From the NCBI GenBank assembly GCA_900321005.1, contig ONUF01000015.1, positions 1,414 through 65,413 on the forward strand: a stretch of 64,000 nucleotides of DNA, given 5' to 3'. This DNA comes from an uncultured Bacteroidales bacterium. Its GTDB lineage: Bacteria; Bacteroidota; Bacteroidia; Bacteroidales; Paludibacteraceae. Both the position numbers and the translations under genes were made by a program. Below are positions 1-64,000 of this stretch, in pieces. Position 1 is the first letter of the stretch. Every line of letters starts with the position of its first letter. The notes under the pieces were generated by a model. It saw only the letters and a program-made list of their open reading frames with translations, made no database searches and had not been told where the DNA came from.

Positions 1-1570
1 TAATCTGCGTGAAGCGAGCCTGCGAAGCCAGAGTTACCTCATAGCTGGTTGCATTAACCGTAACTTCGGGATCCAAACCTCCATCTTTTCCACCGGTAGT
101 AGTGAACTCAATTTTCTCAATCGTTGCGCTTGCGGTAATGGAGAGCGAACCCTTCGCATAGCAACGGAGCGACTCGTCAGCGCAGTAACCCTTCGAGTAG
201 GTGAAGGTTACACCGCTCTTGGTAGCAGTAACCTCACTACCGGTGTTTGCCGTTCCTTGACCAATAAAGTCGTCACGTGTGAAGATGACCTCGCTGGTTT
301 CGCCGCCTTCGCCGCCTTCACCACCTTCGCCACCTTCGCCGCCTTCACCGCCTTCTGCTGCATTACCAGCACAAGTCAGCGTAATGGTCGAACCATTGTA
401 AGAAGTAGCATTTACTGTAAGGCCACCTTCAGCCTCGATAGTAACGGTACCGGATACAAGGTAATACGGGTCATAGTAACCTTCCTCTGCAGAAGGAACT
501 CCCAGATAGGACGGATAATCATATTCATCGTCACCACCCGGAGAAGCATAAAATGTACCCTCTGCCTTCGAATCCGTAATTTCATACGTGCCGGCAGGAA
601 TCGCGCCATCAAACGAAGACGCAACAAACAAGAGCGATGCCCACGAATCAGCGCTTTCTAAGTCAGCGGCATTACCGATAGTAACTAATACGGCGCCTTC
701 CGTAGTTGTGTAGTCCTCGTATGCAATGTAATCCAATGCCAAGTTAATAGTGGTTGCTTCCGGCTCATAATCATAGTTCAGATCTTCTTCGCCGCCTTCG
801 CCGCCTTCACCGCCGGCTTTCTCAAGGATCTCAACGGTACAGCCTGCTGCGAATTCAGGAGTTGTGTTGTACTTCGTCAGTTTACCGGTAACGGCTACTT
901 TGTCGCCTACTTCCGGAGCATTCTCTGCACTGGTGATAGTGCACTTGTAAGCCTCAAGTACTTTGCCACCGTCCTCGGTGTCAGCCATCCAGAAACTCAT
1001 ATTGCCCTTCGTAGCATCGTAAGCATAAGCGATCTCGGTTACAAAACCTTCAATCGTATACACTTTACCACCATTGTACTCCTCGTTGTTCTTCGAAACA
1101 GAGAGAGCAGCCGTAGCAGCCTCAGCGCAGTTCGTCGGGTCAGTCAGCGTTTCACCGCCTTCGCCGCCTTCACCGCCTTCACCGCCTTCGCCGCCGCCTT
1201 CGCCGTCGAAGAGAACTCTAATCTCAGTGAAACGTGCTTGAGAAGCCAAATCAGCTACAGAATAACTGGTTGCATTAACCGTAACTTCAGAATCCAAACC
1301 GCCGGTTTTTCCACCGGTAGTGGTGAACTGAATCTTGCTGATAGTCGCCGATGCCGTAATAGACAATGCACCGTGCGCATAGCAACGGAGAGATTCGTCA
1401 GCGCAATAGCCCTTCGAGTACGTGAAGGTCACGCCATCCTTGGTAGCTGTAACCTCACTACCGGAGTTCGCCGTTCCCTGACCGGCAAAATCCGCCGTTG
1501 TGAAGACTACGTCTGCCATCATGCTACCGGCAAAAAGCACGGCAGCGATTAAAGAGAAGAATTTTCTCAT
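1..1570 (-). CDS. Secreted repeat-containing surface protein, partial (3' end lies beyond the window start)
   Basis: Absent from the ORF track because there is no stop in the window. ATG at 1570 gives MRKFFSLIAAVLFAGSMMADVVFTTADF (signal peptide). I checked the frame open at several points down to nt 2. An ~95-aa N-terminal domain recurs near nt 1-290, and there are three (GGE)n linkers. Confidence 0.75.
   Translation of the reverse strand, partial: MRKFFSLIAAVLFAGSMMADVVFTTADFAGQGTANSGSEVTATKDGVTFTYSKGYCADESLRCYAHGALSITASATISKIQFTTTGGKTGGLDSEVTVNATSYSVADLASQARFTEIRVLFDGEGGGEGGEGGEGGEGGETLTDPTNCAEAATAALSVSKNNEEYNGGKVYTIEGFVTEIAYAYDATKGNMSFWMADTEDGGKVLEAYKCTITSAENAPEVGDKVAVTGKLTKYNTTPEFAAGCTVEILEKAGGEGGEGGEEDLNYDYEPEATTINLALDYIAYEDYTTTEGAVLVTIGNAADLESADSWASLLFVASSFDGAIPAGTYEITDSKAEGTFYASPGGDDEYDYPSYLGVPSAEEGYYDPYYLVSGTVTIEAEGGLTVNATSYNGSTITLTCAGNAAEGGEGGEGGEGGEGGEGGETSEVIFTRDDFIGQGTANTGSEVTATKSGVTFTYSKGYCADESLRCYAKGSLSITASATIEKIEFTTTGGKDGGLDPEVTVNATSYEVTLASQARFTQI
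298..356 (-). repeat. 9-nt-period GCC/TTC tract encoding a (GGE)n linker
   Basis: cgccgccttcgccgccttcaccaccttcgccaccttc..., read on the minus strand as GGEGGEGGE. Confidence 0.9.
788..823 (-). repeat. Second (GGE)n-coding tract
   Basis: ttcgccgccttcgccgccttcaccgcc, in the same frame of the same CDS. Confidence 0.9.
1151..1207 (-). repeat. Third (GGE)n-coding tract
   Basis: Translated codon by codon as FDGEGGGEGGEGGEGGEGGETLT. Confidence 0.9.
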
Positions 1571-1644
1571 GATTTTAAAATTTTAGTTAAACAAAAAGTT
1601 GGTTGTATATAAAGTTATAAACTTTAGTTTTCTCAAAAACCGAG

Positions 1645-1652
1645 CAAAATTA
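1645..1652 (-). promoter_or_regulatory. Candidate Bacteroidota -7 box (TAATTTTG on the minus strand)
   Basis: Forward caaaatta matches the reverse complement of TAnnTTTG, about 75 nt upstream of the ATG at 1570. Confidence 0.4.
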
Positions 1653-1703
1653 CTGCTTTTTTTTTAACTGACCAAATTTTTTGCTGTAAAACATAAAAAA
1701 AAG

Positions 1704-2687
1704 TCATTTTTTATGCGCCACTACAAAAAGTTGAACAGAATTAAAGAGATTTTGCCAAATAATATACGCTGCTGCTCCGAGTGCCGCAAGCGGATGAAGA
1801 TAAGTCTGCGCCATCCACACACCGAGGGAAGTGTTTTTCTGTCCGAATGCCTGTCCGGCGGTAATGGAAGAAACGCCTTCCATCGTCTTGGGCGCAGCCG
1901 CAGGATTGATGAGTACGTCCTGGTAGTCTCTGCCCTTACTCGGCGCCGGCAGATGATATCCGATCAGTTTACCCAAACCGAACTGCAGCAGGCACGCGAA
2001 GAAAGAGGCTACTAATAGAATTAGTATATTGGAGAGTTGGTCATAGAAATTCGCGATGACCGTTTCGGTCACGGTCGCGGTAAGAACGACGATGGAGCAG
2101 ACCCACAGATAGAAGGGGACGACGGCTATCGACGTTGGCAAGACAAATTCTTTTTTTGTCCTCCATTGATAGCTGATACGCAAGAGCCACGCGCCGAAGA
2201 AAGGTCCGAGCAACAGGGGCGAGATATGGCTAATGATCAAGGTAAAGGCGGGCCAGAAGGCCTTTTCCGCCAGCGGGTTGACGAGCGGGAAAAGCACCGG
2301 CACTACGATTGCCGTAGCAAAATTAGAGAGTAGTGTAAAGGTCGTCAGGTTTTGTATCGAGCCGCCGAGTTTACCGGCGATGATTGGTGCAGCGGTTGCC
2401 GTCGGCATCACAAAACACAACATCAGTCCTTGCGCCATAAAGCGACTACCCGTCAAGAGATAGGTGATAGCATACGCAGCCAGGCTGAGCGCGATCTGTA
2501 AAAAGAGTACCACCCAATGCCATTTATGCAACCGCAAATCCTTTGGATTGACCTTGCAGAACGTAAAGAAAAGCATGAAGAAGATGAGCCATGGAAGACT
2601 CGGCTTCAGCGGCAGAAAAATCTTATAGCCAAGGGCTCCGATAAGCATCGAGAGCCACAACGCATTACTATCAAAAAACTTACGCAT
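1704..2687 (-). CDS. Polytopic membrane transporter, SBF/BASS-like (bile acid:Na+ symporter superfamily)
   Basis: 327 aa with about 9-10 hydrophobic helices. The PTATAAPIIAGKLGGS segment resembles the SBF-like signature. Family assignment is from memory. Confidence 0.5.
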   Translation of the reverse strand: MRKFFDSNALWLSMLIGALGYKIFLPLKPSLPWLIFFMLFFTFCKVNPKDLRLHKWHWVVLFLQIALSLAAYAITYLLTGSRFMAQGLMLCFVMPTATAAPIIAGKLGGSIQNLTTFTLLSNFATAIVVPVLFPLVNPLAEKAFWPAFTLIISHISPLLLGPFFGAWLLRISYQWRTKKEFVLPTSIAVVPFYLWVCSIVVLTATVTETVIANFYDQLSNILILLVASFFACLLQFGLGKLIGYHLPAPSKGRDYQDVLINPAAAPKTMEGVSSITAGQAFGQKNTSLGVWMAQTYLHPLAALGAAAYIIWQNLFNSVQLFVVAHKK

Positions 2688-2697
2688 TTCTTTGTTC

Positions 2698-3693
2698 TTA
2701 CGACCAGTTTTCTACAATATAATCCATAATACGGAATACCTCTTCTACGGTTTCGGCGCGAAGCAGAGCGATGCGCGTCTGCTTGAAGTCCGACAAGCCT
2801 TTGAAGACAGGTGAAGCCGCAAAATGCCGCCGCGAATGGATGATGCCTTTGCGCTCGTCGTTACCGCACCAGGCGATAGAAGCGAGGACGTGCTCCTTGA
2901 GCACTGCGACTTTGTCGGCCATAGAGACCGGATATTCCGGATTTTCCGGATTACCTGGAGAGAGTGCTTCGCGCATCTCGGCGAAGAGCCAGGGAGCACC
3001 AAAGGTGGCGCGGCCGATCATAATAGCGTCCACACCGTAACGGTCGAAACACTCTTTCGCGCGCTCAGGCGTACACACATCTCCGTTCCCTATGATAGGG
3101 ATACGCATGCGCGGGTTGTTCTTCACTGCTCCGATGAGTGTCCAGTCCGCTTCGCCGCGGTACATCTGACTGCGGGTGCGACCGTGGATGGCGAGTTCGC
3201 GGATTCCAAGGTCTTGGAGGCGCTCAGCGAGATCCACGATGAAAGGCCTGCCGTCAGGCAAGTAAAGAGACGGTTCATCCCACCCGAGACGGGTCTTGAC
3301 GGTAACAGGCGTATGGACGGCGTTTACCACCGCGCGGGTGATGTCCAGCATCTTCGGCACATCTTTAAGCAAACCTGCGCCGGCTCCTTTGCCCGCGACT
3401 TTCTTCACCGGACAACCGAAATTAATGTCGATGAAGTCCGGGTGTGCCTGCTCAACGATGCGCGCGGCATCGGCCATGGCCTCCGGTTCACGGCCGTAGA
3501 TCTGGATAGCTACCGGTCGTTCGGCATCGTGGATGGTGAGTTTGCGCGTCGTAGAAGCGATATCCCGCACGAGGGCATCGGCATTGACAAATTCCGTATA
3601 GACGCGATCAGCGCCGTAGCGTTTGCACAACGCACGGAAAGCCGGATCGGTCACATCTTCCATCGGCGCGAGATATAAGGGATAGTCTCTCAT
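2698..3693 (-). CDS. dusB: tRNA-dihydrouridine synthase
   Basis: LAPMEDVTDPAFR, INFGCPVKKV and HGRTRSQMY motifs typical of the Dus family. Its start overlaps the upstream gene's stop (ATGA). Confidence 0.88.
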   Translation of the reverse strand: MRDYPLYLAPMEDVTDPAFRALCKRYGADRVYTEFVNADALVRDIASTTRKLTIHDAERPVAIQIYGREPEAMADAARIVEQAHPDFIDINFGCPVKKVAGKGAGAGLLKDVPKMLDITRAVVNAVHTPVTVKTRLGWDEPSLYLPDGRPFIVDLAERLQDLGIRELAIHGRTRSQMYRGEADWTLIGAVKNNPRMRIPIIGNGDVCTPERAKECFDRYGVDAIMIGRATFGAPWLFAEMREALSPGNPENPEYPVSMADKVAVLKEHVLASIAWCGNDERKGIIHSRRHFAASPVFKGLSDFKQTRIALLRAETVEEVFRIMDYIVENWS

Positions 3694-5591
3694 TTATTGA
3701 GCGTCGGATAGGAGATGCGATGATGGTTCATGGCGGTGATACGCGCCACAAAGACACGACGGATATCTTCGACATCCTTGAAACTGAGCGGTGTCTCAGC
3801 AAATTGTCCGTCGGCTATCTGGGCGTCGATCATCTGGTTGACTGCCTTCGCGATAGAAGATTCAGAATAGTCCTCGAGACTACGCGAACGCGCTTCGATA
3901 GCGTCGGCCATCATAAGAATAGCACCTTCTTTGGTCGAAGGTTTTGCACCCGGATAGCGGAAAAGCGATTCATCCACTTTCTCTTTCGGGTGCGCGTTGC
4001 AATAAGTGTTATAGAAATAGCGCACAAGGGACGTGCCGTGGTGGGTCGTGATGAAGTTGATGACCACTTCCGGCAGGTGGTTTCGGCGAGCGATTTTTTC
4101 TCCCTCAGAGACATGCGCGATGACCACTTGAGCGGCGTCACGCGGATCCATCTCAAGAAGCGGATTCTCTGCGCCGTTCTGATTCTCTACATAGTAGAGC
4201 GGGTCGGTCATTTTGCCTATGTCGTGGTAGAGTGCACCGGTTCGAACGAGCAGCGCATTCGCGCCGATGGTCTTGGCTGCTTCCGCCGCAAGGTTCGACA
4301 CCTGCATCGAGTGCTGGAAAGTACCGGGAGCTCGCTCCGCCAGCGTATGCAGCAATTCGGAATTGATATCCGTCAGTTCGACAAGGGTAATGGACGAGAT
4401 GAAGTGGAACAGTTTCTCGAACATGTAAATCAGGCCGTAGCAACCAACGGTCAGGAGTGCGCAGATGAAGAAATAGAGGTACATCCACGGATCAACGGCC
4501 AAGATTGCTCCCGTTTGCGCAAAGGTGATGGCTGTATAAGCGAGTGTCTGCGCGAGAAGTATCCACGCGGCCGTTTGAACGAGTTGTGCGCGGCGCGTCA
4601 TGTCACTCAGGGACGATACCGCAACCATACCTACCACGATTTGAATGAAGAAGAACTCTACCGGCGCAGGGATGACGATCGAAGTAATCAGAATGGTCGT
4701 AAAATGCAGGAAGAGGGCGGTGCGGGAGTCAAAGAACACGCGCGTTAATATAGGAACCCACGCGAAGGGGATGAGATATACCGTGAGATTAAACCGCAAC
4801 GCGAGGCAGGCCAGACCGATGACGATAAACATCTGCAGGCAGAAGAAGAGAATCGTCGATGTGGCGCGCAGATAAGCAATGCGGAAGACGTAAAGATAAA
4901 TGACAAACAGCAGCAGGAACAGGATCACCAGCATCGACTCACCGAGGATGGAGAGTGTGCGCTGTTTATTGCCCAGCGACTCATCATCATAGGCGCGGCG
5001 TAAAGACTGCAAAATCTGATAGGTTCGCTCCGTGACTATGTCGCCGTTGTCAATGATTTTCTCCCCTTTCTGGACCATGCCCTGGGTGGGCGAGACAGTA
5101 GCCAGCAGTTTGGCACGGAACTCCTCCGTCTTGGCGGTATCCAGCGCGAGGTTGATGGCGCAATCGTAGCCGAATTTCTTATGGGCCGTCATGGGCGTAT
5201 AGATCTCGGACACCGGATATTTATGCTGCTGGATGTCGATGCGGGTATAGCCTTCGGCTTGCAACCACTGCATCGTCTCAAGCGACACCACCTTCACGTC
5301 GCGCTGTACGCGCGGGATATATTTGAAGAAGGGCGCGAAGGTCGAGAGCAGTTGTTGCTGGTCTTTCTCGAGTTGCTCATCCGTCTTATAGATCGGGAAG
5401 TCAAAATCGGCCGTAAGCGTTGCGTAACCCCAGGGTTTGCCGAGTTCGTAATGATAGCGGAAGGAGTTGTTATACCGCGGGAACATCAACACGATGACGA
5501 CTGCCAACACTACGAAAATGCTCAGGCGAAAAACCGTCTGCACATTCTTGTGGGCAATTTGCTGTTTGAGATGGTTAAAATCGATTTTCAT
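3690..5591 (-). CDS. 7TM-receptor HD-domain (HDIG) phosphohydrolase, PgpH/YqfF-like
   Basis: 633 aa with an N-terminal extracellular region, seven TM helices and a C-terminal HD domain (LYHDIGK, TTHHG). Confidence 0.8.
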   Translation of the reverse strand: MKIDFNHLKQQIAHKNVQTVFRLSIFVVLAVVIVLMFPRYNNSFRYHYELGKPWGYATLTADFDFPIYKTDEQLEKDQQQLLSTFAPFFKYIPRVQRDVKVVSLETMQWLQAEGYTRIDIQQHKYPVSEIYTPMTAHKKFGYDCAINLALDTAKTEEFRAKLLATVSPTQGMVQKGEKIIDNGDIVTERTYQILQSLRRAYDDESLGNKQRTLSILGESMLVILFLLLFVIYLYVFRIAYLRATSTILFFCLQMFIVIGLACLALRFNLTVYLIPFAWVPILTRVFFDSRTALFLHFTTILITSIVIPAPVEFFFIQIVVGMVAVSSLSDMTRRAQLVQTAAWILLAQTLAYTAITFAQTGAILAVDPWMYLYFFICALLTVGCYGLIYMFEKLFHFISSITLVELTDINSELLHTLAERAPGTFQHSMQVSNLAAEAAKTIGANALLVRTGALYHDIGKMTDPLYYVENQNGAENPLLEMDPRDAAQVVIAHVSEGEKIARRNHLPEVVINFITTHHGTSLVRYFYNTYCNAHPKEKVDESLFRYPGAKPSTKEGAILMMADAIEARSRSLEDYSESSIAKAVNQMIDAQIADGQFAETPLSFKDVEDIRRVFVARITAMNHHRISYPTLNK

Positions 5592-6748
5592 TATCGTTTA
5601 TTCTTAAAAAAATCTTGTATGAGTTCACGGCATTCGGCCTCGAGCACACCTGCCGTAACAGTTGCTTTGGGATGGAAAGTACGCGGAGCGTAAGTAGTGT
5701 ATCCGCGTTTGGGGTCGGGCGCACCATAGACGATTCGGCTTATCTGCGCCCAGCCGATAGCGCCTGCGCACATGGGACACGGTTCGACGGTGACGTAGAG
5801 TGTCGCATCCGGGAGGTATTTGCCTCCGAGGGTCTCTGCAGCCGCTGTTATAGCTTGCATCTCTGCGTGCGCGGTAACGTCAGCGAGCGTCTCCGTGAGG
5901 TTATGACCGCGACCGATGATTTGGTTTTGGCTAACGATGACGCAGCCGATAGGTATCTCGTCTGCTGCAAGGGCTTTCTGAGCTTCGCTCAGAGCAAGGC
6001 GCATAAAGCGCTCATCATCCGAAGAAATCGGAGTATTCGGAGTATTCTGATTTTTCTGACAGAAGCGCGAGAGTTCTTCGGGGTGTTGCTCAAAATGGTT
6101 ACCGATGACGACGATGTCAGCGCCGGCATTATAGGCGGCGTTCATCACTTCGGGTGTGCGGATGCCTCCGCCGACGATGAGGGTGACGGAAGTAACTGCG
6201 CGCACTGCTTTGATAATCTCGGGCGAGACAGGTTGGATGGCTCCGGAACCTGCCTCCAAATAGATCGCTTTCTTACCCATCAGTTCTGCGGCGATACAGG
6301 TGTCCACTATTGTTTGAAGGTTTGAAGGCAGGAGAGGTTTAGTGCCCGTAACACGCATCGTGGAAGTCTCCACTCCACCGTCAATCAGGATGTACGCCGT
6401 TGGGACGAAATCCATAGAAACCGCATGTATGCGCCGCGCAGACTTAACTTGCTGATCCACAAGGAATTCAGGGTTGCGACCGGAGAGTAAAGAGAGGAAT
6501 AAAATGCCGTCTGCTTCCGTGGTAAATTGGGACGAATTTCCGGGAAAAAGAATGACGGGAATTGGAGATTGAAGATTGGAGATTGAAGATTTTAAATTTC
6601 TAACAAACTCCGTTGTATCGCCGCCGGTTGAACCACCAACAAAAAGGTAGTCGGGATGGCACTCGTCGGTAAAGGTAAGGCGCGAAAGGTCGGCCTTTTC
6701 CGGATCGAGCAATACGGCTAAACTTCTATGTTTGAGTGTCATTTCCAT
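5591..6748 (-). CDS. Fusion protein: GGGP/HepGP synthase (PcrB family) N-terminal domain plus tRNA adenosine(34) deaminase TadA C-terminal domain
   Basis: The N-terminal half has LDPEK, VGGSTGG, YLEAGSG and GGGIRT. The C-terminal half has MRLALSEAQKA, HAEMQAI and PCPMCAGA. It is a single open frame of 385 aa. Confidence 0.8.
   Translation of the reverse strand: MEMTLKHRSLAVLLDPEKADLSRLTFTDECHPDYLFVGGSTGGDTTEFVRNLKSSISNLQSPIPVILFPGNSSQFTTEADGILFLSLLSGRNPEFLVDQQVKSARRIHAVSMDFVPTAYILIDGGVETSTMRVTGTKPLLPSNLQTIVDTCIAAELMGKKAIYLEAGSGAIQPVSPEIIKAVRAVTSVTLIVGGGIRTPEVMNAAYNAGADIVVIGNHFEQHPEELSRFCQKNQNTPNTPISSDDERFMRLALSEAQKALAADEIPIGCVIVSQNQIIGRGHNLTETLADVTAHAEMQAITAAAETLGGKYLPDATLYVTVEPCPMCAGAIGWAQISRIVYGAPDPKRGYTTYAPRTFHPKATVTAGVLEAECRELIQDFFKNKR
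6029..6055 (-). repeat. 9-nt tandem repeat forming the inter-domain linker of the fusion (NTPNTP)
   Basis: cggagtatt cggagtatt ctgattttt. The coding strand reads aatactccg x2. Confidence 0.85.
6564..6591 (-). repeat. Heptamer array inside the GGGPS domain CDS
   Basis: ggagatt gaagatt ggagatt gaagatt. It encodes part of SSISNLQSPIP. Confidence 0.85.
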
Positions 6749-7314
6749 GCGAAAGTTTCTACCATGCGGATTACATCTTTTCTCAAGTAGTTATATACCG
6801 GAGCGAGGGAGTCGGCATTCGGCGGACAGTTGCAATAAACCGAAGCACGGAAAAAGTTTCTCGTGGAGTCGGTGATAAAGAACTGGCAGGAGGACGCGGT
6901 GTTTCCTTCGAGGTCGAAGAGCACGCCGTACACCTGCGCCTCGGGATGACTATATTCGCGTTCGGGAATCGCATTGGCAAAAGAGGCATTGCGATACACA
7001 AACTCCAGGGCATCATTGGTGAGTTCGCGCAAGTTATGCTGCACGGGTTTGTAGGAACAATGAATCGTGGCATCCAGCGCAGGGTAATAAATATTGATCC
7101 AATAGGGTTCGTCTGCGCGGGGTTGTACCTGCGCGTTTTGCGAGAGTGCGAAGGAGTACGGATAACGCGGATATAGGGCCGCGAAATCCGTGTATGCGGT
7201 GTCAGGCACCGTGATACGGTAATAGCCGTAAGGCTTGGGGGCGGTTGCCCGTCCGCACGAAACCATCGCCATAACAAGCAGCAAAACAGGTACTATTTTT
7301 TGTCCAAAGTGCAT
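6739..7314 (-). CDS. gldD: GldD-like gliding-motility/T9SS-associated lipoprotein
   Basis: I trimmed the start to MHFGQKIVPVLLLVMAMVSCG (lipoprotein signal). The C-terminal GNTASSCQFFITDS...PPNADSLAPV...VETFAWK matches remembered GldD signatures. Confidence 0.62.
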   Translation of the reverse strand: MHFGQKIVPVLLLVMAMVSCGRATAPKPYGYYRITVPDTAYTDFAALYPRYPYSFALSQNAQVQPRADEPYWINIYYPALDATIHCSYKPVQHNLRELTNDALEFVYRNASFANAIPEREYSHPEAQVYGVLFDLEGNTASSCQFFITDSTRNFFRASVYCNCPPNADSLAPVYNYLRKDVIRMVETFAWK

Positions 7315-7333
7315 TTTACTCCAAATTACGGCA

Positions 7334-7341
7334 CAAAGGTA
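7334..7341 (-). promoter_or_regulatory. -7 box TACCTTTG (minus strand) for the gldD operon
   Basis: Forward caaaggta lies about 20 nt upstream of the ATG at 7314. Confidence 0.55.
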
Positions 7342-7350
7342 GTAAAAAAA

Positions 7351-7385
7351 GGTGAAAGGAGAAAGGAGAAAGGAGAAAGGAGTGT
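7351..7385. repeat. Heptamer array GGAGAAA x5
   Basis: ggtgaaa ggagaaa ggagaaa ggagaaa ggagtgt, in the divergent intergenic region. Confidence 0.9.
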
Positions 7386-7457
7386 GATTTTTAGGATAAA
7401 AAAGCACTTTTTCTTAGAAAAACTTCGCGCGCGCTTGCATGAATAAAAAAAATGTTG

Positions 7458-7465
7458 TATATTTG
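7458..7465 (+). promoter_or_regulatory. -7 box TATATTTG
   Basis: Matches TAnnTTTG. It would give a leader of about 180 nt that contains the 11-nt repeat array. Confidence 0.4.
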
Positions 7466-7550
7466 CACGATTTTTGAAGTAGTGTGTCCGTGACAAAAAA
7501 TCAAAATCACGGGATAATATATATAATATATTATAGGGATTGGTAGGATA

Positions 7551-7616
7551 CGACATTACCCCGACATTACCCCGAGATTACCCCGTAACGATCCCGAGAC
7601 GACCCCGAGACGATAA
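7551..7616 (+). repeat. 11-nt tandem repeat x6 in the manC-like leader
   Basis: cgacattaccc cgacattaccc cgagattaccc cgtaacgatcc cgagacgaccc cgagacgataa. Confidence 0.9.
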
Positions 7617-7650
7617 GGTAAGTACCATCAAAAAACACAAAGCAGATAAT

Positions 7651-8853
7651 ATGGAGAACAAGAACAACAACAGCAACAATTATTGCGTGATTATGGCGGG
7701 CGGCGTAGGAAGTCGATTCTGGCCGTACAGTAGAGCAGATAAACCGAAGCAGTTTCTGGACTTCTTCGGCACAGGTCGCAGTTTGCTGCAGATGACCGTC
7801 GATCGTTTTCGTCCGATCGTTCCAATCGAGAACGTGTTTATCGTGACGAATGTGGCGTATAAGGAGTTGATTTTGCAACAGATTCCGGACCTGAGCGAGA
7901 AGCAGATATTGTGCGAGCCTGCGCGCCGGAATACGGCGCCTTGTATCGCGTACGCGACTGCTCATATACGCGCGCTATGCATCCAGCGAGCATACGGGTA
8001 CACGGAAGAGTACCAGGGATTTACGAAAGACGGAAAAGTCAAAGGCGGTCCTTCCAAATCCTCCCTTCCGAACTATCAGGACATAGACTGGAGCAAACCG
8101 GAAATGCGGGCCAATATTGTGGTGGCAGCAAGTGACCACTTGATCTTGGAAGAAGAGAAATTCCGTCAGGTGATTCTGAAGGCCTTTGATTTTGCGAGCA
8201 AGCACAAAGCGATTGCGACGCTTGGCATGTCCCCCACCCGTCCGGAGACCGGATACGGCTATATTCAGCGCCAGCCGGAAGCTTTTGCCGACGGGATTTA
8301 TCCGGTGAAGACCTTTACGGAGAAGCCGAACTTGGAGATGGCGAAGGTGTTCTTGGAGAGCGGCGATTTCCTTTGGAACAGCGGTATCTTTATCTGGAAC
8401 CTGCAGACCATCAGCGAGGCGTTCCGGTACTTATTACCGGAGGTAGCGGACCGTTTCCGCGAAGGGGAGTTGTTGATGGGCACGGACAAAGAGGAGAGTT
8501 TTATTGAGCAGATCTTCCCGAAATGCCCGAACATCTCCATTGACTACGGAATCATGGAGAAGGCAGATAATGTGTTTGTGCTGCCGAGCAGTTTCGGCTG
8601 GAGCGATCTCGGCACATGGGGCAGTTTGTATGAGTTGAGCGAGAAAGACGAGAACGGAAATGTGAGTCTGCACAGCGAGACGCATTATTATGACGCAGAA
8701 GGCAATATTGTGGTTCTCGAGCCGGGTAAAGTAGCGATCGTACAAGGCGTCAATGATATGATTATTGTGGAGGAAAGAGGCGCCCTATTAGTATGCAAGA
8801 AATCCGAAGAGCAACGAATCAAAGAATTTACAAACAATTTACTTAATACTTAA
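7651..8853 (+). CDS. Mannose-1-phosphate guanylyltransferase-like nucleotidyltransferase
   Basis: I trimmed the start to MENKNNNSNNYCVIMAGGVGSRFWP. KPKQFLDFFGTGRSLLQ and EPARRNTAPCIAYA are typical of Bacteroidota ManC-like enzymes. Confidence 0.8.
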   Translation: MENKNNNSNNYCVIMAGGVGSRFWPYSRADKPKQFLDFFGTGRSLLQMTVDRFRPIVPIENVFIVTNVAYKELILQQIPDLSEKQILCEPARRNTAPCIAYATAHIRALCIQRAYGYTEEYQGFTKDGKVKGGPSKSSLPNYQDIDWSKPEMRANIVVAASDHLILEEEKFRQVILKAFDFASKHKAIATLGMSPTRPETGYGYIQRQPEAFADGIYPVKTFTEKPNLEMAKVFLESGDFLWNSGIFIWNLQTISEAFRYLLPEVADRFREGELLMGTDKEESFIEQIFPKCPNISIDYGIMEKADNVFVLPSSFGWSDLGTWGSLYELSEKDENGNVSLHSETHYYDAEGNIVVLEPGKVAIVQGVNDMIIVEERGALLVCKKSEEQRIKEFTNNLLNT

Positions 8854-8860
8854 ACACATC

Positions 8861-10843
8861 ATGAGTTATCTTAATTTTGACAAGACGGTACTTGTTAACC
8901 TGGAGCGTTCGCTTCAGAAAGAGATGATTCGAACCAACCGTGCCGGCGTGTATAACTCGACCACTCTGGTCGATTGCAACACGCGTAAGTACCACGGCCA
9001 GTTGGTGATGCCGTTACCGCATATCAGCGACGAGAACTTCGTGTTACTCAGTTCGCTGGACGAGACGGTAATCCAGCACGGCGCAGAGTTCAACTTGGGT
9101 CTGCACGAGTACGGCGAGAATCATTTCAGTCCGAACGGACACAAGTACATCCGTGAGTTTGACTGCGACGTCATCTCCCGCACGACTTATCGCGTTGGAG
9201 CGATGGTTCTTCAGAAGGAGCGCATGTTGGTTAGTTTCGAGCCGCGCGTGCTTATTCGCTACACGCTTTTGGAGAGCGGCAGTCCGACGACGCTTCGTTT
9301 CCGCCCGTTCCTGGCATTCCGCTCGGTGAACGAGTTGACGCACGAGAATCCGCTGGCCAATGCCGACATGAACGATTGCGAGAACGGTCGTTTCAACCGC
9401 ATGTATCCGGGATTCCCGAATCTGTACATGCAGTTCAGCAAGGCGGTGGAGTATCACCATGACCCGCAGTGGTACAAGGACATCGAGTACCGCAAAGAGC
9501 GCGAGCGCGGCTATGCGTTCAAGGAGGATCTGTTGGTACCCGGTTATTTCGAGTTGCCGATGAAGAAAGGCGAGAGTATTATTTTCGCAGGCGGCGTGAC
9601 GGAGTGCAATACCGCACAGTTGAAGACCGTTTGGAAGAAAGAGCTGGAGCGTCGTATTCGCCGCGAGGACATGTTCTCGACCTTGAAGAACAGCGCAAGT
9701 CAGTTCTACAAACGCGAAGGCGACAAGTGCTACCTGCTGGCCGGCTTCCCGTGGTTTGGACCGGATGCCCGCACGACATTCTTCTCTGTCGCCAGTTGTA
9801 CGCTCGACATCGATCGTCCGGAATACTGGGACGCGATTGTCAACAAGACGGCTATCGAGGAGATTCTGAACTTCATGAACGGCCGTATCCACGACCTGAA
9901 GATGACGGGGATGGACGAACCGGACGTGCTGCTTTGGTTCATTCGTGCTTGCCAGAAATACGCACATAAATATACGGTTCGCGAGGCAGCCGATTTGTAC
10001 GGACAACTCTGTCTGGATATCATCAACTGGTATCGCAAACAGAACCATCCGCGGGCGAAACTGCATCAGAACGGTCTGCTGTGGGTCGATGGTACGCAAC
10101 GCCCGGCGACATGGATGAACGCGACGGAAAACGGATGGCCTATCACCCCGCGTACAGGTTATATCGTGGAGATCAACGCGCTGTGGTACAACGCGATGCG
10201 CTTCACGGCGGAGATGCTGCGCGAGATGGGTAAAGAGACGAGTGCCGATCTGATGGAATACCAAGCGGAGATAAGCAAAGACGCGTTTGTAAAGACATTC
10301 TGGAACGGATTGTATCTGAATGACTATGTCATTGACAACTACGAGAATCGCGAGGTTCGTCCGAACATGATTTGGGCAGTAGGTCTGCCGTACAGTCCGC
10401 TGGACCGCAAGCAGCAGAAGGCGGTAGTCGATATCTGTACGAAGGAGTTGCTGACGCCGAAGGGTCTGCGTTCGTTGAGTCCGAAGAGCGGCAACTACCG
10501 TCCGATGTACACGGGTACGATTACGCAGCAAGAGCGCGAGCGCGTGCTGCATAACGGCGTGGTATGGCCCTCGACTATTACAGCTTACTCGCGCGCATAC
10601 ATGAACATTTACAAATACAGCGGCGCGAGCTTCATGGAGCGTCTGTTGGTCGGTTTCGAAGCCGAGATGGACGAGTTGACGATCGGCACGCTGAATGAGT
10701 TCTACGACGGCAACCCGCCCTACAAGGGACACGGCGGTATGAGTAGTGCGGCGAGTGTGGCAGCGGTTATCAGCCTGTTGGATACCTTAAAGAAATACGA
10801 ACGCGAGCAGCAAGAGGCTCAAGAAAAGGAGGCACAATCATGA
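8861..10843 (+). CDS. Glycogen debranching enzyme (amylo-alpha-1,6-glucosidase family)
   Basis: 660 aa with an N-terminal GDE_N-like region and a C-terminal (alpha/alpha)6 region. It sits immediately upstream of the GT4 and GH57 genes. Confidence 0.75.
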   Translation: MSYLNFDKTVLVNLERSLQKEMIRTNRAGVYNSTTLVDCNTRKYHGQLVMPLPHISDENFVLLSSLDETVIQHGAEFNLGLHEYGENHFSPNGHKYIREFDCDVISRTTYRVGAMVLQKERMLVSFEPRVLIRYTLLESGSPTTLRFRPFLAFRSVNELTHENPLANADMNDCENGRFNRMYPGFPNLYMQFSKAVEYHHDPQWYKDIEYRKERERGYAFKEDLLVPGYFELPMKKGESIIFAGGVTECNTAQLKTVWKKELERRIRREDMFSTLKNSASQFYKREGDKCYLLAGFPWFGPDARTTFFSVASCTLDIDRPEYWDAIVNKTAIEEILNFMNGRIHDLKMTGMDEPDVLLWFIRACQKYAHKYTVREAADLYGQLCLDIINWYRKQNHPRAKLHQNGLLWVDGTQRPATWMNATENGWPITPRTGYIVEINALWYNAMRFTAEMLREMGKETSADLMEYQAEISKDAFVKTFWNGLYLNDYVIDNYENREVRPNMIWAVGLPYSPLDRKQQKAVVDICTKELLTPKGLRSLSPKSGNYRPMYTGTITQQERERVLHNGVVWPSTITAYSRAYMNIYKYSGASFMERLLVGFEAEMDELTIGTLNEFYDGNPPYKGHGGMSSAASVAAVISLLDTLKKYEREQQEAQEKEAQS

Positions 10844-12102
10844 AAGCGTTAATGTTCGGTTGGGAGTTTCCCCCTCATATTTTAGGCGGTCTGGGCACAG
10901 CGAGTTACGGATTGACTCGCGGCATGGCAGAGCAGCCTGACATGGATATCACTTTCGTCATTCCGAAGCCTTGGGGTGACGAGGATCAATCGTTCCTCCG
11001 CATCATTGGCGCGAACAGCGTACCTATTGTATGGAAGGACGTGAACTACGACTATGTCAAGTCGCGCATGGAAGGCAAGATGAGTCCGGAGGAGTTCTAT
11101 CATCTCCGCGACGGTATCCATTACGACTATCGTCGTATCGGAACAGACGACCTCGGATGCGTCGGTTTCTCGGGTCGTTATCCGGACAACCTGATCGAGG
11201 AGATCGGCAACTACGAAGCGGTAGCGAGTGTGCTGGCGCATAGTCTGGACTTCGATATCATTCACAGCCATGACTGGTTGACCTATCCGGCCGGCGTGTT
11301 TGCGAAACATATCAGCGGTAAGCCGCTGGTGATCCATGTGCACGCGACGGATTTCGACAGAAGTCGCGGCAACGTGAACCCGACGGTATATGCCATCGAG
11401 AAACGCGGCATGGACGAAGCGGACCACATCATATGCGTAAGTAACCTGACGCGTAACACGGTGATCGAGAAATACGGTCAGGACCCGCGCAAGGTAAGCA
11501 CGGTACACAATGCGGTGGAACCGTTGGCTCATCCGGAAGAGTTCACCAAGCCCCCGCGCAAAGACAAACTCGTTACATTCCTCGGCCGTATCACGATGCA
11601 GAAAGGTCCGGAGTACTTCGTAGAGGCCGCAGCACGTGTGCTGAGCAAGACGGACGGCGTTCGCTTTGTGATGGCCGGCAGCGGAGACAAGATGACGGAG
11701 ATGATTGACCTGGTAGCCAAACGCGGCATAGCGGACAAGTTCCACTTCCCCGGTTTCATGCGCGGTAAGCAGGTTCAGGAGATGCTCGCGATGAGCGACG
11801 TCTATATCATGCCGTCTGTGAGTGAGCCGTTCGGTATCAGTCCGCTGGAGGCAATGCAGGTTGGTTGTCCGTCGATCATCAGTCATCAGTCGGGTTGCGC
11901 AGAGATCCTGCAGCACGCGATTAAGACCGACTACTGGGACATCGACGCTATGGCCGACGCTATCTATGCGATTGTCAAGTACCCGGCGATGTACAAGAGT
12001 CTGCACGAACTCGGCATGGCGGAAGTCAACAATATCAAGTGGGCGGACGCTGGTCTTAAAGTGCGTCGGATTTATGATGGTGTCATAAATCACACACTTT
12101 AA
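10840..12102 (+). CDS. Glycosyltransferase family 4 (glycogen-synthase-like)
   Basis: MKALMFGWEFPPHILGGLGTASYGL N-terminus and a C-terminal E..G...LEAM motif. Its start overlaps the upstream stop (ATGA). Confidence 0.75.
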   Translation: MKALMFGWEFPPHILGGLGTASYGLTRGMAEQPDMDITFVIPKPWGDEDQSFLRIIGANSVPIVWKDVNYDYVKSRMEGKMSPEEFYHLRDGIHYDYRRIGTDDLGCVGFSGRYPDNLIEEIGNYEAVASVLAHSLDFDIIHSHDWLTYPAGVFAKHISGKPLVIHVHATDFDRSRGNVNPTVYAIEKRGMDEADHIICVSNLTRNTVIEKYGQDPRKVSTVHNAVEPLAHPEEFTKPPRKDKLVTFLGRITMQKGPEYFVEAAARVLSKTDGVRFVMAGSGDKMTEMIDLVAKRGIADKFHFPGFMRGKQVQEMLAMSDVYIMPSVSEPFGISPLEAMQVGCPSIISHQSGCAEILQHAIKTDYWDIDAMADAIYAIVKYPAMYKSLHELGMAEVNNIKWADAGLKVRRIYDGVINHTL

Positions 12103-12103
12103 G

Positions 12104-12138
12104 AATTGATAATTGATAATTTATAATTGATAATTTAA
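12104..12138 (+). repeat. Heptamer array AATTGAT x5 forming the GT4-GH57 spacer
   Basis: aattgat aattgat aatttat aattgat aatttaa. It begins 2 nt after the TAA stop and ends 8 nt before the ATG. Confidence 0.92.
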
Positions 12139-12145
12139 CAATATT

Positions 12146-13414
12146 ATGAAAAATATCTGTTTTTGCTTCCAGATGCATGTTCCCTACCGTCTGAAGCGCT
12201 ATCGTTTCTTTGAGATCGGTCATGATCATTACTACTACGATGACATGGCGACCGAAGAGCATGTTAACTGGTTGGTACAAACATCGTACCTGCCGTTGTG
12301 CAACACGATCAAGGACATGATCAACCTCAGTAAGGGTAAGTTCCACTGCGCTATCAGCGTCAGCGGCACGATGATCGAGATGTTCGAGCAGTTCAACCCC
12401 GAGATGATCGACATCCTCAAGGAGTTGGCGACCACCAAGGCTGTGGAGTTTCTCGCTACGCCGTACGCTTATTCGCTGGCTTCGGAGTATAACGAAGCGG
12501 AGTTTAAGAACCAGTTGAAGTTACAAAACAGCTTGTTGGAGTCCATCCTCGGCGTGAAAGCACAGACGGTTTGGAATACCGAGTTGTTGTACACCGACGA
12601 GGCGGCTTATGAATTGAACAAGATGGGTTACAAGACTATCCTGACGGAAGGCGCGAAACACATCATTAGTTGGAAGAGTCCGAACCATGTTTATCAGTCG
12701 GCCGGCGCTCCGAAGATGAAGGTATTGCTCCGCAACACCTCGCTGAGCGATGAGTTGAGTTTCCATTTCTCCGATCCGGGATGGGCTAATTTCCCGATTG
12801 ACGCAGAGAAATATGCGGATCAGTTAAAGGCATTGCCGGAGGAGGACGAGTTGATCAATATCTGGGTGGGCGCAGAGACCTTCGGTGTTCGCCAGAACGC
12901 CGGCACGGGTATCTTCGACTTCCTGAAAGCGTTGCCGTATTTTGCGCTGGAGCGCGAGATGGGTTTTGTAACGCCTGCTGAAGCGTCTAAGAAATTGGCG
13001 GCTAATGATGTACTCTCCAGTCCGTATCCTTTGACATGGAGCGGCGAGGCAAAAGACCTGAGTATCTACGCCGGAAACGACTTGCAGCAAGAGGCTATTC
13101 AGAAACTGTACGCCGTAGCAGAGCGTGTACATCTGTGCCAGGACAAGGCGCTGAAGACGAACTGGCTGCGTCTGCAGGATGTGAACTACCTGCATAACAT
13201 GAATCATATTGATCAGGGCGAGACGCAGTATGAGTCGGCTTACGATGCGTTCATCAATTACATGAACATCCTGTCCGACTTCCTGCAGAGCGTCGAGGAG
13301 CAATATCCGACAACGATTGAGAACGAAGAGTTGAACGAGCTGTTGAAAACCATCCGCAACCAAGAGGAGGAGATTCAACAGTTGCAAGAAAAACTCAAAA
13401 AGGCGAAAAAGTAA
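12146..13414 (+). CDS. Glycoside hydrolase family 57 (alpha-amylase / 4-alpha-glucanotransferase type)
   Basis: CFCFQMHVPYRLKRY N-terminus and length are typical of Bacteroidota GH57. Confidence 0.78.
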   Translation: MKNICFCFQMHVPYRLKRYRFFEIGHDHYYYDDMATEEHVNWLVQTSYLPLCNTIKDMINLSKGKFHCAISVSGTMIEMFEQFNPEMIDILKELATTKAVEFLATPYAYSLASEYNEAEFKNQLKLQNSLLESILGVKAQTVWNTELLYTDEAAYELNKMGYKTILTEGAKHIISWKSPNHVYQSAGAPKMKVLLRNTSLSDELSFHFSDPGWANFPIDAEKYADQLKALPEEDELINIWVGAETFGVRQNAGTGIFDFLKALPYFALEREMGFVTPAEASKKLAANDVLSSPYPLTWSGEAKDLSIYAGNDLQQEAIQKLYAVAERVHLCQDKALKTNWLRLQDVNYLHNMNHIDQGETQYESAYDAFINYMNILSDFLQSVEEQYPTTIENEELNELLKTIRNQEEEIQQLQEKLKKAKK

Positions 13415-13416
13415 AT

Positions 13417-15357
13417 TTGCGGAAACGGTTCGGTATAGTATTAGTACTGTTGGCAGCGACCCTTGTGGCCGCTGCCAAGCCGCCGCGTATAAAGACGGTA
13501 GTGCGCACTTGGCAAATGCCGTCGTTCAGTGCGGTAGCCGATACGATCCCGTTCCTCGACACCACGATGCTCAACTACCACGACATCGACATCCAACAGC
13601 GGTACTCGCTGAGCAGTGCGTTCAACGGCAACATCCTGGTGTCGCCTATCGAGTCGCGCGTGGTACAAGACCGGCTGACGACGATTGACGACCCGTTTGC
13701 GATCAGTCTGACGCCGTATGTCGTGACGCCGCAGCAACAGCGGTATTTCAATACCACCACGCCCTACTCGTCTATCGCGTATAAGAAAGGTTTTGTGACC
13801 GGACACGAAGAGAACGACCTTAGTTTTTTGTTCACCGGCAACTTGGGCCGCGAGACGAACTTAGGTGTAGAGATGGAGTATTTGAATTCGGTGGGTCATT
13901 ACGCGAACACGGCCGGAAAACTCTTCCGAGGAAGTGTATGGGGCAGCTACACGGGCGCGCACTACAGTATGCACGGTGCGTTCAGTTGGAGCAGTCTCAG
14001 TTCGTTCGACAACGGCGGACTGGAGAACGTAGAGGATCTGCGGAGCAGTCTGCGTGCGGAGGACCTGCCTGTTCGGTTGAATGCCATGACGGGTTACCGA
14101 TATTTGAGCGGGTATCTGCATAACCAGTATGCGATTACCAAAGAGCGCGAGTACCACGACTCGATCGAAGTGATTGAAGACGGTCAGCGTGTGAAACACG
14201 ACACGGTGAAAGTGGAATATATCCCGCTCATCACATTCAGTCATATCTTCGAGACCAATAATTCGAACAGGCGGTATGTGGAGCAGACTTCGAATCAGGG
14301 ATTTTATGAACATCTATACTACGACTCGCTCGCTACGGATGACCACACCGACGTGTTGACCATCCGGAATACCTTGGCGGTGACGTTCTGCGAAGCGTAT
14401 AACACGAAGTTGAAATTCGGCGCGACGGCCTTTGCGATGAACGAGTGTCAGCGGCACTTCTACGATCGCATCCCGGCCGACAGTCTCCATGAATACCGCT
14501 GGACGAACAACACGTTTGTGGGCGGGTCGATTCACAAGCACAGCGGTGCGAACGTGCATTATACGGTAGAGGGGCAAGTGTGTCTATTGGGTTATAAGAT
14601 CGGCGAGTTTGACGTGCACGGGAACTTAGAGACACGCTTTCGCGTAGGTGATACGACGCTGCTGGTGAGCGCGCGAGCGTATGCAAAGAGTGTGACGCCG
14701 AGTCCCTATTTGCAACACTTCCGCTCGAACCACGTGATATGGGACAACGCGTTCGGATTCACGTATCGGTTCCTTGGAGGCGCAACCGTCGCGTACCCGT
14801 ATAAATGGGTGAAGCCGCGAATTGACTTCAGTTTTGAGAATCAGACGAATCCGATCTATGTATCGGCTTCGGACTGGCAGCCGCGCCAGTTCCGCGGCAA
14901 CGTACAGATCATCACGGGCGATGTGGGGTTAGATATCACGACACCGTGGGTGAACTTGGAGAACCGCGCGGTGATTCAACATTCGACTAATGACAGTGTG
15001 ATGCCGGTTCCACTGGTCATTTTACAACACCGGCTATACTACCACGGCACGTGGTGGAAGGCGCTGGACGCGCAGATGGGTGTGGACGTACGCTATTTCA
15101 CGCGTTATCACGCGCCGGTATTGTGTCCCGAGACGGGTATGTTCGGTACACAAAGCAACACGAACGTAGGAAACTACCCTTGGATGAGTGCCTATGCGAG
15201 TTTTTATGTGAGGTCGATCCGCTTGCGGTTCTTCTTCCATTACCAGCATTTGAACCATCTGTTTATGAGGAATAACATTGACTATTTGGCTATGCCGGGT
15301 TACCCGACCAACCGCGACACGTTCCGCGCGGGCTTGGCATGGCACTTCTATAATTAG
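13417..15357 (+). CDS. Putative outer-membrane beta-barrel porin
   Basis: TTG start 3 nt after the GH57 stop. It has a signal peptide (RKRFGIVLVLLAATLVAAA), alternating aromatic-rich strands, and a C-terminal AGLAWHFYN. Confidence 0.45.
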   Translation: MRKRFGIVLVLLAATLVAAAKPPRIKTVVRTWQMPSFSAVADTIPFLDTTMLNYHDIDIQQRYSLSSAFNGNILVSPIESRVVQDRLTTIDDPFAISLTPYVVTPQQQRYFNTTTPYSSIAYKKGFVTGHEENDLSFLFTGNLGRETNLGVEMEYLNSVGHYANTAGKLFRGSVWGSYTGAHYSMHGAFSWSSLSSFDNGGLENVEDLRSSLRAEDLPVRLNAMTGYRYLSGYLHNQYAITKEREYHDSIEVIEDGQRVKHDTVKVEYIPLITFSHIFETNNSNRRYVEQTSNQGFYEHLYYDSLATDDHTDVLTIRNTLAVTFCEAYNTKLKFGATAFAMNECQRHFYDRIPADSLHEYRWTNNTFVGGSIHKHSGANVHYTVEGQVCLLGYKIGEFDVHGNLETRFRVGDTTLLVSARAYAKSVTPSPYLQHFRSNHVIWDNAFGFTYRFLGGATVAYPYKWVKPRIDFSFENQTNPIYVSASDWQPRQFRGNVQIITGDVGLDITTPWVNLENRAVIQHSTNDSVMPVPLVILQHRLYYHGTWWKALDAQMGVDVRYFTRYHAPVLCPETGMFGTQSNTNVGNYPWMSAYASFYVRSIRLRFFFHYQHLNHLFMRNNIDYLAMPGYPTNRDTFRAGLAWHFYN

Positions 15358-15376
15358 ACATTATTAAATACACAAT

Positions 15377-17662
15377 ATGCAAGTTACACAGCATCTAAAT
15401 CAGATTCTCGTTTATGCGCACGATGAGGCAGAGCGTCTATGGAGCGCCCATGTAGAGCCGGAACACCTGTTGCTGGCGATTATGCGTCTGGGAGAAGGCT
15501 CGGCGTATGAGATTTTGCTTCGCGCCTCTTTCCGACCGGAGGAGGCCAAAGCGCAGATTGAAGACGCTATTCGCGGTAAGCAGGGGACGATGGAGACGAT
15601 TGATCGGAGTGCACAGACGAACCGCATCCTTCGCATCGCGGAGGCGATTAGTCGTGAATATAAGTCCGAGCAGATCGGTTCGATTCATCTGTTGCTGGCT
15701 ATTATGCGCGAGCAGATCAACCGCGCCGCTTCGTACTTGGAGGAGATCTGGGGCATTAGTTATGTGCAGTTAGTCGATCTGTACGGTCAGCCGCACTATA
15801 GCGCCGACATCCCGACAGCGGGCAATAACCAGATGGGTGACCTCAATGAAGGGTCATGGCAACCGGAGCAACCGAAGCAGACGAAAGGCAAGAAGAATGC
15901 CACAACGGCTTTGGACAAGTACGGCCGCGACCTGACCAAACAGGCCGAGGAAGGGAAGTTGGATCCCGTCGTGGGACGCGAGGTAGAGATCGAGCGCGTG
16001 GTACAGATCCTGAGCAGAAGAAAGAAGAACAACCCGATTCTGATCGGTGAGCCGGGCGTGGGTAAGTCGGCTATCGTGGAAGGCTTGGCGCTGCGGATCA
16101 TTCATGACAAGACCGGCGCGCTGGTGGGTCGCCGCATCGTGACCTTGGATATTGCTTCGATGGTTGCCGGAACGACGTACCGCGGTCAGTTCGAAGAGCG
16201 CATGAAGCAGATCATCAACGAGTTGCTCGCGCACCCAGAGATTATTCTGTTTATCGACGAGATACACACGATCATCGGCGCAGGTAATGCGTCGGGTTCG
16301 TTGGACGCAGCCAATATCTTAAAGCCGGCATTGGCGCGCGGCGAGATACAATGTATCGGCGCAACGACGACGGCTGAGTTCGCGAAGTCGATTGAGAAAG
16401 ACGGAGCGCTGGAGCGCCGCTTCCAGAAAGTACAGGTTCGTCCGACGACGGGCGAAGAGACCTTGGATATCCTGCGCCGGTTGAGTGACCACTATGCGCA
16501 TTACCATAATGTCATTTATACGACGGAGGTGCTCAAGGCCTGCGTGGGTCTGAGCGAGCGGTATATTACCGACCGTGCGTTCCCGGACAAGGCGATCGAT
16601 GTGATGGACGAGGTAGGCGCACGCAGCCATGCGCGCCAGAAGGCGGCGGGCGAGAAAGAACTGCCGGCATACACGGTGACGACCGAAGATGTGGCGGGCG
16701 TAATCAGTATGATCTCCGGCGTACCCGTTCAGCGCGTAGCACGCGCCGAGAACAAACGCCTGCTGAGCATGGCCGAGACTTTGAAGCATAAGATCATCGG
16801 TCAGGACAAAGCGGTGGAGACGGTGGTGAAAGCTATCCAACGGAGTCGCTTGGGTCTGCGCGATCCGAAGCGTCCGATCGGTACCTTCTTCTTCCTCGGG
16901 CAGACCGGTGTCGGCAAAACCTATCTGGCACAATGTCTGGCAGAAGAGATGTTCGGCAGCAAAGACGCGATCATTCGTTTCGATATGTCCGAATACATGG
17001 AGAAGCACGCGGTGAGCCTGCTGGTAGGCGCGCCTCCGGGATACGTGGCGCACGAAGACGGCGGCAAGTTGACCGAAGCCGTGCGGAGAAAACCCTACTC
17101 GATCGTGCTTTTCGATGAGATAGAGAAAGCGCACCCCGATATCTTCAATATCTTGCTGCAAGTGCTGGACGAAGGCCGCTTGACCGACCGTCAGGGACAT
17201 ATCGTCGATTTCCGCAACACGATCATTGTGCTGACGAGTAATATCGGCACACGGCAATTACAGGAGTTCGGCGGCGGTGTCGGATTCAGCGCGGGCGAGA
17301 TGAATACGAAGGACAGCCAGAAGATGCTACTCAAGGCGCTGCAGAAACAGTTCCCGCCTGAGTTCGTGAACCGTATTGACAACGTAGTGACCTTCGAACC
17401 GCTGAGTCGCGAGACGATCGGCCAGATTGTGCGCATCGAGATCAGTATGCTGCAGAAACGACTCAAGAGCACGGGTCACCAGCTGAGTGTGAAGCCGGAA
17501 GTGATCGGACAACTGGTCGATAAGAGTTTTGACACGAAGAACGGTGCGCGGCCTGTGAAGCGGGCGGTACAGACTTATCTGGAAGACCCGCTGACGGAGA
17601 TTCTGCTTCGCAGACCTCATCAAAAACGAATAACAATCAAACAAATACAACAAAGCGTATGA
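15377..17662 (+). CDS. clpC: ATP-dependent Clp protease ATP-binding subunit (ClpC-like)
   Basis: Clp_N repeats and two AAA modules ([16 protein letters not shown]), with no long ClpB-type middle domain. Confidence 0.82.
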
Positions 17663-17973
17663 CAGTAGAAATTACAGACGCAAACATCAAGGATGTCGTT
17701 GCGTCAGGCAAACCCGTGGTAGTAGATTTCTGGGCGGGTTGGTGTGGCCCATGCAAGATGATGCTTCCTATTTTAGAAGAGCTCTCGAACGAATACGAAG
17801 GCCGCATCGTAGTAGGCAAACTGAATGTAGATGACAACCCCGACACCTGTGAAGAGTTCGGCATCATGAACATCCCGACGATGCTTTTCTTCCAGAACGG
17901 CGAGTTGGTCAATCGTCACGTAGGAGCTTGCAGAAAGCAAGATTTAGCACAGCTTTTTGACAGTTTACTGTAA
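17659..17973 (+). CDS. trxA: Thioredoxin
   Basis: WAGWCGPCK active site, 104 aa. Its ATG overlaps the clpC TGA (ATGA). Confidence 0.92.
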   Translation: MTVEITDANIKDVVASGKPVVVDFWAGWCGPCKMMLPILEELSNEYEGRIVVGKLNVDDNPDTCEEFGIMNIPTMLFFQNGELVNRHVGACRKQDLAQLFDSLL

Positions 17974-18034
17974 AAAAATGCAGGCAAAAAGCGACAAAAG
18001 TACGATTTTATTTGTATATTCCAAATATTTGTAG

Positions 18035-18042
18035 TACCTTTG
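18035..18042 (+). promoter_or_regulatory. -7 box TACCTTTG ahead of tRNA-Arg
   Basis: gtagTACCTTTGcgcgc, 17 nt before the tRNA 5' end, followed by a GCGCGC-TTTTT-GCGCGC palindrome. Confidence 0.6.
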
Positions 18043-18058
18043 CGCGCTTTTTGCGCGC

Positions 18059-18135
18059 GGTTCAGTAGCTCAGTTGGATAGAGCAACAGCCTTCTAAGCT
18101 GTGGGTCTCGGGTTCGAATCCCGACTGAATCACCA
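18059..18135 (+). tRNA. tRNA-Arg (anticodon TCT), CCA encoded
   Basis: I folded the cloverleaf by hand: acceptor GGTTCAG/CTGAATC, D arm GCTC-AGTTGGATA-GAGC, anticodon arm ACAGC-CTTCTAA-GCTGT, T arm TCGGG-TTCGAAT-CCCGA, then A-CCA. Confidence 0.93.
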
Positions 18136-18171
18136 CGCGCGAGCTGAGAAAAAACGTATATTATATAGTAT

Positions 18172-19032
18172 ATGCGCCAATTAAAAATTACAAAATCCAT
18201 CACCAACCGTGAGTCAGCGAGTCTGGACAAGTATCTGCAAGAGATCGGTCGCGAGGAGTTGATTTCGGTGGAAGAAGAAGTCGAACTGGCGAGTCGTATC
18301 CGTAATGGCGACCGCGCTGCATTGGAGAAGTTGACGAAGAGCAACCTGCGCTTCGTGGTATCTGTGGCGAAGCAGTACCAGAACCAAGGTCTGAGTCTGC
18401 CGGACTTAATCAACGAAGGAAACTTAGGTCTGATCAAAGCGGCTGAGAAATTCGATGAGACGCGTGGTTTCAAGTTTATCTCGTATGCCGTTTGGTGGAT
18501 TCGTCAATCGATCCTGCAGGCTTTGGCCGAGCAGAGTCGTATCGTTCGTCTTCCCTTGAACCAGGTTGGTTCGATGAACAAGATTAACAAAGCGTATCAG
18601 CGTTTTGAGCAAGAGCACGAGCGCAAGCCGAGTGCAGAAGAGTTAGCCGATATGCTGGATATCCCGGTGGACAAGATTGCGGATACCCTGAAGATGAGCG
18701 GTCGTCACGTGAGTGTCGATGCGCCGTTTGTAGAGGGTGAAGACAACAGTCTTATCGACGTGATGGTGAATGAAGATTCGCCGAACGCCGACCGCGGTCT
18801 TATCAACGAGTCGCTCTCCACGGAGATCAGCCGTGCGTTAGCTACGTTGACGCCGCGCGAAGCGGATATCCTGCGTAAGTTCTTCGGTATCGGGACTCCC
18901 GAGAAGACCTTGGAAGAGATCGGCGATGAACTGCATCTGACGCGTGAGCGTGTACGCCAGATCAAAGAGAAAGCGATCAAGAAACTAAATTCTGGTCAAC
19001 GCAGTCATATTCTGCAAACGTATCTGGGTTAA
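18172..19032 (+). CDS. rpoD: Primary RNA polymerase sigma factor (sigma-A/RpoD, short Bacteroidota form)
   Basis: 286 aa containing regions 1.2-4.2 ([31 protein letters not shown]). Confidence 0.9.
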
Positions 19033-19036
19033 AAGC

Positions 19037-19063
19037 AACGCCTCCTTTTCGGGAGGCGTTTTT
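19037..19063 (+). terminator. Rho-independent terminator of rpoD
   Basis: aacgcctcc-ttttc-gggaggcgtt stem-loop followed by ttt. Confidence 0.8.
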
Positions 19064-19095
19064 AGTAGTCAGTAGTCAGCTTTCAGTATTCAGTC
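19064..19095. repeat. Heptamer array AGTAGTC/AGTATTC x4.5
   Basis: agtagtc agtagtc agctttc agtattc agtc. It overlaps the stop codon of the convergent small gene. Confidence 0.85.
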
Positions 19096-19269
19096 AAAAA
19101 GTGTCGGCTGGTCGTTGTCGAGTTTCTTGAGGATGGCGCGCATCAGGGTCTCGCGGATGAGTCGGCTGCGGTTGGACACGCCGTACTTGTCGCAAAAGCG
19201 CTCCAGCGTTCGCTGTTCGCTTTCGTTGAGCAGAATGGAGATTCGATGTTCGCGGGGTTGCTTCTTCAT
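19090..19269 (-). CDS. Small ribbon-helix-helix-like protein (59 aa)
   Basis: Below the ORF-track size cutoff. Translated codon by codon as MKKQPREHRISILLNESEQRTLERFCDKYGVSNRSRLIRETLMRAILKKLDNDQPTLFD, a beta-strand plus two-helix pattern like CopG/Arc. Confidence 0.55.
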   Translation of the reverse strand: MKKQPREHRISILLNESEQRTLERFCDKYGVSNRSRLIRETLMRAILKKLDNDQPTLFD

Positions 19270-19279
19270 GTGCGCCGGG

Positions 19280-20017
19280 TTAGAACATGAACACGAGTTT
19301 GAGTTCCGGAGAAACGAGGTAACGGCCGGTATAATTGGTGAACGTATTGCCTTCGACGATTTCCGTAGCAGCTATTTTCGCTTGCTGGAACTGCGCGGAC
19401 GCCACCACCGCAAGGGCGGATTTCTCGTTGATCTGATAGCGATAACCGAAGTCGATGCTTGCGTACAGACCGCCTTTGTAGGTCTTGCTCAGGGCGATAC
19501 CGTAGCCGAGCGCCATGCCGAATACCGGCGCATGCTTTTGCTCAAGAAGCGGCAGACGAAGGGCGACTTGAACCGGCAGGAAGTTATATTTCTCTGCGCC
19601 GATGAACATACCATGGTATCCAAGTCCGGCGCCCAGGAAGAGATGGCGTTGCCCGATATGATGGCTACCGACGAGGAAGTCCACACTGAAACCGCCGCCT
19701 ACGGCGCTGTTCGGGATACACGCGGCTCCGCCGCCCAGTTCGAGCGAGACGGACACTTTCTTGGCGGTTTTGATCTCGTCTTTCTGCTCTTCTACCACTA
19801 CTTCTTCCTCCACGGGATCGACGGTCAGGATCTCCTGAATCTCCGCGCGCGGATATTGGAAACGCGCACCTTCGGCATTACGGAGAACCACTACTTCCTC
19901 GTTTTGGAAGAGGATGTCGCCTTTCACGCGTGCGCCTGTACGCAATATTAATGTTTCCGCGTGCGCGCATAGTGCGCATGATAGAATCAGGGCAATAATG
20001 GTGAGTCGTTTCTTCAT
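19280..20017 (-). CDS. Hypothetical outer-membrane beta-barrel protein
   Basis: Signal peptide MKKRLTIIALILSCALCAHA, Gly/aromatic-rich alternating strands, and a C-terminal KLVFMF. Confidence 0.5.
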   Translation of the reverse strand: MKKRLTIIALILSCALCAHAETLILRTGARVKGDILFQNEEVVVLRNAEGARFQYPRAEIQEILTVDPVEEEVVVEEQKDEIKTAKKVSVSLELGGGAACIPNSAVGGGFSVDFLVGSHHIGQRHLFLGAGLGYHGMFIGAEKYNFLPVQVALRLPLLEQKHAPVFGMALGYGIALSKTYKGGLYASIDFGYRYQINEKSALAVVASAQFQQAKIAATEIVEGNTFTNYTGRYLVSPELKLVFMF

Positions 20018-20080
20018 ATCTCAAACTTTTGCGCTGCAAAAGTACAACAATTTTTCGACATACGCAAATTTTCGCGCATT

Positions 20081-21433
20081 TTATACCATCTCAAAGTCAA
20101 TTTGGCTGCGATTTACATCCACGCGGATGACTTGCACAGTGACGGAATCGCCCAGGACGAAGTCTTCGGGGTGCTCGATAAGTTCCATGCGGATGAGTCC
20201 TTCGCAGCGGTTGTCATCCAGTTGTACGAAGAATCCGAAGTCCATGATACCGGTGATATGTCCGACGAATGTCTCGCCCAGATGATCAGCCATCCACATC
20301 GTCTGGAACTGCTTGATCGAGTCGCGTTCGGCTTGTGCCGCTTCCTGCTCGCAAGCCGAGCAATGTTCGCATTTTTCCTCCAGTTCCTCGCGGGTAAGGG
20401 AACAGGGTTTGCCGGTAAGGATGTACTTCTCCACGAGGCGGTGAACCATTAGGTCGGGGTAGCGGCGGATAGGCGAAGTGAAGTGGGTGTAATGCGTAAA
20501 AGCGAGACCGTAGTGACCGATGTTATAGGTCGAGTAAACAGCTTTGGCTTGCGCTCTAATTGTCAGTAAATCAATCGTTTGCTGCGGGATGCGTGAACCC
20601 AAGCGCTTCTTGAATTTCTTCAGTTCATCGAGTTTCTCGTTGTCGGGCAGGTCGTGCACACGATAGACGAACGGGCGGCCCGAACCGACAGCTTTGGCGA
20701 CCGTTTTGTTGGCGAGCAGCATGAACTCTTCGATCAGGTGGTGGGCTTCGTTGGGATGCTCAAAATAGATGTCGGTCGGATGACCGTGCTCGTCGAGGCG
20801 AAAACGCACCTCATCCTGCTCGATCGCAAGCGCTCCGTTGGCCAATCGCTCTGCGCGGAGTTTGGAAGCAAGGGCATTTAAGGTAAGGATGACGGTAGAT
20901 AGCGAATTCGGAATACTCGGATTATTCGGATTACTCGGCTTTATCATCTCTTGTACCTCGTCGTAGTTGAGGCGGGCATCGGAGCGGATGACCGTGCGAC
21001 ATATTTTATATTTAAGAACGCGCGCGTCCGCGTCCATGGTAAAGATGACGGACATGCAGAGTTTGTCTTCTCCGGGCCGCAGCGAACAGAGGTCGTTGCA
21101 CAGTTCTTCGGGCAGCATCGGTATGACGCGGTCCACGAGATAAGTAGAAGTGCCGCGGCGGTAGGCCTCGTCGTCGATCTTCGTGCCGGGTTTGACATAG
21201 TGCGAGACATCGGCGATATGGATGCCTATTTGGTATTGCTGATTGATGATTGATGATTGATGATTGTCATCTTCTTCGACCACAGCAAACGACAGGGCGT
21301 CGTCGAAGTCCTTGGCATCGGCGGGATCGATGGTAAAGGTGAAGATGTCGCGCATGTCACGCCGGCGGAGTATTTCTTGTTCGGATATCATGTTTTGTCT
21401 GATTTGTGAAGTAGGATTTCTGATTTCTGACAA
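20081..21433 (-). CDS. RNase II/R-family 3'-5' exoribonuclease, short form (RNB + S1 only)
   Basis: FTIDPADAKDFDDALS, HYGLAFTHYTHFTSPIRRYPDL and a C-terminal S1 (GHITGIMDFGFFVQL). At 450 aa it has no N-terminal cold-shock domains. Confidence 0.8.
   Translation of the reverse strand: MSEIRNPTSQIRQNMISEQEILRRRDMRDIFTFTIDPADAKDFDDALSFAVVEEDDNHQSSIINQQYQIGIHIADVSHYVKPGTKIDDEAYRRGTSTYLVDRVIPMLPEELCNDLCSLRPGEDKLCMSVIFTMDADARVLKYKICRTVIRSDARLNYDEVQEMIKPSNPNNPSIPNSLSTVILTLNALASKLRAERLANGALAIEQDEVRFRLDEHGHPTDIYFEHPNEAHHLIEEFMLLANKTVAKAVGSGRPFVYRVHDLPDNEKLDELKKFKKRLGSRIPQQTIDLLTIRAQAKAVYSTYNIGHYGLAFTHYTHFTSPIRRYPDLMVHRLVEKYILTGKPCSLTREELEEKCEHCSACEQEAAQAERDSIKQFQTMWMADHLGETFVGHITGIMDFGFFVQLDDNRCEGLIRMELIEHPEDFVLGDSVTVQVIRVDVNRSQIDFEMV
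20905..20938 (-). repeat. 9-nt tandem repeat inside the RNase CDS (PSNPNNPSIPN)
   Basis: aattcgg aatactcgg attattcgg attactcgg. Confidence 0.85.
21234..21268 (-). repeat. Heptamer array GATTGAT x4-5 inside the RNase CDS
   Basis: tattgct gattgat gattgat gattgat gattgtc. The coding strand ATCAATC has no stop in any frame and encodes DNHQSSIINQQ. Confidence 0.9.
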
Positions 21434-21503
21434 CTACAGTACACAAAATCATAAAATCGGGTGCAAAATTACCAAAATTCTTGCACATATGCAAAAAAAT
21501 GCG

Positions 21504-21511
21504 TACCTTTG
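21504..21511 (+). promoter_or_regulatory. -7 box TACCTTTG for glgP
   Basis: gcgTACCTTTGcgcgctttttt, 59 nt upstream of the ATG at 21570. Confidence 0.6.
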
Positions 21512-21569
21512 CGCGCTTTTTTGTGTGAAAAGCCTAAAAATAGAATAAAAATAACAAACAAAATATCTT

Positions 21570-24131
21570 ATGAAAATTAAAGTAAGTAATGTAAACCAGC
21601 CTACCTGGACGGAGTGCAACGTGCACGCTAATCTGCCGGTAGAGCTGAGCAAACTGCAAGAGATTGCATACAACCTTTGGTGGTGCTGGAACGGCGATGC
21701 AAAGGATCTTTTCCGCTACATCGACCTGGATGCATGGCACCGCGCCGGTTCTAACCCGATCGTGCTGATGAATACCATCAGTTATGACCGCATGGTAGAG
21801 CTCACCAAAGACGAGAAATTCATGAAGCAGCTGAACGAGACTTATGCCGAGTTCCGCGCCTACATGGACAAGCCGAAAGACAAGAAAAAACCGACGATTG
21901 CGTACTTCTCGATGGAGTACGGATTGACCCATATTCTGAAGATTTATTCGGGTGGTCTGGGTATCCTCGCCGGCGATTATATCAAAGAGGCTTCGGACTG
22001 CAACGTCGATATGACGGCTATCGGTTTCCTCTACCGTTACGGTTATTTCACCCAGACGCTGAGTCCGGAAGGCCAGCAGATCGCCAACTACGAGGCGCAG
22101 AACTTCAGCAACCTGCCTATCTCGCAGGTGAAAGAGGCGGACGGCTCGAACATGGTGATCGAGGTTCCGTATCCGGGTCGCACGGTGAAGGCTTACCTCT
22201 GGAAAGTAGCGGTAGGACGTATGAACCTGTATCTTTTAGATACAGACAACGAGTTGAACAGCGAGTGGGACCGCTCGATCACGCACCAGCTTTACGGCGG
22301 TGACAACGAGAACCGTCTCAAGCAAGAGATCCTGCTCGGTATCGGCGGTATGCTGGCACTGAAGAAACTCGGCATCAAGAAAGATGTATATCATTGCAAC
22401 GAGGGTCACGCAGCCTTGATGGGTCTGCAGCGCCTCGTGGATCTGGTTCAAGAAGGTCTGACCTTCAACCAGGCAAAAGAGGTGGTTCGCGCGAGCGGAC
22501 TCTACACCTGCCATACTCCGGTTCCCGCAGGTCACGACTATTTCGAGGAGGATATTTTCTACAAATACATGAGTGAATATGCCGGCAAACTCGGTATCGA
22601 ATGGCACGACTTGATCGGTCTGGGTCGTACGAATCCGGAGGACAACGGCGAGAAGTTCTCGATGTCCGTCTTCGCGCTCAATACCTGCCAAGAGGCAAAC
22701 GGCGTGAGCTGGTTGCACGGCGAGGTAAGCAAGAAGATGTTCGCGCCGGTATGGCCGGGATATTATCCCGAAGAGCTGCATGTAGATTATGTCACCAACG
22801 GCGTACACATGCCGACTTGGGCGGCTTCCGAGTGGAAGAATATCTACAAGAAATACCTGCCGAAAGAGTGGATCAACGACCAGTCGAATCTTGAGATGTG
22901 GAAGCCGTACGCAGATATTCCCGATGAGATCATCTGGAACGCGCGTATGAGCCTGAAGCGCAAGATGATGGATTATATCAAGGAGCAGTTCAAAGAGGAC
23001 TGGATGAAGAACCAGGGTGATCCGGGTCGTATCATTCAGGCGTTGAGCGAGATGAATCCTGCTCACCTGATCATCGGTTTCGGTCGCCGTTTCGCGACCT
23101 ACAAACGCGCTCACCTGCTGTTCACGGACCTCGAGCGTCTGGACAAGTTGGTGAACAACCCGAACTATCCGGTACAGTTCCTGTTCACCGGTAAGGCACA
23201 CCCCGCTGACGGCGGCGGTCAAGGCCTCATCAAGCGTATCATCGAGATCAGCCGTATGCCGCAGTTCCTCGGTAAGATCATCTTCCTCGAGAACTACGAT
23301 ATGCGTCTGGCGAAGCGTTTGATCTCCGGTGTGGATATCTGGCTGAACACCCCGACCCGTCCGTTGGAGGCATCGGGTACGTCGGGCGAGAAAGCGCAGA
23401 TGAACGGCGTGCTGAATTTCTCCGTCAAAGACGGTTGGTGGTACGAAGGATACGTAGAGAAAGCCGGTTGGTACCTGACCGAGAAGCGCACCTACGAGAA
23501 CCAAGCGCACCAGGATCAGCTGGACGCAGCAACGATCTATTCGCTGCTCGAGCGCGACATCATTCCGCTGTACTACGCAAAGAACAGCAAGGGCTACAGC
23601 CCCGAGTGGATTCAGTATATCAAGAACTCCGTAACGAAGATCACTCCGCGCTTCACGATGAAGCGAATGATCGACGATTATTTCGCAAAGTTCTACAACA
23701 AACTCGCGAAGCGTCACAACCTGCTGCAGGCAGACAACTTCAAGGTAGCGAAAGAGATCGCCGCTTGGAAGGAGAATATGGTGGATCACTGGGACGAGAT
23801 CGAGGTAGTGAAGGTAGAAGGACCGGGTGAGCTGCTCCAGAACCTGAATGTAGGTGACAAGTTCAAAGTATCCGTTGAATTGGATACCAAAGGCTTGAAC
23901 GACAAGGGTATCGGCGTAGAGCTCGTAGCCATCCGTACTTCGACCCACAACAACGACAAACTCTACGAAGTAGAGCCGCTGAAGTTGGTGAAGAGCGAAG
24001 GCAGCCATTTGTTCTTTGAGAACGTCTATCAGCTCGACTATGCCGGCGGTATGAAATTCGGACTGCGTATGTATCCGCAGAACGAGCTTCTCCCGCACCG
24101 CATGGACTTCTGCTACGTTCGCTGGATTTGA
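21570..24131 (+). CDS. glgP: Alpha-glucan (glycogen) phosphorylase, GT35
   Basis: 853 aa with a DUF3417-type N-terminus, GGLGILAGD and the TGKAHP...EASGTSGEKA pyridoxal-phosphate region. Confidence 0.88.
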   Translation: MKIKVSNVNQPTWTECNVHANLPVELSKLQEIAYNLWWCWNGDAKDLFRYIDLDAWHRAGSNPIVLMNTISYDRMVELTKDEKFMKQLNETYAEFRAYMDKPKDKKKPTIAYFSMEYGLTHILKIYSGGLGILAGDYIKEASDCNVDMTAIGFLYRYGYFTQTLSPEGQQIANYEAQNFSNLPISQVKEADGSNMVIEVPYPGRTVKAYLWKVAVGRMNLYLLDTDNELNSEWDRSITHQLYGGDNENRLKQEILLGIGGMLALKKLGIKKDVYHCNEGHAALMGLQRLVDLVQEGLTFNQAKEVVRASGLYTCHTPVPAGHDYFEEDIFYKYMSEYAGKLGIEWHDLIGLGRTNPEDNGEKFSMSVFALNTCQEANGVSWLHGEVSKKMFAPVWPGYYPEELHVDYVTNGVHMPTWAASEWKNIYKKYLPKEWINDQSNLEMWKPYADIPDEIIWNARMSLKRKMMDYIKEQFKEDWMKNQGDPGRIIQALSEMNPAHLIIGFGRRFATYKRAHLLFTDLERLDKLVNNPNYPVQFLFTGKAHPADGGGQGLIKRIIEISRMPQFLGKIIFLENYDMRLAKRLISGVDIWLNTPTRPLEASGTSGEKAQMNGVLNFSVKDGWWYEGYVEKAGWYLTEKRTYENQAHQDQLDAATIYSLLERDIIPLYYAKNSKGYSPEWIQYIKNSVTKITPRFTMKRMIDDYFAKFYNKLAKRHNLLQADNFKVAKEIAAWKENMVDHWDEIEVVKVEGPGELLQNLNVGDKFKVSVELDTKGLNDKGIGVELVAIRTSTHNNDKLYEVEPLKLVKSEGSHLFFENVYQLDYAGGMKFGLRMYPQNELLPHRMDFCYVRWI

Positions 24132-24132
24132 T

Positions 24133-24167
24133 AAGTAATCAGTGATCAGTAATCAGTAATCAGATTG
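24133..24167 (+). repeat. Heptamer array CAGTRAT x5 directly after the glgP stop
   Basis: aagtaat cagtgat cagtaat cagtaat cagattg. Confidence 0.92.
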
Positions 24168-24177
24168 CTGATTTCCA

Positions 24178-24212
24178 AGAGAGAGATTTTCGAAAGGGAG
24201 TCTCTCTTTTTT
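24178..24212 (+). terminator. Rho-independent terminator of glgP
   Basis: agagagaga...tctctct stem followed by tttttt. Confidence 0.7.
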
Positions 24213-24287
24213 ATGCGGTTTTGGTTGCAAAATGTAGAAAAATTATGTTTTTCTGCGGAAAAATTTGTGGGTACGAAATAATTTTTG

Positions 24288-24295
24288 TACCTTTG
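24288..24295 (+). promoter_or_regulatory. -7 box TACCTTTG for the HEPN/NTase pair
   Basis: ttttgTACCTTTGcgccc, 84 nt upstream of the ATG at 24379. Confidence 0.55.
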
Positions 24296-24378
24296 CGCCC
24301 AAATCTGTTGTGCGCACATATGTATGACGTGTATATACGTGTGTATGAGGGAGAAAAAAGAAAAGCAAGAAGTACATT

Positions 24379-24771
24379 ATGACTCAGGAAGAGAAAGTTA
24401 AATATTGGTTGGACATTGCCGAGTATGATTTAGAGACGGCGGAGGCGATGTATGTTACAAGACGATGGTTGTATGTGGCATTCATGTGTCACCAAGTGAT
24501 TGAAAAGACACTTAAGGCTTATTGGTCGGCGAAAAGAGAAGACATCCCTCCATATATTCACAACCATAAGCGCTTAGCAGAAGGATGTGGTTTGTATGAA
24601 TTATTGGACGAAGATCAAAAAGATTTTATTGACACCATCTCAACCTTTAACATCCAGGCGCGTTACCCGGAATATAAAGCCCAATTGGCGCAAGTACTGA
24701 CAGAATCAACATGTCGACACATCATAGATAAAACTAAAGAATTACAACAATGGATAAAGCAGAAGCTATAA
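24379..24771 (+). CDS. HEPN domain protein
   Basis: 130 aa, all-helical. AFMCHQVIEKTLKAYW and the C-terminal ARYPEY motif are typical of PF05168-type HEPN. Confidence 0.72.
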   Translation: MTQEEKVKYWLDIAEYDLETAEAMYVTRRWLYVAFMCHQVIEKTLKAYWSAKREDIPPYIHNHKRLAEGCGLYELLDEDQKDFIDTISTFNIQARYPEYKAQLAQVLTESTCRHIIDKTKELQQWIKQKL

Positions 24772-25049
24772 AACTGGTCAAGCAGTACAAGGAAGTTATT
24801 ATGCCGCGTTTCAACGATAAGGCGCGAGTGTACTTGTATGGCTCGTACAGCAAGGGGAATCAACGTCCAGAAAGCGACATTGATGTAGCCGTTGTTGTTC
24901 CGTCTGTTGGAGATAACTGGTTTGCCTATACAAAGGGGTTGTGGCGTGATGTAGATAAGGTAAGTTTGCTGATAGAACCGGTATTGCTTGAGGAGGCACA
25001 TCCGTCTCCGTTATATGACGATGTGATGCGAACAGGCATTGCCATTTGA
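24750..25049 (+). CDS. Minimal nucleotidyltransferase (MNT) domain protein
   Basis: LYGSYSKGNQRPESDIDVAVVV matches the GSxxxG...SDxD polymerase-beta NTase motif. It overlaps the HEPN gene by 22 nt. Confidence 0.75.
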   Translation: MDKAEAIKLVKQYKEVIMPRFNDKARVYLYGSYSKGNQRPESDIDVAVVVPSVGDNWFAYTKGLWRDVDKVSLLIEPVLLEEAHPSPLYDDVMRTGIAI

Positions 25050-25440
25050 CGGCGAAGAATAAGATAAAAAGAGAAGAGAGAGATGAGTGGGAGTTTGCCA
25101 CTTTGCCACTTTGCCACTTTGCCGAAGCAAATTTTTGAAAGTATCAAAGTATCAAAGTTTCACGACAAAAATTCAAAAAGAGCGACACAGCGACACTGCG
25201 ACACGGAGAAAATTCAAAAGAGATGAGACGTAGTTATTAGGATGAGATTAGGACGATATAAGGACTAAAGTCTAGGATTACCAGGTAAAAGGAAGGTAGT
25301 TGACAGGAGAATGAAAGGTAAATGACCTAAGGTAGACGGAAAGGGGACAACGAACCAATATCCAAGGAATAACGAACGAATAACTAACGGGCAGAAGCAC
25401 GGAGGAAGCAAAAAAAGACGGTTACAACTTGTGACCAACT
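25050..25440 (+). repeat. Purine-rich non-coding stretch built from a patchwork of short tandem repeats
   Basis: tttgccac x3.5 (25094-25125), agtatcaa x2, agcgacac x3, a repeated aaaattcaaaa(a)gag, and gatgaga-type units. The plus strand looks strongly A+G-rich by eye. Confidence 0.8.
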
Positions 25441-25458
25441 GAACGAATATAAACACCG

Positions 25459-25629
25459 ATGATTGCAGATGAGCAGAAGATGAATGAAATTATGGCATAC
25501 ATTGAGTACATCAAGTTGCGTCCCGTTCATCCGCAGATTACAATGGAAGAACTTGAAGCAAACGGCATGCCCTTAGATCAGGCTATGAACCAACTGCGCG
25601 AGAAGGCACGCAAATTCTATCAGGCATGA
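25459..25629 (+). CDS. Small helical protein (56 aa), candidate antitoxin of cassette 1
   Basis: Below the ORF-track cutoff. MIADEQKMNEIMAYIEYIKLRPVHPQITMEELEANGMPLDQAMNQLREKARKFYQA. Its stop overlaps the next ATG (GCATGA). Confidence 0.5.
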   Translation: MIADEQKMNEIMAYIEYIKLRPVHPQITMEELEANGMPLDQAMNQLREKARKFYQA

Positions 25630-25952
25630 AAGTATATATCGACAAGGTGGTATATCAAGTGCTAGATGAGTTCTACGACGCCAGCATGCGAAATCATATT
25701 ACTCTTGATTACCCAACGGTAATTGCTAAGATTGACAGACTGGAGCAAGCAATGTATGATTTTGCTTCCGAAGCGGACAAAGTGAATCATGTGCCTTATA
25801 GAAAAGATTGGCAGGCAGCAGGATATCGCGAGTTATACGTGGAGCATTTTCATTTTGCATACAAAGTATATAGCTTACCTACCGGCGAAACAGTACTCTA
25901 CTACCATGATGCCGTGCATGACACGCTAAACTATAACCCGGAAGATAAATAA
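25626..25952 (+). CDS. ParE/RelE-like toxin-fold protein (108 aa), cassette 1
   Basis: An N-terminal helical hairpin followed by YRELYVEHFHFAYKVYSLPTGETVLYYHDAVH, which fits the RelE/ParE beta-sheet pattern. It is a paralog of 34228-34548. Confidence 0.5.
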   Translation: MKVYIDKVVYQVLDEFYDASMRNHITLDYPTVIAKIDRLEQAMYDFASEADKVNHVPYRKDWQAAGYRELYVEHFHFAYKVYSLPTGETVLYYHDAVHDTLNYNPEDK

Positions 25953-25987
25953 CCTCAAAAAAGGAACAAGTGAAATAATTTATCTAT

Positions 25988-26040
25988 CGAGAATGGACCG
26001 AAGTTGGACCGAGAATGGACCGAAGTTAAATCGAGATTAA
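25988..26040 (+). repeat. 22-nt tandem repeat x2.4 upstream of the giant gene
   Basis: cgagaatggaccgaagttggac cgagaatggaccgaagttaaat cgagattaa. Confidence 0.9.
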
Positions 26041-26099
26041 CCCGTACATATCACGGAAAAACATTAACCAACGCAAATAATTAAATACAAAAAAATATT

Positions 26100-29000
26100 A
26101 TGAAAATTTTTAACTTAATCAAAAGGCTATGGACAGATAGCCATGAGAAACAATCACCGCAGCGGTTTGGACGGTATGCGGCAATGCTAATCATGCTCCT
26201 CACCCTCGGTGTCGGACAGATGTGGGCGAATGGAGACATTTATGGTTGTTGGTTCTCCTACTCCTATAGCGGAACAACAGGAGACAACAATGATTATAAC
26301 ACTTCCGGCGACAAAGACAAAGATTTAGGAACACTAACAGCCGATTTGATAGTAACATCCGTTTATCTTAAAATTTGGGATGATCAATCTGGCAGTCGCG
26401 CATGGACAAATGGTCAACTTTGTTATACTACGGACAATTGGGCTAACACCTCTTATGTCGGCAGCAATAATTGGACATTAGGAAGTAAGTCTGGAAATAA
26501 CTATCAATTAGAGAAAAGTAGCACAAGTTGGACACTCGCCAGCGCTACTGGCGCTTCTGGAAGTTATACTTTGAAATATTATTGGCAAGTATGGGGAGGT
26601 GGAGATAAATATCTTAATAATGGTGGTTCTAATTATTCTTTCACATACAAAGTTGCACCTCCGGCGGTTAGTGGATTCACAATCACACCTTCTGGTGAAG
26701 GCTATGTCAGCGGTTCTGGTACATCGGGAGACCCCTATATCATACACCGTTCTTCGGGTAATTTAACGCTTACAATTTCCGGATCTCAGGCACATACTGA
26801 TGCCAATTCAGTAGCAGAATATTCTGTAGATGGAGGCTCAACATGGTCTACATCCGTAGATTACGTTACTATCAACCGTGCTTTTGCTTCTACTACCGCC
26901 AAAAGCAAAACACTTAAAATGCGATATAAGAACTCAACTGCCAGTTTGACAGGTACAGAGAGCTCTTTTACAGCATATTATAAGTTAGAAGCAGGCTATA
27001 CTATTACTAAATGGGGAACTACAACCGGTGGTTCATACACCGTTCCTTCATCGGCCGGAGCTGTATCGGGTGGCACAGTAAGTGCAAGTCCAAGTACCGG
27101 TTATAATTTTGGTAGTTGGTCTGTAACATCTGGTTCCGGAACTTGGGAGAATAGTACATCAACTGCTAGCAATAAGTTTTACCCCACAAGTAATTCTACA
27201 TTAAAGGCCACCTTTACTGCCAAAAATTACACCGTTACGTTAGATAAAAACGATGGAGATTCGAATGGATCAATACGGACGACATATAATTCCACCTCGA
27301 CATCTTCTTTTACAGGTGCGTCACGTGTGGGCTACTCCTGCGACGGATATTTTACTGCATCTGATGGAGGAACCAAAATTATTAACGCGGATGGAACGTT
27401 AGTTAATGAAACCGTTTCCGGTTGGTTGAGTTCCGGTAAATGGGTAAAAAACGCAGCAACCATCACCCTTTATGCACATTGGATAGAAAATGCAACCAAT
27501 TATACGCTCCACTATACATACGGAACAGGTTTATCATCACTCTTTTCTTCAATAAGCGCAGTCAATTCCTCAGATGCATCTGCCATTAGCGACAATGCAT
27601 CATTGGTATCGGGAACAGGTGTCACCCTTACGGCCACACCTGCTACCCACTACAGATTTGATGGATGGTATAGTGCAGCAGGATGCGCAGCCAATACGCT
27701 GGTATCGACTAACAACCCTTATAGCTTCACCATGGATGACGACATCAATCTGTATGCTAAAGCAGTATTAATGACGACTACTATCACGCTTGATGCAAAC
27801 GGTGGTGCGGGTGGAACCTCGTCTGTTACAGCAACACATGGTAGTAACTCTTTATCTTCTTCCATTACCAAGCCGACCCGTACCGGTTATACTCTTTCTG
27901 GATGGTACACAGAGGAAAGCGGAGGAACACAAGTTATCTTGTCCTCCGGATATACTAAAGGAAGTGTTTCCGGCTACACAGATGCCAGCGGTAATTGGAC
28001 ATATACAGAAAGCACTCTTACGCTTTATGCTCACTGGACAGAGCAGAAAAAAACTCTTACACCGACGGTAAATTATAATGGAGGAGCGACTCCAAGTCCT
28101 GCATACACAGCGACATCAGCTAACACCGTCGGTGTTGCCACGACCACTGTACTGACGGCCTCAGAACCAAATGCAGAGCATTACACATTTGCAGGTTGGA
28201 CACTTACGAACCTGACAGTAACAAGTGGGAATGCTGCTACTGACCGCATTATTACGGTTAAGATAACCGATTATTCACAAGCTATTTCGGCTGTAGCAAA
28301 TTATACGGAGGTACTGACCAGCCGTTGGCACTTGGTGGGTGAGAGTTCTGACTTCCCTGATGGTTGGAATGTCAATTCGACCACGATGATGCAGAAAAAG
28401 ACAGGTCACTCGACAGAAGACGCTGTTTATTTTACGGTGGACGTAAACTCTACGGATGCTAAAGAATTCAAAATTGTGGATGACAATGGTGCAAGTGCTG
28501 ATATATGGTATGGCTATAGCAATGAAGCTCAGTACCAGCGCAATTGGACTAGCACAAACACTTATACCATATATAGTGGGTCTGGTAATGGTCAAAACTT
28601 AAAATATACTCCTACCGTAGTAGGTCCATATGAGTTTAAAGTTGACTATTCTGATGCAGACAATGTAGCTGTAACTGTTACATTCCCGACATCGTACACG
28701 CTGACCTATGACATCGGTACGGTAAAGGGTAACAACGGTAGTATTTCTACCAGCCCATCCACATCAAGCGGAAGTAAGGTACTAAGCGGCACTGATGTTA
28801 CTCTTACTGGTCCTGCTGCTGCAGCAGGTTATACCTGGAAAGGTTGGTACACGAACGCAGGCGGCACAACAGGTCACATTGAAGACGACACCCGCGCTAT
28901 CACGGTAACCATGAATGCCGACAAGACGCTGTATGCTTGCTATACGGAGAACAACTACACCGTTACTGTCAATGCAGGAGCTGGCGGTAGTGTAGCTTCC

Positions 29001-32000
29001 GGAAGCGTAACGGGTCATGTCAGCACGAAAGTAACGCTGCCAACGGCGACTCCTAGCACGGGCTATTACTTCACGGGTTGGGAAGTAACCAGCGGAACAG
29101 CAACACTGACTAGCGAGTCGAGCGCGAATGCAGCACAAATCAACGGCATGACAGCCGCTGTGACCGTGCGTGCGAACTTCGCTCCGATTTGGTATCTCAA
29201 GGGTGATTTCAACTCTTGGGGAGAAGGAAATCCGATTGCTCTGGCAAGTGCTACTTCCGGCTCTGTAACTTTGACTACTACGTCGGCTAAATTGTCGAAT
29301 AGCAAGTTTAAGATTTGGAACAAGCAAACAGACACCTATTACCAGAAAGCAAACCATGCTATTACCCGTGCAGCAAATACGGCGAGTGGTGGTTGGACAA
29401 ATGGCGGAACAAGCAACGACATGAAGTTCAACAGCGATGTCATCGGTGATTATATATTTGCTGTGACATTGTCATCCAACATTCCTTCCGCACTAACCGT
29501 CACCTATCCGGCGGCATATACCGTAACGTTCGGCATGGGTACTGGTGGTAGTACGATTACTGCAAGCACACCAAGTGCAGGTGGATCATTCACTTCGGGT
29601 GATTATGTGGCTTCCGGTGCTGATGTGACTTTCACTCAAACAGCTTCTTCAACCGGATACACCTTTACGGGTTGGTACACAACGAAGGATACGGGAGGTT
29701 CTGCTGTTACCGGCATGGGCGTTAGCGACAATGTATTAGAGAACGTCACGGCAAACAAAACCGTTTGGTCACGTTATACCGCTAACAATTATACCGTAAC
29801 GTTTGATAAGAACGGAGGAACAGTAACTCCATCTCCGACCAGCAAGAGTGTGACCTTCGGCTCGGCATATGGTGAATTACCCAGCGGAATGAAACACACA
29901 AGCAAGACCTTCGTAGGATGGTTCACAGAAAGCAGCGGCGGAACACTAGTTACTGCAGAAACTATAGTCAGCACGGCAAGTAACCACACGTTGTACGCAC
30001 AGTACGAGGATGTATACTCTGTGAACGTGGACTTCAAGTGTGGGGGTGCTAAAATCTATCCATCAACGGTTGTGAACGCTTCTCCGACCGCTTTGAGACC
30101 GACCATTACTGCGCCAGAGATCTTCGGTTATAGTTTCGTTAATTGGACCGGTGATGATGTTACTCCTGCAAGTGCGACAAGCGCGACAACAACTATTACA
30201 GCTACCGCAGCAACAACTATTACTGCAAACTATGCTGAAGTTCCAACGGTTTACTTCAAGAACAACCTTGAATGGGATTCCGTATTCGTATCGTTCGATA
30301 TTACGTGGACTACAGCCGGCGAAAAACAAGTGCCCAATAACAGCGGTAAGCCCTATTATGCTATGAAGCAAATTGGTACGACGGATATCTACTATTGCGA
30401 GATTCCGAGCACCTATACTGCCAGCAACTATGCAAGTTGGAGCGCAAATATTGCCTTCGACAACCAGAACTACAACCACAAGGCCACCACTACCCATACC
30501 GGAAATATGACGAGCTTCTACCAAGGCGAGTTCACCGGTCGTGGAGACTTTGACCCGAAAGCTACGTTGTTTATCCCATACAATGGCGATACCGAAGCAC
30601 GTAATGGCGGTACGTTCTACAAGACCGGTTGCTGGATGAAATATAACTCCACCGAATCAGGGTATCAACTGAATATGAATGAGTGGGTAACGGGAGAACA
30701 TGATGATCTGGCAACTCCAAATCTTACTGCTCCAACTGCAGGAGGATACGAGTTCTCTGCTACTGTTAACTTGTCAAATGCTGACTATAGTTATGGTTTC
30801 AAACTATACAAACAATATCAAAAGAACACAACGGATCTTTGGTACACCAATACCGGCACTATTAATGCCAGCACAGAGAGCTTGCCTTGGCATTTCTGGG
30901 CGGGTAGCACTATTACCGAAACTTCTCAACGTTGCGAATTACATACGGAGGCTGTCGGCGACTATAAGATCTCCGTTTCGTTTGCAACGGGTAGGCCGAT
31001 GGTAAATGTCGAGTATCCGACTCAGGTAGGCGATTGGCGTCTGGCTTACAACGACCGTATCGCATGGTCGGGCGACGCACATGCCGCAGATTGGTATATC
31101 TATTCACGCGTTATCAAAGCGAAAGCCGATGCAGAGGATCTCGTATCCTTCTACGTAAGCAAAGCTGTCGGCGCGAACGCGCATATCGAGTTGCAGAAAT
31201 GTACGGATATTAATCCTTCGACCGGCGCAGAGACATGGACCAAACAAGGTGACAATCTTGACCTCTCATCCATCACCGGAACCGGTATCTATAACTTCAA
31301 GGTTACGCAGAATGGAAGCAAAGTCGCTACCGCGGCTTATGATGGAGCTTATGAAGGCAACTTCTACATTCGCACCGATGCTTCGGATGGCGGATGGACG
31401 AACTACATCAGTTCAGGCAAGAACGTAATGACCTATTCGGAGTACGCAAAAGACTACAGCGGCTTCACGCACTACTATATGCGCTTCGTGGAGACCGGTA
31501 CGAACATCAAGTTTTGTATCGCCAACGACTATAGTCCGTGCCTCACGGAGTATTGTATAGACGATGACTATACAGGTGAGTATATCGAGGCTAAGGGCAA
31601 TGTACGCTACATGTGGGATCATCGCACGAATAAAGTCAGCCGCGCGTACATCAGCGGTTCTTCCGTAGTTTCCGACCGATTCCTCGTGCTGGAAGGAAAT
31701 ACCATGATTATGGCGGAAGACGGCACACCTCTGGCTATTGCTGGTCTGAATGCAAACGAGAAGAACTTTGCCGATGACCAGAACTGGATTTACGAAGCAA
31801 CTATTAAGGCAAAGCCAACAGCACGCGTTAAGTTGACTGCTAAGTTCAATAATCAGGTTCAGTACTTCAAGGGTTCAGAAGGTGCGTTTGCAGAAGGAAC
31901 AACTGTACAACTGATCGGCGGTACGGGTGATGACGCATACAAGATACGCGTTATCTATGATTTCAAGACCAACCGATTGGTAGGAGCTTGGCTGCCGGAT

Positions 32001-33479
32001 GATGAGACGGTGATTAGTAGCGATTGGCCGATAGATGCGGACATTATGGTGCTCCGTTATCACCAAGAAGGCGCGAAACAAATTAAGTTCTCCGGAAGCG
32101 GCGCATTGAGCGATGTGAAGACCGTATATGGAGCAATGCAGTTCAATAAATACCGTGTCAACAATAAAAGAGAAACTGCTCCACATGCCAACCTCGGATT
32201 GTCTAACTATGAGCGCGACTTGTACTGGATATCCTTCCCGTTTGAAGTGAAACTGAGTGACGTATTCGGTTTCGGAACCTACGGCAAGCACTGGATTATT
32301 GAGTACTACGACGGAAAGACTCGTGCTGCAAACGGCTTCTGGGCAGACAGCGATCCTAACTGGAAGTTCGTAACACCGAGTATGCGTAATAACGGCTACG
32401 TACTTAAAGCCAACCAAGGATATGTCCTTGCATTGGATCTGGATAATATGACCGAGGAGTCCGATGTCTGGGCTTATGGCACAGAGAATGTCTATCTGTA
32501 CTTCCCGTCGACGGCTCATGTAAGCGACATCGATGCGATGGACAGTAAGACGATTAGTATTGACCAAACAGGCTATGAGTGTACGATTAATCGTGGCACG
32601 CCGGATGGTGACCGTCGCGTAAAAGACAGTTACTGGCATGTGCTTGGCGTACCGAGTTATGCTAACGCAAGCCATGAAACGGCAAATGCATGGACAGGAA
32701 CAGTACCGAATATCGATCCGGATAACTGGACATCATCAGCTCCGTATATTTACGAGTGGGTTCCTTCAACCAACAAGTACACCGTTCATAGCAGTTCGTC
32801 AATGACATTCTTGCCGATGCATAGTTATTATGCTCAATATGCGCAAACGACTATCACTTGGACGAACATCAATGCAACTCCTGCGGCTTTGGTTGCACGT
32901 CGCAATGCGGCCCGCAAGAGCAATTATGAGTTCCGCATGGAAATGACTCTGGGCGATGAGGTAGCAGACCAGACCTTTGTTAGCTTCCGCGATGATGAAG
33001 CCGTTACGAATGAGTTTGACTTTAGCTACGACTTGAGTAAGATTACCAATGGTTCGTTTGCAAAGACTAACTGCATCTACACGCTGATTGGCTATGAGCG
33101 CGCTGCAGCTAACTGTTTGCCATTAGAAACAGAGGCAACCACTATCGTTCCTGTAGGCGTTAACATAGCGACCGCCGGCGAGTACACAATTGCTATCCCG
33201 AGCGGAACAAGCGGCGTAGGTGTGACACTGGTAGATAACGAGACGGGACTCCGCACCAACCTTGCGCTGGAGGATTACACCGTTGCGCTGGAGGCCGGCA
33301 CGCAAGACGACCGGTTCTACTTAGAGATCTCGCCGATCAAGCACGTCGCGACGGACATCGAGAATGTACAAAATGACGAAACCCAAAATGCAAAGGCACG
33401 CAAGGTTATCATCGATCAGAAGATGTACATCATCAAAGATGGTAGAGTATTTGACGCACAAGGTGCGAGAGTAAAATGA
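26100..33479 (+). CDS. Giant (2459 aa) cell-surface protein with Listeria-Bacteroides (InlB B-type) repeats, CBM-like modules and a possible T9SS-type C-terminal tail
   Basis: Signal/anchor AAMLIMLLTLGVGQMWA. At least 8 repeats of the form NYTVT(L/F)DKNGG...GY.F.GW(Y/F)T...GGT...LYA.W. WHLVGE/WYLKGDFNSWG modules. The C-terminus reads AGEYTIAIPS...VTLVDNETG...DRFYLEISP...KMYIIKDGRVFDAQGARVK. Confidence 0.8.
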   Translation: MKIFNLIKRLWTDSHEKQSPQRFGRYAAMLIMLLTLGVGQMWANGDIYGCWFSYSYSGTTGDNNDYNTSGDKDKDLGTLTADLIVTSVYLKIWDDQSGSRAWTNGQLCYTTDNWANTSYVGSNNWTLGSKSGNNYQLEKSSTSWTLASATGASGSYTLKYYWQVWGGGDKYLNNGGSNYSFTYKVAPPAVSGFTITPSGEGYVSGSGTSGDPYIIHRSSGNLTLTISGSQAHTDANSVAEYSVDGGSTWSTSVDYVTINRAFASTTAKSKTLKMRYKNSTASLTGTESSFTAYYKLEAGYTITKWGTTTGGSYTVPSSAGAVSGGTVSASPSTGYNFGSWSVTSGSGTWENSTSTASNKFYPTSNSTLKATFTAKNYTVTLDKNDGDSNGSIRTTYNSTSTSSFTGASRVGYSCDGYFTASDGGTKIINADGTLVNETVSGWLSSGKWVKNAATITLYAHWIENATNYTLHYTYGTGLSSLFSSISAVNSSDASAISDNASLVSGTGVTLTATPATHYRFDGWYSAAGCAANTLVSTNNPYSFTMDDDINLYAKAVLMTTTITLDANGGAGGTSSVTATHGSNSLSSSITKPTRTGYTLSGWYTEESGGTQVILSSGYTKGSVSGYTDASGNWTYTESTLTLYAHWTEQKKTLTPTVNYNGGATPSPAYTATSANTVGVATTTVLTASEPNAEHYTFAGWTLTNLTVTSGNAATDRIITVKITDYSQAISAVANYTEVLTSRWHLVGESSDFPDGWNVNSTTMMQKKTGHSTEDAVYFTVDVNSTDAKEFKIVDDNGASADIWYGYSNEAQYQRNWTSTNTYTIYSGSGNGQNLKYTPTVVGPYEFKVDYSDADNVAVTVTFPTSYTLTYDIGTVKGNNGSISTSPSTSSGSKVLSGTDVTLTGPAAAAGYTWKGWYTNAGGTTGHIEDDTRAITVTMNADKTLYACYTENNYTVTVNAGAGGSVASGSVTGHVSTKVTLPTATPSTGYYFTGWEVTSGTATLTSESSANAAQINGMTAAVTVRANFAPIWYLKGDFNSWGEGNPIALASATSGSVTLTTTSAKLSNSKFKIWNKQTDTYYQKANHAITRAANTASGGWTNGGTSNDMKFNSDVIGDYIFAVTLSSNIPSALTVTYPAAYTVTFGMGTGGSTITASTPSAGGSFTSGDYVASGADVTFTQTASSTGYTFTGWYTTKDTGGSAVTGMGVSDNVLENVTANKTVWSRYTANNYTVTFDKNGGTVTPSPTSKSVTFGSAYGELPSGMKHTSKTFVGWFTESSGGTLVTAETIVSTASNHTLYAQYEDVYSVNVDFKCGGAKIYPSTVVNASPTALRPTITAPEIFGYSFVNWTGDDVTPASATSATTTITATAATTITANYAEVPTVYFKNNLEWDSVFVSFDITWTTAGEKQVPNNSGKPYYAMKQIGTTDIYYCEIPSTYTASNYASWSANIAFDNQNYNHKATTTHTGNMTSFYQGEFTGRGDFDPKATLFIPYNGDTEARNGGTFYKTGCWMKYNSTESGYQLNMNEWVTGEHDDLATPNLTAPTAGGYEFSATVNLSNADYSYGFKLYKQYQKNTTDLWYTNTGTINASTESLPWHFWAGSTITETSQRCELHTEAVGDYKISVSFATGRPMVNVEYPTQVGDWRLAYNDRIAWSGDAHAADWYIYSRVIKAKADAEDLVSFYVSKAVGANAHIELQKCTDINPSTGAETWTKQGDNLDLSSITGTGIYNFKVTQNGSKVATAAYDGAYEGNFYIRTDASDGGWTNYISSGKNVMTYSEYAKDYSGFTHYYMRFVETGTNIKFCIANDYSPCLTEYCIDDDYTGEYIEAKGNVRYMWDHRTNKVSRAYISGSSVVSDRFLVLEGNTMIMAEDGTPLAIAGLNANEKNFADDQNWIYEATIKAKPTARVKLTAKFNNQVQYFKGSEGAFAEGTTVQLIGGTGDDAYKIRVIYDFKTNRLVGAWLPDDETVISSDWPIDADIMVLRYHQEGAKQIKFSGSGALSDVKTVYGAMQFNKYRVNNKRETAPHANLGLSNYERDLYWISFPFEVKLSDVFGFGTYGKHWIIEYYDGKTRAANGFWADSDPNWKFVTPSMRNNGYVLKANQGYVLALDLDNMTEESDVWAYGTENVYLYFPSTAHVSDIDAMDSKTISIDQTGYECTINRGTPDGDRRVKDSYWHVLGVPSYANASHETANAWTGTVPNIDPDNWTSSAPYIYEWVPSTNKYTVHSSSSMTFLPMHSYYAQYAQTTITWTNINATPAALVARRNAARKSNYEFRMEMTLGDEVADQTFVSFRDDEAVTNEFDFSYDLSKITNGSFAKTNCIYTLIGYERAAANCLPLETEATTIVPVGVNIATAGEYTIAIPSGTSGVGVTLVDNETGLRTNLALEDYTVALEAGTQDDRFYLEISPIKHVATDIENVQNDETQNAKARKVIIDQKMYIIKDGRVFDAQGARVK

Positions 33480-33493
33480 TGTATAAGGTATGA

Positions 33494-33525
33494 GTGAATT
33501 AGTGAATTAGAGAATTAGAGAAAGG
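33494..33525 (+). repeat. 8-nt tandem array GTGAATTA/GAGAATTA x4 forming the spacer before the 128-aa gene
   Basis: gtgaatta gtgaatta gagaatta gagaaagg, immediately followed by ATG. Confidence 0.9.
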
Positions 33526-33912
33526 ATGAAAGATATGAAAACGAAACTTTATATAAGCATTTTATTCTGCATCGTAGCAGCCAATACTTGGGCACAGACC
33601 TACCGGAACACCTATACTCCCAGCGAACCGCGGGAGTATGAGGTGATCCAGAGCCAGCAGATCATGAAAACCGGCGCGCATGACGGAACGATCTATGAGC
33701 CGTTCAGCAGCACTACTCCGTCCGAGCAGAGTGTTATAGGAGCGGCACAGACCACTTCCAACGGTCCTCACCGTGCTAAAAGGGATTTCGATACTCCGGG
33801 TGAGGAAAACCAATCCAACGAGTTCCCTCTCGGCGATGCGGCGCTGCCGTTGATGCTGTTCGCCGTTGCTTTTGGCGGGGTGATTGCCTTCCGCCGGAGA
33901 CGGGAGGCGTGA
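33526..33912 (+). CDS. Small secreted protein with a tripartite C-terminal sorting-signal-like tail
   Basis: Signal peptide KLYISILFCIVAANTWAQ and a low-complexity middle. The C-terminus FPLGDAALPLMLFAVAFGGVIAFRRRREA has motif, TM helix and Arg cluster, like PEP-CTERM or LPXTG-class signals. Confidence 0.6.
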   Translation: MKDMKTKLYISILFCIVAANTWAQTYRNTYTPSEPREYEVIQSQQIMKTGAHDGTIYEPFSSTTPSEQSVIGAAQTTSNGPHRAKRDFDTPGEENQSNEFPLGDAALPLMLFAVAFGGVIAFRRRREA

Positions 33913-33927
33913 TAACAGCAAACATAC

Positions 33928-33998
33928 CCGAATTATAGCCTGCAGCAATGCGGGCTATAGTTTTTTTGCGCAGCCAATTTGGTTTTAGTAAATAAACA
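33928..33998 (+). repeat. Direct repeat copy 1 (71 nt; includes the terminator)
   Basis: It differs from 34570-34641 at 2 substitutions plus one extra T in the T-tract. Confidence 0.9.
33934..33967 (+). terminator. Rho-independent terminator with a GNRA loop
   Basis: tatagcctgca-GCAA-tgcgggctata (11 bp including one G-U pair), then g and ttttttt. Confidence 0.8.
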
Positions 33999-34048
33999 AA
34001 AATACCAAAAATAATTATTGAACTCTTGCATATGTCAGAAAAAAGTTG

Positions 34049-34056
34049 TACTTTTG
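34049..34056 (+). promoter_or_regulatory. -7 box TACTTTTG for cassette 2
   Basis: gttgTACTTTTGcagc, 17 nt before the ATG at 34073. Confidence 0.55.
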
Positions 34057-34072
34057 CAGCGCAAAAGTTTAA

Positions 34073-34231
34073 ATGACAAAAAAACTGCCAATCATGGAAG
34101 CTGCATTAAAACAACCGATGAGCCAAGGAGGTTATGGAACAATCTCTGAGGAAAAATGGAACAGTCTGCATACCGTAGATGAACTGGATGCAACGTTGAA
34201 GGAGATCATCCACAACCATTTTCATGCATGA
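34073..34231 (+). CDS. Small protein (52 aa), candidate antitoxin of cassette 2
   Basis: Below the ORF-track cutoff. MTKKLPIMEAALKQPMSQGGYGTISEEKWNSLHTVDELDATLKEIIHNHFHA. It has the same GCATGA stop/start overlap as cassette 1. Confidence 0.5.
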   Translation: MTKKLPIMEAALKQPMSQGGYGTISEEKWNSLHTVDELDATLKEIIHNHFHA

Positions 34232-34548
34232 GAACATTGGAAGTGCGCATAGATGATGGAGTTTTCCTCGATTTAACTGAGTTTTACAAATTCAGTCTCC
34301 GGAAACATCCTGCGTTAGACGAAATTACGGTATTGAAGAAAGAGCAACGTCTTATCCAATCCTTAAAGGACTTAGGCAAATATGCTCTAACAGACAATAC
34401 GCCTGTGCGGCATATCCCTTGGATTCGAAAAGGATATAAAGATTATTATATCGAGGGTTTCCACTTCGGATATAAAATCGAGACTTTGCCCTCCGGCGAA
34501 CAAGTAGTAGTTGTATACGAAGCGCTCCACGAATTATTATTCGTATAA
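34228..34548 (+). CDS. ParE/RelE-like toxin-fold protein (106 aa), cassette 2
   Basis: YKDYYIEGFHFGYKIETLPSGEQVVVVYEALH aligns with YRELYVEHFHFAYKVYSLPTGETVLYYHDAVH of cassette 1. Confidence 0.5.
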   Translation: MRTLEVRIDDGVFLDLTEFYKFSLRKHPALDEITVLKKEQRLIQSLKDLGKYALTDNTPVRHIPWIRKGYKDYYIEGFHFGYKIETLPSGEQVVVVYEALHELLFV

Positions 34549-34569
34549 CGCACAACAAATAAGTAAAAA

Positions 34570-34641
34570 CCTAATTATAGCCTGCAGCGATGCGGGCTAT
34601 AGTTTTTTTTGCGCAGCCAATTTGGTTTTAGTAAATAAACA
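34570..34641 (+). repeat. Direct repeat copy 2 (72 nt; includes the terminator)
   Basis: Near-identical to 33928-33998. Together the two copies bracket cassette 2. Confidence 0.9.
34576..34610 (+). terminator. Rho-independent terminator with a GNRA loop (paralog)
   Basis: tatagcctgca-GCGA-tgcgggctata, then g and tttttttt. Confidence 0.8.
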
Positions 34642-34650
34642 TAGATAAAC

Positions 34651-34800
34651 TCCTCCGTATGAGTTAGCATGGTATACGGCCCACGCGGCCTTAGCATACT
34701 TGTCTACTAATACGCGCTCACAAGCGAGCTTGCAGCGCGGCTTACTAGCCAACTCCGCCGCACAAGAGTTGCGACATACCATACTACCTCATCCGTCGGC
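34651..34800. mobile_element. Hairpin-ended insertion element, copy A (150 bp), flanked by perfect GATAAAC direct repeats
   Basis: GATAAAC at 34644-34650 and again at 34801-34807. The roughly 30-nt termini tcctccgtatgagttagcatggtat / ataccatactacctcatccgtcgg are imperfectly complementary (about 21/30). The paralogous site at 33989-34020 lacks the insert. Confidence 0.6.
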
Positions 34801-34830
34801 GATAAACAAAAATAAAAATTATTTAAATCG

Positions 34831-34908
34831 AATTATTGAAATCGAATAATTATAAGTATAATAATTGAAGGCATAATTATTGAGATCGGATTATTCAAAT
34901 CGAATAAT
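34831..34908. promoter_or_regulatory. Array of AATTATTGA motifs including two perfect palindromes (candidate operator sites)
   Basis: aattatt-gaaatcg-aataatt (34831-34851) and attattc-aaatc-gaataat (34890-34908). Further AATTATTGA copies are at about 34874, about 34971 and 34012. Confidence 0.45.
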
Positions 34909-35019
34909 TGTAATTTAATTACGCTTGGAAGCGTAACGCTTAGAGGCGTAATAAGGACGAAAAATATGCAAAATTATTGAAATTTAATTATTTAATTTGC
35001 ATAATTCAAAAAAATGTAG

Positions 35020-35027
35020 TACCTTTG
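35020..35027 (+). promoter_or_regulatory. -7 box TACCTTTG for the ATPase gene
   Basis: gtagTACCTTTGcggg, 27 nt before the ATG at 35054. It lies inside the ORF-track N-terminal extension, which argues for the later start. Confidence 0.6.
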
Positions 35028-35053
35028 CGGGCAAAATAGAAAATATCTATACG

Positions 35054-36220
35054 ATGGATAAAATCACCAACCCATTTATCGTACAAGGCGACATCCCCGA
35101 GGCGTATTTCTGCGACCGCGAAAAGGAGACAGAGCATTTGATACGGTATATAACAAACGGCAATAATGTCGTTCTGTCTGCTCCGCGGCGCGTCGGGAAA
35201 AGCAAACTGATTGCACACTGCTTTGCACAACCGGAGATTAAAAAGCATTACTACACCATCTTCGTGGATATTCTGCAGACCAACAATCTGCAGGAGTTCA
35301 CATACGAATTGGGAAAAGCCGTGTTTGGAATTACCGGTTCTCTCGGCAGTAAGATGCTGAAGTTATTCGGGCAAACCGTTCACTCGCTACGTGGAGAATA
35401 TACGATAGACCCGATGACGAATCTGCCTAAATTCAGCATGGCTCTCGGGCATATCGAAAATCCGACATATACCATAGAGGAGGTGTTCGAGTTTCTCGAA
35501 AAAGCCGACAAACCATGTATTGTGGCGATTGACGAGTTTCAGCGCATAGCTCAATATCCGGAGAAGAATGTAGAGGCTATTCTGCGCACACATATCCAGC
35601 GTATGCGTAATTGCAACTTTATTTATGCCGGTTCTGAAAGACACCTATTGGGCCAGATGTTCTTAGACTATAACCGTCCCTTCTATCAGAGCTCGTCCAT
35701 GATGAACTTGGAAAAGATAGAGCGAAACAAATATAGCGCTTTTGCCGTCAAGCATTTTAATGAGTTCGGGAAGAGCATCACCGAAGAGAATGTCAACCGC
35801 GTATACGATTTATTCGACGGCAACACGTTCGCGATGCATAAAACGCTGAACGTAGCCTTCTCTATCACGCCGGAAGGGAACGAATGCGATCTACCTACCC
35901 TTCGCAAAGCGATAGAGAACATCTTGGGCGAAAGCGACCACGATTTTCGCGCCAGATTGATGCCTATGAGTTTGCCGCAAAAAGAAGTACTCTACGCGAT
36001 TGCACGCAGCGGCATTGCTACGCAGATTACCGGCGCTGATTTCTTAAAAAAGCACCATTTAGGTTCCTCCAGTTCTGTACAATCGGCGGTTCGCAAACTG
36101 CTGGCAGACGGATGGATTACAGAGTACTACAATGCTGATGGTAAGAAATGCTATCAGCTATACGACTATTTCCTGACCCTGTGGATTCAGCAGAATTACG
36201 GAAGAGGATACGAATTATAA
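35054..36220 (+). CDS. ATP-binding protein, Arch_ATPase (PF01637)/DUF234-like
   Basis: Start trimmed to MDKITNPFIVQG. Walker A SAPRRVGKS, Walker B IVAIDEFQ and a C-terminal winged-helix-like region. Confidence 0.7.
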   Translation: MDKITNPFIVQGDIPEAYFCDREKETEHLIRYITNGNNVVLSAPRRVGKSKLIAHCFAQPEIKKHYYTIFVDILQTNNLQEFTYELGKAVFGITGSLGSKMLKLFGQTVHSLRGEYTIDPMTNLPKFSMALGHIENPTYTIEEVFEFLEKADKPCIVAIDEFQRIAQYPEKNVEAILRTHIQRMRNCNFIYAGSERHLLGQMFLDYNRPFYQSSSMMNLEKIERNKYSAFAVKHFNEFGKSITEENVNRVYDLFDGNTFAMHKTLNVAFSITPEGNECDLPTLRKAIENILGESDHDFRARLMPMSLPQKEVLYAIARSGIATQITGADFLKKHHLGSSSSVQSAVRKLLADGWITEYYNADGKKCYQLYDYFLTLWIQQNYGRGYEL

Positions 36221-36253
36221 TTGATTATTGATGATTGATAATTGAAAATTAGT
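36219..36253 (+). repeat. Heptamer array AATTGAT-family x5 forming the ATPase-panD spacer
   Basis: aattgat tattgat gattgat aattgaa aattagt. It overlaps the TAA stop of the ATPase gene. Confidence 0.9.
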
Positions 36254-36260
36254 TAGCTCT

Positions 36261-36602
36261 ATGCTTTTGAATATACTGAAATCAAAGATTCACCGCGTAC
36301 AGGTGACAGAGGCGAACCTCGAGTATATCGGTTCCATCACGATCGACGAGGCACTCATGGAAGCGGCGAATATCGTTGCCGGCGAACGCGTGCAGGTAGT
36401 GGATAACACCAACGGTGCGCGGCTGGAGACATACGTGATAGCCGGCAAACGCGGGTCGGGGTGCATATGCATCAACGGCGCGGCGGCGCACTTAGTGCAC
36501 GTGGGCGACACGGTGATTATCATGGCGTACGCGATGATGACGCCGGAAGAAGCACGCTCGTTTAAGCCCGCGATTGTTTTTCCTGTGAATAATAAAATTT
36601 AA
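36261..36602 (+). CDS. panD: Aspartate 1-decarboxylase
   Basis: [29 protein letters not shown] (self-cleavage Gly-Ser site), 113 aa. Confidence 0.92.
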
Positions 36603-36624
36603 TGGTAAATAAACAAAGATAAAC

Positions 36625-36758
36625 ACTGCTTGCATTGGTTGTTTGCGCTTAACGCGCTGCGAGTGACCGCCCAGCCTGCCTACTTACAAGTAAACTTAAT
36701 GTAGTCCGTCAGGACGACCCCTCACCGCCAACGGCGGTAAACATCCAACGCCAGCAGC
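36625..36758. mobile_element. Hairpin-ended insertion element, copy B (134 bp)
   Basis: Flanked by GATAAAC (36618-36624) and GATAAAA (36759-36765). Termini are ctgcttgcattggttgttt / aaacatccaacgccagcag. Internal hairpins are gcgc-ttaac-gcgc, gtcc-gtca-ggac and accgcc-aa-cggcggt. Confidence 0.6.
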
Positions 36759-36867
36759 GATAAAAAGAAATAAATTATTCATCCGCGACGAATTTTATCT
36801 ATGTTTATCGCCGAAGTTGGCTATTAACTCGCAAGAGTGTTGAGCACAAAATCCACAGGACTGAATT

Positions 36868-38001
36868 ATGGCATTTTTTGAATTACATAGCGAGGCGAAG
36901 GGCGTCGGGCCGAGGGCGGGAGTGATACATACCGACCACGGCGATATCCTCACGCCGATATTTATGCCCGTCGGAACAGCCGGGACGGTGAAAGGTGTGC
37001 AGCGCAAGGAGTTGGAGGAAGACATCAAGGCGCAGATCATCCTCGGCAATACCTATCATCTCTTCCTGCGTCCGGGAACGGAGATCCTGCGTCAGACCGG
37101 CGGATTACACCGATTCGAAGGTTGGACACGGCCGATATTGACGGACTCGGGCGGTTTTCAGGTGTTCAGTCTGACGGATATCCGCAAGATGACCGAAGAG
37201 GGCGTACGGTTTAGCAGTCATATCGACGGCCGCAAACTGATGTTCACCCCGGAATCGGTGATGGACATCGAGCGCGAGATAGGCGCCGACATCATGATGG
37301 CTTTCGACGAGTGCTGTCCCGGCACGGCGGACAAGAAATACGCGAAAGACTCGATGGACCGCACGCACCGGTGGCTGGACCGCTGCATCGCGCGCTTCGA
37401 CGGTACGGACGATCTGTACGGCTACAAGCAACACCTGTTCCCGATTGTGCAGGGTTGCACCTATACCGACTTGCGGCAGGACGCGTGCAAGCGCTTGCGG
37501 GATCTGGACCGCGACGGCTATGCGATAGGCGGACTGGCGGTAGGTGAACCGACGGAAGTGATGTACGAGATGATCGAGGCGTGCAACGACATATTGCCGA
37601 CCGAAAAACCCCGTTATCTGATGGGCGTCGGGACACCGTGGAACATCCTCGAGGCGATCGAGCGCGGCGTGGATATGTTCGACTGCGTGATGCCGACCCG
37701 CAACGGCCGCAACGGAATGATTTTCACCTGGAACGGCGTGATGAATCTGCGCAACAAGAAATGGGAGGACGACTTCACGGAACTGGATCCGGCGGGCACG
37801 AGTTATGTCGATCACGCGTACACTCGCGCGTACGTTCGACATTTAATACACGCGCAGGAGATGTTAGGACTCGAAGTGCTGTCGATTCATAACCTCGCGT
37901 TCTATCTCGACCTCGTGACGCAGGCAAGGGAGCATATCCTCAAGGGCGATTACGAGAGCTGGATGCAAGGCGTGATGCCGGCGCTCATGACGCGGCTGTA
38001 G
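36868..38001 (+). CDS. tgt: Queuine tRNA-ribosyltransferase
   Basis: TPIFMPVGT, LTDSGGFQVFS, GLAVGE and MFDCVMPTRNGRNG motifs. Confidence 0.93.
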   Translation: MAFFELHSEAKGVGPRAGVIHTDHGDILTPIFMPVGTAGTVKGVQRKELEEDIKAQIILGNTYHLFLRPGTEILRQTGGLHRFEGWTRPILTDSGGFQVFSLTDIRKMTEEGVRFSSHIDGRKLMFTPESVMDIEREIGADIMMAFDECCPGTADKKYAKDSMDRTHRWLDRCIARFDGTDDLYGYKQHLFPIVQGCTYTDLRQDACKRLRDLDRDGYAIGGLAVGEPTEVMYEMIEACNDILPTEKPRYLMGVGTPWNILEAIERGVDMFDCVMPTRNGRNGMIFTWNGVMNLRNKKWEDDFTELDPAGTSYVDHAYTRAYVRHLIHAQEMLGLEVLSIHNLAFYLDLVTQAREHILKGDYESWMQGVMPALMTRL

Positions 38002-38032
38002 CTATTTTATGGTAAATAAAAAGAAATAAAAT

Positions 38033-38167
38033 CTGCTTGCATTGGCTGTTTGCGCTTGACGCGCTGCGAGTGCCGCACTCCACCGCGCCGTTTACAAATA
38101 TATTTGACACGTCTCGATAGAGCACGTCCCTCACCGCCAAAGGCGGTAAACATCCAACGCCAGCAGC
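38033..38167. mobile_element. Hairpin-ended insertion element, copy C (135 bp), same subfamily as B
   Basis: Its termini match B apart from one base in the 5' arm. The interior has diverged but keeps hairpins gcgc-ttgac-gcgc, ctc-gata-gag and accgcc-aaa-ggcggt. It is followed by GATAAAT. Confidence 0.6.
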
Positions 38168-38274
38168 GATAAATTTAAATAAAGCATTTCCTCTACAGGT
38201 TATTTGTTTAGCAGGAATTCTACTAAGGCACGCAAGCAGAAAGGTTACAATAAGTAAAAAATATCAATACTATT

Positions 38275-38715
38275 ATGGCATACACCCTTAAGCGCATAGC
38301 AGACACGCACCCGGAATGGGTAAATGAGTTAAAGCAGAAATGCTACGCCATCAATGGATGCTTATTAACAGTACACAATGATTTGGGACCGTTCCTAAAC
38401 GAATACATGTACCAAGATGCTTTACAAATCTTATTAGATGAGAAGCAAATCCCCTACCAACGAGAGTACTATTTTAGCATTGAGTACCGCGGTAAGAAAA
38501 TTGCGCATAAGCATTACGTGGATTTCTTAGTAGAAGACCAGATTATCGTAGAATGCAAGGCGGTAGAAAAATTATGCGTAGAGCATAGGCAGCAATTATG
38601 GAACTACATGCGGCTAACCGGGAAGACCATTGGTATCCTATATAATTTCGGTCCCGCCAAGCATCAGTCGGAGCACTACTATTTGGATAAGGATGGCACA
38701 ATGTACATGTTTTAA
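38275..38715 (+). CDS. GxxExxY protein (PD-(D/E)XK nuclease-like superfamily)
   Basis: 146 aa. YQREYYFSIEYRGKKI..HYVDFLVEDQIIVECKAV...GKTIGILYNFG fits the remembered TIGR04256 pattern. Confidence 0.7.
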   Translation: MAYTLKRIADTHPEWVNELKQKCYAINGCLLTVHNDLGPFLNEYMYQDALQILLDEKQIPYQREYYFSIEYRGKKIAHKHYVDFLVEDQIIVECKAVEKLCVEHRQQLWNYMRLTGKTIGILYNFGPAKHQSEHYYLDKDGTMYMF

Positions 38716-38744
38716 ATTTTAATGGTAAATAAAAATAGATAAAG

Positions 38745-38873
38745 TCCTTCGCCGGCAATATGCCTTAACAGGCCGTTCGCGTTCCACGCCATACCGCGCC
38801 CTTAAAAGTAAACTTTACGTGCCCGTTAGGGCATCGGACCGCACCTCCAAAGGAGGTAATTGCCGCCAAAGGC
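38745..38873. mobile_element. Hairpin-ended insertion element, copy D (129 bp)
   Basis: Flanked by GATAAAG (38738-38744) and GATAAAA (38874-38880). Termini are ccttcgccggcaat / attgccgccaaagg. Hairpins gcct-taac-aggc, gccc-gtta-gggc and acctcc-aaa-ggaggt covary with those of B and C. Confidence 0.55.
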
Positions 38874-39077
38874 GATAAAACTATAATAAATTATGGATGT
38901 GCGGTGTAGCCATTGGGCTACCGTCAAATGTATTTGTAAGGGTAGTCGTTGGGGATTCAGCGCAGAGGCTTGCATGAGCCTATGACAGAGCGGAAGAGTT
39001 TATTTAGGTTTATTTACATAAAAAAGAGAGGAGCGCCACGCGGCAAGGAGATACTTCTCCGACGAGCGGGAGGCAAA

Positions 39078-40157
39078 ATGCAAATGAAAAGACTCGACTG
39101 GTACATAATCAAGAAGTTTTTAGGTACGTTCTTTTTCTCGATCGTGCTGATATTGTCTATCGCTATCGTATTTGACATGACGGAGAAGATGGACGATTTC
39201 TTTGAGCACCAAGTGCCGCTCAAGGAGATTGTCTTCGATTATTACCTGCCGTTTATCCCGTATTACATGAATATGTTCAGTTCGCTGTTCATCTTCATCT
39301 CCGTCATCTTCTTCACCAGTAAGATGGCGGGAAATTCGGAGATTATCGCCATTCAAGCTGCCGGCGTGAGTTACCACCGGATGATGGTTCCCTACGCCAT
39401 TTCGGCGACGATACTTTTTGCTTTGGGCGTCTTTCTCGGAGGCTGGGTCATCCCGCGCAGCGCCGCGCGAATGCTCAATTTTACCGACAAATACGTGGAA
39501 CATTTCACGACGGAGAACGCCCGCAATATCCAGTTGGAAGTGGAGCCCGGTACGATTTTGTATATCGAGTCTTTCCAACGCCGCTCGGAGATCGGCTACC
39601 GCTGCTCGATCGAGTATTTCGAAGGCAAGACGCTCGTTTCGCGTCTGACGGCTGACCGCATCTATTACGATTCCTTGGAATACTGGCACCTTGACCATTA
39701 TACGCAGCGCACGTTTGTGGGGCTGCGAGAGAGTTTAGAGCGGGGTATGCGCAAGGATATCACGCTGCCGATCATTCCCGATGAGCTATTTATCACCGCG
39801 CAGCAGGCCCAACAGATGACCACGCCGGAATTGCGGCACTATATCAAGCGCCAGTTAGAGCGCGGCAGCGGCAACGTCAAACCCTTCGAAGTGGAATACC
39901 ACAAGCGTTGGGCGATGCCTTTGGGCGCATTTATCATGACGCTGCTCGGCGTGACGATGTCCAGCCGGCGCCAACGCGGCGGCATGGGAAAGAATCTGGG
40001 ACTCGGCATTGTGCTCACCGCCGGATATATCCTTTTCTCTACCGTAAGTACCACATTCTCAGTGAATAACGTCATGTCGCCTCTCATGGCGGCTTGGCTT
40101 CCGAACCTCGTATTCTTAGCGATTTCTATTCCGCTGTATATTCGCGCAAGTCGATAA
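39078..40157 (+). CDS. LptF/LptG-family (YjgP/YjgQ) LPS export permease
   Basis: Start trimmed to MQMKRLDWYIIKKFLGTFFFS. It has six TM segments around a periplasmic beta-jellyroll region. Confidence 0.78.
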   Translation: MQMKRLDWYIIKKFLGTFFFSIVLILSIAIVFDMTEKMDDFFEHQVPLKEIVFDYYLPFIPYYMNMFSSLFIFISVIFFTSKMAGNSEIIAIQAAGVSYHRMMVPYAISATILFALGVFLGGWVIPRSAARMLNFTDKYVEHFTTENARNIQLEVEPGTILYIESFQRRSEIGYRCSIEYFEGKTLVSRLTADRIYYDSLEYWHLDHYTQRTFVGLRESLERGMRKDITLPIIPDELFITAQQAQQMTTPELRHYIKRQLERGSGNVKPFEVEYHKRWAMPLGAFIMTLLGVTMSSRRQRGGMGKNLGLGIVLTAGYILFSTVSTTFSVNNVMSPLMAAWLPNLVFLAISIPLYIRASR

Positions 40158-40243
40158 AAATACAAATTGTCAACTCGATTGCACATTTTGTAGAAATTTG
40201 TCACTTTTCGGCGAATATATTTGCACATCTCCACGAAAGGCAG

Positions 40244-40251
40244 TACTTTTG
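40244..40251 (+). promoter_or_regulatory. -7 box TACTTTTG
   Basis: gcagTACTTTTGcgacg, about 110 nt upstream of the ATG at 40362. Confidence 0.45.
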
Positions 40252-40361
40252 CGACGTTTTTCGATGACACCTGCTCTCAAGGTACGCGAAGTGTCGCGGG
40301 ATGCCCACGCATTGGTGCGAACGAAAAACAGGTATTAGTCTTAAAAAGAAAGGAACTAACT

Positions 40362-40655
40362 ATGAAAACGTATTTGAGAAAAGTTAGTTATCTGTTGACA
40401 TTCTGCTGCCTGATGGCAGGCTTTACTTTCGCGGACGCCGCAAAAAACAATGATAATTTCACTGTTCGCTTCCGCGAGAACACGCTGGTAGTGACATCTG
40501 CAAAGATGGAAGAAGCACGCATCTACACGCTGCAGGGCAAGCTTCTCCAGAAAGAGCGTGGCAACTTCGTAGAATTCGAATTAGACCGTGGTACGTACCG
40601 CCTCTATGCGAAGGTCAACGGAGAAACCGTTTCCCGCAGAATTGAGTTGCGCTAA
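40362..40655 (+). CDS. 97-aa secreted protein consisting essentially of a signal peptide plus a T9SS-CTD-like beta domain
   Basis: Start trimmed to MKTYLRKVSYLLTFCCLMAGFTFADA. RIYTLQGKLLQKERGNFVEFELDRGTYRLYAKVNGETVSRRIEL resembles the Por_Secre_tail pattern. Confidence 0.5.
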   Translation: MKTYLRKVSYLLTFCCLMAGFTFADAAKNNDNFTVRFRENTLVVTSAKMEEARIYTLQGKLLQKERGNFVEFELDRGTYRLYAKVNGETVSRRIELR

Positions 40656-40663
40656 ACCCAAAG

Positions 40664-40689
40664 AGAGCCCTTGCGGCTCTTTTTTTTTA
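40664..40689 (+). terminator. Rho-independent terminator
   Basis: agagcc-cttgc-ggctct followed by ttttttttt. Confidence 0.8.
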
Positions 40690-40698
40690 TGTTAAATT

Positions 40699-40868
40699 TT
40701 GTAGTAACTTCGGCACGCCCCTTCCCCTACGGGGTGGGTTCCCTCCGAAGTTACGTTCGCACTTTCGTGCAAACTACAAGCTTTTAAGCAAACAAAAACA
40801 CGCTTGTGCAAGCACAGACTACTTTTTTTACTTAAAAACTTGCAAATTTGAAAAAATTGTAGTAACTT
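40699..40868. other. 146-bp hairpin-rich segment flanked by 12-bp direct repeats TTGTAGTAACTT, inside the ddl promoter region
   Basis: Direct repeats at 40699-40710 and 40857-40868. Inside are gtaacttcgg...ccgaagttac (10 bp, 40704-40754), gcac-tttc-gtgc and gcttg-tg-caagc. Confidence 0.4.
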
Positions 40869-40870
40869 TG
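40863..40870 (+). promoter_or_regulatory. -7 box TAACTTTG for ddl
   Basis: It lies in the second copy of the 12-bp repeat. The first copy reads TAACTTCG, which is off consensus. Confidence 0.5.
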
Positions 40871-40897
40871 CAGCCAAATTGGATTATAAGGCGAAAA

Positions 40898-41866
40898 ATG
40901 AGAAGAAATATAGCCATTATTGCCGGCGGAGACAGCAGCGAACATGAGGTGTCGCTTCGTTCGGCGGCAGGTATCTATTCCTTTATGGACAAGGAGCGCT
41001 ACGATTGCACGATCGTGGTGTTTGACGGTAAGAATTGGCACACCGAAGCCGGTGAGCCGATCGATAAGAACGATTTTTCTTTTACGCGCGGGGGCGTGAA
41101 GCACACCTTCGATTTCGCGTACATCACGATACACGGTACGCCGGGCGAGAACGGCATTCTGCAGGGATACCTCGACATGATCGGCATGCCTTACTCCTGC
41201 TGCGGAGTCTTGGCCGCAGCGCTGACGTTCAACAAGTACGCCTGCAACCACTACCTGTCGTATTTCGGATTCCATATCGCGAACAGCATGATGCTGCGTA
41301 AGGGGCAGAAGTTGCCCAACGCGCCGAAGATTGCGGAGACCTTAGGTCTGCCCTGTTTCATCAAATCGAACGTGGGCGGTTCGAGTTTCGGTTGCACGAA
41401 AGTGAAGACCGTCGAAGAGGTCTATCCCGCTATCGAGCGCGCGTTCCAAGAAGGCGACGAGGTGATCTGCGAGTCGTTTATGCAAGGCACGGAGGTGACC
41501 TGCGGCGTCTATAAGACGAAGGACAAAGCGGTGGCTTTCCCCATCACGGAGGTCGTCACGCACAACGAGTTCTTCGACTATAACGCGAAGTACAAAGGCG
41601 AGGTCGATGAGATCACACCGGCGCGTATTCCGGATGCGGTGCGCGACAAAATCCAAGCCGAGACACTGCGTCTGTACGACATCATCGGCGCACAGGGCAT
41701 CATCCGCGTGGATTGGATTATTACGGGTGACAAGATCAACCTCCTTGAAGTGAATACGACGCCGGGAATGACACCGACGAGTTTTATTCCGCAGCAAGTA
41801 AGAGCCGCGGGGCTCGACATAAAGGACGTGCTAACGGATATTATCGAAAACAAGTTTTCGAATTGA
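40898..41866 (+). CDS. ddl: D-alanine--D-alanine ligase
   Basis: Start trimmed to MRRNIAIIAGGDSSEHEVSLRSA, followed by an ATP-grasp region (GGSSFG, EVNTTPGMT). Confidence 0.9.
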   Translation: MRRNIAIIAGGDSSEHEVSLRSAAGIYSFMDKERYDCTIVVFDGKNWHTEAGEPIDKNDFSFTRGGVKHTFDFAYITIHGTPGENGILQGYLDMIGMPYSCCGVLAAALTFNKYACNHYLSYFGFHIANSMMLRKGQKLPNAPKIAETLGLPCFIKSNVGGSSFGCTKVKTVEEVYPAIERAFQEGDEVICESFMQGTEVTCGVYKTKDKAVAFPITEVVTHNEFFDYNAKYKGEVDEITPARIPDAVRDKIQAETLRLYDIIGAQGIIRVDWIITGDKINLLEVNTTPGMTPTSFIPQQVRAAGLDIKDVLTDIIENKFSN

Positions 41867-41895
41867 TAATTGATGATTGATAATTGATGATTGAT
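41861..41895 (+). repeat. Heptamer array AATTGAT/GATTGAT x5 containing both the ddl stop and the next gene's start
   Basis: aattgat aattgat gattgat aattgat gattgat. TGA is at 41864-41866 and ATG at 41887. Confidence 0.92.
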
Positions 41896-42855
41896 ATTAT
41901 CAAGGAAATAGAGAATCTGGATTGGAGCAAGGAGCCGAAGGGGCTGTATGAACCGATTGCGTACACCTTGGCTTCCGGCGGGAAGCGTTTGCGTCCCACC
42001 CTCGCCCTGATTGCGGCGGAGGTGATTATGAACGAAGGTCTGCTGAACGGCGATGCGATAGAACATACCGTACCGGCGGCGTTGGCGCTGGAGATTTTCC
42101 ATAACTTCACGCTGCTGCACGACGATGTGATGGACCGCGCAGCGGTTCGCCGCGGAAGACCGACCGTGCACGTAAAATGGAATGACAACACCGCGATCCT
42201 TTCCGGCGACCAGATGCTCATCGAGGCCTATAAGCAATTGGCGCAAGTGCCGGCAGACAAGTTACCGCAAGTGCTGAGATGGTTCAACGAGATGGCGACG
42301 GGAATATGCGAGGGGCAGCAGTATGACGTGGATTTCGAGCACCAGCGCCAAGTAAGCATCGAGGACTACATGATGATGATTGAGAAGAAGACCTCCGTGC
42401 TGATTGCCAATGCGCTGCGGACGGGCGGATATATCGCCGGTGCGAACCCTGCGCAACAGGAAGCGCTCTACCAATACGGCCTGCATATCGGTTTGGCGTT
42501 CCAGATCCAAGACGATATATTGGATGTGTACGGTGACCCGAAGACTTTCGGCAAAGCTATCGGCGGCGATATCTGCTGCAACAAAAAGACCATCCTGTTG
42601 CTCACGGCGCTGGAGCAGGCCGACGATCAGACGAAAGCCGAGTTGCAGCAGTGGCTCGATGTTTCCGACCGCGATGCGGAGAAGATTGCCACCGTGACGG
42701 AGCTGTACAACCGCTTGGGAGTACGCGAACGCGTAGAAGAAGTGATGGAGCAACATACCGCTCTGGCGCTCGCGCAACTCGATAAGTTGCCGCAGAACGC
42801 CGCTTGCGAGAAGTTGCGTACGCTCGCCGAGCGGCTCGTCACGCGAAAGAGTTAA
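41887..42855 (+). CDS. Polyprenyl diphosphate synthase (trans-IPPS family)
   Basis: FHNFTLLHDDVMD and FQIQDDILD aspartate-rich motifs. I prefer the ATG at 41887 over the TTG at 41884. Confidence 0.85.
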   Translation: MIDIIKEIENLDWSKEPKGLYEPIAYTLASGGKRLRPTLALIAAEVIMNEGLLNGDAIEHTVPAALALEIFHNFTLLHDDVMDRAAVRRGRPTVHVKWNDNTAILSGDQMLIEAYKQLAQVPADKLPQVLRWFNEMATGICEGQQYDVDFEHQRQVSIEDYMMMIEKKTSVLIANALRTGGYIAGANPAQQEALYQYGLHIGLAFQIQDDILDVYGDPKTFGKAIGGDICCNKKTILLLTALEQADDQTKAELQQWLDVSDRDAEKIATVTELYNRLGVRERVEEVMEQHTALALAQLDKLPQNAACEKLRTLAERLVTRKS

Positions 42856-42882
42856 AGAATTAAAGATTAAAGAATTAAAGAT
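42853..42882 (+). repeat. 7/8-nt array TAAAGAAT/TAAAGAT x4 forming the whole spacer
   Basis: taaagaat taaagat taaagaat taaagat, then ATG. The first unit holds the TAA stop. Confidence 0.9.
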
Positions 42883-43650
42883 ATGCCTTACCGTCGATTA
42901 CCAAACACGGACCAAGCACGACTCCATGCGCTGCAGAACGCTATCCAGCGCGCGCAGACGGCGGACTTCACCGAGCAGGTGATTCCGTACAAAGTGCTGA
43001 GTGAAGCACAGCGGTTCCTCGTCTCGTTCGAGAACACCGTGATGCAGTCGAAAGACAACTACACCTCGACCGTCAATGCGAACAAGCAGTACCGTCATAT
43101 CGTGCAGAATGCGCGTATGTACATCTCGCATTTCATCCAGGTGCTCAACCTCGCTGTCATTCGCGGAGAGATCAAGAAAGAGCAGAAGTTGCTGTACGGC
43201 TTAGACCCTCACCAGCATGTCGTACCGGATTTGTCCACAGAGGAGTACTTGCTCGAATGGGGAAAGAAGATCATCGAGGGCGAACAGAAACGTATGGCCA
43301 ACGGTGGTTTCCCGATCTACAACCCCGCCATCAACAAGGTGAAGGTGCATTACGACATCTTCTGCGAGCACCAGCGTCAGCACACTTTCCATGTGCAGAA
43401 CACGGAGCGCGTGCACGGCGACTTGGAGCCGCTGCGTGCACAGGCGGACGCGATTATCCTGAACATGTGGAACCTCATTGAGGATTTCTATAAAGACCTA
43501 TTGCCCTACGCGAAGTTGATGAAATGCCAGTTATACGGCGTAATATACTATTACCGCAAGGGCGAAAGAAAACTTACGGCCGAGAGCGACCGTAAGTTAC
43601 AGGAGATACGGGACAGTCAACCGACTATCCAATGGTCTGTTGAGGAGTGA
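42883..43650 (+). CDS. Hypothetical protein (255 aa)
   Basis: Clean ORF with coding-like composition. I recognise no motif. Confidence 0.5.
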   Translation: MPYRRLPNTDQARLHALQNAIQRAQTADFTEQVIPYKVLSEAQRFLVSFENTVMQSKDNYTSTVNANKQYRHIVQNARMYISHFIQVLNLAVIRGEIKKEQKLLYGLDPHQHVVPDLSTEEYLLEWGKKIIEGEQKRMANGGFPIYNPAINKVKVHYDIFCEHQRQHTFHVQNTERVHGDLEPLRAQADAIILNMWNLIEDFYKDLLPYAKLMKCQLYGVIYYYRKGERKLTAESDRKLQEIRDSQPTIQWSVEE

Positions 43651-44227
43651 TGACGCGATGCACGTTATGATCGCGGAAGAGATGCGGGATGTCGTGTTTC
43701 TTTAACTGGAACGCATAGCAGATACCGAATTTCTTCACTCCCGGGTGCTTACGAAGGAACTTATCGTAATACCCGCCGCCGCGACCGATACGGTGACAAT
43801 GGTGATCAAACACCACGCCGGGGACAAGCATCAAGTCGATAGGACCTTTCCAAGTCGGCGTCTGGGGTTCGGGAACGCCCAAACGACCCTTACGCATCAT
43901 GTCCTCGCCGTCATAGGGACGGACCTCTATCGAATAACGATGGGTGACAGGGAAAAGGAAAGTTTTTTGATCCTGATACTTGGCGAGCAGCGGACGAAGG
44001 TCCACCTCGTTATGCACAGGGTAATAGATGAGCACCGTTTGGGCATCGCGGAAAGCAGCCATCTGCTCAATCTGCGCACAGATACGCGCAGAGTCCGCAG
44101 CGACATCCTCGGGCGACAACATACGACGACGCTGCTCCACAATAGCGCGAAGCGCGGCCTGCTCGCGACGGATTCGCACCCACGGAAGCCAGGACTTGAT
44201 GTCATGTATTTGAGAGTCGAACAACAT
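43625..44227 (-). CDS. 5-formyltetrahydrofolate cyclo-ligase
   Basis: LIYYPVHNEVDLRPLL and DLMLVPGVVFDHHCHRIGRGGGYYDKFL. Its 3' end overlaps the convergent gene by 26 nt. Confidence 0.82.
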   Translation of the reverse strand: MLFDSQIHDIKSWLPWVRIRREQAALRAIVEQRRRMLSPEDVAADSARICAQIEQMAAFRDAQTVLIYYPVHNEVDLRPLLAKYQDQKTFLFPVTHRYSIEVRPYDGEDMMRKGRLGVPEPQTPTWKGPIDLMLVPGVVFDHHCHRIGRGGGYYDKFLRKHPGVKKFGICYAFQLKKHDIPHLFRDHNVHRVITPQQTIG

Positions 44228-44262
44228 GTGTAATGTGTAATGTGTAATGTGTAATGTTTAGT
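44228..44262. repeat. Heptamer array GTGTAAT x4 plus GTTTAGT
   Basis: It starts at the nucleotide next to the minus-strand start codon (cat 44225-44227). It belongs to the same family as 52139-52166. Confidence 0.92.
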
Positions 44263-44267
44263 GGTTT

Positions 44268-44275
44268 TACCTTTG
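44268..44275 (+). promoter_or_regulatory. -7 box TACCTTTG
   Basis: ggtttTACCTTTGcgggtgcaaagg, 30 nt before the ATG at 44305. Confidence 0.55.
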
Positions 44276-44304
44276 CGGGTGCAAAGGTACAAAAAAAAAT
44301 TGAT

Positions 44305-45645
44305 ATGCGCAAATATTTCTATATATTATTGTCGATTTTTCTCGTGAGCCTCACCGGTTGCGAGGGCGGAGGCAGTGCTTCGGTTCCTTCATCCGTAGCC
44401 AAACTGAGTGTGTTCTACTTCGCGGCGAATGATTCGAATCCGGGTTTGGCGGAGGCGGTCTTCACGATTGAGGAGCGCCTGGACACGGGTTTGGTTTGGA
44501 ACAAAGACTCGATGCTTTTCGGTACGCGTTTGGACAGCGTCGTGCCCAAGTTCTCCTTCGCGGCTACGCCGAGTGCGGCCTACCTGCATATGAAGGACAC
44601 GTTCATCGCGCTCTCGGGTTACGACACGCTGGATTTCAACGTAAGGCCTATCTACCTCACGATTCGTTCCGGCGACCGCTCGACTATCAAAACCTATGAG
44701 ATACGCGCGACCGTGCATCAGGCGGATCCGGACCTCTATACATGGGATGTCCTCACGCCGCAGATATACGAGGTTGAAGACAGCGAGCAGAAAGTAGTGG
44801 AGTTAGACGACAGCTTCGTGCTCATCAAGTCCAACGGTTTTGCGCTGCGCGCGTACCAGTCCGAAGACGGAGCCGAATGGCTCGACCTCGGTAGCCCCAC
44901 CGGTCTGCCGGCCGGCACGAAGGTACGCCAGATGATCAGCGACGGCAAAACACTGTACTACGGTCAGGACAACAAGATATACACCAGTACGGATGCCGTC
45001 ACATGGACTGCGCATACCGTGAACTATCCCGTCGTGACGATGCTGATGTACTGGAACAACCTGATTTGGGCATTAGTAGAAAACAACGGTTATGAGTTGG
45101 CATGGTGGGAGGACGAGGCATTAGCGCTGAGCGGCATGCGTCCGCAAGGCTCGTTCCCCGTAAGCGATTTCGGTACGGTGGTGTTTCAGAGTGCGAGCCT
45201 GCGCGAACGCGCGATGATCATCGGCGGCTATGCCGACAACGGCGAGTCGCTTAACACGCGCTGGAACTTCGAGTACTCGACCCATCCTATGCCGAAGGGC
45301 GAATACCGCATGGAGGAGTTCTCGATTGACCGACCGAAGTTCACCCGTCTGACCGGCATCTCCGTCATCTGGTACAACAACCGGTTGATGATGTTCGGCG
45401 GCGTGGATGAGAAGATGAGTTATCTCGGCCGCGAGATCCTGATCTCCGAGGACGAGGGCCTCAACTGGACGAAAGCCGACTCGACGAAGAACCAGTTGCC
45501 GGAAGTGTATCGCGCAAGGCAGAAACAGACGGCTATCGTGCGCGGCAACTACATCTACCTCTTCGGAGGACAGGATGCGGACATCTCCTATAGCGATGTC
45601 TATCGGGGATATCTGAACTCCATCGGATGGAATTCAAACAATTAA
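44305..45645 (+). CDS. Hypothetical lipoprotein with a C-terminal Kelch/beta-propeller-like region
   Basis: Start trimmed to MRKYFYILLSIFLVSLTGCEGG (lipobox). Later repeats resemble IIGGY...W and LFGGQD. Confidence 0.5.
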   Translation: MRKYFYILLSIFLVSLTGCEGGGSASVPSSVAKLSVFYFAANDSNPGLAEAVFTIEERLDTGLVWNKDSMLFGTRLDSVVPKFSFAATPSAAYLHMKDTFIALSGYDTLDFNVRPIYLTIRSGDRSTIKTYEIRATVHQADPDLYTWDVLTPQIYEVEDSEQKVVELDDSFVLIKSNGFALRAYQSEDGAEWLDLGSPTGLPAGTKVRQMISDGKTLYYGQDNKIYTSTDAVTWTAHTVNYPVVTMLMYWNNLIWALVENNGYELAWWEDEALALSGMRPQGSFPVSDFGTVVFQSASLRERAMIIGGYADNGESLNTRWNFEYSTHPMPKGEYRMEEFSIDRPKFTRLTGISVIWYNNRLMMFGGVDEKMSYLGREILISEDEGLNWTKADSTKNQLPEVYRARQKQTAIVRGNYIYLFGGQDADISYSDVYRGYLNSIGWNSNN

Positions 45646-45661
45646 CTAAAATATTACTATT

Positions 45662-46912
45662 ATGACTATCAAAGATTTCCAATTCGCCGGCAAGAAGGCG
45701 ATTGTACGTGTCGATTTCAATGTGCCTCTGGATGAGAACGGTCACATTACCGACGACACCCGTATCCGCGGTGCATTACCCACTCTCAAGCACATTCTCG
45801 ACGAGGGCGGCGCACTGATCATCATGAGCCACATGGGCAAACCGAAAGGTAAAGTACAGGCTAAGTACAGCCTCAGCCAGATTGTAGATGCAGTAGCTGC
45901 TGCGCTCGGTCGTCCCGTTCAGTTCGCCGAGGACTGCGCAAAGGCTCAGGACCAGGCTGCTGCTTTGAAACCGGGTGAGGTATTGCTGCTGGAGAACCTG
46001 CGTTTCTATCCGGAAGAGGAAGGCAAACCCGTAGGTATCGAGAAAGAAGATCCGGCTTACGAGCCCGCCAAGAAAGAGATGAAAGCGCGTCAGAAAGAGT
46101 TCGCGAAAGTGCTCGCTTCGTACGCAGACTGCTACGTGATGGACGCTTTCGGTACAGCGCACCGCAAACATGCTTCGACGGCTGTCATCGCGGATTATTT
46201 CGATGCAGACCACAAGATGCTCGGTTTCCTGATGGAGAAAGAGGTTGCTGCTGTGGATGCTGTGCTCGGCGACATCAAGCGCCCGTTCGTAGCCATCATG
46301 GGTGGATCGAAAGTAAGTTCGAAGATCGGTATCATCGAGAACCTGCTCGGCAAGGTGGACAAACTGATTCTCTGCGGCGGTATGACCTATACGTTCGCGA
46401 AAGCGCACGGCGGCGAGATCGGCGGTTCGATCGTAGAGCTCGACAAACTCGATGTAGCGCTGGGCGTAGAGGAGTTGGCGAAGAAGAACGGCGTAGAGCT
46501 CGTGCTCGCTCCGGATGCTATCTGCGCTGACAGCTTCAGTAATGACGCTAACCAGAAGATCTTCCCGTCGAACGCTATTCCTGAGGGTTGGGAAGGTCTG
46601 GATGCCGGTCCCAAGGCACAGGAGAACTTCCGCAACGCCATCAAGGGCGCCAAGACCATTCTATGGAACGGCCCTGCAGGTGTATTCGAGTTCGATAATT
46701 TCTGCGGCGGTAGCCGTGCTATCGGCGAGGCAATCGCAGAGGCTACGAAGAACGGCGCTTTCTCGCTCATCGGCGGTGGCGACTCCGTAGCATGCGTGAA
46801 CAAATTCGGTCTGGCAGACCAAGTATCGTATATCTCTACCGGCGGCGGTGCACTGCTCGAGGCTATCGAAGGCAAAGTGCTCCCGGGTGTTGCAGCAATT
46901 AAAGGAGAGTAA
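45662..46912 (+). CDS. pgk: Phosphoglycerate kinase
   Basis: [19 protein letters not shown] and GGGDSVA motifs, 416 aa. Confidence 0.95.
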
Positions 46913-46915
46913 ATT

Positions 46916-47341
46916 ATGGACGTAGTAGGTAAGATTATTCAGGTATTGCCGGCACAGGAAGGTATCGGCAAAAACGGCAATCCGTGGAAGGTACAGCCGT
47001 ACGTATTGGAGACGCTGGATCAATATCCCCGCAAGGTACATTTCGAGGTGTTTGGCGAGGACCGTATCAAGCAGAATCCGTGCGATGTAGATCAGTTAGT
47101 AACCGTCAGTTTCGATATCGAGAGCCGTGAGTTCAACGGCCGTTGGTACACCTCTATCCGCGCTTGGCGTATCCAGCAGGGCGATATGACGCAAGCCGTT
47201 CCGGGCGCAGCGCCTGCTGTAGCACCCGTAGCGGCTCCGCAACCTGCGGCAGCTCCTGCAGCTCCTGTAGAGGCTGCTCCGGTGAATATGGATCCGTTTG
47301 ACGCTTCGGCCGGCGAAGGCACGAGTGACCTGCCCTTCTGA
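46916..47341 (+). CDS. DUF3127-like small OB-type protein with an Ala/Pro-rich tail
   Basis: GNPWKVQPYVLETLDQYPRKVHFEVFGED...VSFDIESREFNGRWYTSIRAWRI matches the remembered DUF3127 pattern. Confidence 0.55.
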   Translation: MDVVGKIIQVLPAQEGIGKNGNPWKVQPYVLETLDQYPRKVHFEVFGEDRIKQNPCDVDQLVTVSFDIESREFNGRWYTSIRAWRIQQGDMTQAVPGAAPAVAPVAAPQPAAAPAAPVEAAPVNMDPFDASAGEGTSDLPF

Positions 47342-48300
47342 TGCGTAAGTGGCTACTCATAGTATTAGCTATCATCCTGTTAGCGGTGGGCACAGTGATA
47401 TGCGCCTACCGCTGGCAGGCATGGTTCGTCACACCCGCTGAACCCGCTTGGACGGGGGACACGTTGCAAGACGTATTCCAGACACCGGACTCGACGAACG
47501 ACAGCATTGAGACCATCTTGGTGCTCGGCGATATCCACAGCCGTCTCACGCGTGCGGACTATGACCTGTTGGCAGCGCGCGTGCCGGATGCAGACCTCGT
47601 GATGCAGGTCGGCGACTGGATGGACCGCGGACAGGAGTATTACCGTCAATTGTTGCTGCGCGAGTGGACGAACAGCGCGTTGAACGGTCTGCCCGTCATT
47701 GCGTGCCCGGGAAACCACGAGTACACCAAAGGTGTACATAAGCACTTGTCAGAGGCCTGGAGCGAGACGTTCCGTCATCCGAATAACGGGCCGGTAGGAG
47801 TGCCGGGCGCCAGTTACTGGCTCGACATCCCGCGGATGCGCGTCATCGTGATTGATACCAACCCCTTGTCGCATGTCGTGTATCTGACGCGTACGCTGAC
47901 ATGGTTACGCGAAGCGATGTACAGCGCCGGCGACCGCGCCGTGGTGGTGATGATGCACCATCCGGTATTGTCTGCCGCCAAAGGTCGCGCGAACCCCGCT
48001 ATCTACAGCACATTCCGCTATGCGCTGAGTCAAGCCGACCTGGTGATCGCGGGACATGATCATTTCTATGCCCGCCGCACGCCCTTCGTGATGCTCAATA
48101 CTGCCGGCAAGGCCAAGAAACAGAAGACCAAACTGCATGCCGAGGTATGCGACAGCGTAGCGGTGTACGGGGTACTCAGTATTCAGCGGTCAGCAATCAG
48201 TGATCAGCGATCAGCAATCAGTGATCAGCCGTTAGTATTCAGCATTCATCGCATGAGCGACGGCGTCGCTATCGATACCATCTATGTTAAGCACGACTGA
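47341..48300 (+). CDS. Calcineurin-like metallophosphoesterase
   Basis: GDIHS, GDWMDRG, GNHEY, MHHP and GHDHF motifs. There is an N-terminal TM anchor. Confidence 0.8.
   Translation: MRKWLLIVLAIILLAVGTVICAYRWQAWFVTPAEPAWTGDTLQDVFQTPDSTNDSIETILVLGDIHSRLTRADYDLLAARVPDADLVMQVGDWMDRGQEYYRQLLLREWTNSALNGLPVIACPGNHEYTKGVHKHLSEAWSETFRHPNNGPVGVPGASYWLDIPRMRVIVIDTNPLSHVVYLTRTLTWLREAMYSAGDRAVVVMMHHPVLSAAKGRANPAIYSTFRYALSQADLVIAGHDHFYARRTPFVMLNTAGKAKKQKTKLHAEVCDSVAVYGVLSIQRSAISDQRSAISDQPLVFSIHRMSDGVAIDTIYVKHD
48181..48250 (+). repeat. In-frame heptamer array (about 10 units, RATCAGY family) inside the phosphoesterase CDS
   Basis: attcagc ggtcagc aatcagt gatcagc gatcagc aatcagt gatcagc cgttagt attcagc attcatc. 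It encodes IQRSAISDQRSAISDQPLVFSIH. Confidence 0.92.
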
Positions 48301-48856
48301 TGCGATAGTGCTGTCGCTTCAGCCGCATTCGGATAAAGCGCACGTGCTGCACGCCTATACGCGTACGGGCGGGCGCGTTAATTATATAGTGTACGGATTA
48401 GGGCGCAAACACGCTATCGGGATGTACACGCCGTTCACGCTGCTGCAGATCACCGCAGACATGACACCCTCCAAACCGCCGACGCTCAAAGAGGCGGTAT
48501 CTCTAAGCACAAATTCACTAAACATTAATCCTTATAAAAACGCTATCGCGCTGTTCCTGAGCGAAGTGCTCTACCACGTACTGCGCCATCCGATGACCGA
48601 CGAGCCGATGTTCGACTTCATCGCGCAGGCCGTAAAGGACTTGGACCGGTGCGAAGAACCGCAGAATTTTCATTTGCAGTTTTTGATCGGGCTGGCGGCT
48701 AAGTTGGGTTTTGCAATGGAGAACGAACCCGTTTTGCCGCAAACGCGTAAGGAGCGGCAGCAACAGTTACGGGCACTCTGCACGTATTTTGAGGAACACG
48801 TCGAAACATGGGAAGCACCCCGTTCCTTGGATATTTTAATGGAGGTTTTTGACTAA
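48284..48856 (+). CDS. recO: DNA repair protein RecO (short)
   Basis: N-terminal OB-fold pattern TDAIVLSLQPHSDKAHVLHAYTRTGGRVNYIVYG. At 190 aa it is shorter than typical RecO. Confidence 0.55.
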   Translation: MLSTTDAIVLSLQPHSDKAHVLHAYTRTGGRVNYIVYGLGRKHAIGMYTPFTLLQITADMTPSKPPTLKEAVSLSTNSLNINPYKNAIALFLSEVLYHVLRHPMTDEPMFDFIAQAVKDLDRCEEPQNFHLQFLIGLAAKLGFAMENEPVLPQTRKERQQQLRALCTYFEEHVETWEAPRSLDILMEVFD

Positions 48857-48914
48857 AAACGCCCACAAAAGTAAAAAAAGTGCGAAAAAATTTGGTCATG
48901 TCAGAAAAAAGCAG

Positions 48915-48922
48915 TACTTTTG
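48915..48922 (+). promoter_or_regulatory. -7 box TACTTTTG for rpmH
   Basis: gcagTACTTTTGcagg, 57 nt before the ATG at 48979. Confidence 0.55.
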
Positions 48923-48978
48923 CAGGCTTTTTGACGTATAAACCCGTCTTTGCGAAAAGACATAAATAAAATAAGACA

Positions 48979-49137
48979 ATGAAACGTACATTCCAACCTT
49001 CCCAACGTAAGCGTCGTAACAAACACGGCTTCCTGGAGAGAATGACTACCGCTAACGGTCGTCGTGTATTGGCTGCACGCCGCGCTAAAGGTCGTAAGAA
49101 ACTGACCGTAGCTGACGAAGGACGCCACAAATTTTAA
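48979..49137 (+). CDS. rpmH: 50S ribosomal protein L34
   Basis: Below the ORF-track cutoff. [52 protein letters not shown]. Confidence 0.93.
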
Positions 49138-49472
49138 TGGAGTCAACTAGACAACACAAGATCGCTCGTCTGATTCAAAAGGACATGAGCGACATTCTTT
49201 TACGGTACGCGCGCACTTTGCATGGGACATTGATTTCCGTGAGCGAGGTGCGCGTGTCGCCTGATCTCTCTATTGCGCATATCTATCTGTCTATCTTTCC
49301 GCAGGACAAGGTAGCTCAGACGATGACGCTTATTGAGGAGAACACGCATCGCTTTCGCGGTGAACTCGGCACGCTTGAGCGCCATCAATTGCGTATTATT
49401 CCGGAAATAGTCTTCCATTTGGACGAGACGATTGACCGAATGGAGCGCATTGATGAGTTGCTCCATGCCTAA
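49137..49472 (+). CDS. rbfA: Ribosome-binding factor A
   Basis: RQHKIARLIQKDMSDIL...VSEVRVSPDLSIAHIYLSIF. Its start overlaps the rpmH stop (TAATG). Confidence 0.85.
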   Translation: MESTRQHKIARLIQKDMSDILLRYARTLHGTLISVSEVRVSPDLSIAHIYLSIFPQDKVAQTMTLIEENTHRFRGELGTLERHQLRIIPEIVFHLDETIDRMERIDELLHA

Positions 49473-50679
49473 TTTAGAATCCCATATTGCCTGGCGGTAC
49501 CTTTTCTCGAAGAAAGGGCATAACGCCATCAACATCGTCTCCGGCATCAGCGCGGCGGCAGTTGCTGTCGTGACGGCGGCGATGATTTCAGTATTATCCG
49601 TGATGAACGGATTCGGCACGCTGGTGGAGCACATGTTCTCGGAGTTCGATCCGGTGCTATTGGTCGTTCCGACCGAAGGAGCCACCTTACGCACCGACAC
49701 CGCGCCGATTATTTCTTTATACGCGCGCGAGGACATCGAGGCTATCTCCATGCAACTGGAGCAGACCGCGCTTATTCGCTACAAGGACCATCAGACGCCG
49801 GCGCGCGTGATGGGTGTGGACAGTCTGTTTACGCAAACCGCGCATATCGACTCGATCATTTCCGACGGTTTCTATTCGGTATGGGACGGCGCTTTCGACC
49901 GCGTGACGATGGGTAGAGGTCTGGCGGCTCAGATAGGTATGAACGCGCATTTCACGGGGGCGTTACACCTCTATGCGCCGCAGCGCACGGGACGCATCAA
50001 CATGATGCGACCGGACTTGAGTTTGAACCACGAGCATGCCTTCATCGCCGGCACGTTTGCCGTGAACCAGGTCGAATATGACGACCAGTTACTCCTTGTC
50101 TCCCTACCCCTCGCACAACGGCTCTTCGACTATGACGAGTTTACGGCAAGTGCACTGCGAATAGCAATCAGTAATCAGCAATCAGTAATCAGCAAATCTG
50201 AAATCTCTAAGATTTTAGGGCCCGGTTACAAAGTTTTGGATCGCTATGAGCAGCAGGCGAGTTTCTTCAATATCTTGCGCATTGAGAAACTGCTGACGAT
50301 CTTGTTACTCGTCTTCATCTTGCTGATTGCGAGCTTTAATATTATCGGTTCGCTCTCGATGCTGATTATCGACAAGCGCGAAGACATACAGATTCTTTCG
50401 CACTTAGGCGCAGACGAAGCGACGATTCGCCGTGTGTTCCTGCTCGAAGGATGGTTTATCTCTTCGCTGGGTGCATTGATAGGACTTATCGCCGGCGTGC
50501 TGCTGTGCCTCGGTCAGCAACATTTCGGTTGGTTGAAATTAGGCAGCGGCGCGGAGTACGTGATCTCCGCCTATCCGGTACAGGTACAGGTGCTCGACAT
50601 CGTGCTGGTAGCCGCGATTGTACTGGCGTTGGGTTTCGCCGCCGCTCTTTATCCCTCCCGCAAAATACAAATCCAATGA
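49465..50679 (+). CDS. FtsX/MacB-type permease, LolE-like
   Basis: I prefer the start MPNLESHIAWRYLFSKK. It has four TM segments, a periplasmic domain and a C-terminal FtsX region. Confidence 0.75.
   Translation: MPNLESHIAWRYLFSKKGHNAINIVSGISAAAVAVVTAAMISVLSVMNGFGTLVEHMFSEFDPVLLVVPTEGATLRTDTAPIISLYAREDIEAISMQLEQTALIRYKDHQTPARVMGVDSLFTQTAHIDSIISDGFYSVWDGAFDRVTMGRGLAAQIGMNAHFTGALHLYAPQRTGRINMMRPDLSLNHEHAFIAGTFAVNQVEYDDQLLLVSLPLAQRLFDYDEFTASALRIAISNQQSVISKSEISKILGPGYKVLDRYEQQASFFNILRIEKLLTILLLVFILLIASFNIIGSLSMLIIDKREDIQILSHLGADEATIRRVFLLEGWFISSLGALIGLIAGVLLCLGQQHFGWLKLGSGAEYVISAYPVQVQVLDIVLVAAIVLALGFAAALYPSRKIQIQ
50163..50204 (+). repeat. In-frame heptamer array (6 units) inside the LolE-like CDS
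   Basis: agcaatc agtaatc agcaatc agtaatc agcaaat ctgaaat. It encodes AISNQQSVISKSEIS. Confidence 0.92.
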
Positions 50680-51248
50680 GAAAAGCACTATATATCGGAT
50701 TACTTGGATTGTTCGGCATACTCGGGTTGAGTTCTTGCCGGAAATCGACGTCGATCACCTATCGCACCATGCCAAAGGAGTATGTGTTGGCATGGGAAGA
50801 GATCTACGGGCATGCCTATGACTCCGTGCCGTATCCCGTGGTTGCGCTGGATCTGTACTCCAAGGGGCTGGAACTCGATGCCGACCACCACATGCGGGGT
50901 ACGGGCTATAACCTCTATATCTCCGATATCTTTGTGCCGGTAAGCTACGGCGAGGACACCTTGCGTCTCGTAGCCGGCAAGTATCATAGCGAGCGCACGG
51001 CGCAACCATTCACTTTCCTGCCCGGCAAGAGTTGGGACGGTCAACCGACGGGTATGTACGTGCTGTATGTGGAGAACGGCAAGTTACAAACGATTCAGAT
51101 GCTGGATTCCGGCTATATCGTGGTCAAAGATACGACATCCATGTTCAAAGACATCGAGTTCACGCTCTATTATAAAAACTCGTACGGTTCGCGGGCTACC
51201 TACAAGCCGCATTTTCAAGGATACCTTCGCCCGTGGGAAAAACGATAA
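50676..51248 (+). CDS. Hypothetical lipoprotein (190 aa)
   Basis: Start trimmed to MRKALYIGLLGLFGILGLSSCRKS (lipobox). It overlaps the upstream stop (ATGA). Confidence 0.55.
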   Translation: MRKALYIGLLGLFGILGLSSCRKSTSITYRTMPKEYVLAWEEIYGHAYDSVPYPVVALDLYSKGLELDADHHMRGTGYNLYISDIFVPVSYGEDTLRLVAGKYHSERTAQPFTFLPGKSWDGQPTGMYVLYVENGKLQTIQMLDSGYIVVKDTTSMFKDIEFTLYYKNSYGSRATYKPHFQGYLRPWEKR

Positions 51249-52144
51249 CATCGGATGCAGAGCTTCGGCGCGAGTACCATACGTGGTTGCGTCTGGAGCG
51301 CGGTTATTCACCGAACACCATCGAGGGCTACGAGATGGACCTCGACAAGCTGCGTGCGTACGGCGAGGAGCATCACGTGGATATCGTGCACATGAGTTTT
51401 GACGAGTTACAAGAGTGCATCTTTACGCTCTTCAAAGATGTTCGTTCCGAAGGAACACAGGCCCGTATTCTCGCGGGTATACACTCGTGGTTTCGCTTTC
51501 TGCTGTACAAAGACTATATTGACCAAGACCCTTCGGAACTGTTGGAAGGGCCGCGTAAGTCCAAACACCTGCCGACGGTGCTCTCGCTGGATGAGGTGAA
51601 CCGGATGATGGCGGCGATCGACCTGAGCAGCAACGAAGGTCACCGCAACCGCGCGATGATGGAGATGCTCTACGGCAGCGGTCTGCGCGTGAGCGAGTTG
51701 GTCAATCTGCAGTTGAGTAAGATATACCTTCACGAACATTACATGCTGATAGAGGGCAAGGGCTCGAAACAACGCCTTGTGCCGCTCTCGCCGGTAGCCG
51801 AAGAATGGTTCGGGTACTGGATGCAGGAACGTGCGACCTGGCCGCTCAAGCCCGAGTCGAAGGATATCGCGTTTGTCAACCGTTACGGTAGGCCGATGAC
51901 GCGGGCGATGGTCTTTACTATCGTACGTAAGCTCTGCGCCGAGGCAGGTATTACCAAGACGGTGAGTCCGCATACGCTGCGTCACTCTTTCGCAACCCAC
52001 CTGCTGCAGAACGGCGCCGACCTACGCGTGATACAGCAACTGCTGGGACACGAAGACCTGGCGACTACCGAGATATACACGCATATTGATGTCCAAGACC
52101 TGAGAAAAGCCATACTTCAATGTCATCCGGCGAATAAAGTGTAA
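51233..52144 (+). CDS. xerD: Site-specific tyrosine recombinase XerD
   Basis: GTG start. LERGYSPNTIEGY and HTLRHSFATHLLQNGADLRVIQQLLGHEDLATTEIYTH. It is embedded among core genes. Confidence 0.85.
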   Translation: MGKTITSDAELRREYHTWLRLERGYSPNTIEGYEMDLDKLRAYGEEHHVDIVHMSFDELQECIFTLFKDVRSEGTQARILAGIHSWFRFLLYKDYIDQDPSELLEGPRKSKHLPTVLSLDEVNRMMAAIDLSSNEGHRNRAMMEMLYGSGLRVSELVNLQLSKIYLHEHYMLIEGKGSKQRLVPLSPVAEEWFGYWMQERATWPLKPESKDIAFVNRYGRPMTRAMVFTIVRKLCAEAGITKTVSPHTLRHSFATHLLQNGADLRVIQQLLGHEDLATTEIYTHIDVQDLRKAILQCHPANKV

Positions 52145-52166
52145 TGTGTAAGGTGTAGTGTTTAGA
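52139..52166 (+). repeat. Heptamer array of the GTGTAAT family containing the xerD stop and the next gene's GTG start
   Basis: gtgtaat gtgtaag gtgtagt gtttaga. TAA is at 52142-52144 and GTG at 52158. Confidence 0.9.
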
Positions 52167-54509
52167 CGTTTTTTCATATTGTTGCTGCTGATTCTCTCAC
52201 TGCCTGTCATGGCCGTGGAGACGATTATCGTCGGCGAGATCGTCGATGAGGTGACGGGCGAGGCGATACCGAATGTGAATATCCATTTCCGGGGCACGAA
52301 GATCGGTACGACCTCTGACGAGCACGGCAACTACATGCTGCGCGTGGATATGAGCGCGAAGAGTCAGTTGGTTTTCTCCGCCGTCGGCTATTATACCCAG
52401 CGCTTCGATGTGGAACCCGGCGTGATGGCGGGACTGCAAGTGGCGATGCGGGAGAAGACCGCCACGCTGACGGAGATCGTCGTATCGCCGAATGAGAACC
52501 CCGCCTTAGCGATTTTACGCCAGGTACGGGAGCACCGCGACGCGAACGACCGCACCCAGCATCCGGAGAACGGTATGGTAGCGCAGCGCGAGCAGACGCT
52601 CTATGTCTCGCATATCACCCGCCGGCACTTGCGCCGCGCGCTATGGAAGAGTCTGCAGGCCGGTATGATTGCGCAGGAGGACTCGACGTATATCCTGCCG
52701 CTCTACCGCGAGACGCAGTCTTTCCGCCTTGCGGGACAGGAGATGATTCCCGCCAATGACCAGCGCACGCAGGCACTCATCCTCTCCGAGACAGACTATT
52801 CGGCATTGCTCGGCGGCGAAGGCAACCTTAACTTTTACGCACCGTCTGTCAGCCTCATGGGCCACGCTTTCCTCTCTCCTCTCGCCGCCGGCGGAAATCT
52901 GTATTATAGGTATTATATAGATGAGCAGTCAGTAATCAGTGATCAGTCTTCAGCGGTACGCATCACCTTCCGCACCAGAAATCCGTTCTACGCGACGTTT
53001 AACGGCGAGATGGTCATTGATACCGCGACGTATGCGTTACGCGCGCTGAAGGCCTATGTGCCGCCGGAGGTGGCCGTCAATTACGTGAATGACATTCATG
53101 TCGCGCAGACCCTCACGCCTGACGGCTTTATCGCCGAAGAGACGATCTCGGCGCTGCTCGATTTCACGGTCAAGAGCGAGAAAGCCGGCTCGGTCTTTCC
53201 GTCGGTACTATTGACGACGAGGCTGAAGAATGATGCAGCGAAGCTGCCTAATGATACGAGTCAAGACTCGTCTAATGATGAGCCAAAGGCTCTGAATGAT
53301 GATGCCGACTCCGCTTTTGCGGCGCTGGACAGTCTGCCGATTATGCGCGCGGCGAAGTTCTTCGCGACGATTGCTACGACGGGATATATTCCGACGGGTA
53401 CGCCGGTCGATATCGGTCATGTAGAGGAGATCTTGCAGGTCAACCAGCACGAGACGGTGCATGTCGGTTTGCCGTTCCGCACGAACGAGAAACTGTCGAA
53501 GGTCGTGTCGTTAGAGGCTTCGGTGGGGTACGGATTCAAAGACCGCTCGTTCAAAGGTATGGGGCGCGTGTCCGTGAACCTGCCGACGGAAAGGAAGAAC
53601 ATCCTGCAGTTTGAGTACAACGACCATTACGTATGGTCGGAGGTGGATGATTTCGACCGGATGCTACGGGAGAACTCCATGGGTTGGGGCAATTTCGACT
53701 TCACGGCGTACGCTTTTCAGGCGCTATATAGAGATCCTCTCTGCGTCAATACGGCTATTCGCCAGCGGCAGTTCCAGTTCCATTGGTTTGCCGACTGGAT
53801 TCATCAGATGGACACCCGTAGCGGTGCACCGATGAGTATAGAGAGTCATTTCTTTGCCCGCGCGGGTTGGCAGGCGGATTATGCCTATCAGTCGGCGCAT
53901 GCGATCGCGCGTCTCAGTTGGGGCGAGCGCAAGTACGACGGGTATTTCATGCGCCGCTACGCCTATTCGTCCCGTTATCCGGTGCTGTACGTAGGCGCAG
54001 AAGCCGGGCACTGGTCCGATGCCGAACATTCGAAGATCTACCTGCATCTGCGGGCGATGTTGACGCAGCACGCGAACCTCGGCATGGGCGGTACGCTGAC
54101 GTATGCTTTCCAGACGGGTATCATCCTGGGCCAAGTGCCGACGACGCTCTTATGGCAGGCGAATGCGAACCAGGGCTATGCGTATGATCCCTATCGCTTC
54201 ACGTTTTTGCACGGCAACCAACTGTTGGCGAACCGCTATGTGGCGCTGCAGACCGAATGGAACGGCATGGGCATCTTGTTCAACATGATTCCCGGCGTGC
54301 GCTGGTTGCATCTGCGCGAGTTAGTAGAAGCCAAGATCGCCTACGGGTCGAGAGGCTCGACACCCGAACTGCCATCCGGTAGCCTTCTTTATTCGGAAGT
54401 CGGAGTTGGTATCGGCAATATATTACGTATCTGCGATCTCTATTCTATTTGGTCTATTACGCCGAATGTTCAGTGGGGACTTCGCTTCCGGATTCACTTA
54501 GGGTTGTAG
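52158..54509 (+). CDS. Carboxypeptidase-regulatory-like domain plus DUF5686-type outer-membrane protein
   Basis: A signal peptide followed by IVGEIVDEVTGEAIPNVNIHFRGTKIGTTSDEHGNYML (CarboxypepD_reg). The remainder is large and beta-rich. Confidence 0.6.
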   Translation: MFRRFFILLLLILSLPVMAVETIIVGEIVDEVTGEAIPNVNIHFRGTKIGTTSDEHGNYMLRVDMSAKSQLVFSAVGYYTQRFDVEPGVMAGLQVAMREKTATLTEIVVSPNENPALAILRQVREHRDANDRTQHPENGMVAQREQTLYVSHITRRHLRRALWKSLQAGMIAQEDSTYILPLYRETQSFRLAGQEMIPANDQRTQALILSETDYSALLGGEGNLNFYAPSVSLMGHAFLSPLAAGGNLYYRYYIDEQSVISDQSSAVRITFRTRNPFYATFNGEMVIDTATYALRALKAYVPPEVAVNYVNDIHVAQTLTPDGFIAEETISALLDFTVKSEKAGSVFPSVLLTTRLKNDAAKLPNDTSQDSSNDEPKALNDDADSAFAALDSLPIMRAAKFFATIATTGYIPTGTPVDIGHVEEILQVNQHETVHVGLPFRTNEKLSKVVSLEASVGYGFKDRSFKGMGRVSVNLPTERKNILQFEYNDHYVWSEVDDFDRMLRENSMGWGNFDFTAYAFQALYRDPLCVNTAIRQRQFQFHWFADWIHQMDTRSGAPMSIESHFFARAGWQADYAYQSAHAIARLSWGERKYDGYFMRRYAYSSRYPVLYVGAEAGHWSDAEHSKIYLHLRAMLTQHANLGMGGTLTYAFQTGIILGQVPTTLLWQANANQGYAYDPYRFTFLHGNQLLANRYVALQTEWNGMGILFNMIPGVRWLHLRELVEAKIAYGSRGSTPELPSGSLLYSEVGVGIGNILRICDLYSIWSITPNVQWGLRFRIHLGL
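52923..52957 (+). repeat. In-frame heptamer array (5 units) inside the DUF5686-like CDS
   Basis: gagcagt cagtaat cagtgat cagtctt cagcggt. It encodes EQSVISDQSSAV. Confidence 0.9.
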
Positions 54510-54513
54510 AAAT

Positions 54514-54555
54514 AATAGATAATAGATAATAGATAATAGTTAATAGATAATAGTT
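54514..54555 (+). repeat. Heptamer array AATAGAT/AATAGTT x6 after the stop codon
   Basis: aatagat aatagat aatagat aatagtt aatagat aatagtt. Confidence 0.92.
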
Positions 54556-54562
54556 AAAAAAG

Positions 54563-54590
54563 AAGAGGACCTCTTGCGAGATCCTCTTTC
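54563..54590. terminator. Bidirectional terminator between convergent genes
   Basis: gaggacctc-ttgc-gagatcctc stem (one mismatch), with an A-run upstream and a T-run downstream. Confidence 0.7.
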
Positions 54591-54607
54591 TTTTATCAGC
54601 AGTTCGA

Positions 54608-56140
54608 TTAATAAACTACCTGAACGTTTTTCAACATCTTCTTTGCCGGACGCTTAACAGTTGCCTTACGTGCAGGAATCGATTGCTTAGCGTTGCGTTT
54701 AGCAATCTTAGCAGGAGCACCTGCTGCCTCACTCGGCACGAAGCCCAACTGATCCCAAGCCATTGTGATGTCATAATCCTCTTCGTCATCCGGATTCTCA
54801 TACAGAACGGCGAAACCGACTCCCTCGGTAGCTTCAGAGAGTACAAGCGTACCATCCTCTGCCGGCTCAAAATCAATCGTGATCGAACCAAGTATGCTAT
54901 AGCCCGAGTTCAGAGCATAGAACGTAGTCTTATAGGTTACGCCACCTTTCTCCACAGGAGTACCACGACTTGGATAGATATTGAGTCTGTGATCCTCCTC
55001 GTTGAAGACGCCGTAAACAACCGGAACATCCGGGTGAATACCTTCGATGGTATAGTATTGACCATCCGCATCTTCGTTCGTAGCAATAACCACTTCAGCC
55101 TCTGCTGCGCCACCGGTATTGAGATCTCTTCCTTGGAGTTTCCAGTTACCTACGTAGGTATTTACGTCAGCGTCTACCGCTTCACCACCTTCTTCTTGGT
55201 CTGCCAAGTAAGCAGCCTTGCTCAGATAGAATACGAAGTTAGCCTGAACGCCATAGATCTTACCTCCAGCACCGAAGAGCATGGTATTATCCTGTGCATC
55301 AAAGACAATCTTACCATTTTCTTTCTCGTAGCGGCCATAGGTACCTGCGGCGCCCGTTCCGCGAGCGTAGTCAACGAAGCACTGGTTGGTATAGTCACCC
55401 CATCCAATACCCAAATAGGTATAGAGATCCGGGAAGCGAACTTCACCGTCCGGCGAGATGTTGAGCACGAAGTTATAGTCTTGCGATTCATCTACATCGC
55501 CTTCCTCCGTCCACGGGTTACCGTCAAAGACACCGTCTTCATCAGGATCGCCGCTTTTAAAGCTTGCATACGGGTTGATCATACGGAAGCGCATTGAACC
55601 ATCAGGATTCTCAGCAGTCTGGAACTCTACAAACCATGCGTTAACACCCATGCTGAATGCCGGGCCGACAGTCTGCTCAAGGAATATACCCCATGCAGGT
55701 TCAGACCACAACTCAAGCGTAACCGTATATTCAAAGGTATTAAGTCCGGACAGATAAGGGCTAACCTTATTTTCGGGAACTGCCAATTTGAACGTATAGG
55801 TGCTATCCGCTTGACCGGCAGCGAAGGTCACTTTATGAGCAACCTCTCTATCGCCCGGAGCGAAGATGAACACCGGATCGATTACGAATACCGGATGCGC
55901 CTCAACTACGGTTACCTTAATCGTATCTGCCTTGTCGAGATTGCAGGAACGATGCAGTGCTACGATGGTCTCCAGCGGATCCTTCGCCAAGTTCAACTTA
56001 AGAACTTCACCACCGCTAGTGAACGATACTGCCAACGGAGAATCCTCCGGGGACGGTTCGCGCTCTACATTCTTCTCGCAAGCCGTGAAAGTGAACACGG
56101 CTGCTGCGAGAATGAGCAAATATTTACTAATCTTTTTCAT
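54608..56140 (-). CDS. Surface lipoprotein of the SusC/D locus (SusE/F-position, function unknown)
   Basis: Lipobox LAAAVFTFTAC. 510 aa, beta-rich, and immediately downstream of the SusD-like gene. Confidence 0.55.
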   Translation of the reverse strand: MKKISKYLLILAAAVFTFTACEKNVEREPSPEDSPLAVSFTSGGEVLKLNLAKDPLETIVALHRSCNLDKADTIKVTVVEAHPVFVIDPVFIFAPGDREVAHKVTFAAGQADSTYTFKLAVPENKVSPYLSGLNTFEYTVTLELWSEPAWGIFLEQTVGPAFSMGVNAWFVEFQTAENPDGSMRFRMINPYASFKSGDPDEDGVFDGNPWTEEGDVDESQDYNFVLNISPDGEVRFPDLYTYLGIGWGDYTNQCFVDYARGTGAAGTYGRYEKENGKIVFDAQDNTMLFGAGGKIYGVQANFVFYLSKAAYLADQEEGGEAVDADVNTYVGNWKLQGRDLNTGGAAEAEVVIATNEDADGQYYTIEGIHPDVPVVYGVFNEEDHRLNIYPSRGTPVEKGGVTYKTTFYALNSGYSILGSITIDFEPAEDGTLVLSEATEGVGFAVLYENPDDEEDYDITMAWDQLGFVPSEAAGAPAKIAKRNAKQSIPARKATVKRPAKKMLKNVQVVY

Positions 56141-56159
56141 AATTTTTCCTTTCTTTAGG

Positions 56160-57827
56160 TTAATCCGTTACACCATCCTTCAAGTCGGCGCCATTACCAC
56201 CTTTAGGCTGGACACCGCCTTCGTTTTGCACAATACCGGAGTTACCATTCAACTCAGTTTGGTCAAAGCGCATCAGCAACCACGGATCATCAGCAGAGAG
56301 GTTGAAACGATAATCCTCCGGCACATTCGAGTCTTTACCCGGACGGAAGCGAACGATGTTCTTGCCCAGACGCATCTTGTCTGCCATAGCGAAGCCTTCG
56401 CCCCAGAGTTCGATACGACGTTGGAGCCAAATCTCGTCCTCGATATCCAAACCGTTTGCTACAGCAGAGTAATTCGGATCACGATAGGTCTTCACGAAGT
56501 TCTCCAAGATGGTCTTAGCGGCAGCACGGTCACCTGCTTTCGCAATACCCTCCGCCTTGATAAGAATCATCTCTTCTGCACGCATCAAGCACCAGTCACC
56601 GTCATTGTACGGAGAACCGACACCGGAGCGTTGACCGAACTTCACGTTCGCATACGGATACATCGGCTCCTTCACATCAGCGATCTTAGCCTTTGCAATT
56701 GCCTGTCCCTCATAGACGGTTCCGGTCGCATCATCCGTCCAAGTCAGACCTTCCAGATACGGAGATTCCATCTTCTCGTTCAACCACCAAGCCTTACGTA
56801 CGTCCGTAGCCGGAATCTTATCGTAAAGCAAGTTATTGATAGAGCGGTATATAGCGGTACCGGCCGTATATCCATGTCCGGAGAACGAACCTAACTGGGA
56901 AGGCCAAGAAGCATAAGCAGTACCGGCCGTTGATGACGGAATCAAAGCAGCCCAGAGCCAACTATGCTCACCGCCGTTGTTATTGGCATCGTTGAAGCCC
57001 GGTTGGGTCAACTCAGAGAGCAGATACGGTGTGTAGCCTACGAGTGCCGAATCGGCATCCGCAGCTGCCGCTGCCCATTTCTCCATGTACAGATTAGCAC
57101 GAGCACGCAGACCGAACGCCACCTGACGGTCGATAACACCTTTGTTATCGCGTTTGAAACCTTTAAGGTCGGCAATCGCGTCATTAAGGTCAGTGAGGAT
57201 GTACTCATACATCTTATTCATCGGTGCACGCGGGTTGTTCAGCGGGTCAATAGGCGTCTTTTCATCTGCCATAATAGGCACAGTCGGTTTATCTTCGTTT
57301 CCTACGTACTTAAATTGGTAATAGGGAACCAGATTGAGGTATGCAAATGCACGGATAGCTTTCGCCTGACCGCGTTTTGCTTTCAACTCCGGATTGTCCG
57401 TATCGGTCGGTATGGAGGCGATTACCTCTCGCGTCGCATAGATGATGTTGTAAATCAAACCGCTACGCATACGCGGGTTGGCATAACTCGGCGTACGATC
57501 ACTATACTCGCTGGCAACAGAGAACCAGTCATAGTCGCTAAGAGGAGTTACCATATCTCCTGAGTTCAAATCGAGACTCATACAGATGGCAGGATAAGCC
57601 GCATCATCAGCTCGGCCTTGTCCAGTACCAAAGTATGCATACGGCGTACCCAACTTTGCATACATACCGGTTACGGACGAGTTGATACGCTCAGGAATAG
57701 CCTCTACTGCCTGGGCAATCTGCAACTCAGATTGCGTGCTTCCCTGATACTCCGTGGTAAGGTAATTATCACAAGCGCAGAATGCTATCGCACTCAATGC
57801 ACTTAATAATATATATTTCGTTTTCAT
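56160..57827 (-). CDS. SusD/RagB-family nutrient-binding outer-membrane lipoprotein
   Basis: Lipobox SAIAFCAC, TPR-like helical composition, 555 aa, and directly downstream of SusC. Confidence 0.85.
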   Translation of the reverse strand: MKTKYILLSALSAIAFCACDNYLTTEYQGSTQSELQIAQAVEAIPERINSSVTGMYAKLGTPYAYFGTGQGRADDAAYPAICMSLDLNSGDMVTPLSDYDWFSVASEYSDRTPSYANPRMRSGLIYNIIYATREVIASIPTDTDNPELKAKRGQAKAIRAFAYLNLVPYYQFKYVGNEDKPTVPIMADEKTPIDPLNNPRAPMNKMYEYILTDLNDAIADLKGFKRDNKGVIDRQVAFGLRARANLYMEKWAAAAADADSALVGYTPYLLSELTQPGFNDANNNGGEHSWLWAALIPSSTAGTAYASWPSQLGSFSGHGYTAGTAIYRSINNLLYDKIPATDVRKAWWLNEKMESPYLEGLTWTDDATGTVYEGQAIAKAKIADVKEPMYPYANVKFGQRSGVGSPYNDGDWCLMRAEEMILIKAEGIAKAGDRAAAKTILENFVKTYRDPNYSAVANGLDIEDEIWLQRRIELWGEGFAMADKMRLGKNIVRFRPGKDSNVPEDYRFNLSADDPWLLMRFDQTELNGNSGIVQNEGGVQPKGGNGADLKDGVTD

Positions 57828-57848
57828 ATCTTTACTGATTTTGATAGA

Positions 57849-60800
57849 TTAGAACGTAATGGAAATACCACCGGACAGCGTACGCAACTGGCTATACACA
57901 TAGCTACCAGATGATGTAGCGCCATTGAGACCTCTCAACGTAGAGTTCTGGCTCTGACGCGGATCGAATCCCTTACGAGGGCTCCACAATGCGAGGTTAT
58001 CGCCCTGGAAGTAGATACGAACTTTCTCAATCTGTGCTTTCTTAGTCCATTTCTTCGGCAGCGTGTAACCCAGCGTGATGTTATTCAAGCTCAGGTAATC
58101 GTTGCTTACGAGCCAACGATCACAGGTCTGCTGACTGTAGTCATCGGTCGAGCAGAGACGAGGCACATTGGTATTGGTGTTCTCCGGCGTCCACGCATTG
58201 AGGATATCCATGTGCCAAGCATGACCCAGTTGGTTACCTGCATGCATCAACTCCAGATAGGAACCATCGTACGCCTTACCGCCGAATTGGTATGCACAAG
58301 AGATACTCAGGTCAATACCGTACGCCTTGAAGGTCGTACCGAAACCACCGTAGCACTTGACAGCCAAGTCGCCAACATCAGCAAACTTTGCACTCTCATA
58401 GTTGGTCGTCGTAGCCCAAGTCGATTGGTCGTAGTTACCGGCAGCTCTCTCCGCATCCGGATCCACATAATACAATGCCATACCATTGGTCTTATCCACG
58501 CCGGCAAACATCGGCATGTAACCCTCAACGAGCGATCCGCCCTCTTTGAAGATAGACGTATTCCTCTTCAGACCATTCTCTTTATAGGCATCCGGCAAAG
58601 CAACTACTTTTGTCTTGATATAAGTCAAGTTGAAGTTAACCTCCCACTCGATGTTACGCGTCTTAACGAGTACGCCGTAGAGCTCAACCTCCAAACCGTT
58701 GTTGGTCACCGCACCTACGTTCTGACGAAGGCTGGAGAAACCAGCCGAAGCCGGCATCGTAATAGAGAACAACATGTCATTGTTCGTACGGTTGAAGTAC
58801 TCTGCGCTACCGCCGAGACGGTTTTTCAGGAAGTCAAACTCCAAACCTACGTTGCTCAGCATCTGCTTCTCCCAAGTCAGCTCAGGATTACCCTTCGAAC
58901 TCAACACCTTCGAGAATTCGCCGGTCTCTGCATTGTAAGAAATCTTATAGAGGTCCAGATACGGGAGATCACCAATCTGGTCGTTACCCTGGGTACCCCA
59001 TGATGCTTTGAGCTTCAACTCGTCAAGCCAGTCTGCACTGTCCATGAAACCTTCGCGGTTGATCAACCATGCTACACCGACCGAACCGAAGTGACCCCAA
59101 CGTTTCTTCGGAGCGAAGTTGGACGAACCCTCAAAACGATAGGTGGCATTGAGGAAGTAACGATCCATCAAGTCATATTGAACACGTGCGAACAAACCTG
59201 CAGTCTTGAAATCAAAAGTGTGTGACCCTACTCGACTGGATGCCGGTTCCTCGCCGTACGCATTGTCCAATTCAGGAATGAACGGGTTGAATAAGATTTC
59301 GTTCTGTCCGCTAAGAGTTTGCGTGCGATACCAATACTCTTCCCAACCGAGCAACACTTCGAGGTTATGCTCTTGCGCAAAACGGCGCTTATAGCTGATC
59401 AAATACTGCTGATCGAGCGAGAATACGCGTTGATGGCCTACTGCCACGATACCCTTGAAGGATGTTCCGGTTCCGTAGAACGGGTTGGTCAGTTCATTAC
59501 CACGAACGTTGATAGCCGTCGGACTTACGCGAGCAGTAACATTCAAACCCTCCACCGGAGTAACCGTCAAATACATGCTTCCTTGGAAATTATCCATAAT
59601 GGATTGGTCCTTGTCGATCTTCAGACTCAACGCAGGGTTACCCTTCGGCGCAGCACCCGGGCGTTTCTGGTTGGTATTGCTACCGGTATCATACACCGTG
59701 TAACCCAGATTATCTACCACCTTTTGACCATTGGCATCACGCACAAAGAACGGATAAATCGGAGCCATCATATCCATGGTCCAGAACACGTTACCCGAAC
59801 TTCCCCAGTCATCTGCAGTTTGACCGGAAGGGCTCTTGGTGTTGGTGTGTGCGTACGAGAACGAACCTCCTACCTTCAACCATTTCTTTACCTGGCTGTC
59901 GATACGTCCACGGATCGTAAAGCGCTCGAAGGAGCTACCGTCGATAATACCCGGGTCGTTCAAATAACCGGCAGAAAGGAAGTACTGCGTGTCTGCGTTA
60001 CCGCCGTTGACACTGATGTTGTACTCATGACGCAGGTTATGCTCATTCAGCGAATTGGCTACCCAGTTATCCGGGGTGTAGTAATACTGACCATCGTTGT
60101 AACCCAGCGTTGCGTGCGGGTTCAACTTGAAGTTCGTACCTACGATACGCTCACCGACAGGGATGGTGTACACATTGTAACCCACACCGCCATTCTCACT
60201 GAAAATAGTCTGGTCTGCATACGCATGAGCCTCTGCAACGGATTTACCGGCATAGATTCGAGAATTGTAGAGCGCACGGTACGCGGTCTCCATGTACATG
60301 CCCGGATCCGTCATCGTGTTGTAAGAAGGAACGGCACGCTGGTTAGTACCCCACTTCGCATCTACGTTTACCTCGAACTTCGTGTTCGTACTACCGCTCT
60401 TCGTGGTAATCAATACAACACCGTTCGCACCACGAGCACCGTAGATAGCCGTAGCGGCAGCATCCTTCAATACCGTAATCGAGGCGATATCATAACTACT
60501 AATCGTGTTGATTTCACCCTCAAACGGCGCACCGTCTACAATGTACAGAGGGGCTGTACCACCGTTGATAGAACCTGTACCACGGATACGGATGCTTGCG
60601 CCCGAACCCGGCTGACCGGAACTATTAACAACCTGAACACCCGCCATCTTACCTTGCAGTGCGTTCGTTACGTTCGCTTGAGCCTGGTTGGTCAGGTCAT
60701 CACCTTTCACCTCTTTAGCCGAACCAACGAACTGTGCACGAGTCGCAGTACCATAACCGATAACCATGACTTCGTCCAACACCTCCGTGTCTTCCGACAG

Positions 60801-61073
60801 ATTAATAACTACTCCGTCCTTCGCTGCTACTTCTTGAGTAGACATACCGATGAACGAAACAACCAGTACAGAATTCGGGCCTACCGAAAGGGAGAACTTA
60901 CCGTCGATGTCGGTAATCGTACCTTTCGAAGTACCCTTCACCTGAACAGATGCACCGATGATCGGCTCGTCATCTGCAGCGTTTCGGACGGTACCTGAAA
61001 TTGTTTGGCTCTGAGCCAATACCTGTCCGAAAGCAATGAAGCAAACGGACAATACGAGTAAGAATTTCTTCAT
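57849..61073 (-). CDS. SusC/RagA-family TonB-dependent outer-membrane transporter
   Basis: CarboxypepD_reg N-terminus (ISGTVRNAADDEPIIGASVQVKGT), TonB box DEVMVIGYGT, plug plus 22-strand barrel length, and a C-terminal GGISITF. Confidence 0.9.
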   Translation of the reverse strand: MKKFLLVLSVCFIAFGQVLAQSQTISGTVRNAADDEPIIGASVQVKGTSKGTITDIDGKFSLSVGPNSVLVVSFIGMSTQEVAAKDGVVINLSEDTEVLDEVMVIGYGTATRAQFVGSAKEVKGDDLTNQAQANVTNALQGKMAGVQVVNSSGQPGSGASIRIRGTGSINGGTAPLYIVDGAPFEGEINTISSYDIASITVLKDAAATAIYGARGANGVVLITTKSGSTNTKFEVNVDAKWGTNQRAVPSYNTMTDPGMYMETAYRALYNSRIYAGKSVAEAHAYADQTIFSENGGVGYNVYTIPVGERIVGTNFKLNPHATLGYNDGQYYYTPDNWVANSLNEHNLRHEYNISVNGGNADTQYFLSAGYLNDPGIIDGSSFERFTIRGRIDSQVKKWLKVGGSFSYAHTNTKSPSGQTADDWGSSGNVFWTMDMMAPIYPFFVRDANGQKVVDNLGYTVYDTGSNTNQKRPGAAPKGNPALSLKIDKDQSIMDNFQGSMYLTVTPVEGLNVTARVSPTAINVRGNELTNPFYGTGTSFKGIVAVGHQRVFSLDQQYLISYKRRFAQEHNLEVLLGWEEYWYRTQTLSGQNEILFNPFIPELDNAYGEEPASSRVGSHTFDFKTAGLFARVQYDLMDRYFLNATYRFEGSSNFAPKKRWGHFGSVGVAWLINREGFMDSADWLDELKLKASWGTQGNDQIGDLPYLDLYKISYNAETGEFSKVLSSKGNPELTWEKQMLSNVGLEFDFLKNRLGGSAEYFNRTNNDMLFSITMPASAGFSSLRQNVGAVTNNGLEVELYGVLVKTRNIEWEVNFNLTYIKTKVVALPDAYKENGLKRNTSIFKEGGSLVEGYMPMFAGVDKTNGMALYYVDPDAERAAGNYDQSTWATTTNYESAKFADVGDLAVKCYGGFGTTFKAYGIDLSISCAYQFGGKAYDGSYLELMHAGNQLGHAWHMDILNAWTPENTNTNVPRLCSTDDYSQQTCDRWLVSNDYLSLNNITLGYTLPKKWTKKAQIEKVRIYFQGDNLALWSPRKGFDPRQSQNSTLRGLNGATSSGSYVYSQLRTLSGGISITF

Positions 61074-61125
61074 ACCTTAAACTGTTTGTTATACATAAAT
61101 AATTCCACCCAAAGGGAATTTGCGG

Positions 61126-61133
61126 CAAAAGTA
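61126..61133 (-). promoter_or_regulatory. -7 box TACTTTTG (minus strand) for the SusC operon
   Basis: Forward caaaagta lies 53 nt upstream of the ATG at 61073. Confidence 0.55.
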
Positions 61134-61292
61134 CTACTTTTTTTTCATTTACACAACATTTCTGTCATCTTTTTCCCAAAAAAAGAATAATTTTGTAATT
61201 TTTGTAAAGTAGAGTTTGCAAAAATGGCATTTTTCGCACGTATATGCGCGTGTTTTGTGCACGTGAGTGGGGGCGAAAGAAATTAGGATATT

Positions 61293-61664
61293 TTATAAAT
61301 CCAACTCACTTGGGTGTTTGACATCACGCACGAACTCTAATTCGTGGGATTCCATGGTTTCTCTGGTACAGCAGTAACAACGCCGGTTGTAGCGGACGAT
61401 GACAAGAGGAATGTGCAATTCGTGCATGTCGTCTTGTTCCCATCCGTTGAGAAATTTGGGTTGCGGGTTCGCGTTTTTCTGGATGGCATAGTATGGGTTA
61501 AAGTCCACAAACTCACCCAAGCTTTTCTTTTCAGCGATGGTTCGATAGATAAGGTCTTGGCGTTTGGGCGGGATCGCGTCCCACATTTTTTCGCAAGTGT
61601 GTTTGAGGCCTTCGTACTCTTTATTCACTTGCAGAAGTGCCCATAAATCATTAAAAGTAGTCAT
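61293..61664 (-). CDS. Hypothetical protein (123 aa)
   Basis: Clean ORF with its own promoter-like box. I recognise no motif. It has a Cys pair (RRCYCCTRE). Confidence 0.45.
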   Translation of the reverse strand: MTTFNDLWALLQVNKEYEGLKHTCEKMWDAIPPKRQDLIYRTIAEKKSLGEFVDFNPYYAIQKNANPQPKFLNGWEQDDMHELHIPLVIVRYNRRCYCCTRETMESHELEFVRDVKHPSELDL

Positions 61665-61739
61665 AAAATAACTAATAAAAATAATTTAAATTTTATTTTT
61701 TATTATTTACGCGCGAGCGCATCGAATCAATTTTCGACA

Positions 61740-61747
61740 CAAAGATA
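61740..61747 (-). promoter_or_regulatory. -7 box TATCTTTG (minus strand)
   Basis: Forward caaagata lies about 76 nt upstream of the ATG at 61664. Confidence 0.45.
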
Positions 61748-61804
61748 AGGCGATAGTGAACAATGTGTTCCTTTTAATACAAAAAATGGCCTTTTCTTTT
61801 TGTG

Positions 61805-62000
61805 CTCGAGTGGTTGTCGGGATGTTCTAGGGAGTAAGCCAGGACCATCACGGGATCATGTCCCGATGACGGGCCAATGAACTCCCGTGCTGTTCGTGTT
61901 TACTTCTCGGTCGGCTTGGGCTCCCCGCCCGCCTTCCCTTTTCAAAGTGCCAAGTCAAGGCACTTCTCCAGGTCCCGTGATGGTACTGTTGTTCGAACGG
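61805..62000. ncRNA. Candidate structured RNA (GC-rich island in an AT-rich 560-nt intergenic region); class and strand unknown
   Basis: A perfect 12-bp long-range pairing accatcacggga (61843-61854) / tcccgtgatggt (61971-61982). Local helices are gggagt/actccc, gtgcc-aagtcaa-ggcac and ggga-tcatg-tccc. There is no credible ORF. Confidence 0.3.
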
Positions 62001-62173
62001 TTTATGGACAATATAACACGCAATTTCTTTAGGTTCCCTTTTTATTTCTGTTATATATACGTAGTATATATAAGAAAAATGATTTTTTTGTAAATGCAGT
62101 AGATTTGGTCGCAAAAACAGATGAAGCTTACCGGCTGCCAAGTGGACAACCGCCTATGTCCGAGCTCCACAAA

Positions 62174-62200
62174 ACAAAAAAAAGAGACCCGAAGGTCTCT
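62174..62200 (-). terminator. Rho-independent terminator of the aspS-like gene
   Basis: The minus strand reads agagacc-ttcg-ggtctct followed by tttttttt. Confidence 0.8.
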
Positions 62201-62224
62201 GATTTCTATAGTCCATTCTACGTG

Positions 62225-63601
62225 TTACGGAGCGACGCGGTTGATGTCGCGGGGGAACATAGAGCATTCCTTGACGTTGGCGATGCCGAGGAAGCAAGCC
62301 GTGATACGCTCGAGGCCGATGGCGAAGCCGCCGTGAGGAGGCATGCCGTTCTTGAAGGTATCGAGGTAGAAATGGAACGCATCGGGGTTCATGCCACGAC
62401 GGAGCATCTTCTCGCGGTAGTCCGCTTCCTTATGGATACGCTGGCCGCCGGAGGTGATCTCGAGACCTCTCATGAGGAGGTCGAAGCTCAATGTCAGACT
62501 CGGGTCATCGGGGTCGTCCATCGCATAGAAAGCGCGGTGCTCGGACGGGAAATGGGTCACGAAGACGAAGTCGCTTCCGTATTTGTCATATGCATATTTG
62601 CAAATTGCCCTTTCTTCCTCCGGAGCCAAGTCGTCTTCACCGCGGTGGTCCGCTTCGCAGAGCTTGTTCTCAAAGAGGATCTCGTGAACCTCGCTGAGTT
62701 TCCATGCCGGTACCTGCTCGGGCAATACGGGGTTCACCGCATTGAGGAGCTGGAGCTCGTGTGCACAGTCGCGTTCTACGACGGCGATGATATGGCGGAG
62801 CAGAGCAGCCTCGAGGGTCATGACATCTTCCTGACCTTTGATGAAGCCCATCTCGACATCGAGGGAGATGTACTCATTGAGGTGACGGGAGGTAGCATGT
62901 TTCTCTGCGCGGTAGGCGGGCGCGATCTCGAAGACGCGCTCATAAACGCCGACGCCGATCTGCTTATAGAACTGCGGCGATTGCGCGAGGTACACCTGCT
63001 TGCCGAAATAATCCATCTTGAAGACGTTCGCACCGCCTTCTGCTCCTTCGGAGACGATCTTCGGGGTGAAGATCTGGGTGAAGCCGTTGGCGCTCAGGAA
63101 CTCGCCGAAAGCACGTGCGATAGTCGATTGTACCTTGAGGATTGCCATATCGCGCGGGTTGCGGAGAGTGACCTGACGGTTGTCGAACTTATAGCGCAAC
63201 AGTGTCTCTTCGTCACCGAATTTGAGGGCGTTCATGTCCACTACCTCAGCGGTTGTCGGGCGGCTCAATACACGAACCTCGGACACAGCGATCTCAATGG
63301 TGTTGTAGAACGCTGCAGGGTCTTTGATCTTCGCCTCGTTGACCGTACCGGTGAGGGTGATGGCCATCTCACGACACAAGTCGTTCATAGCAATGGCTTC
63401 TCCGTTCTCATTAAAGAACTTCGAATTCTCATTGCTGACAACGGCTTGGAGCAAACCACGCGATTTGCGGAGGACGATGAAGCCGCCCCACTTGGTGACG
63501 CGGACGTTATGGATCATACCGCAGACAGTAACAGACTCGCCAACTTTAGCGTTGGCGAGGTCCGTTACGTTAGCGTTATGCTGATTTACGTTTAAAAACA
63601 T
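62225..63601 (-). CDS. aspS: Class IIb aminoacyl-tRNA synthetase of the archaeal/eukaryotic AspRS type (aspartate--tRNA ligase, possibly non-discriminating)
   Basis: 458 aa with an N-terminal OB anticodon-binding domain. FTPKIVSEGAEGGANVF, LAQSPQFYKQ, YRAEKHATSRHLNEYISLDVEM and GGFAIGLERI motifs. Confidence 0.72.
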   Translation of the reverse strand: MFLNVNQHNANVTDLANAKVGESVTVCGMIHNVRVTKWGGFIVLRKSRGLLQAVVSNENSKFFNENGEAIAMNDLCREMAITLTGTVNEAKIKDPAAFYNTIEIAVSEVRVLSRPTTAEVVDMNALKFGDEETLLRYKFDNRQVTLRNPRDMAILKVQSTIARAFGEFLSANGFTQIFTPKIVSEGAEGGANVFKMDYFGKQVYLAQSPQFYKQIGVGVYERVFEIAPAYRAEKHATSRHLNEYISLDVEMGFIKGQEDVMTLEAALLRHIIAVVERDCAHELQLLNAVNPVLPEQVPAWKLSEVHEILFENKLCEADHRGEDDLAPEEERAICKYAYDKYGSDFVFVTHFPSEHRAFYAMDDPDDPSLTLSFDLLMRGLEITSGGQRIHKEADYREKMLRRGMNPDAFHFYLDTFKNGMPPHGGFAIGLERITACFLGIANVKECSMFPRDINRVAP

Positions 63602-63652
63602 AAATGTTTAAAAGTTTAGAGTGCTTCGCACGTTTATTGTGCTAACGCACGT

Positions 63653-64000
63653 TTATTCAGCTGCTTTCTCTTCTGCTGCGGGAGCTTCGGGAGCGGGCTC
63701 AGCAACTACCTGTGCTTCCTCAACGGCCTCTTTAACGGCTTTCTTGCCGGCGCGGCGGGTAGCTTTCTTGGTAGATTTCTTAGACTGACTCAGCATGTTC
63801 TCGTTGTAATCTACGAGTTCGATGATCGCCATCTCAGCAGCGTCGCCGAGACGGAAACCGGTGCGGAGGATACGGGTGTAACCACCGGGACGGTTAGCGA
63901 TCTTCTCACCTACGTTCTGGAAGAGTTCGGTAACGACCTCTTTCTGCTTGAGGAGGGAGAAAGCCAGACGGCGGTTGTTCATGTTATCCTCTTTGGCACG
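63653..64000 (-). CDS. rplQ: 50S ribosomal protein L17, partial (5' end beyond the window end)
   Basis: [33 protein letters not shown] is the conserved L17 core. The Met at 63982 is internal and the frame stays open to the window edge. The C-terminal tail is Lys/Ala/Glu-rich. Confidence 0.85.

Follow-up and report, generated by a model that had tools for sequence, protein, structure and literature searches.

Short tandemly repeated repetitive (STRR) heptamers are mainly intergenic elements and fingerprinting targets, found mostly in heterocystous cyanobacteria; these cyanobacterial repeats were reportedly described by Mazel and colleagues in 1990. Another heptamer, TAACTGA, forms direct repeats in marine Beggiatoaceae, some Cyanobacteria, and five Bacteroidetes including Paludibacter propionicigenes (MacGregor 2015, PMC4679880). 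Most TAACTGA repeats sit within a few nucleotides ahead of a start codon and are oriented so that all three frames contain stops, and copies inside open-reading frames take the stop-free reverse orientation, read LSVISYQ, and occupy tolerant positions (PMC4679880). As summarized in the same paper, the survey by Mrazek, Guo and Shah (2007) of long simple sequence repeats (SSRs) with 5–11-nt units in prokaryotes found heptanucleotides to be the commonest, with a richness specific to lineages, and found non-triplet units to be depleted from coding sequence, with polymerase slippage as the proposed origin; rumen Paludibacteraceae are not among the taxa named in that summary. The tandem repeats of Borg elements are described as creating intrinsically disordered regions (PMC9879509). 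Literature searches for such repeats in Paludibacteraceae or rumen Bacteroidales returned no description.

The DNA analyzed here, the window, is a 64-kb stretch from a rumen Paludibacteraceae clade, and the loci of its relatives are labeled L001, L002, and so on; gene models and start codons are heuristic calls made in this analysis. Heptamer arrays phased on TCAG were confirmed to lie in frame in three genes of the window, encoding a metallophosphoesterase (MPE), a LolC/E-type permease (LolE), and a DUF5686 protein, with sequence and translations as an earlier note on this DNA had given them. The pattern TCAGNNNTCAGNNNTCAG has 14 matches at five window sites (19069, 24139, 48176, 50168, and 52929), all on the + strand, compared with 0 expected from 100 shuffles, and the proposal that genic and intergenic arrays belong to one motif family is supported. 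Tandem Repeats Finder (TRF) detected period 7 at all three genic sites, and at the window's sites three or more head-to-tail copies of a short unit occur beyond chance, as in long SSRs. The first intergenic array (19064–19094, + strand, TRF), built of TCAGTAG/TCAGCTT/TCAGTAT, lies 31 nt past the stop of the gene at 18172–19032, and the second (24129–24163, + strand), built of TCAGTGA/TCAGTAA, starts on the stop codon of a phosphorylase-like gene (21570–24131) and is closed in all six frames by six-frame translation. TCAG-phased arrays occupy five sites in the 64-kb window, compared with 20 in the other loci, which total 1.47 Mb. An assembly artefact was ruled out, as identical arrays are present in four independent assemblies of the window's species (L081–L084, of which L081, L082, and L084 derive from the rumen metagenome samples ERZ27317986, ERZ28594428, and SRR30827625), and a known RNA family was likewise ruled out, since Rfam at gathering thresholds gave one tRNA in the window and no other RNA family.

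The MPE gene (47341–48300, + strand) encodes a calcineurin-like metallophosphoesterase of 319 aa (Pfam PF00149) whose translation contains LSIQRSAISDQRSAISDQPLVFSIH, and its array of about ten TCAG-phased units spans 48176–48250 (+ strand; TRF periods 7 and 21; translation). Two 21-nt super-units with degenerate flanks make up this array, which encodes residues ~ 280–298 (SIQRSAISDQRSAISDQPL) and is open solely in the CDS frame by six-frame translation; the TRF period of 21 (90% match, 2.6 copies) agrees with the earlier observation that the stop-bearing unit variant recurs every 21 nt. When the segment was mapped onto structure, as the earlier note had proposed, the AF2 model gave residues 284–295 a pLDDT below 50 between strands 275–281 and 298–304, and the array is modeled as the low-confidence tip of a β-hairpin. 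In L001–L005, with ~ 87% nucleotide identity in the gene, 48 nt of the segment are absent. L089 lacks 21 nt, and the window allele equals that of L089 plus one exact 21-nt super-unit (three units), a whole-unit copy-number step between close relatives of the kind expected of long SSRs. The arrays of L085 and L090 are equal in length, with three identical TCAGAAG units in L090 where L085 has TAT, CCG, and AAT. The MPE arrays of the window, L089, L085, and L090 all begin ATTCAGC.GTCAG, with phase and flanks in common, and have therefore diverged in place. Window-specific seeding of CAGYRAT, the heptamer family to which the earlier note had assigned the arrays, is ruled out in MPE by the TCAG arrays common to L085, L089, and L090; the site is a hypervariable β-hairpin loop with different heptamers in other lineages. 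The MPE gene overlaps the recO start at 48284 (Pfam), with the array ending 34 nt upstream of that start. The array is predicted to fold (− 17.8 kcal/mol, z = − 4.1) via TGATCA palindromes, and a common RNA structure was ruled out as MPE alone has an array that folds well: neither the array of LolE nor the leader arrays next to start codons (z about 0 to + 0.9, predicted unstructured) do so.

The permease gene (49432–50679, + strand) is of the FtsX/MacB_PCD, LolC/E/F type by Pfam, with PDB matches to LolF/LolC at E values of about 1e-26 to 1e-23, and its translation contains AISNQQSVISKSEIS. Its array of 4–5 units (50163–50204, + strand; TRF periods 7 and 14; translation) alternates TCAGTAA and TCAGCAA, followed by ATCTGAA, and leaves the CDS frame alone open in six-frame translation. 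It corresponds to a variable 17–18-aa segment of the periplasmic domain that aligns to a loop and helix after a β-strand in PDB LolF/LolC. Among 45 orthologs, the segment is 18 aa long in 36 and 7-periodic in 38 (above the 99th percentile of control windows), with a lag-7 autocorrelation of 0.48 versus 0.24 in controls and a lag-3 identity below control, and the units include ATTGAAG, CAAATCA, AAATCTC, CAAATAT, and TCAGTAA. Two alleles of the site occur in the window's own species. In the ATTGAAG allele (L001, L002, L019, and L037), the third unit has, independently of the window's arrays, TTA in place of an in-frame TGA; the arrays of L002 and L019 differ at 1 of 54 nt, with flanks only ~ 75% identical, and selection on the sequence could be an alternative explanation for such near-identity across distant genomes. 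Window-specific CAGYRAT seeding in LolE is ruled out, the allele being homologous to that of L003 and L004 and the site 7-periodic across the clade. By these alignments, the LolE array is no insertion but a segment of fixed length with unit turnover.

The third gene (52158–54509, + strand; CarboxypepD_reg and DUF5686 by Pfam), whose translation contains EQSVISDQSSAV, holds four TCAG-phased units at 52923–52957 (+ strand, TRF), in a loop of variable length between YYRYY and FRTRNPFY motifs, and again six-frame translation leaves only the CDS frame open. On TRF alone, this array scores poorly (31); support for it comes from its exact TCAG phasing and from the homologous array of L085. With 1 of 28 orthologs 7-periodic at the site, an ancient array site is not supported for this loop, and the array is lineage-specific.

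Two further genic arrays named in the earlier note were confirmed, and both have no stops on the coding (−) strand. One, built of CAATCAT (21235–21266, − strand, TRF), lies in an RNB/S1 ribonuclease gene and encodes DNHQSSIINQQ; the segment is absent from relatives 92–95% identical in protein, and the same loop holds other heptamer-type peptides. The other, built of AATCTCC/AATCTTC (6561–6591, − strand, TRF), lies in the ORF of a PcrB (GGGPS) domain and encodes KSSISNLQSPI. A separate array of 2.3 copies of TCAGAAA (21415–21430, − strand, TRF) lies directly upstream of the probable true RNB start (MISEQ...), the RNB homologues beginning at MISEQEIL. The majority, non-coding class is represented by 4.6 copies of AATTGAT (12104–12135, + strand, TRF) filling the 43-nt stop-to-start spacer between the genes at 10840–12102 and 12146–13414, and similar spacer arrays lie at 36213–36250, 41861–41896, 44226–44257, 52135–52161, and 54512–54557, with 8-mers at 42846–42881 and 33496–33522. 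Taken with the ortholog alignments, the idea of lineage-specific insertion finds support in MPE, whose segment is missing in L001–L005, and in RNB, but not in LolE with its constant length. The alignments that the earlier note had proposed found peptides at one site completely different or absent between lineages, and a LolE site that is 7-periodic in most orthologs. Fresh seeding is not supported at the MPE and RNB sites, which are old array-bearing hypervariable loops with other heptamers elsewhere.

In a perfect heptamer array, each trinucleotide visits all three frames, and one open frame therefore exists only through altered third units. The window's three genic arrays are of the rare stop-bearing type: their coding strand holds TAA/TGA trinucleotides, and in every third unit, where TGA/TAA would otherwise be read, CGG/CGA/CCG, CAA, or TCT stands instead. 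The single open frame reported earlier for each array is correct, and all three genes do use the same frame, but with a single open frame per array the statement is tautological; the use of the open frame is forced and not an independent coincidence. All four same-species contigs (L081–L084) and every compared relative are in frame, and every length difference between genic alleles is a multiple of 3 (0, 15, 21, or 48 nt, of which 15 and 48 are not multiples of 7). Across the clade, informative strong intragenic arrays are stop-free in 46 cases and stop-bearing in 5 (p = 2e-9, a value that overstates independence because orthologous arrays are counted), in line with the suggested survival bias toward the open orientation.

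The phenomenon is not specific to CAGYRAT: period-7 arrays occur clade-wide, mainly as non-coding leaders of start codons, and comprise 157 canonical units. In 1.53 Mb of clade DNA, TRF returned 458 rows of period 7, the commonest of all periods, compared to 143 of period 8 and 48 of period 6, and the mean spacing of arrays is about one per 3 kb; orthologous arrays in these counts are statistically non-independent. Rows that are intergenic or at gene edges number 234 of 458, against only ~ 10% of the DNA being non-coding, so that these non-triplet units are concentrated outside coding sequence as in long SSRs. Inside CDS, 246 period-7 arrays were observed versus 17.6 in codon-shuffled controls (14-fold), and 81 versus 0 at a score of at least 44. 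Among 425 arrays, 176 (about 40%) adjoin a start codon at a median gap of 3 nt, and 126 lie in stop-to-start spacers; a stop trinucleotide is present in 126 of the 176 start-adjoining arrays in forward orientation and in 66 of 176 in reverse. Length and unit type of spacer arrays differ between relatives that are 85–97% identical (allelic). For 61 deep CDS arrays, conservation is at the median 2.5th percentile within the protein, with an identity of 22% versus 74% for whole proteins and a gap fraction of 27% versus 4.6%. Array richness varies by lineage, and L066–L070, L072, L079, and L080 are without arrays. These array-free sister lineages are members of the same family as the array-rich ones, which are of the L001–L065 kind.

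Slippage and homogenization of heptanucleotide SSRs, filtered by selection, is the probable explanation of the three arrays, and draws on the observed abundance, location, and orientation bias of arrays, their altered units, the 21-nt duplication, and the replacement of units at constant length. Misaligned (slipped) synthesis or repair of DNA in a 7-nt register would both generate the arrays and drive their turnover. Non-coding arrays would be unconstrained and would mostly fill the few dozen bases from a stop codon to the next start, and genic arrays would persist only where nearly any polar peptide is tolerated, as in hairpin loops and the periplasmic surface segment of LolC/E. Purifying selection would keep the orientation whose unit is free of stop trinucleotides; in the stop-bearing case, the unit that would set TGA/TAA in frame would be altered, giving a 21-nt (7-aa) super-period, and length changes in genes would come only in steps divisible by 3 nt, usually of 21 nt (three units). 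Units may also be homogenized without net length change, leading to different heptamers at one site in different lineages, and recombination between related lineages may transfer whole alleles. Against this account, no ± 7-nt variants were seen, and homogenizing units in an essential gene by pure slippage is hard without frameshifted intermediates; both slippage and the net-zero conversion step are inferred. A bolder proposal, which we regard as doubtful, is that a lineage-specific process actively writes and re-homogenizes 7-nt periodicity at constant length, even in essential coding sequence, through register-shifted templated repair or gene conversion within or between arrays, possibly tied to a replisome or repair component; periodicity rather than sequence would then be inherited, as at LolE, and the start-codon arrays would be Shine-Dalgarno-independent leaders. 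That the leader arrays have some function is offered as a hypothesis only.

An unlikely alternative to slippage with homogenization, and the strong form of the seeding that the earlier note suggested, is that preformed arrays are written into many loci as cassettes or by templated insertion (ectopic gene conversion, an RT/ssDNA-templated process, or a mobile element), the genic copies being survivors. Such insertion would suit the clustering of TCAG sites in the window, the dependence of array richness on lineage, the whole array alleles that are common to several species and dimorphic within the window's species, and the sharing of units between separate sites of one genome, for which 40 identical pairs were found versus 13.2 ± 3.7, with 0 of 400 shuffles reaching 40. 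This excess is not predicted by strictly local slippage and hints at ectopic conversion, shared bias, or function. However, no terminal inverted repeats flank the three genic arrays (two 10–11-nt chance-level pairs were found at MPE and none elsewhere), and alignments with relatives gave no element-like ends at indel borders; on these searches, a mobile element or MITE, which would have terminal inverted repeats and a target-site duplication at its borders, was rejected. The phase and flanks common to the MPE arrays of the window, L089, L085, and L090 also speak against insertion, as do the local 21-nt tandem duplication that is the window's latest MPE change and the constant length of the LolE site, and ordinary homologous recombination among related rumen lineages is a simpler account of allele sharing. 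Quite improbable, in our judgment, is a role of the arrays as nucleic acid, with binding or low-structure elements serving translation initiation or another regulator and the genic copies functional too, for example the MPE array as a recO leader. The many arrays that end a few nucleotides from a start codon, the predicted lack of structure of leader arrays, and the position of the MPE array ahead of recO favor such a role, as do the absence of Shine-Dalgarno-based initiation and the reduced structure upstream of starts in Bacteroidetes (PMC3155529) and the translational regulation proposed by MacGregor for TAACTGA repeats (PMC4679880). Yet the LolE, DUF5686, RNB, and PcrB arrays lie hundreds of nucleotides from the nearest start, the array is missing in relatives that keep the MPE-recO overlap, the MPE array is structured, and the diversity of canonical units argues against a sequence-specific binder.

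Selection at the protein level, in which a peptide of 7-aa period with I/V/L 3–4 residues apart would be favored for forming an amphipathic helix or extending a β-hairpin, with the periodicity of the DNA as a by-product, is very unlikely to explain the arrays. The match of the LolE segment to the LolF/LolC loop and helix, its conserved length, peptides such as KISNLKSQISN with heptad-like hydrophobic spacing, and one allele 98% conserved between distant genomes are in its favor. A 7-aa period, however, needs no 7-nt period in DNA, and lag-7 identity is nevertheless 0.48 with lag-3 below control; non-coding spacers hold the same units, peptides at one site are wholly different between lineages or missing, and the MPE segment has a pLDDT below 50. 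Non-triplet SSRs in genes are the classical device of phase variation, and gain or loss of units could switch host genes on and off at such contingency loci. This has a negligible chance of being the explanation here, given that the hosts are housekeeping genes (LolC/E-type permease, RNB ribonuclease, and MPE), that L081–L084 and all compared relatives are in frame, and that lengths differ only by multiples of 3. No frameshifted allele was found in same-species contigs, among 120 MPE homologue clusters, or among 120 RNB homologue clusters, and phase variation is ruled out on these 240 clusters.

Slippage and homogenization under selection, as favored here, touch on long-standing questions about the dominance of heptanucleotides among long SSRs in scattered bacteria and the role of STRR- and TAACTGA-type repeats. 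The clade is an unusually dense natural dataset, with many alleles in public rumen metagenomes, array-free sisters, and coding sites of fixed length that keep 7-nt periodicity under unit change, and the comparison of array-rich with array-free lineages offers a route to the determinants of heptamer richness. It makes testable both homogenization without net length change and the part of repeat leaders in the Shine-Dalgarno-less translation initiation of Bacteroidota, and the data show in concrete terms how microsatellites with non-triplet units remodel the surface loops of conserved proteins. For annotation and alignment, array segments call for caution, as they resemble lineage-specific insertions and inflate apparent divergence.

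Compared with the known systems, the clade arrays resemble STRRs in being dispersed tandem heptamers with genome-specific unit sets, but they occur in Bacteroidales (Paludibacteraceae), use other units, and form in-frame coding segments, which sets them apart from the STRRs. Reportedly, the genic repeat units of Borgs are divisible by three; the arrays studied here have a 7-nt unit, stay in frame through the 21-nt super-period, and belong to a bacterial chromosome. As in Borgs, these are fast-evolving repeats adding polar, low-complexity, and probably disordered peptide (MPE residues 284–295; least conserved windows). Like the non-triplet intragenic repeats of SSR contingency loci in Haemophilus, Neisseria, and others, the arrays lie within genes, but here the hosts are housekeeping genes and lengths change by multiples of 3 only. 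Relative to the long SSRs of Mrazek, Guo and Shah, as summarized by MacGregor, 7-nt units likewise dominate, richness goes by lineage, and there is an excess outside CDS, but the non-triplet arrays of the clade are also 14-fold enriched in CDS over the codon-shuffled null and persist at coding sites of fixed length. There is a likeness to the TAACTGA repeats as well: clade arrays are mostly a few nucleotides before starts and stop-bearing in forward orientation (126/176 versus 66/176), the window's TCAGTAA and TCAGTGA differ by a single mismatch from TCAGTTA, which is TAACTGA in reverse complement, and the window peptide S-V-I-S-[DN]-Q closely matches LSVISYQ. Inside ORFs the picture is mixed: the clade in general keeps to the stop-free orientation (46 versus 5), and the window's three TCAG[T]RA arrays carry TAA/TGA on the coding strand, with one unit in three altered. 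Unlike the TAACTGA repeats, those of the clade have no favored unit, with TCAG[TC][AG]A and many others among the 157 rather than TAACTGA itself, and their density in Paludibacteraceae is much higher. Clade arrays also occupy loops in the middle of conserved housekeeping proteins, where the units at orthologous sites turn over, and the horizontal spread of one heptamer is unnecessary to explain the pattern seen across the clade.

Three unrelated genes of the window carry heptamer arrays in frame, as the earlier note had described, and sequence inspection, TRF, translation and a six-frame check bore this out. The array at 48176-48250 (+) lies in the metallophosphoesterase (MPE) ORF (47341-48300, +; calcineurin-like, Pfam PF00149) and consists of the units TCAGTAT, TCAGCGG, TCAGCAA, TCAGTGA, TCAGCGA, TCAGCAA, TCAGTGA, TCAGCCG, TTAGTAT and TCAGCAT, which translate as LSIQRSAISDQRSAISDQPLVFSIH; TRF described it as 6.7 copies of period 7 (77% match) or 2.6 copies of period 21 (90% match). 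The others encode AISNQQSVISKSEIS at 50163-50204 (+) within an FtsX/MacB_PCD permease of LolC/E type (LolE) and EQSVISDQSSAV at 52923-52957 (+) within a CarboxypepD_reg/DUF5686 protein. Two further reported arrays, in an RNB ribonuclease gene (21235-21266) and a PcrB/GGGPS domain ORF (6561-6591), were also confirmed, both stop-free on the coding (-) strand. The pattern TCAGNNNTCAGNNNTCAG had 14 matches in the 64-kb window, all on the + strand and at exactly five sites (19069, 24139, 48176, 50168 and 52929), compared to none in 100 dinucleotide-preserving shuffles. On six-frame translation, the CDS frame was the sole open frame at each of the three genic arrays, and the intergenic copy at 24129-24163 had none. 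With 7 coprime to 3, tandem copies of an unaltered heptamer bring every trinucleotide into all three frames; the window arrays have an open frame only because a T-CAG-NNN unit carries CGG, CGA, CCG, CAA or TCT in place of an in-frame TGA or TAA. The shared use of one frame by all three genes, pointed out earlier, is therefore forced by the altered units and no coincidence.

These arrays belong to a clade-wide repeat system. A scan of species-representative genomes gave 80 loci (1.47 Mb; one syntenic region, sampled at ~20 kb per genome), nearly all of them from MAGs assigned to Paludibacteraceae or Bacteroidales and derived from rumen or gut, the MPE homologues carrying the Paludibacteraceae label. 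Period 7 was in extreme excess, with 458 TRF rows in the window and loci compared to 48 for period 6, 143 for period 8, 178 for period 9 and 161 for period 11; periods 8 and 11 are over-represented across the clade too. The window alone has seventeen period-7 arrays, with units including AATTGAT, ATGTGTA, ATAATAG, AAAGGAG, ATTGAAG and TCAGNNN, and the full repertoire comprises 157 canonical units, making the single CAGYRAT motif on which the earlier note was built one of many in a mainly non-coding system. With genes called from our own ORF and codon-usage models (90% coding; gene models and start codons heuristic), about half of the period-7 rows fell outside gene interiors, in the intergenic or gene-edge DNA that makes up 10% of the total. 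Merging overlapping rows left 425 arrays with a preference for start-proximal spacers: 176 adjoined a start codon, at a median gap of 3 nt, and 126 lay between one stop and the next start. Read in the direction of the gene that follows, 72% of these leader arrays had a stop trinucleotide, versus 37.5% on the opposite strand. In the window, arrays fill the whole spacer from stop to start at 12104, 33496, 36213, 41861, 42846, 44226 and 52135, and trailer arrays occur at 24129 and 54512. In most of the clade, strong arrays reached 1.4-2.5 per 10 kb; they were absent from eight loci (L066-L070, L072, L079 and L080; 8-21 kb of syntenic DNA, mostly GC 43-47%), indicating that array richness is a lineage trait and offering, within Paludibacteraceae, a natural contrast for finding its determinant.

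Several other features accompany these arrays in the window. A long AT-rich non-coding stretch (24800-26100) holds successive, different 8-nt and 11-nt arrays (25094, 25138, 25181, 25236, 25349 and 25986); it follows a HEPN-domain protein (24379-24771), itself located after the 24129 array, and a Listeria-Bacteroides-repeat (Flg_new) protein of 2459 aa (26100-33479) is encoded downstream of it. A 14-nt repeat (x6.9, 34817-34914) precedes an ATPase_2 gene. The fall in GC to 42-47% over about 24-36 kb suggests an acquired island. The ORF at 5591-6748 (-) combines the PcrB/GGGPS domain (residues 11-225) with a TadA-like cytidine/adenosine deaminase domain at residues 243-385; the deaminase is a separate protein of ~145 aa in two related loci (L053 and L076), and the ORF is either a fusion or contains an unrecognised internal start. 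The partial ORF at 2-1570 (-), without a Pfam match, has several 9-nt repeats (TTCGCCGCC on the + strand; 299-355, 787-814 and 1151-1208) and is an unrelated, triplet-compatible low-complexity protein. A XerC/D-type tyrosine recombinase (51233-52144) sits between the LolE and DUF5686 genes, a synteny kept in L085, a related locus, and the sole Rfam match in the window is a tRNA (18059-18132).

Inside predicted coding sequences, 246 period-7 arrays were found versus 17.6 in the same genes after codon shuffling, and 81 versus 0 at a TRF score of at least 44; frame-compatible period 9 (139 versus 58) was surpassed by period 7. Genic arrays were limited to the least constrained segments. For 61 strong arrays well inside genes, each with at least 8 orthologs, identity to orthologs was 22% in the array window versus 74% for the whole protein and the gap fraction 27% versus 4.6%, the array windows ranking at a median 2.5th percentile of conservation, with 77% of arrays within the lowest 5% of windows. 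Orientation and phase were filtered against stops: among strong deep arrays with a stop in one orientation only, 46 were stop-free and 5 were not (p = 2e-9), although orthologous arrays are non-independent and counted separately here, which makes these counts higher than those of truly independent cases. On the coding strand, units are poor in G and typically include TCA (AATCTCA, AATCACC, ACAAATC and similar), giving peptides rich in S/Q/I/N/T/H/P such as SQISNLK and NHQSPIT. Stop-bearing exceptions follow the altered-unit rule already noticed in the window; in the LolE ATTGAAG array of four relatives (L001, L002, L019 and L037), the third unit is ATTTAAA, so that TTA stands where TGA would have been in frame. 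The earlier proposal that repeats seed in genes and survive when frame and orientation are open thus held for the selection, which is real and general; insertion applies at some sites only, the arrays being old and homologous across relatives.

In an AlphaFold2 model of MPE (mean pLDDT 72.8), the array residues lie between strands 275-281 and 298-304, and residues 284-295 fall below pLDDT 50, so that the array is predicted to be the tip of a C-terminal β-hairpin. At this site, 48 nt are missing from L001 and L002 (~87% nucleotide identity in the gene) and from L003-L005, while the loop is 4-21 aa in more distant orthologs, several built from other heptamers: CTTCAAT (L006-8), CCAATCA (L023), CAAATTT (L029), CATCAAT (L010) and AATCACA (L047). 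Lag-7 autocorrelation exceeded the own-gene 99th percentile in 8 of 34 long loops. Closer relatives form a homologous series with constant TCAG phase and varying final three bases. L089 has one 21-nt super-unit of three heptamers, and the window and the four contigs of its own species (L081-L084) have two, an exact tandem duplication and a clean three-unit step; L085 reads TCAGTAT, TCAGCCG, TCAGAAT, TCAGAAC, and L090, of the same length, TCAGAAG x3. L091 has AATCACC arrays interrupted by unrelated sequence. Identities outside the loop are alike among carriers and non-carriers (83-88% among the window, L089, L085, L090 and L001/L002; ~79-80% for L091), so presence and absence give no clean clade split. 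Folded as RNA, the MPE array gives an extended, imperfect hairpin (-17.8 kcal/mol, z = -4.1, 0/200 shuffles) because unit junctions make TGATCA palindromes with GATC inside, and this hairpin might promote slippage. The start of the overlapping recO gene (48284) lies 34 nt beyond the end of the array. The other arrays tested by folding were unstructured, making the stable hairpin peculiar to MPE.

The LolE permease aligns end to end with the LolF and LolC structures, and its array matches the stretch that follows the 'vRLKL' strand (in LolF, DDIFAAPQVADDIVKNL), which we take to be a loop and helix of the periplasmic Porter subdomain. Here the insertion claimed earlier does not exist: segment length is 18 aa for 36 of 45 orthologs and 17 aa for the window. 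Heptanucleotide periodicity is nearly universal in it: mean lag-7 identity was 0.48, versus 0.24 for control windows taken from these genes, with 38 of 45 orthologs above the control 99th percentile and lag-3 identity under control. Units turn over at constant length, including ATTGAAG, CAAATCA, AAATCTC, CAAATAT, CAAAAAT/CTGAAAT, CAGCCGT/CAGAAAT and TCAGTAA/TCAGCAA. Alleles are also shared and dimorphic: within the window's species, the window and L083 have the TCAG array, similar to that of L003/L004, and L081 and L082 have a non-repeat allele similar to that of L005, with linked flanking differences. The ATTGAAG arrays of L002 (12776-12829) and L019 differ at 1 of 54 nt with flanks ~75% identical, whereas the window and L002 are ~88% identical overall and 43-54% at the array, which is thus the best-conserved part of the gene in one comparison and the worst in the other. 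This discordance indicates that alleles move between lineages or persist across them, and the ATTGAAG allele of L001, L002, L019 and L037 points to a recombination patch or to selection on it.

The DUF5686 array occupies a variable-length loop (6-29 aa in orthologs) between conserved YYRYY and FRTRNPFY motifs. The TCAG array was found only in the window and L085, the loop being shorter and non-repeat in L001 and L002, and 7-periodicity was seen in 1 of 28 other orthologs, a pattern that fits a lineage-specific origin at this one site. The RNB array peptide, DDNHQSSIINQQ, is missing from relatives 92-95% identical, and other sequences in this loop are DQSPITNDQSPI, QLTANNQQPI, NGQWTMDN or LKSEITNLKYPV. 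RNB homologues start at MISEQEIL, which makes the TCAGAAA array (21415-21430) a leader array, upstream of the probable true start. The same gene (20081-21433, -) has a second hypervariable segment, KPSNPNNPSIPNS (20908-20938), from a 9-nt repeat (TCGGATTAC x3.4), and RNB proteins 92-100% identical vary in length mostly by 3-aa steps (421/424/427/430; 436/439/442/445). In the spacer at 44226-44257, upstream of the gene at 44254-45645, the window shares (TGTGTAA)x4 with L003, a more distant relative, and L081, of the same species with flanks ~97% identical, has a wholly different sequence one base from that of L001; spacer arrays therefore act as trans-lineage alleles.

We propose misaligned synthesis in a 7-nt register as the source of the arrays and of the changes in them. 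In E. coli, the limit for MutS-dependent repair is a loop of about 4 nt, so that 7-nt loops would evade it. In the work of Mrazek and colleagues, as summarised in PMC4679880, 7 nt was suggested to equal the polymerase contact length. Genic length differences were always multiples of 3; single-unit changes shift the frame, so only two kinds of change can fix in genes, which would be a three-unit step and a net-zero event, in which a shifted segment with a loop on each strand amounts to intra-array conversion. The latter would be needed because L090 has three identical units where L085, at equal length, has three different ones, and because the fixed 54-nt LolE segment holds four identical heptamers; independent point mutation was judged implausible for these cases. 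Ordinary homologous recombination between related rumen lineages would account for the shared and dimorphic alleles. Different sites of one genome also share units beyond expectation, with 40 identical pairs versus 13.2 ± 3.7 expected (reached in 0/400 shuffles), and the window has five TCAG-phased sites in its 64 kb, versus 20 in the 1.47 Mb of other loci; the sharing may stem from ectopic conversion, from a mutational bias specific to the genome or from function.

Shine-Dalgarno-based initiation is generally missing from Bacteroidota. Leader arrays had folding z-scores of about 0 to +0.9, and we offer only as a hypothesis that they serve as C-poor, unstructured leaders in these bacteria (background in PMC3155529). 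The (AAAGGAG)x5 array at 7348-7382, between the divergent gldD (-) and gene 7540 (+), looks Shine-Dalgarno-like on the + strand and reads CTCCTTT on the gldD mRNA strand.

The closest description to these arrays is that of MacGregor's TAACTGA repeats, found a short way before start codons in Beggiatoaceae, cyanobacteria and, among Bacteroidetes, five members that include Paludibacter; the repeats stop all frames in forward orientation and, within ORFs, lie in reverse orientation at protein peripheries and read LSVISYQ (PMC4679880). The window unit is one mismatch from the TAACTGA reverse complement and its peptide is nearly identical. The clade differs in its far higher density and very diverse units, in stop-bearing arrays held open by a 21-nt super-period in the window, in arrays at mid-protein sites of conserved housekeeping genes, and in orthologous sites that stay periodic while units change. 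A literature search turned up no earlier account of such arrays from Paludibacteraceae or rumen Bacteroidales. The arrays resemble cyanobacterial STRRs and belong with the long SSRs of Mrazek et al.; contingency loci were considered, and the arrays do not behave as such. Genic Borg repeat units are reportedly divisible by three, unlike the 7-nt unit here. The likeness to Borg tandem repeats (PMC9879509) is that both create polar, probably disordered peptide. The value of the present case rests chiefly on the LolE coding site, which conserves periodicity at fixed length, and on the dense natural material that the clade offers for addressing why heptamer repeats are made in bacteria.
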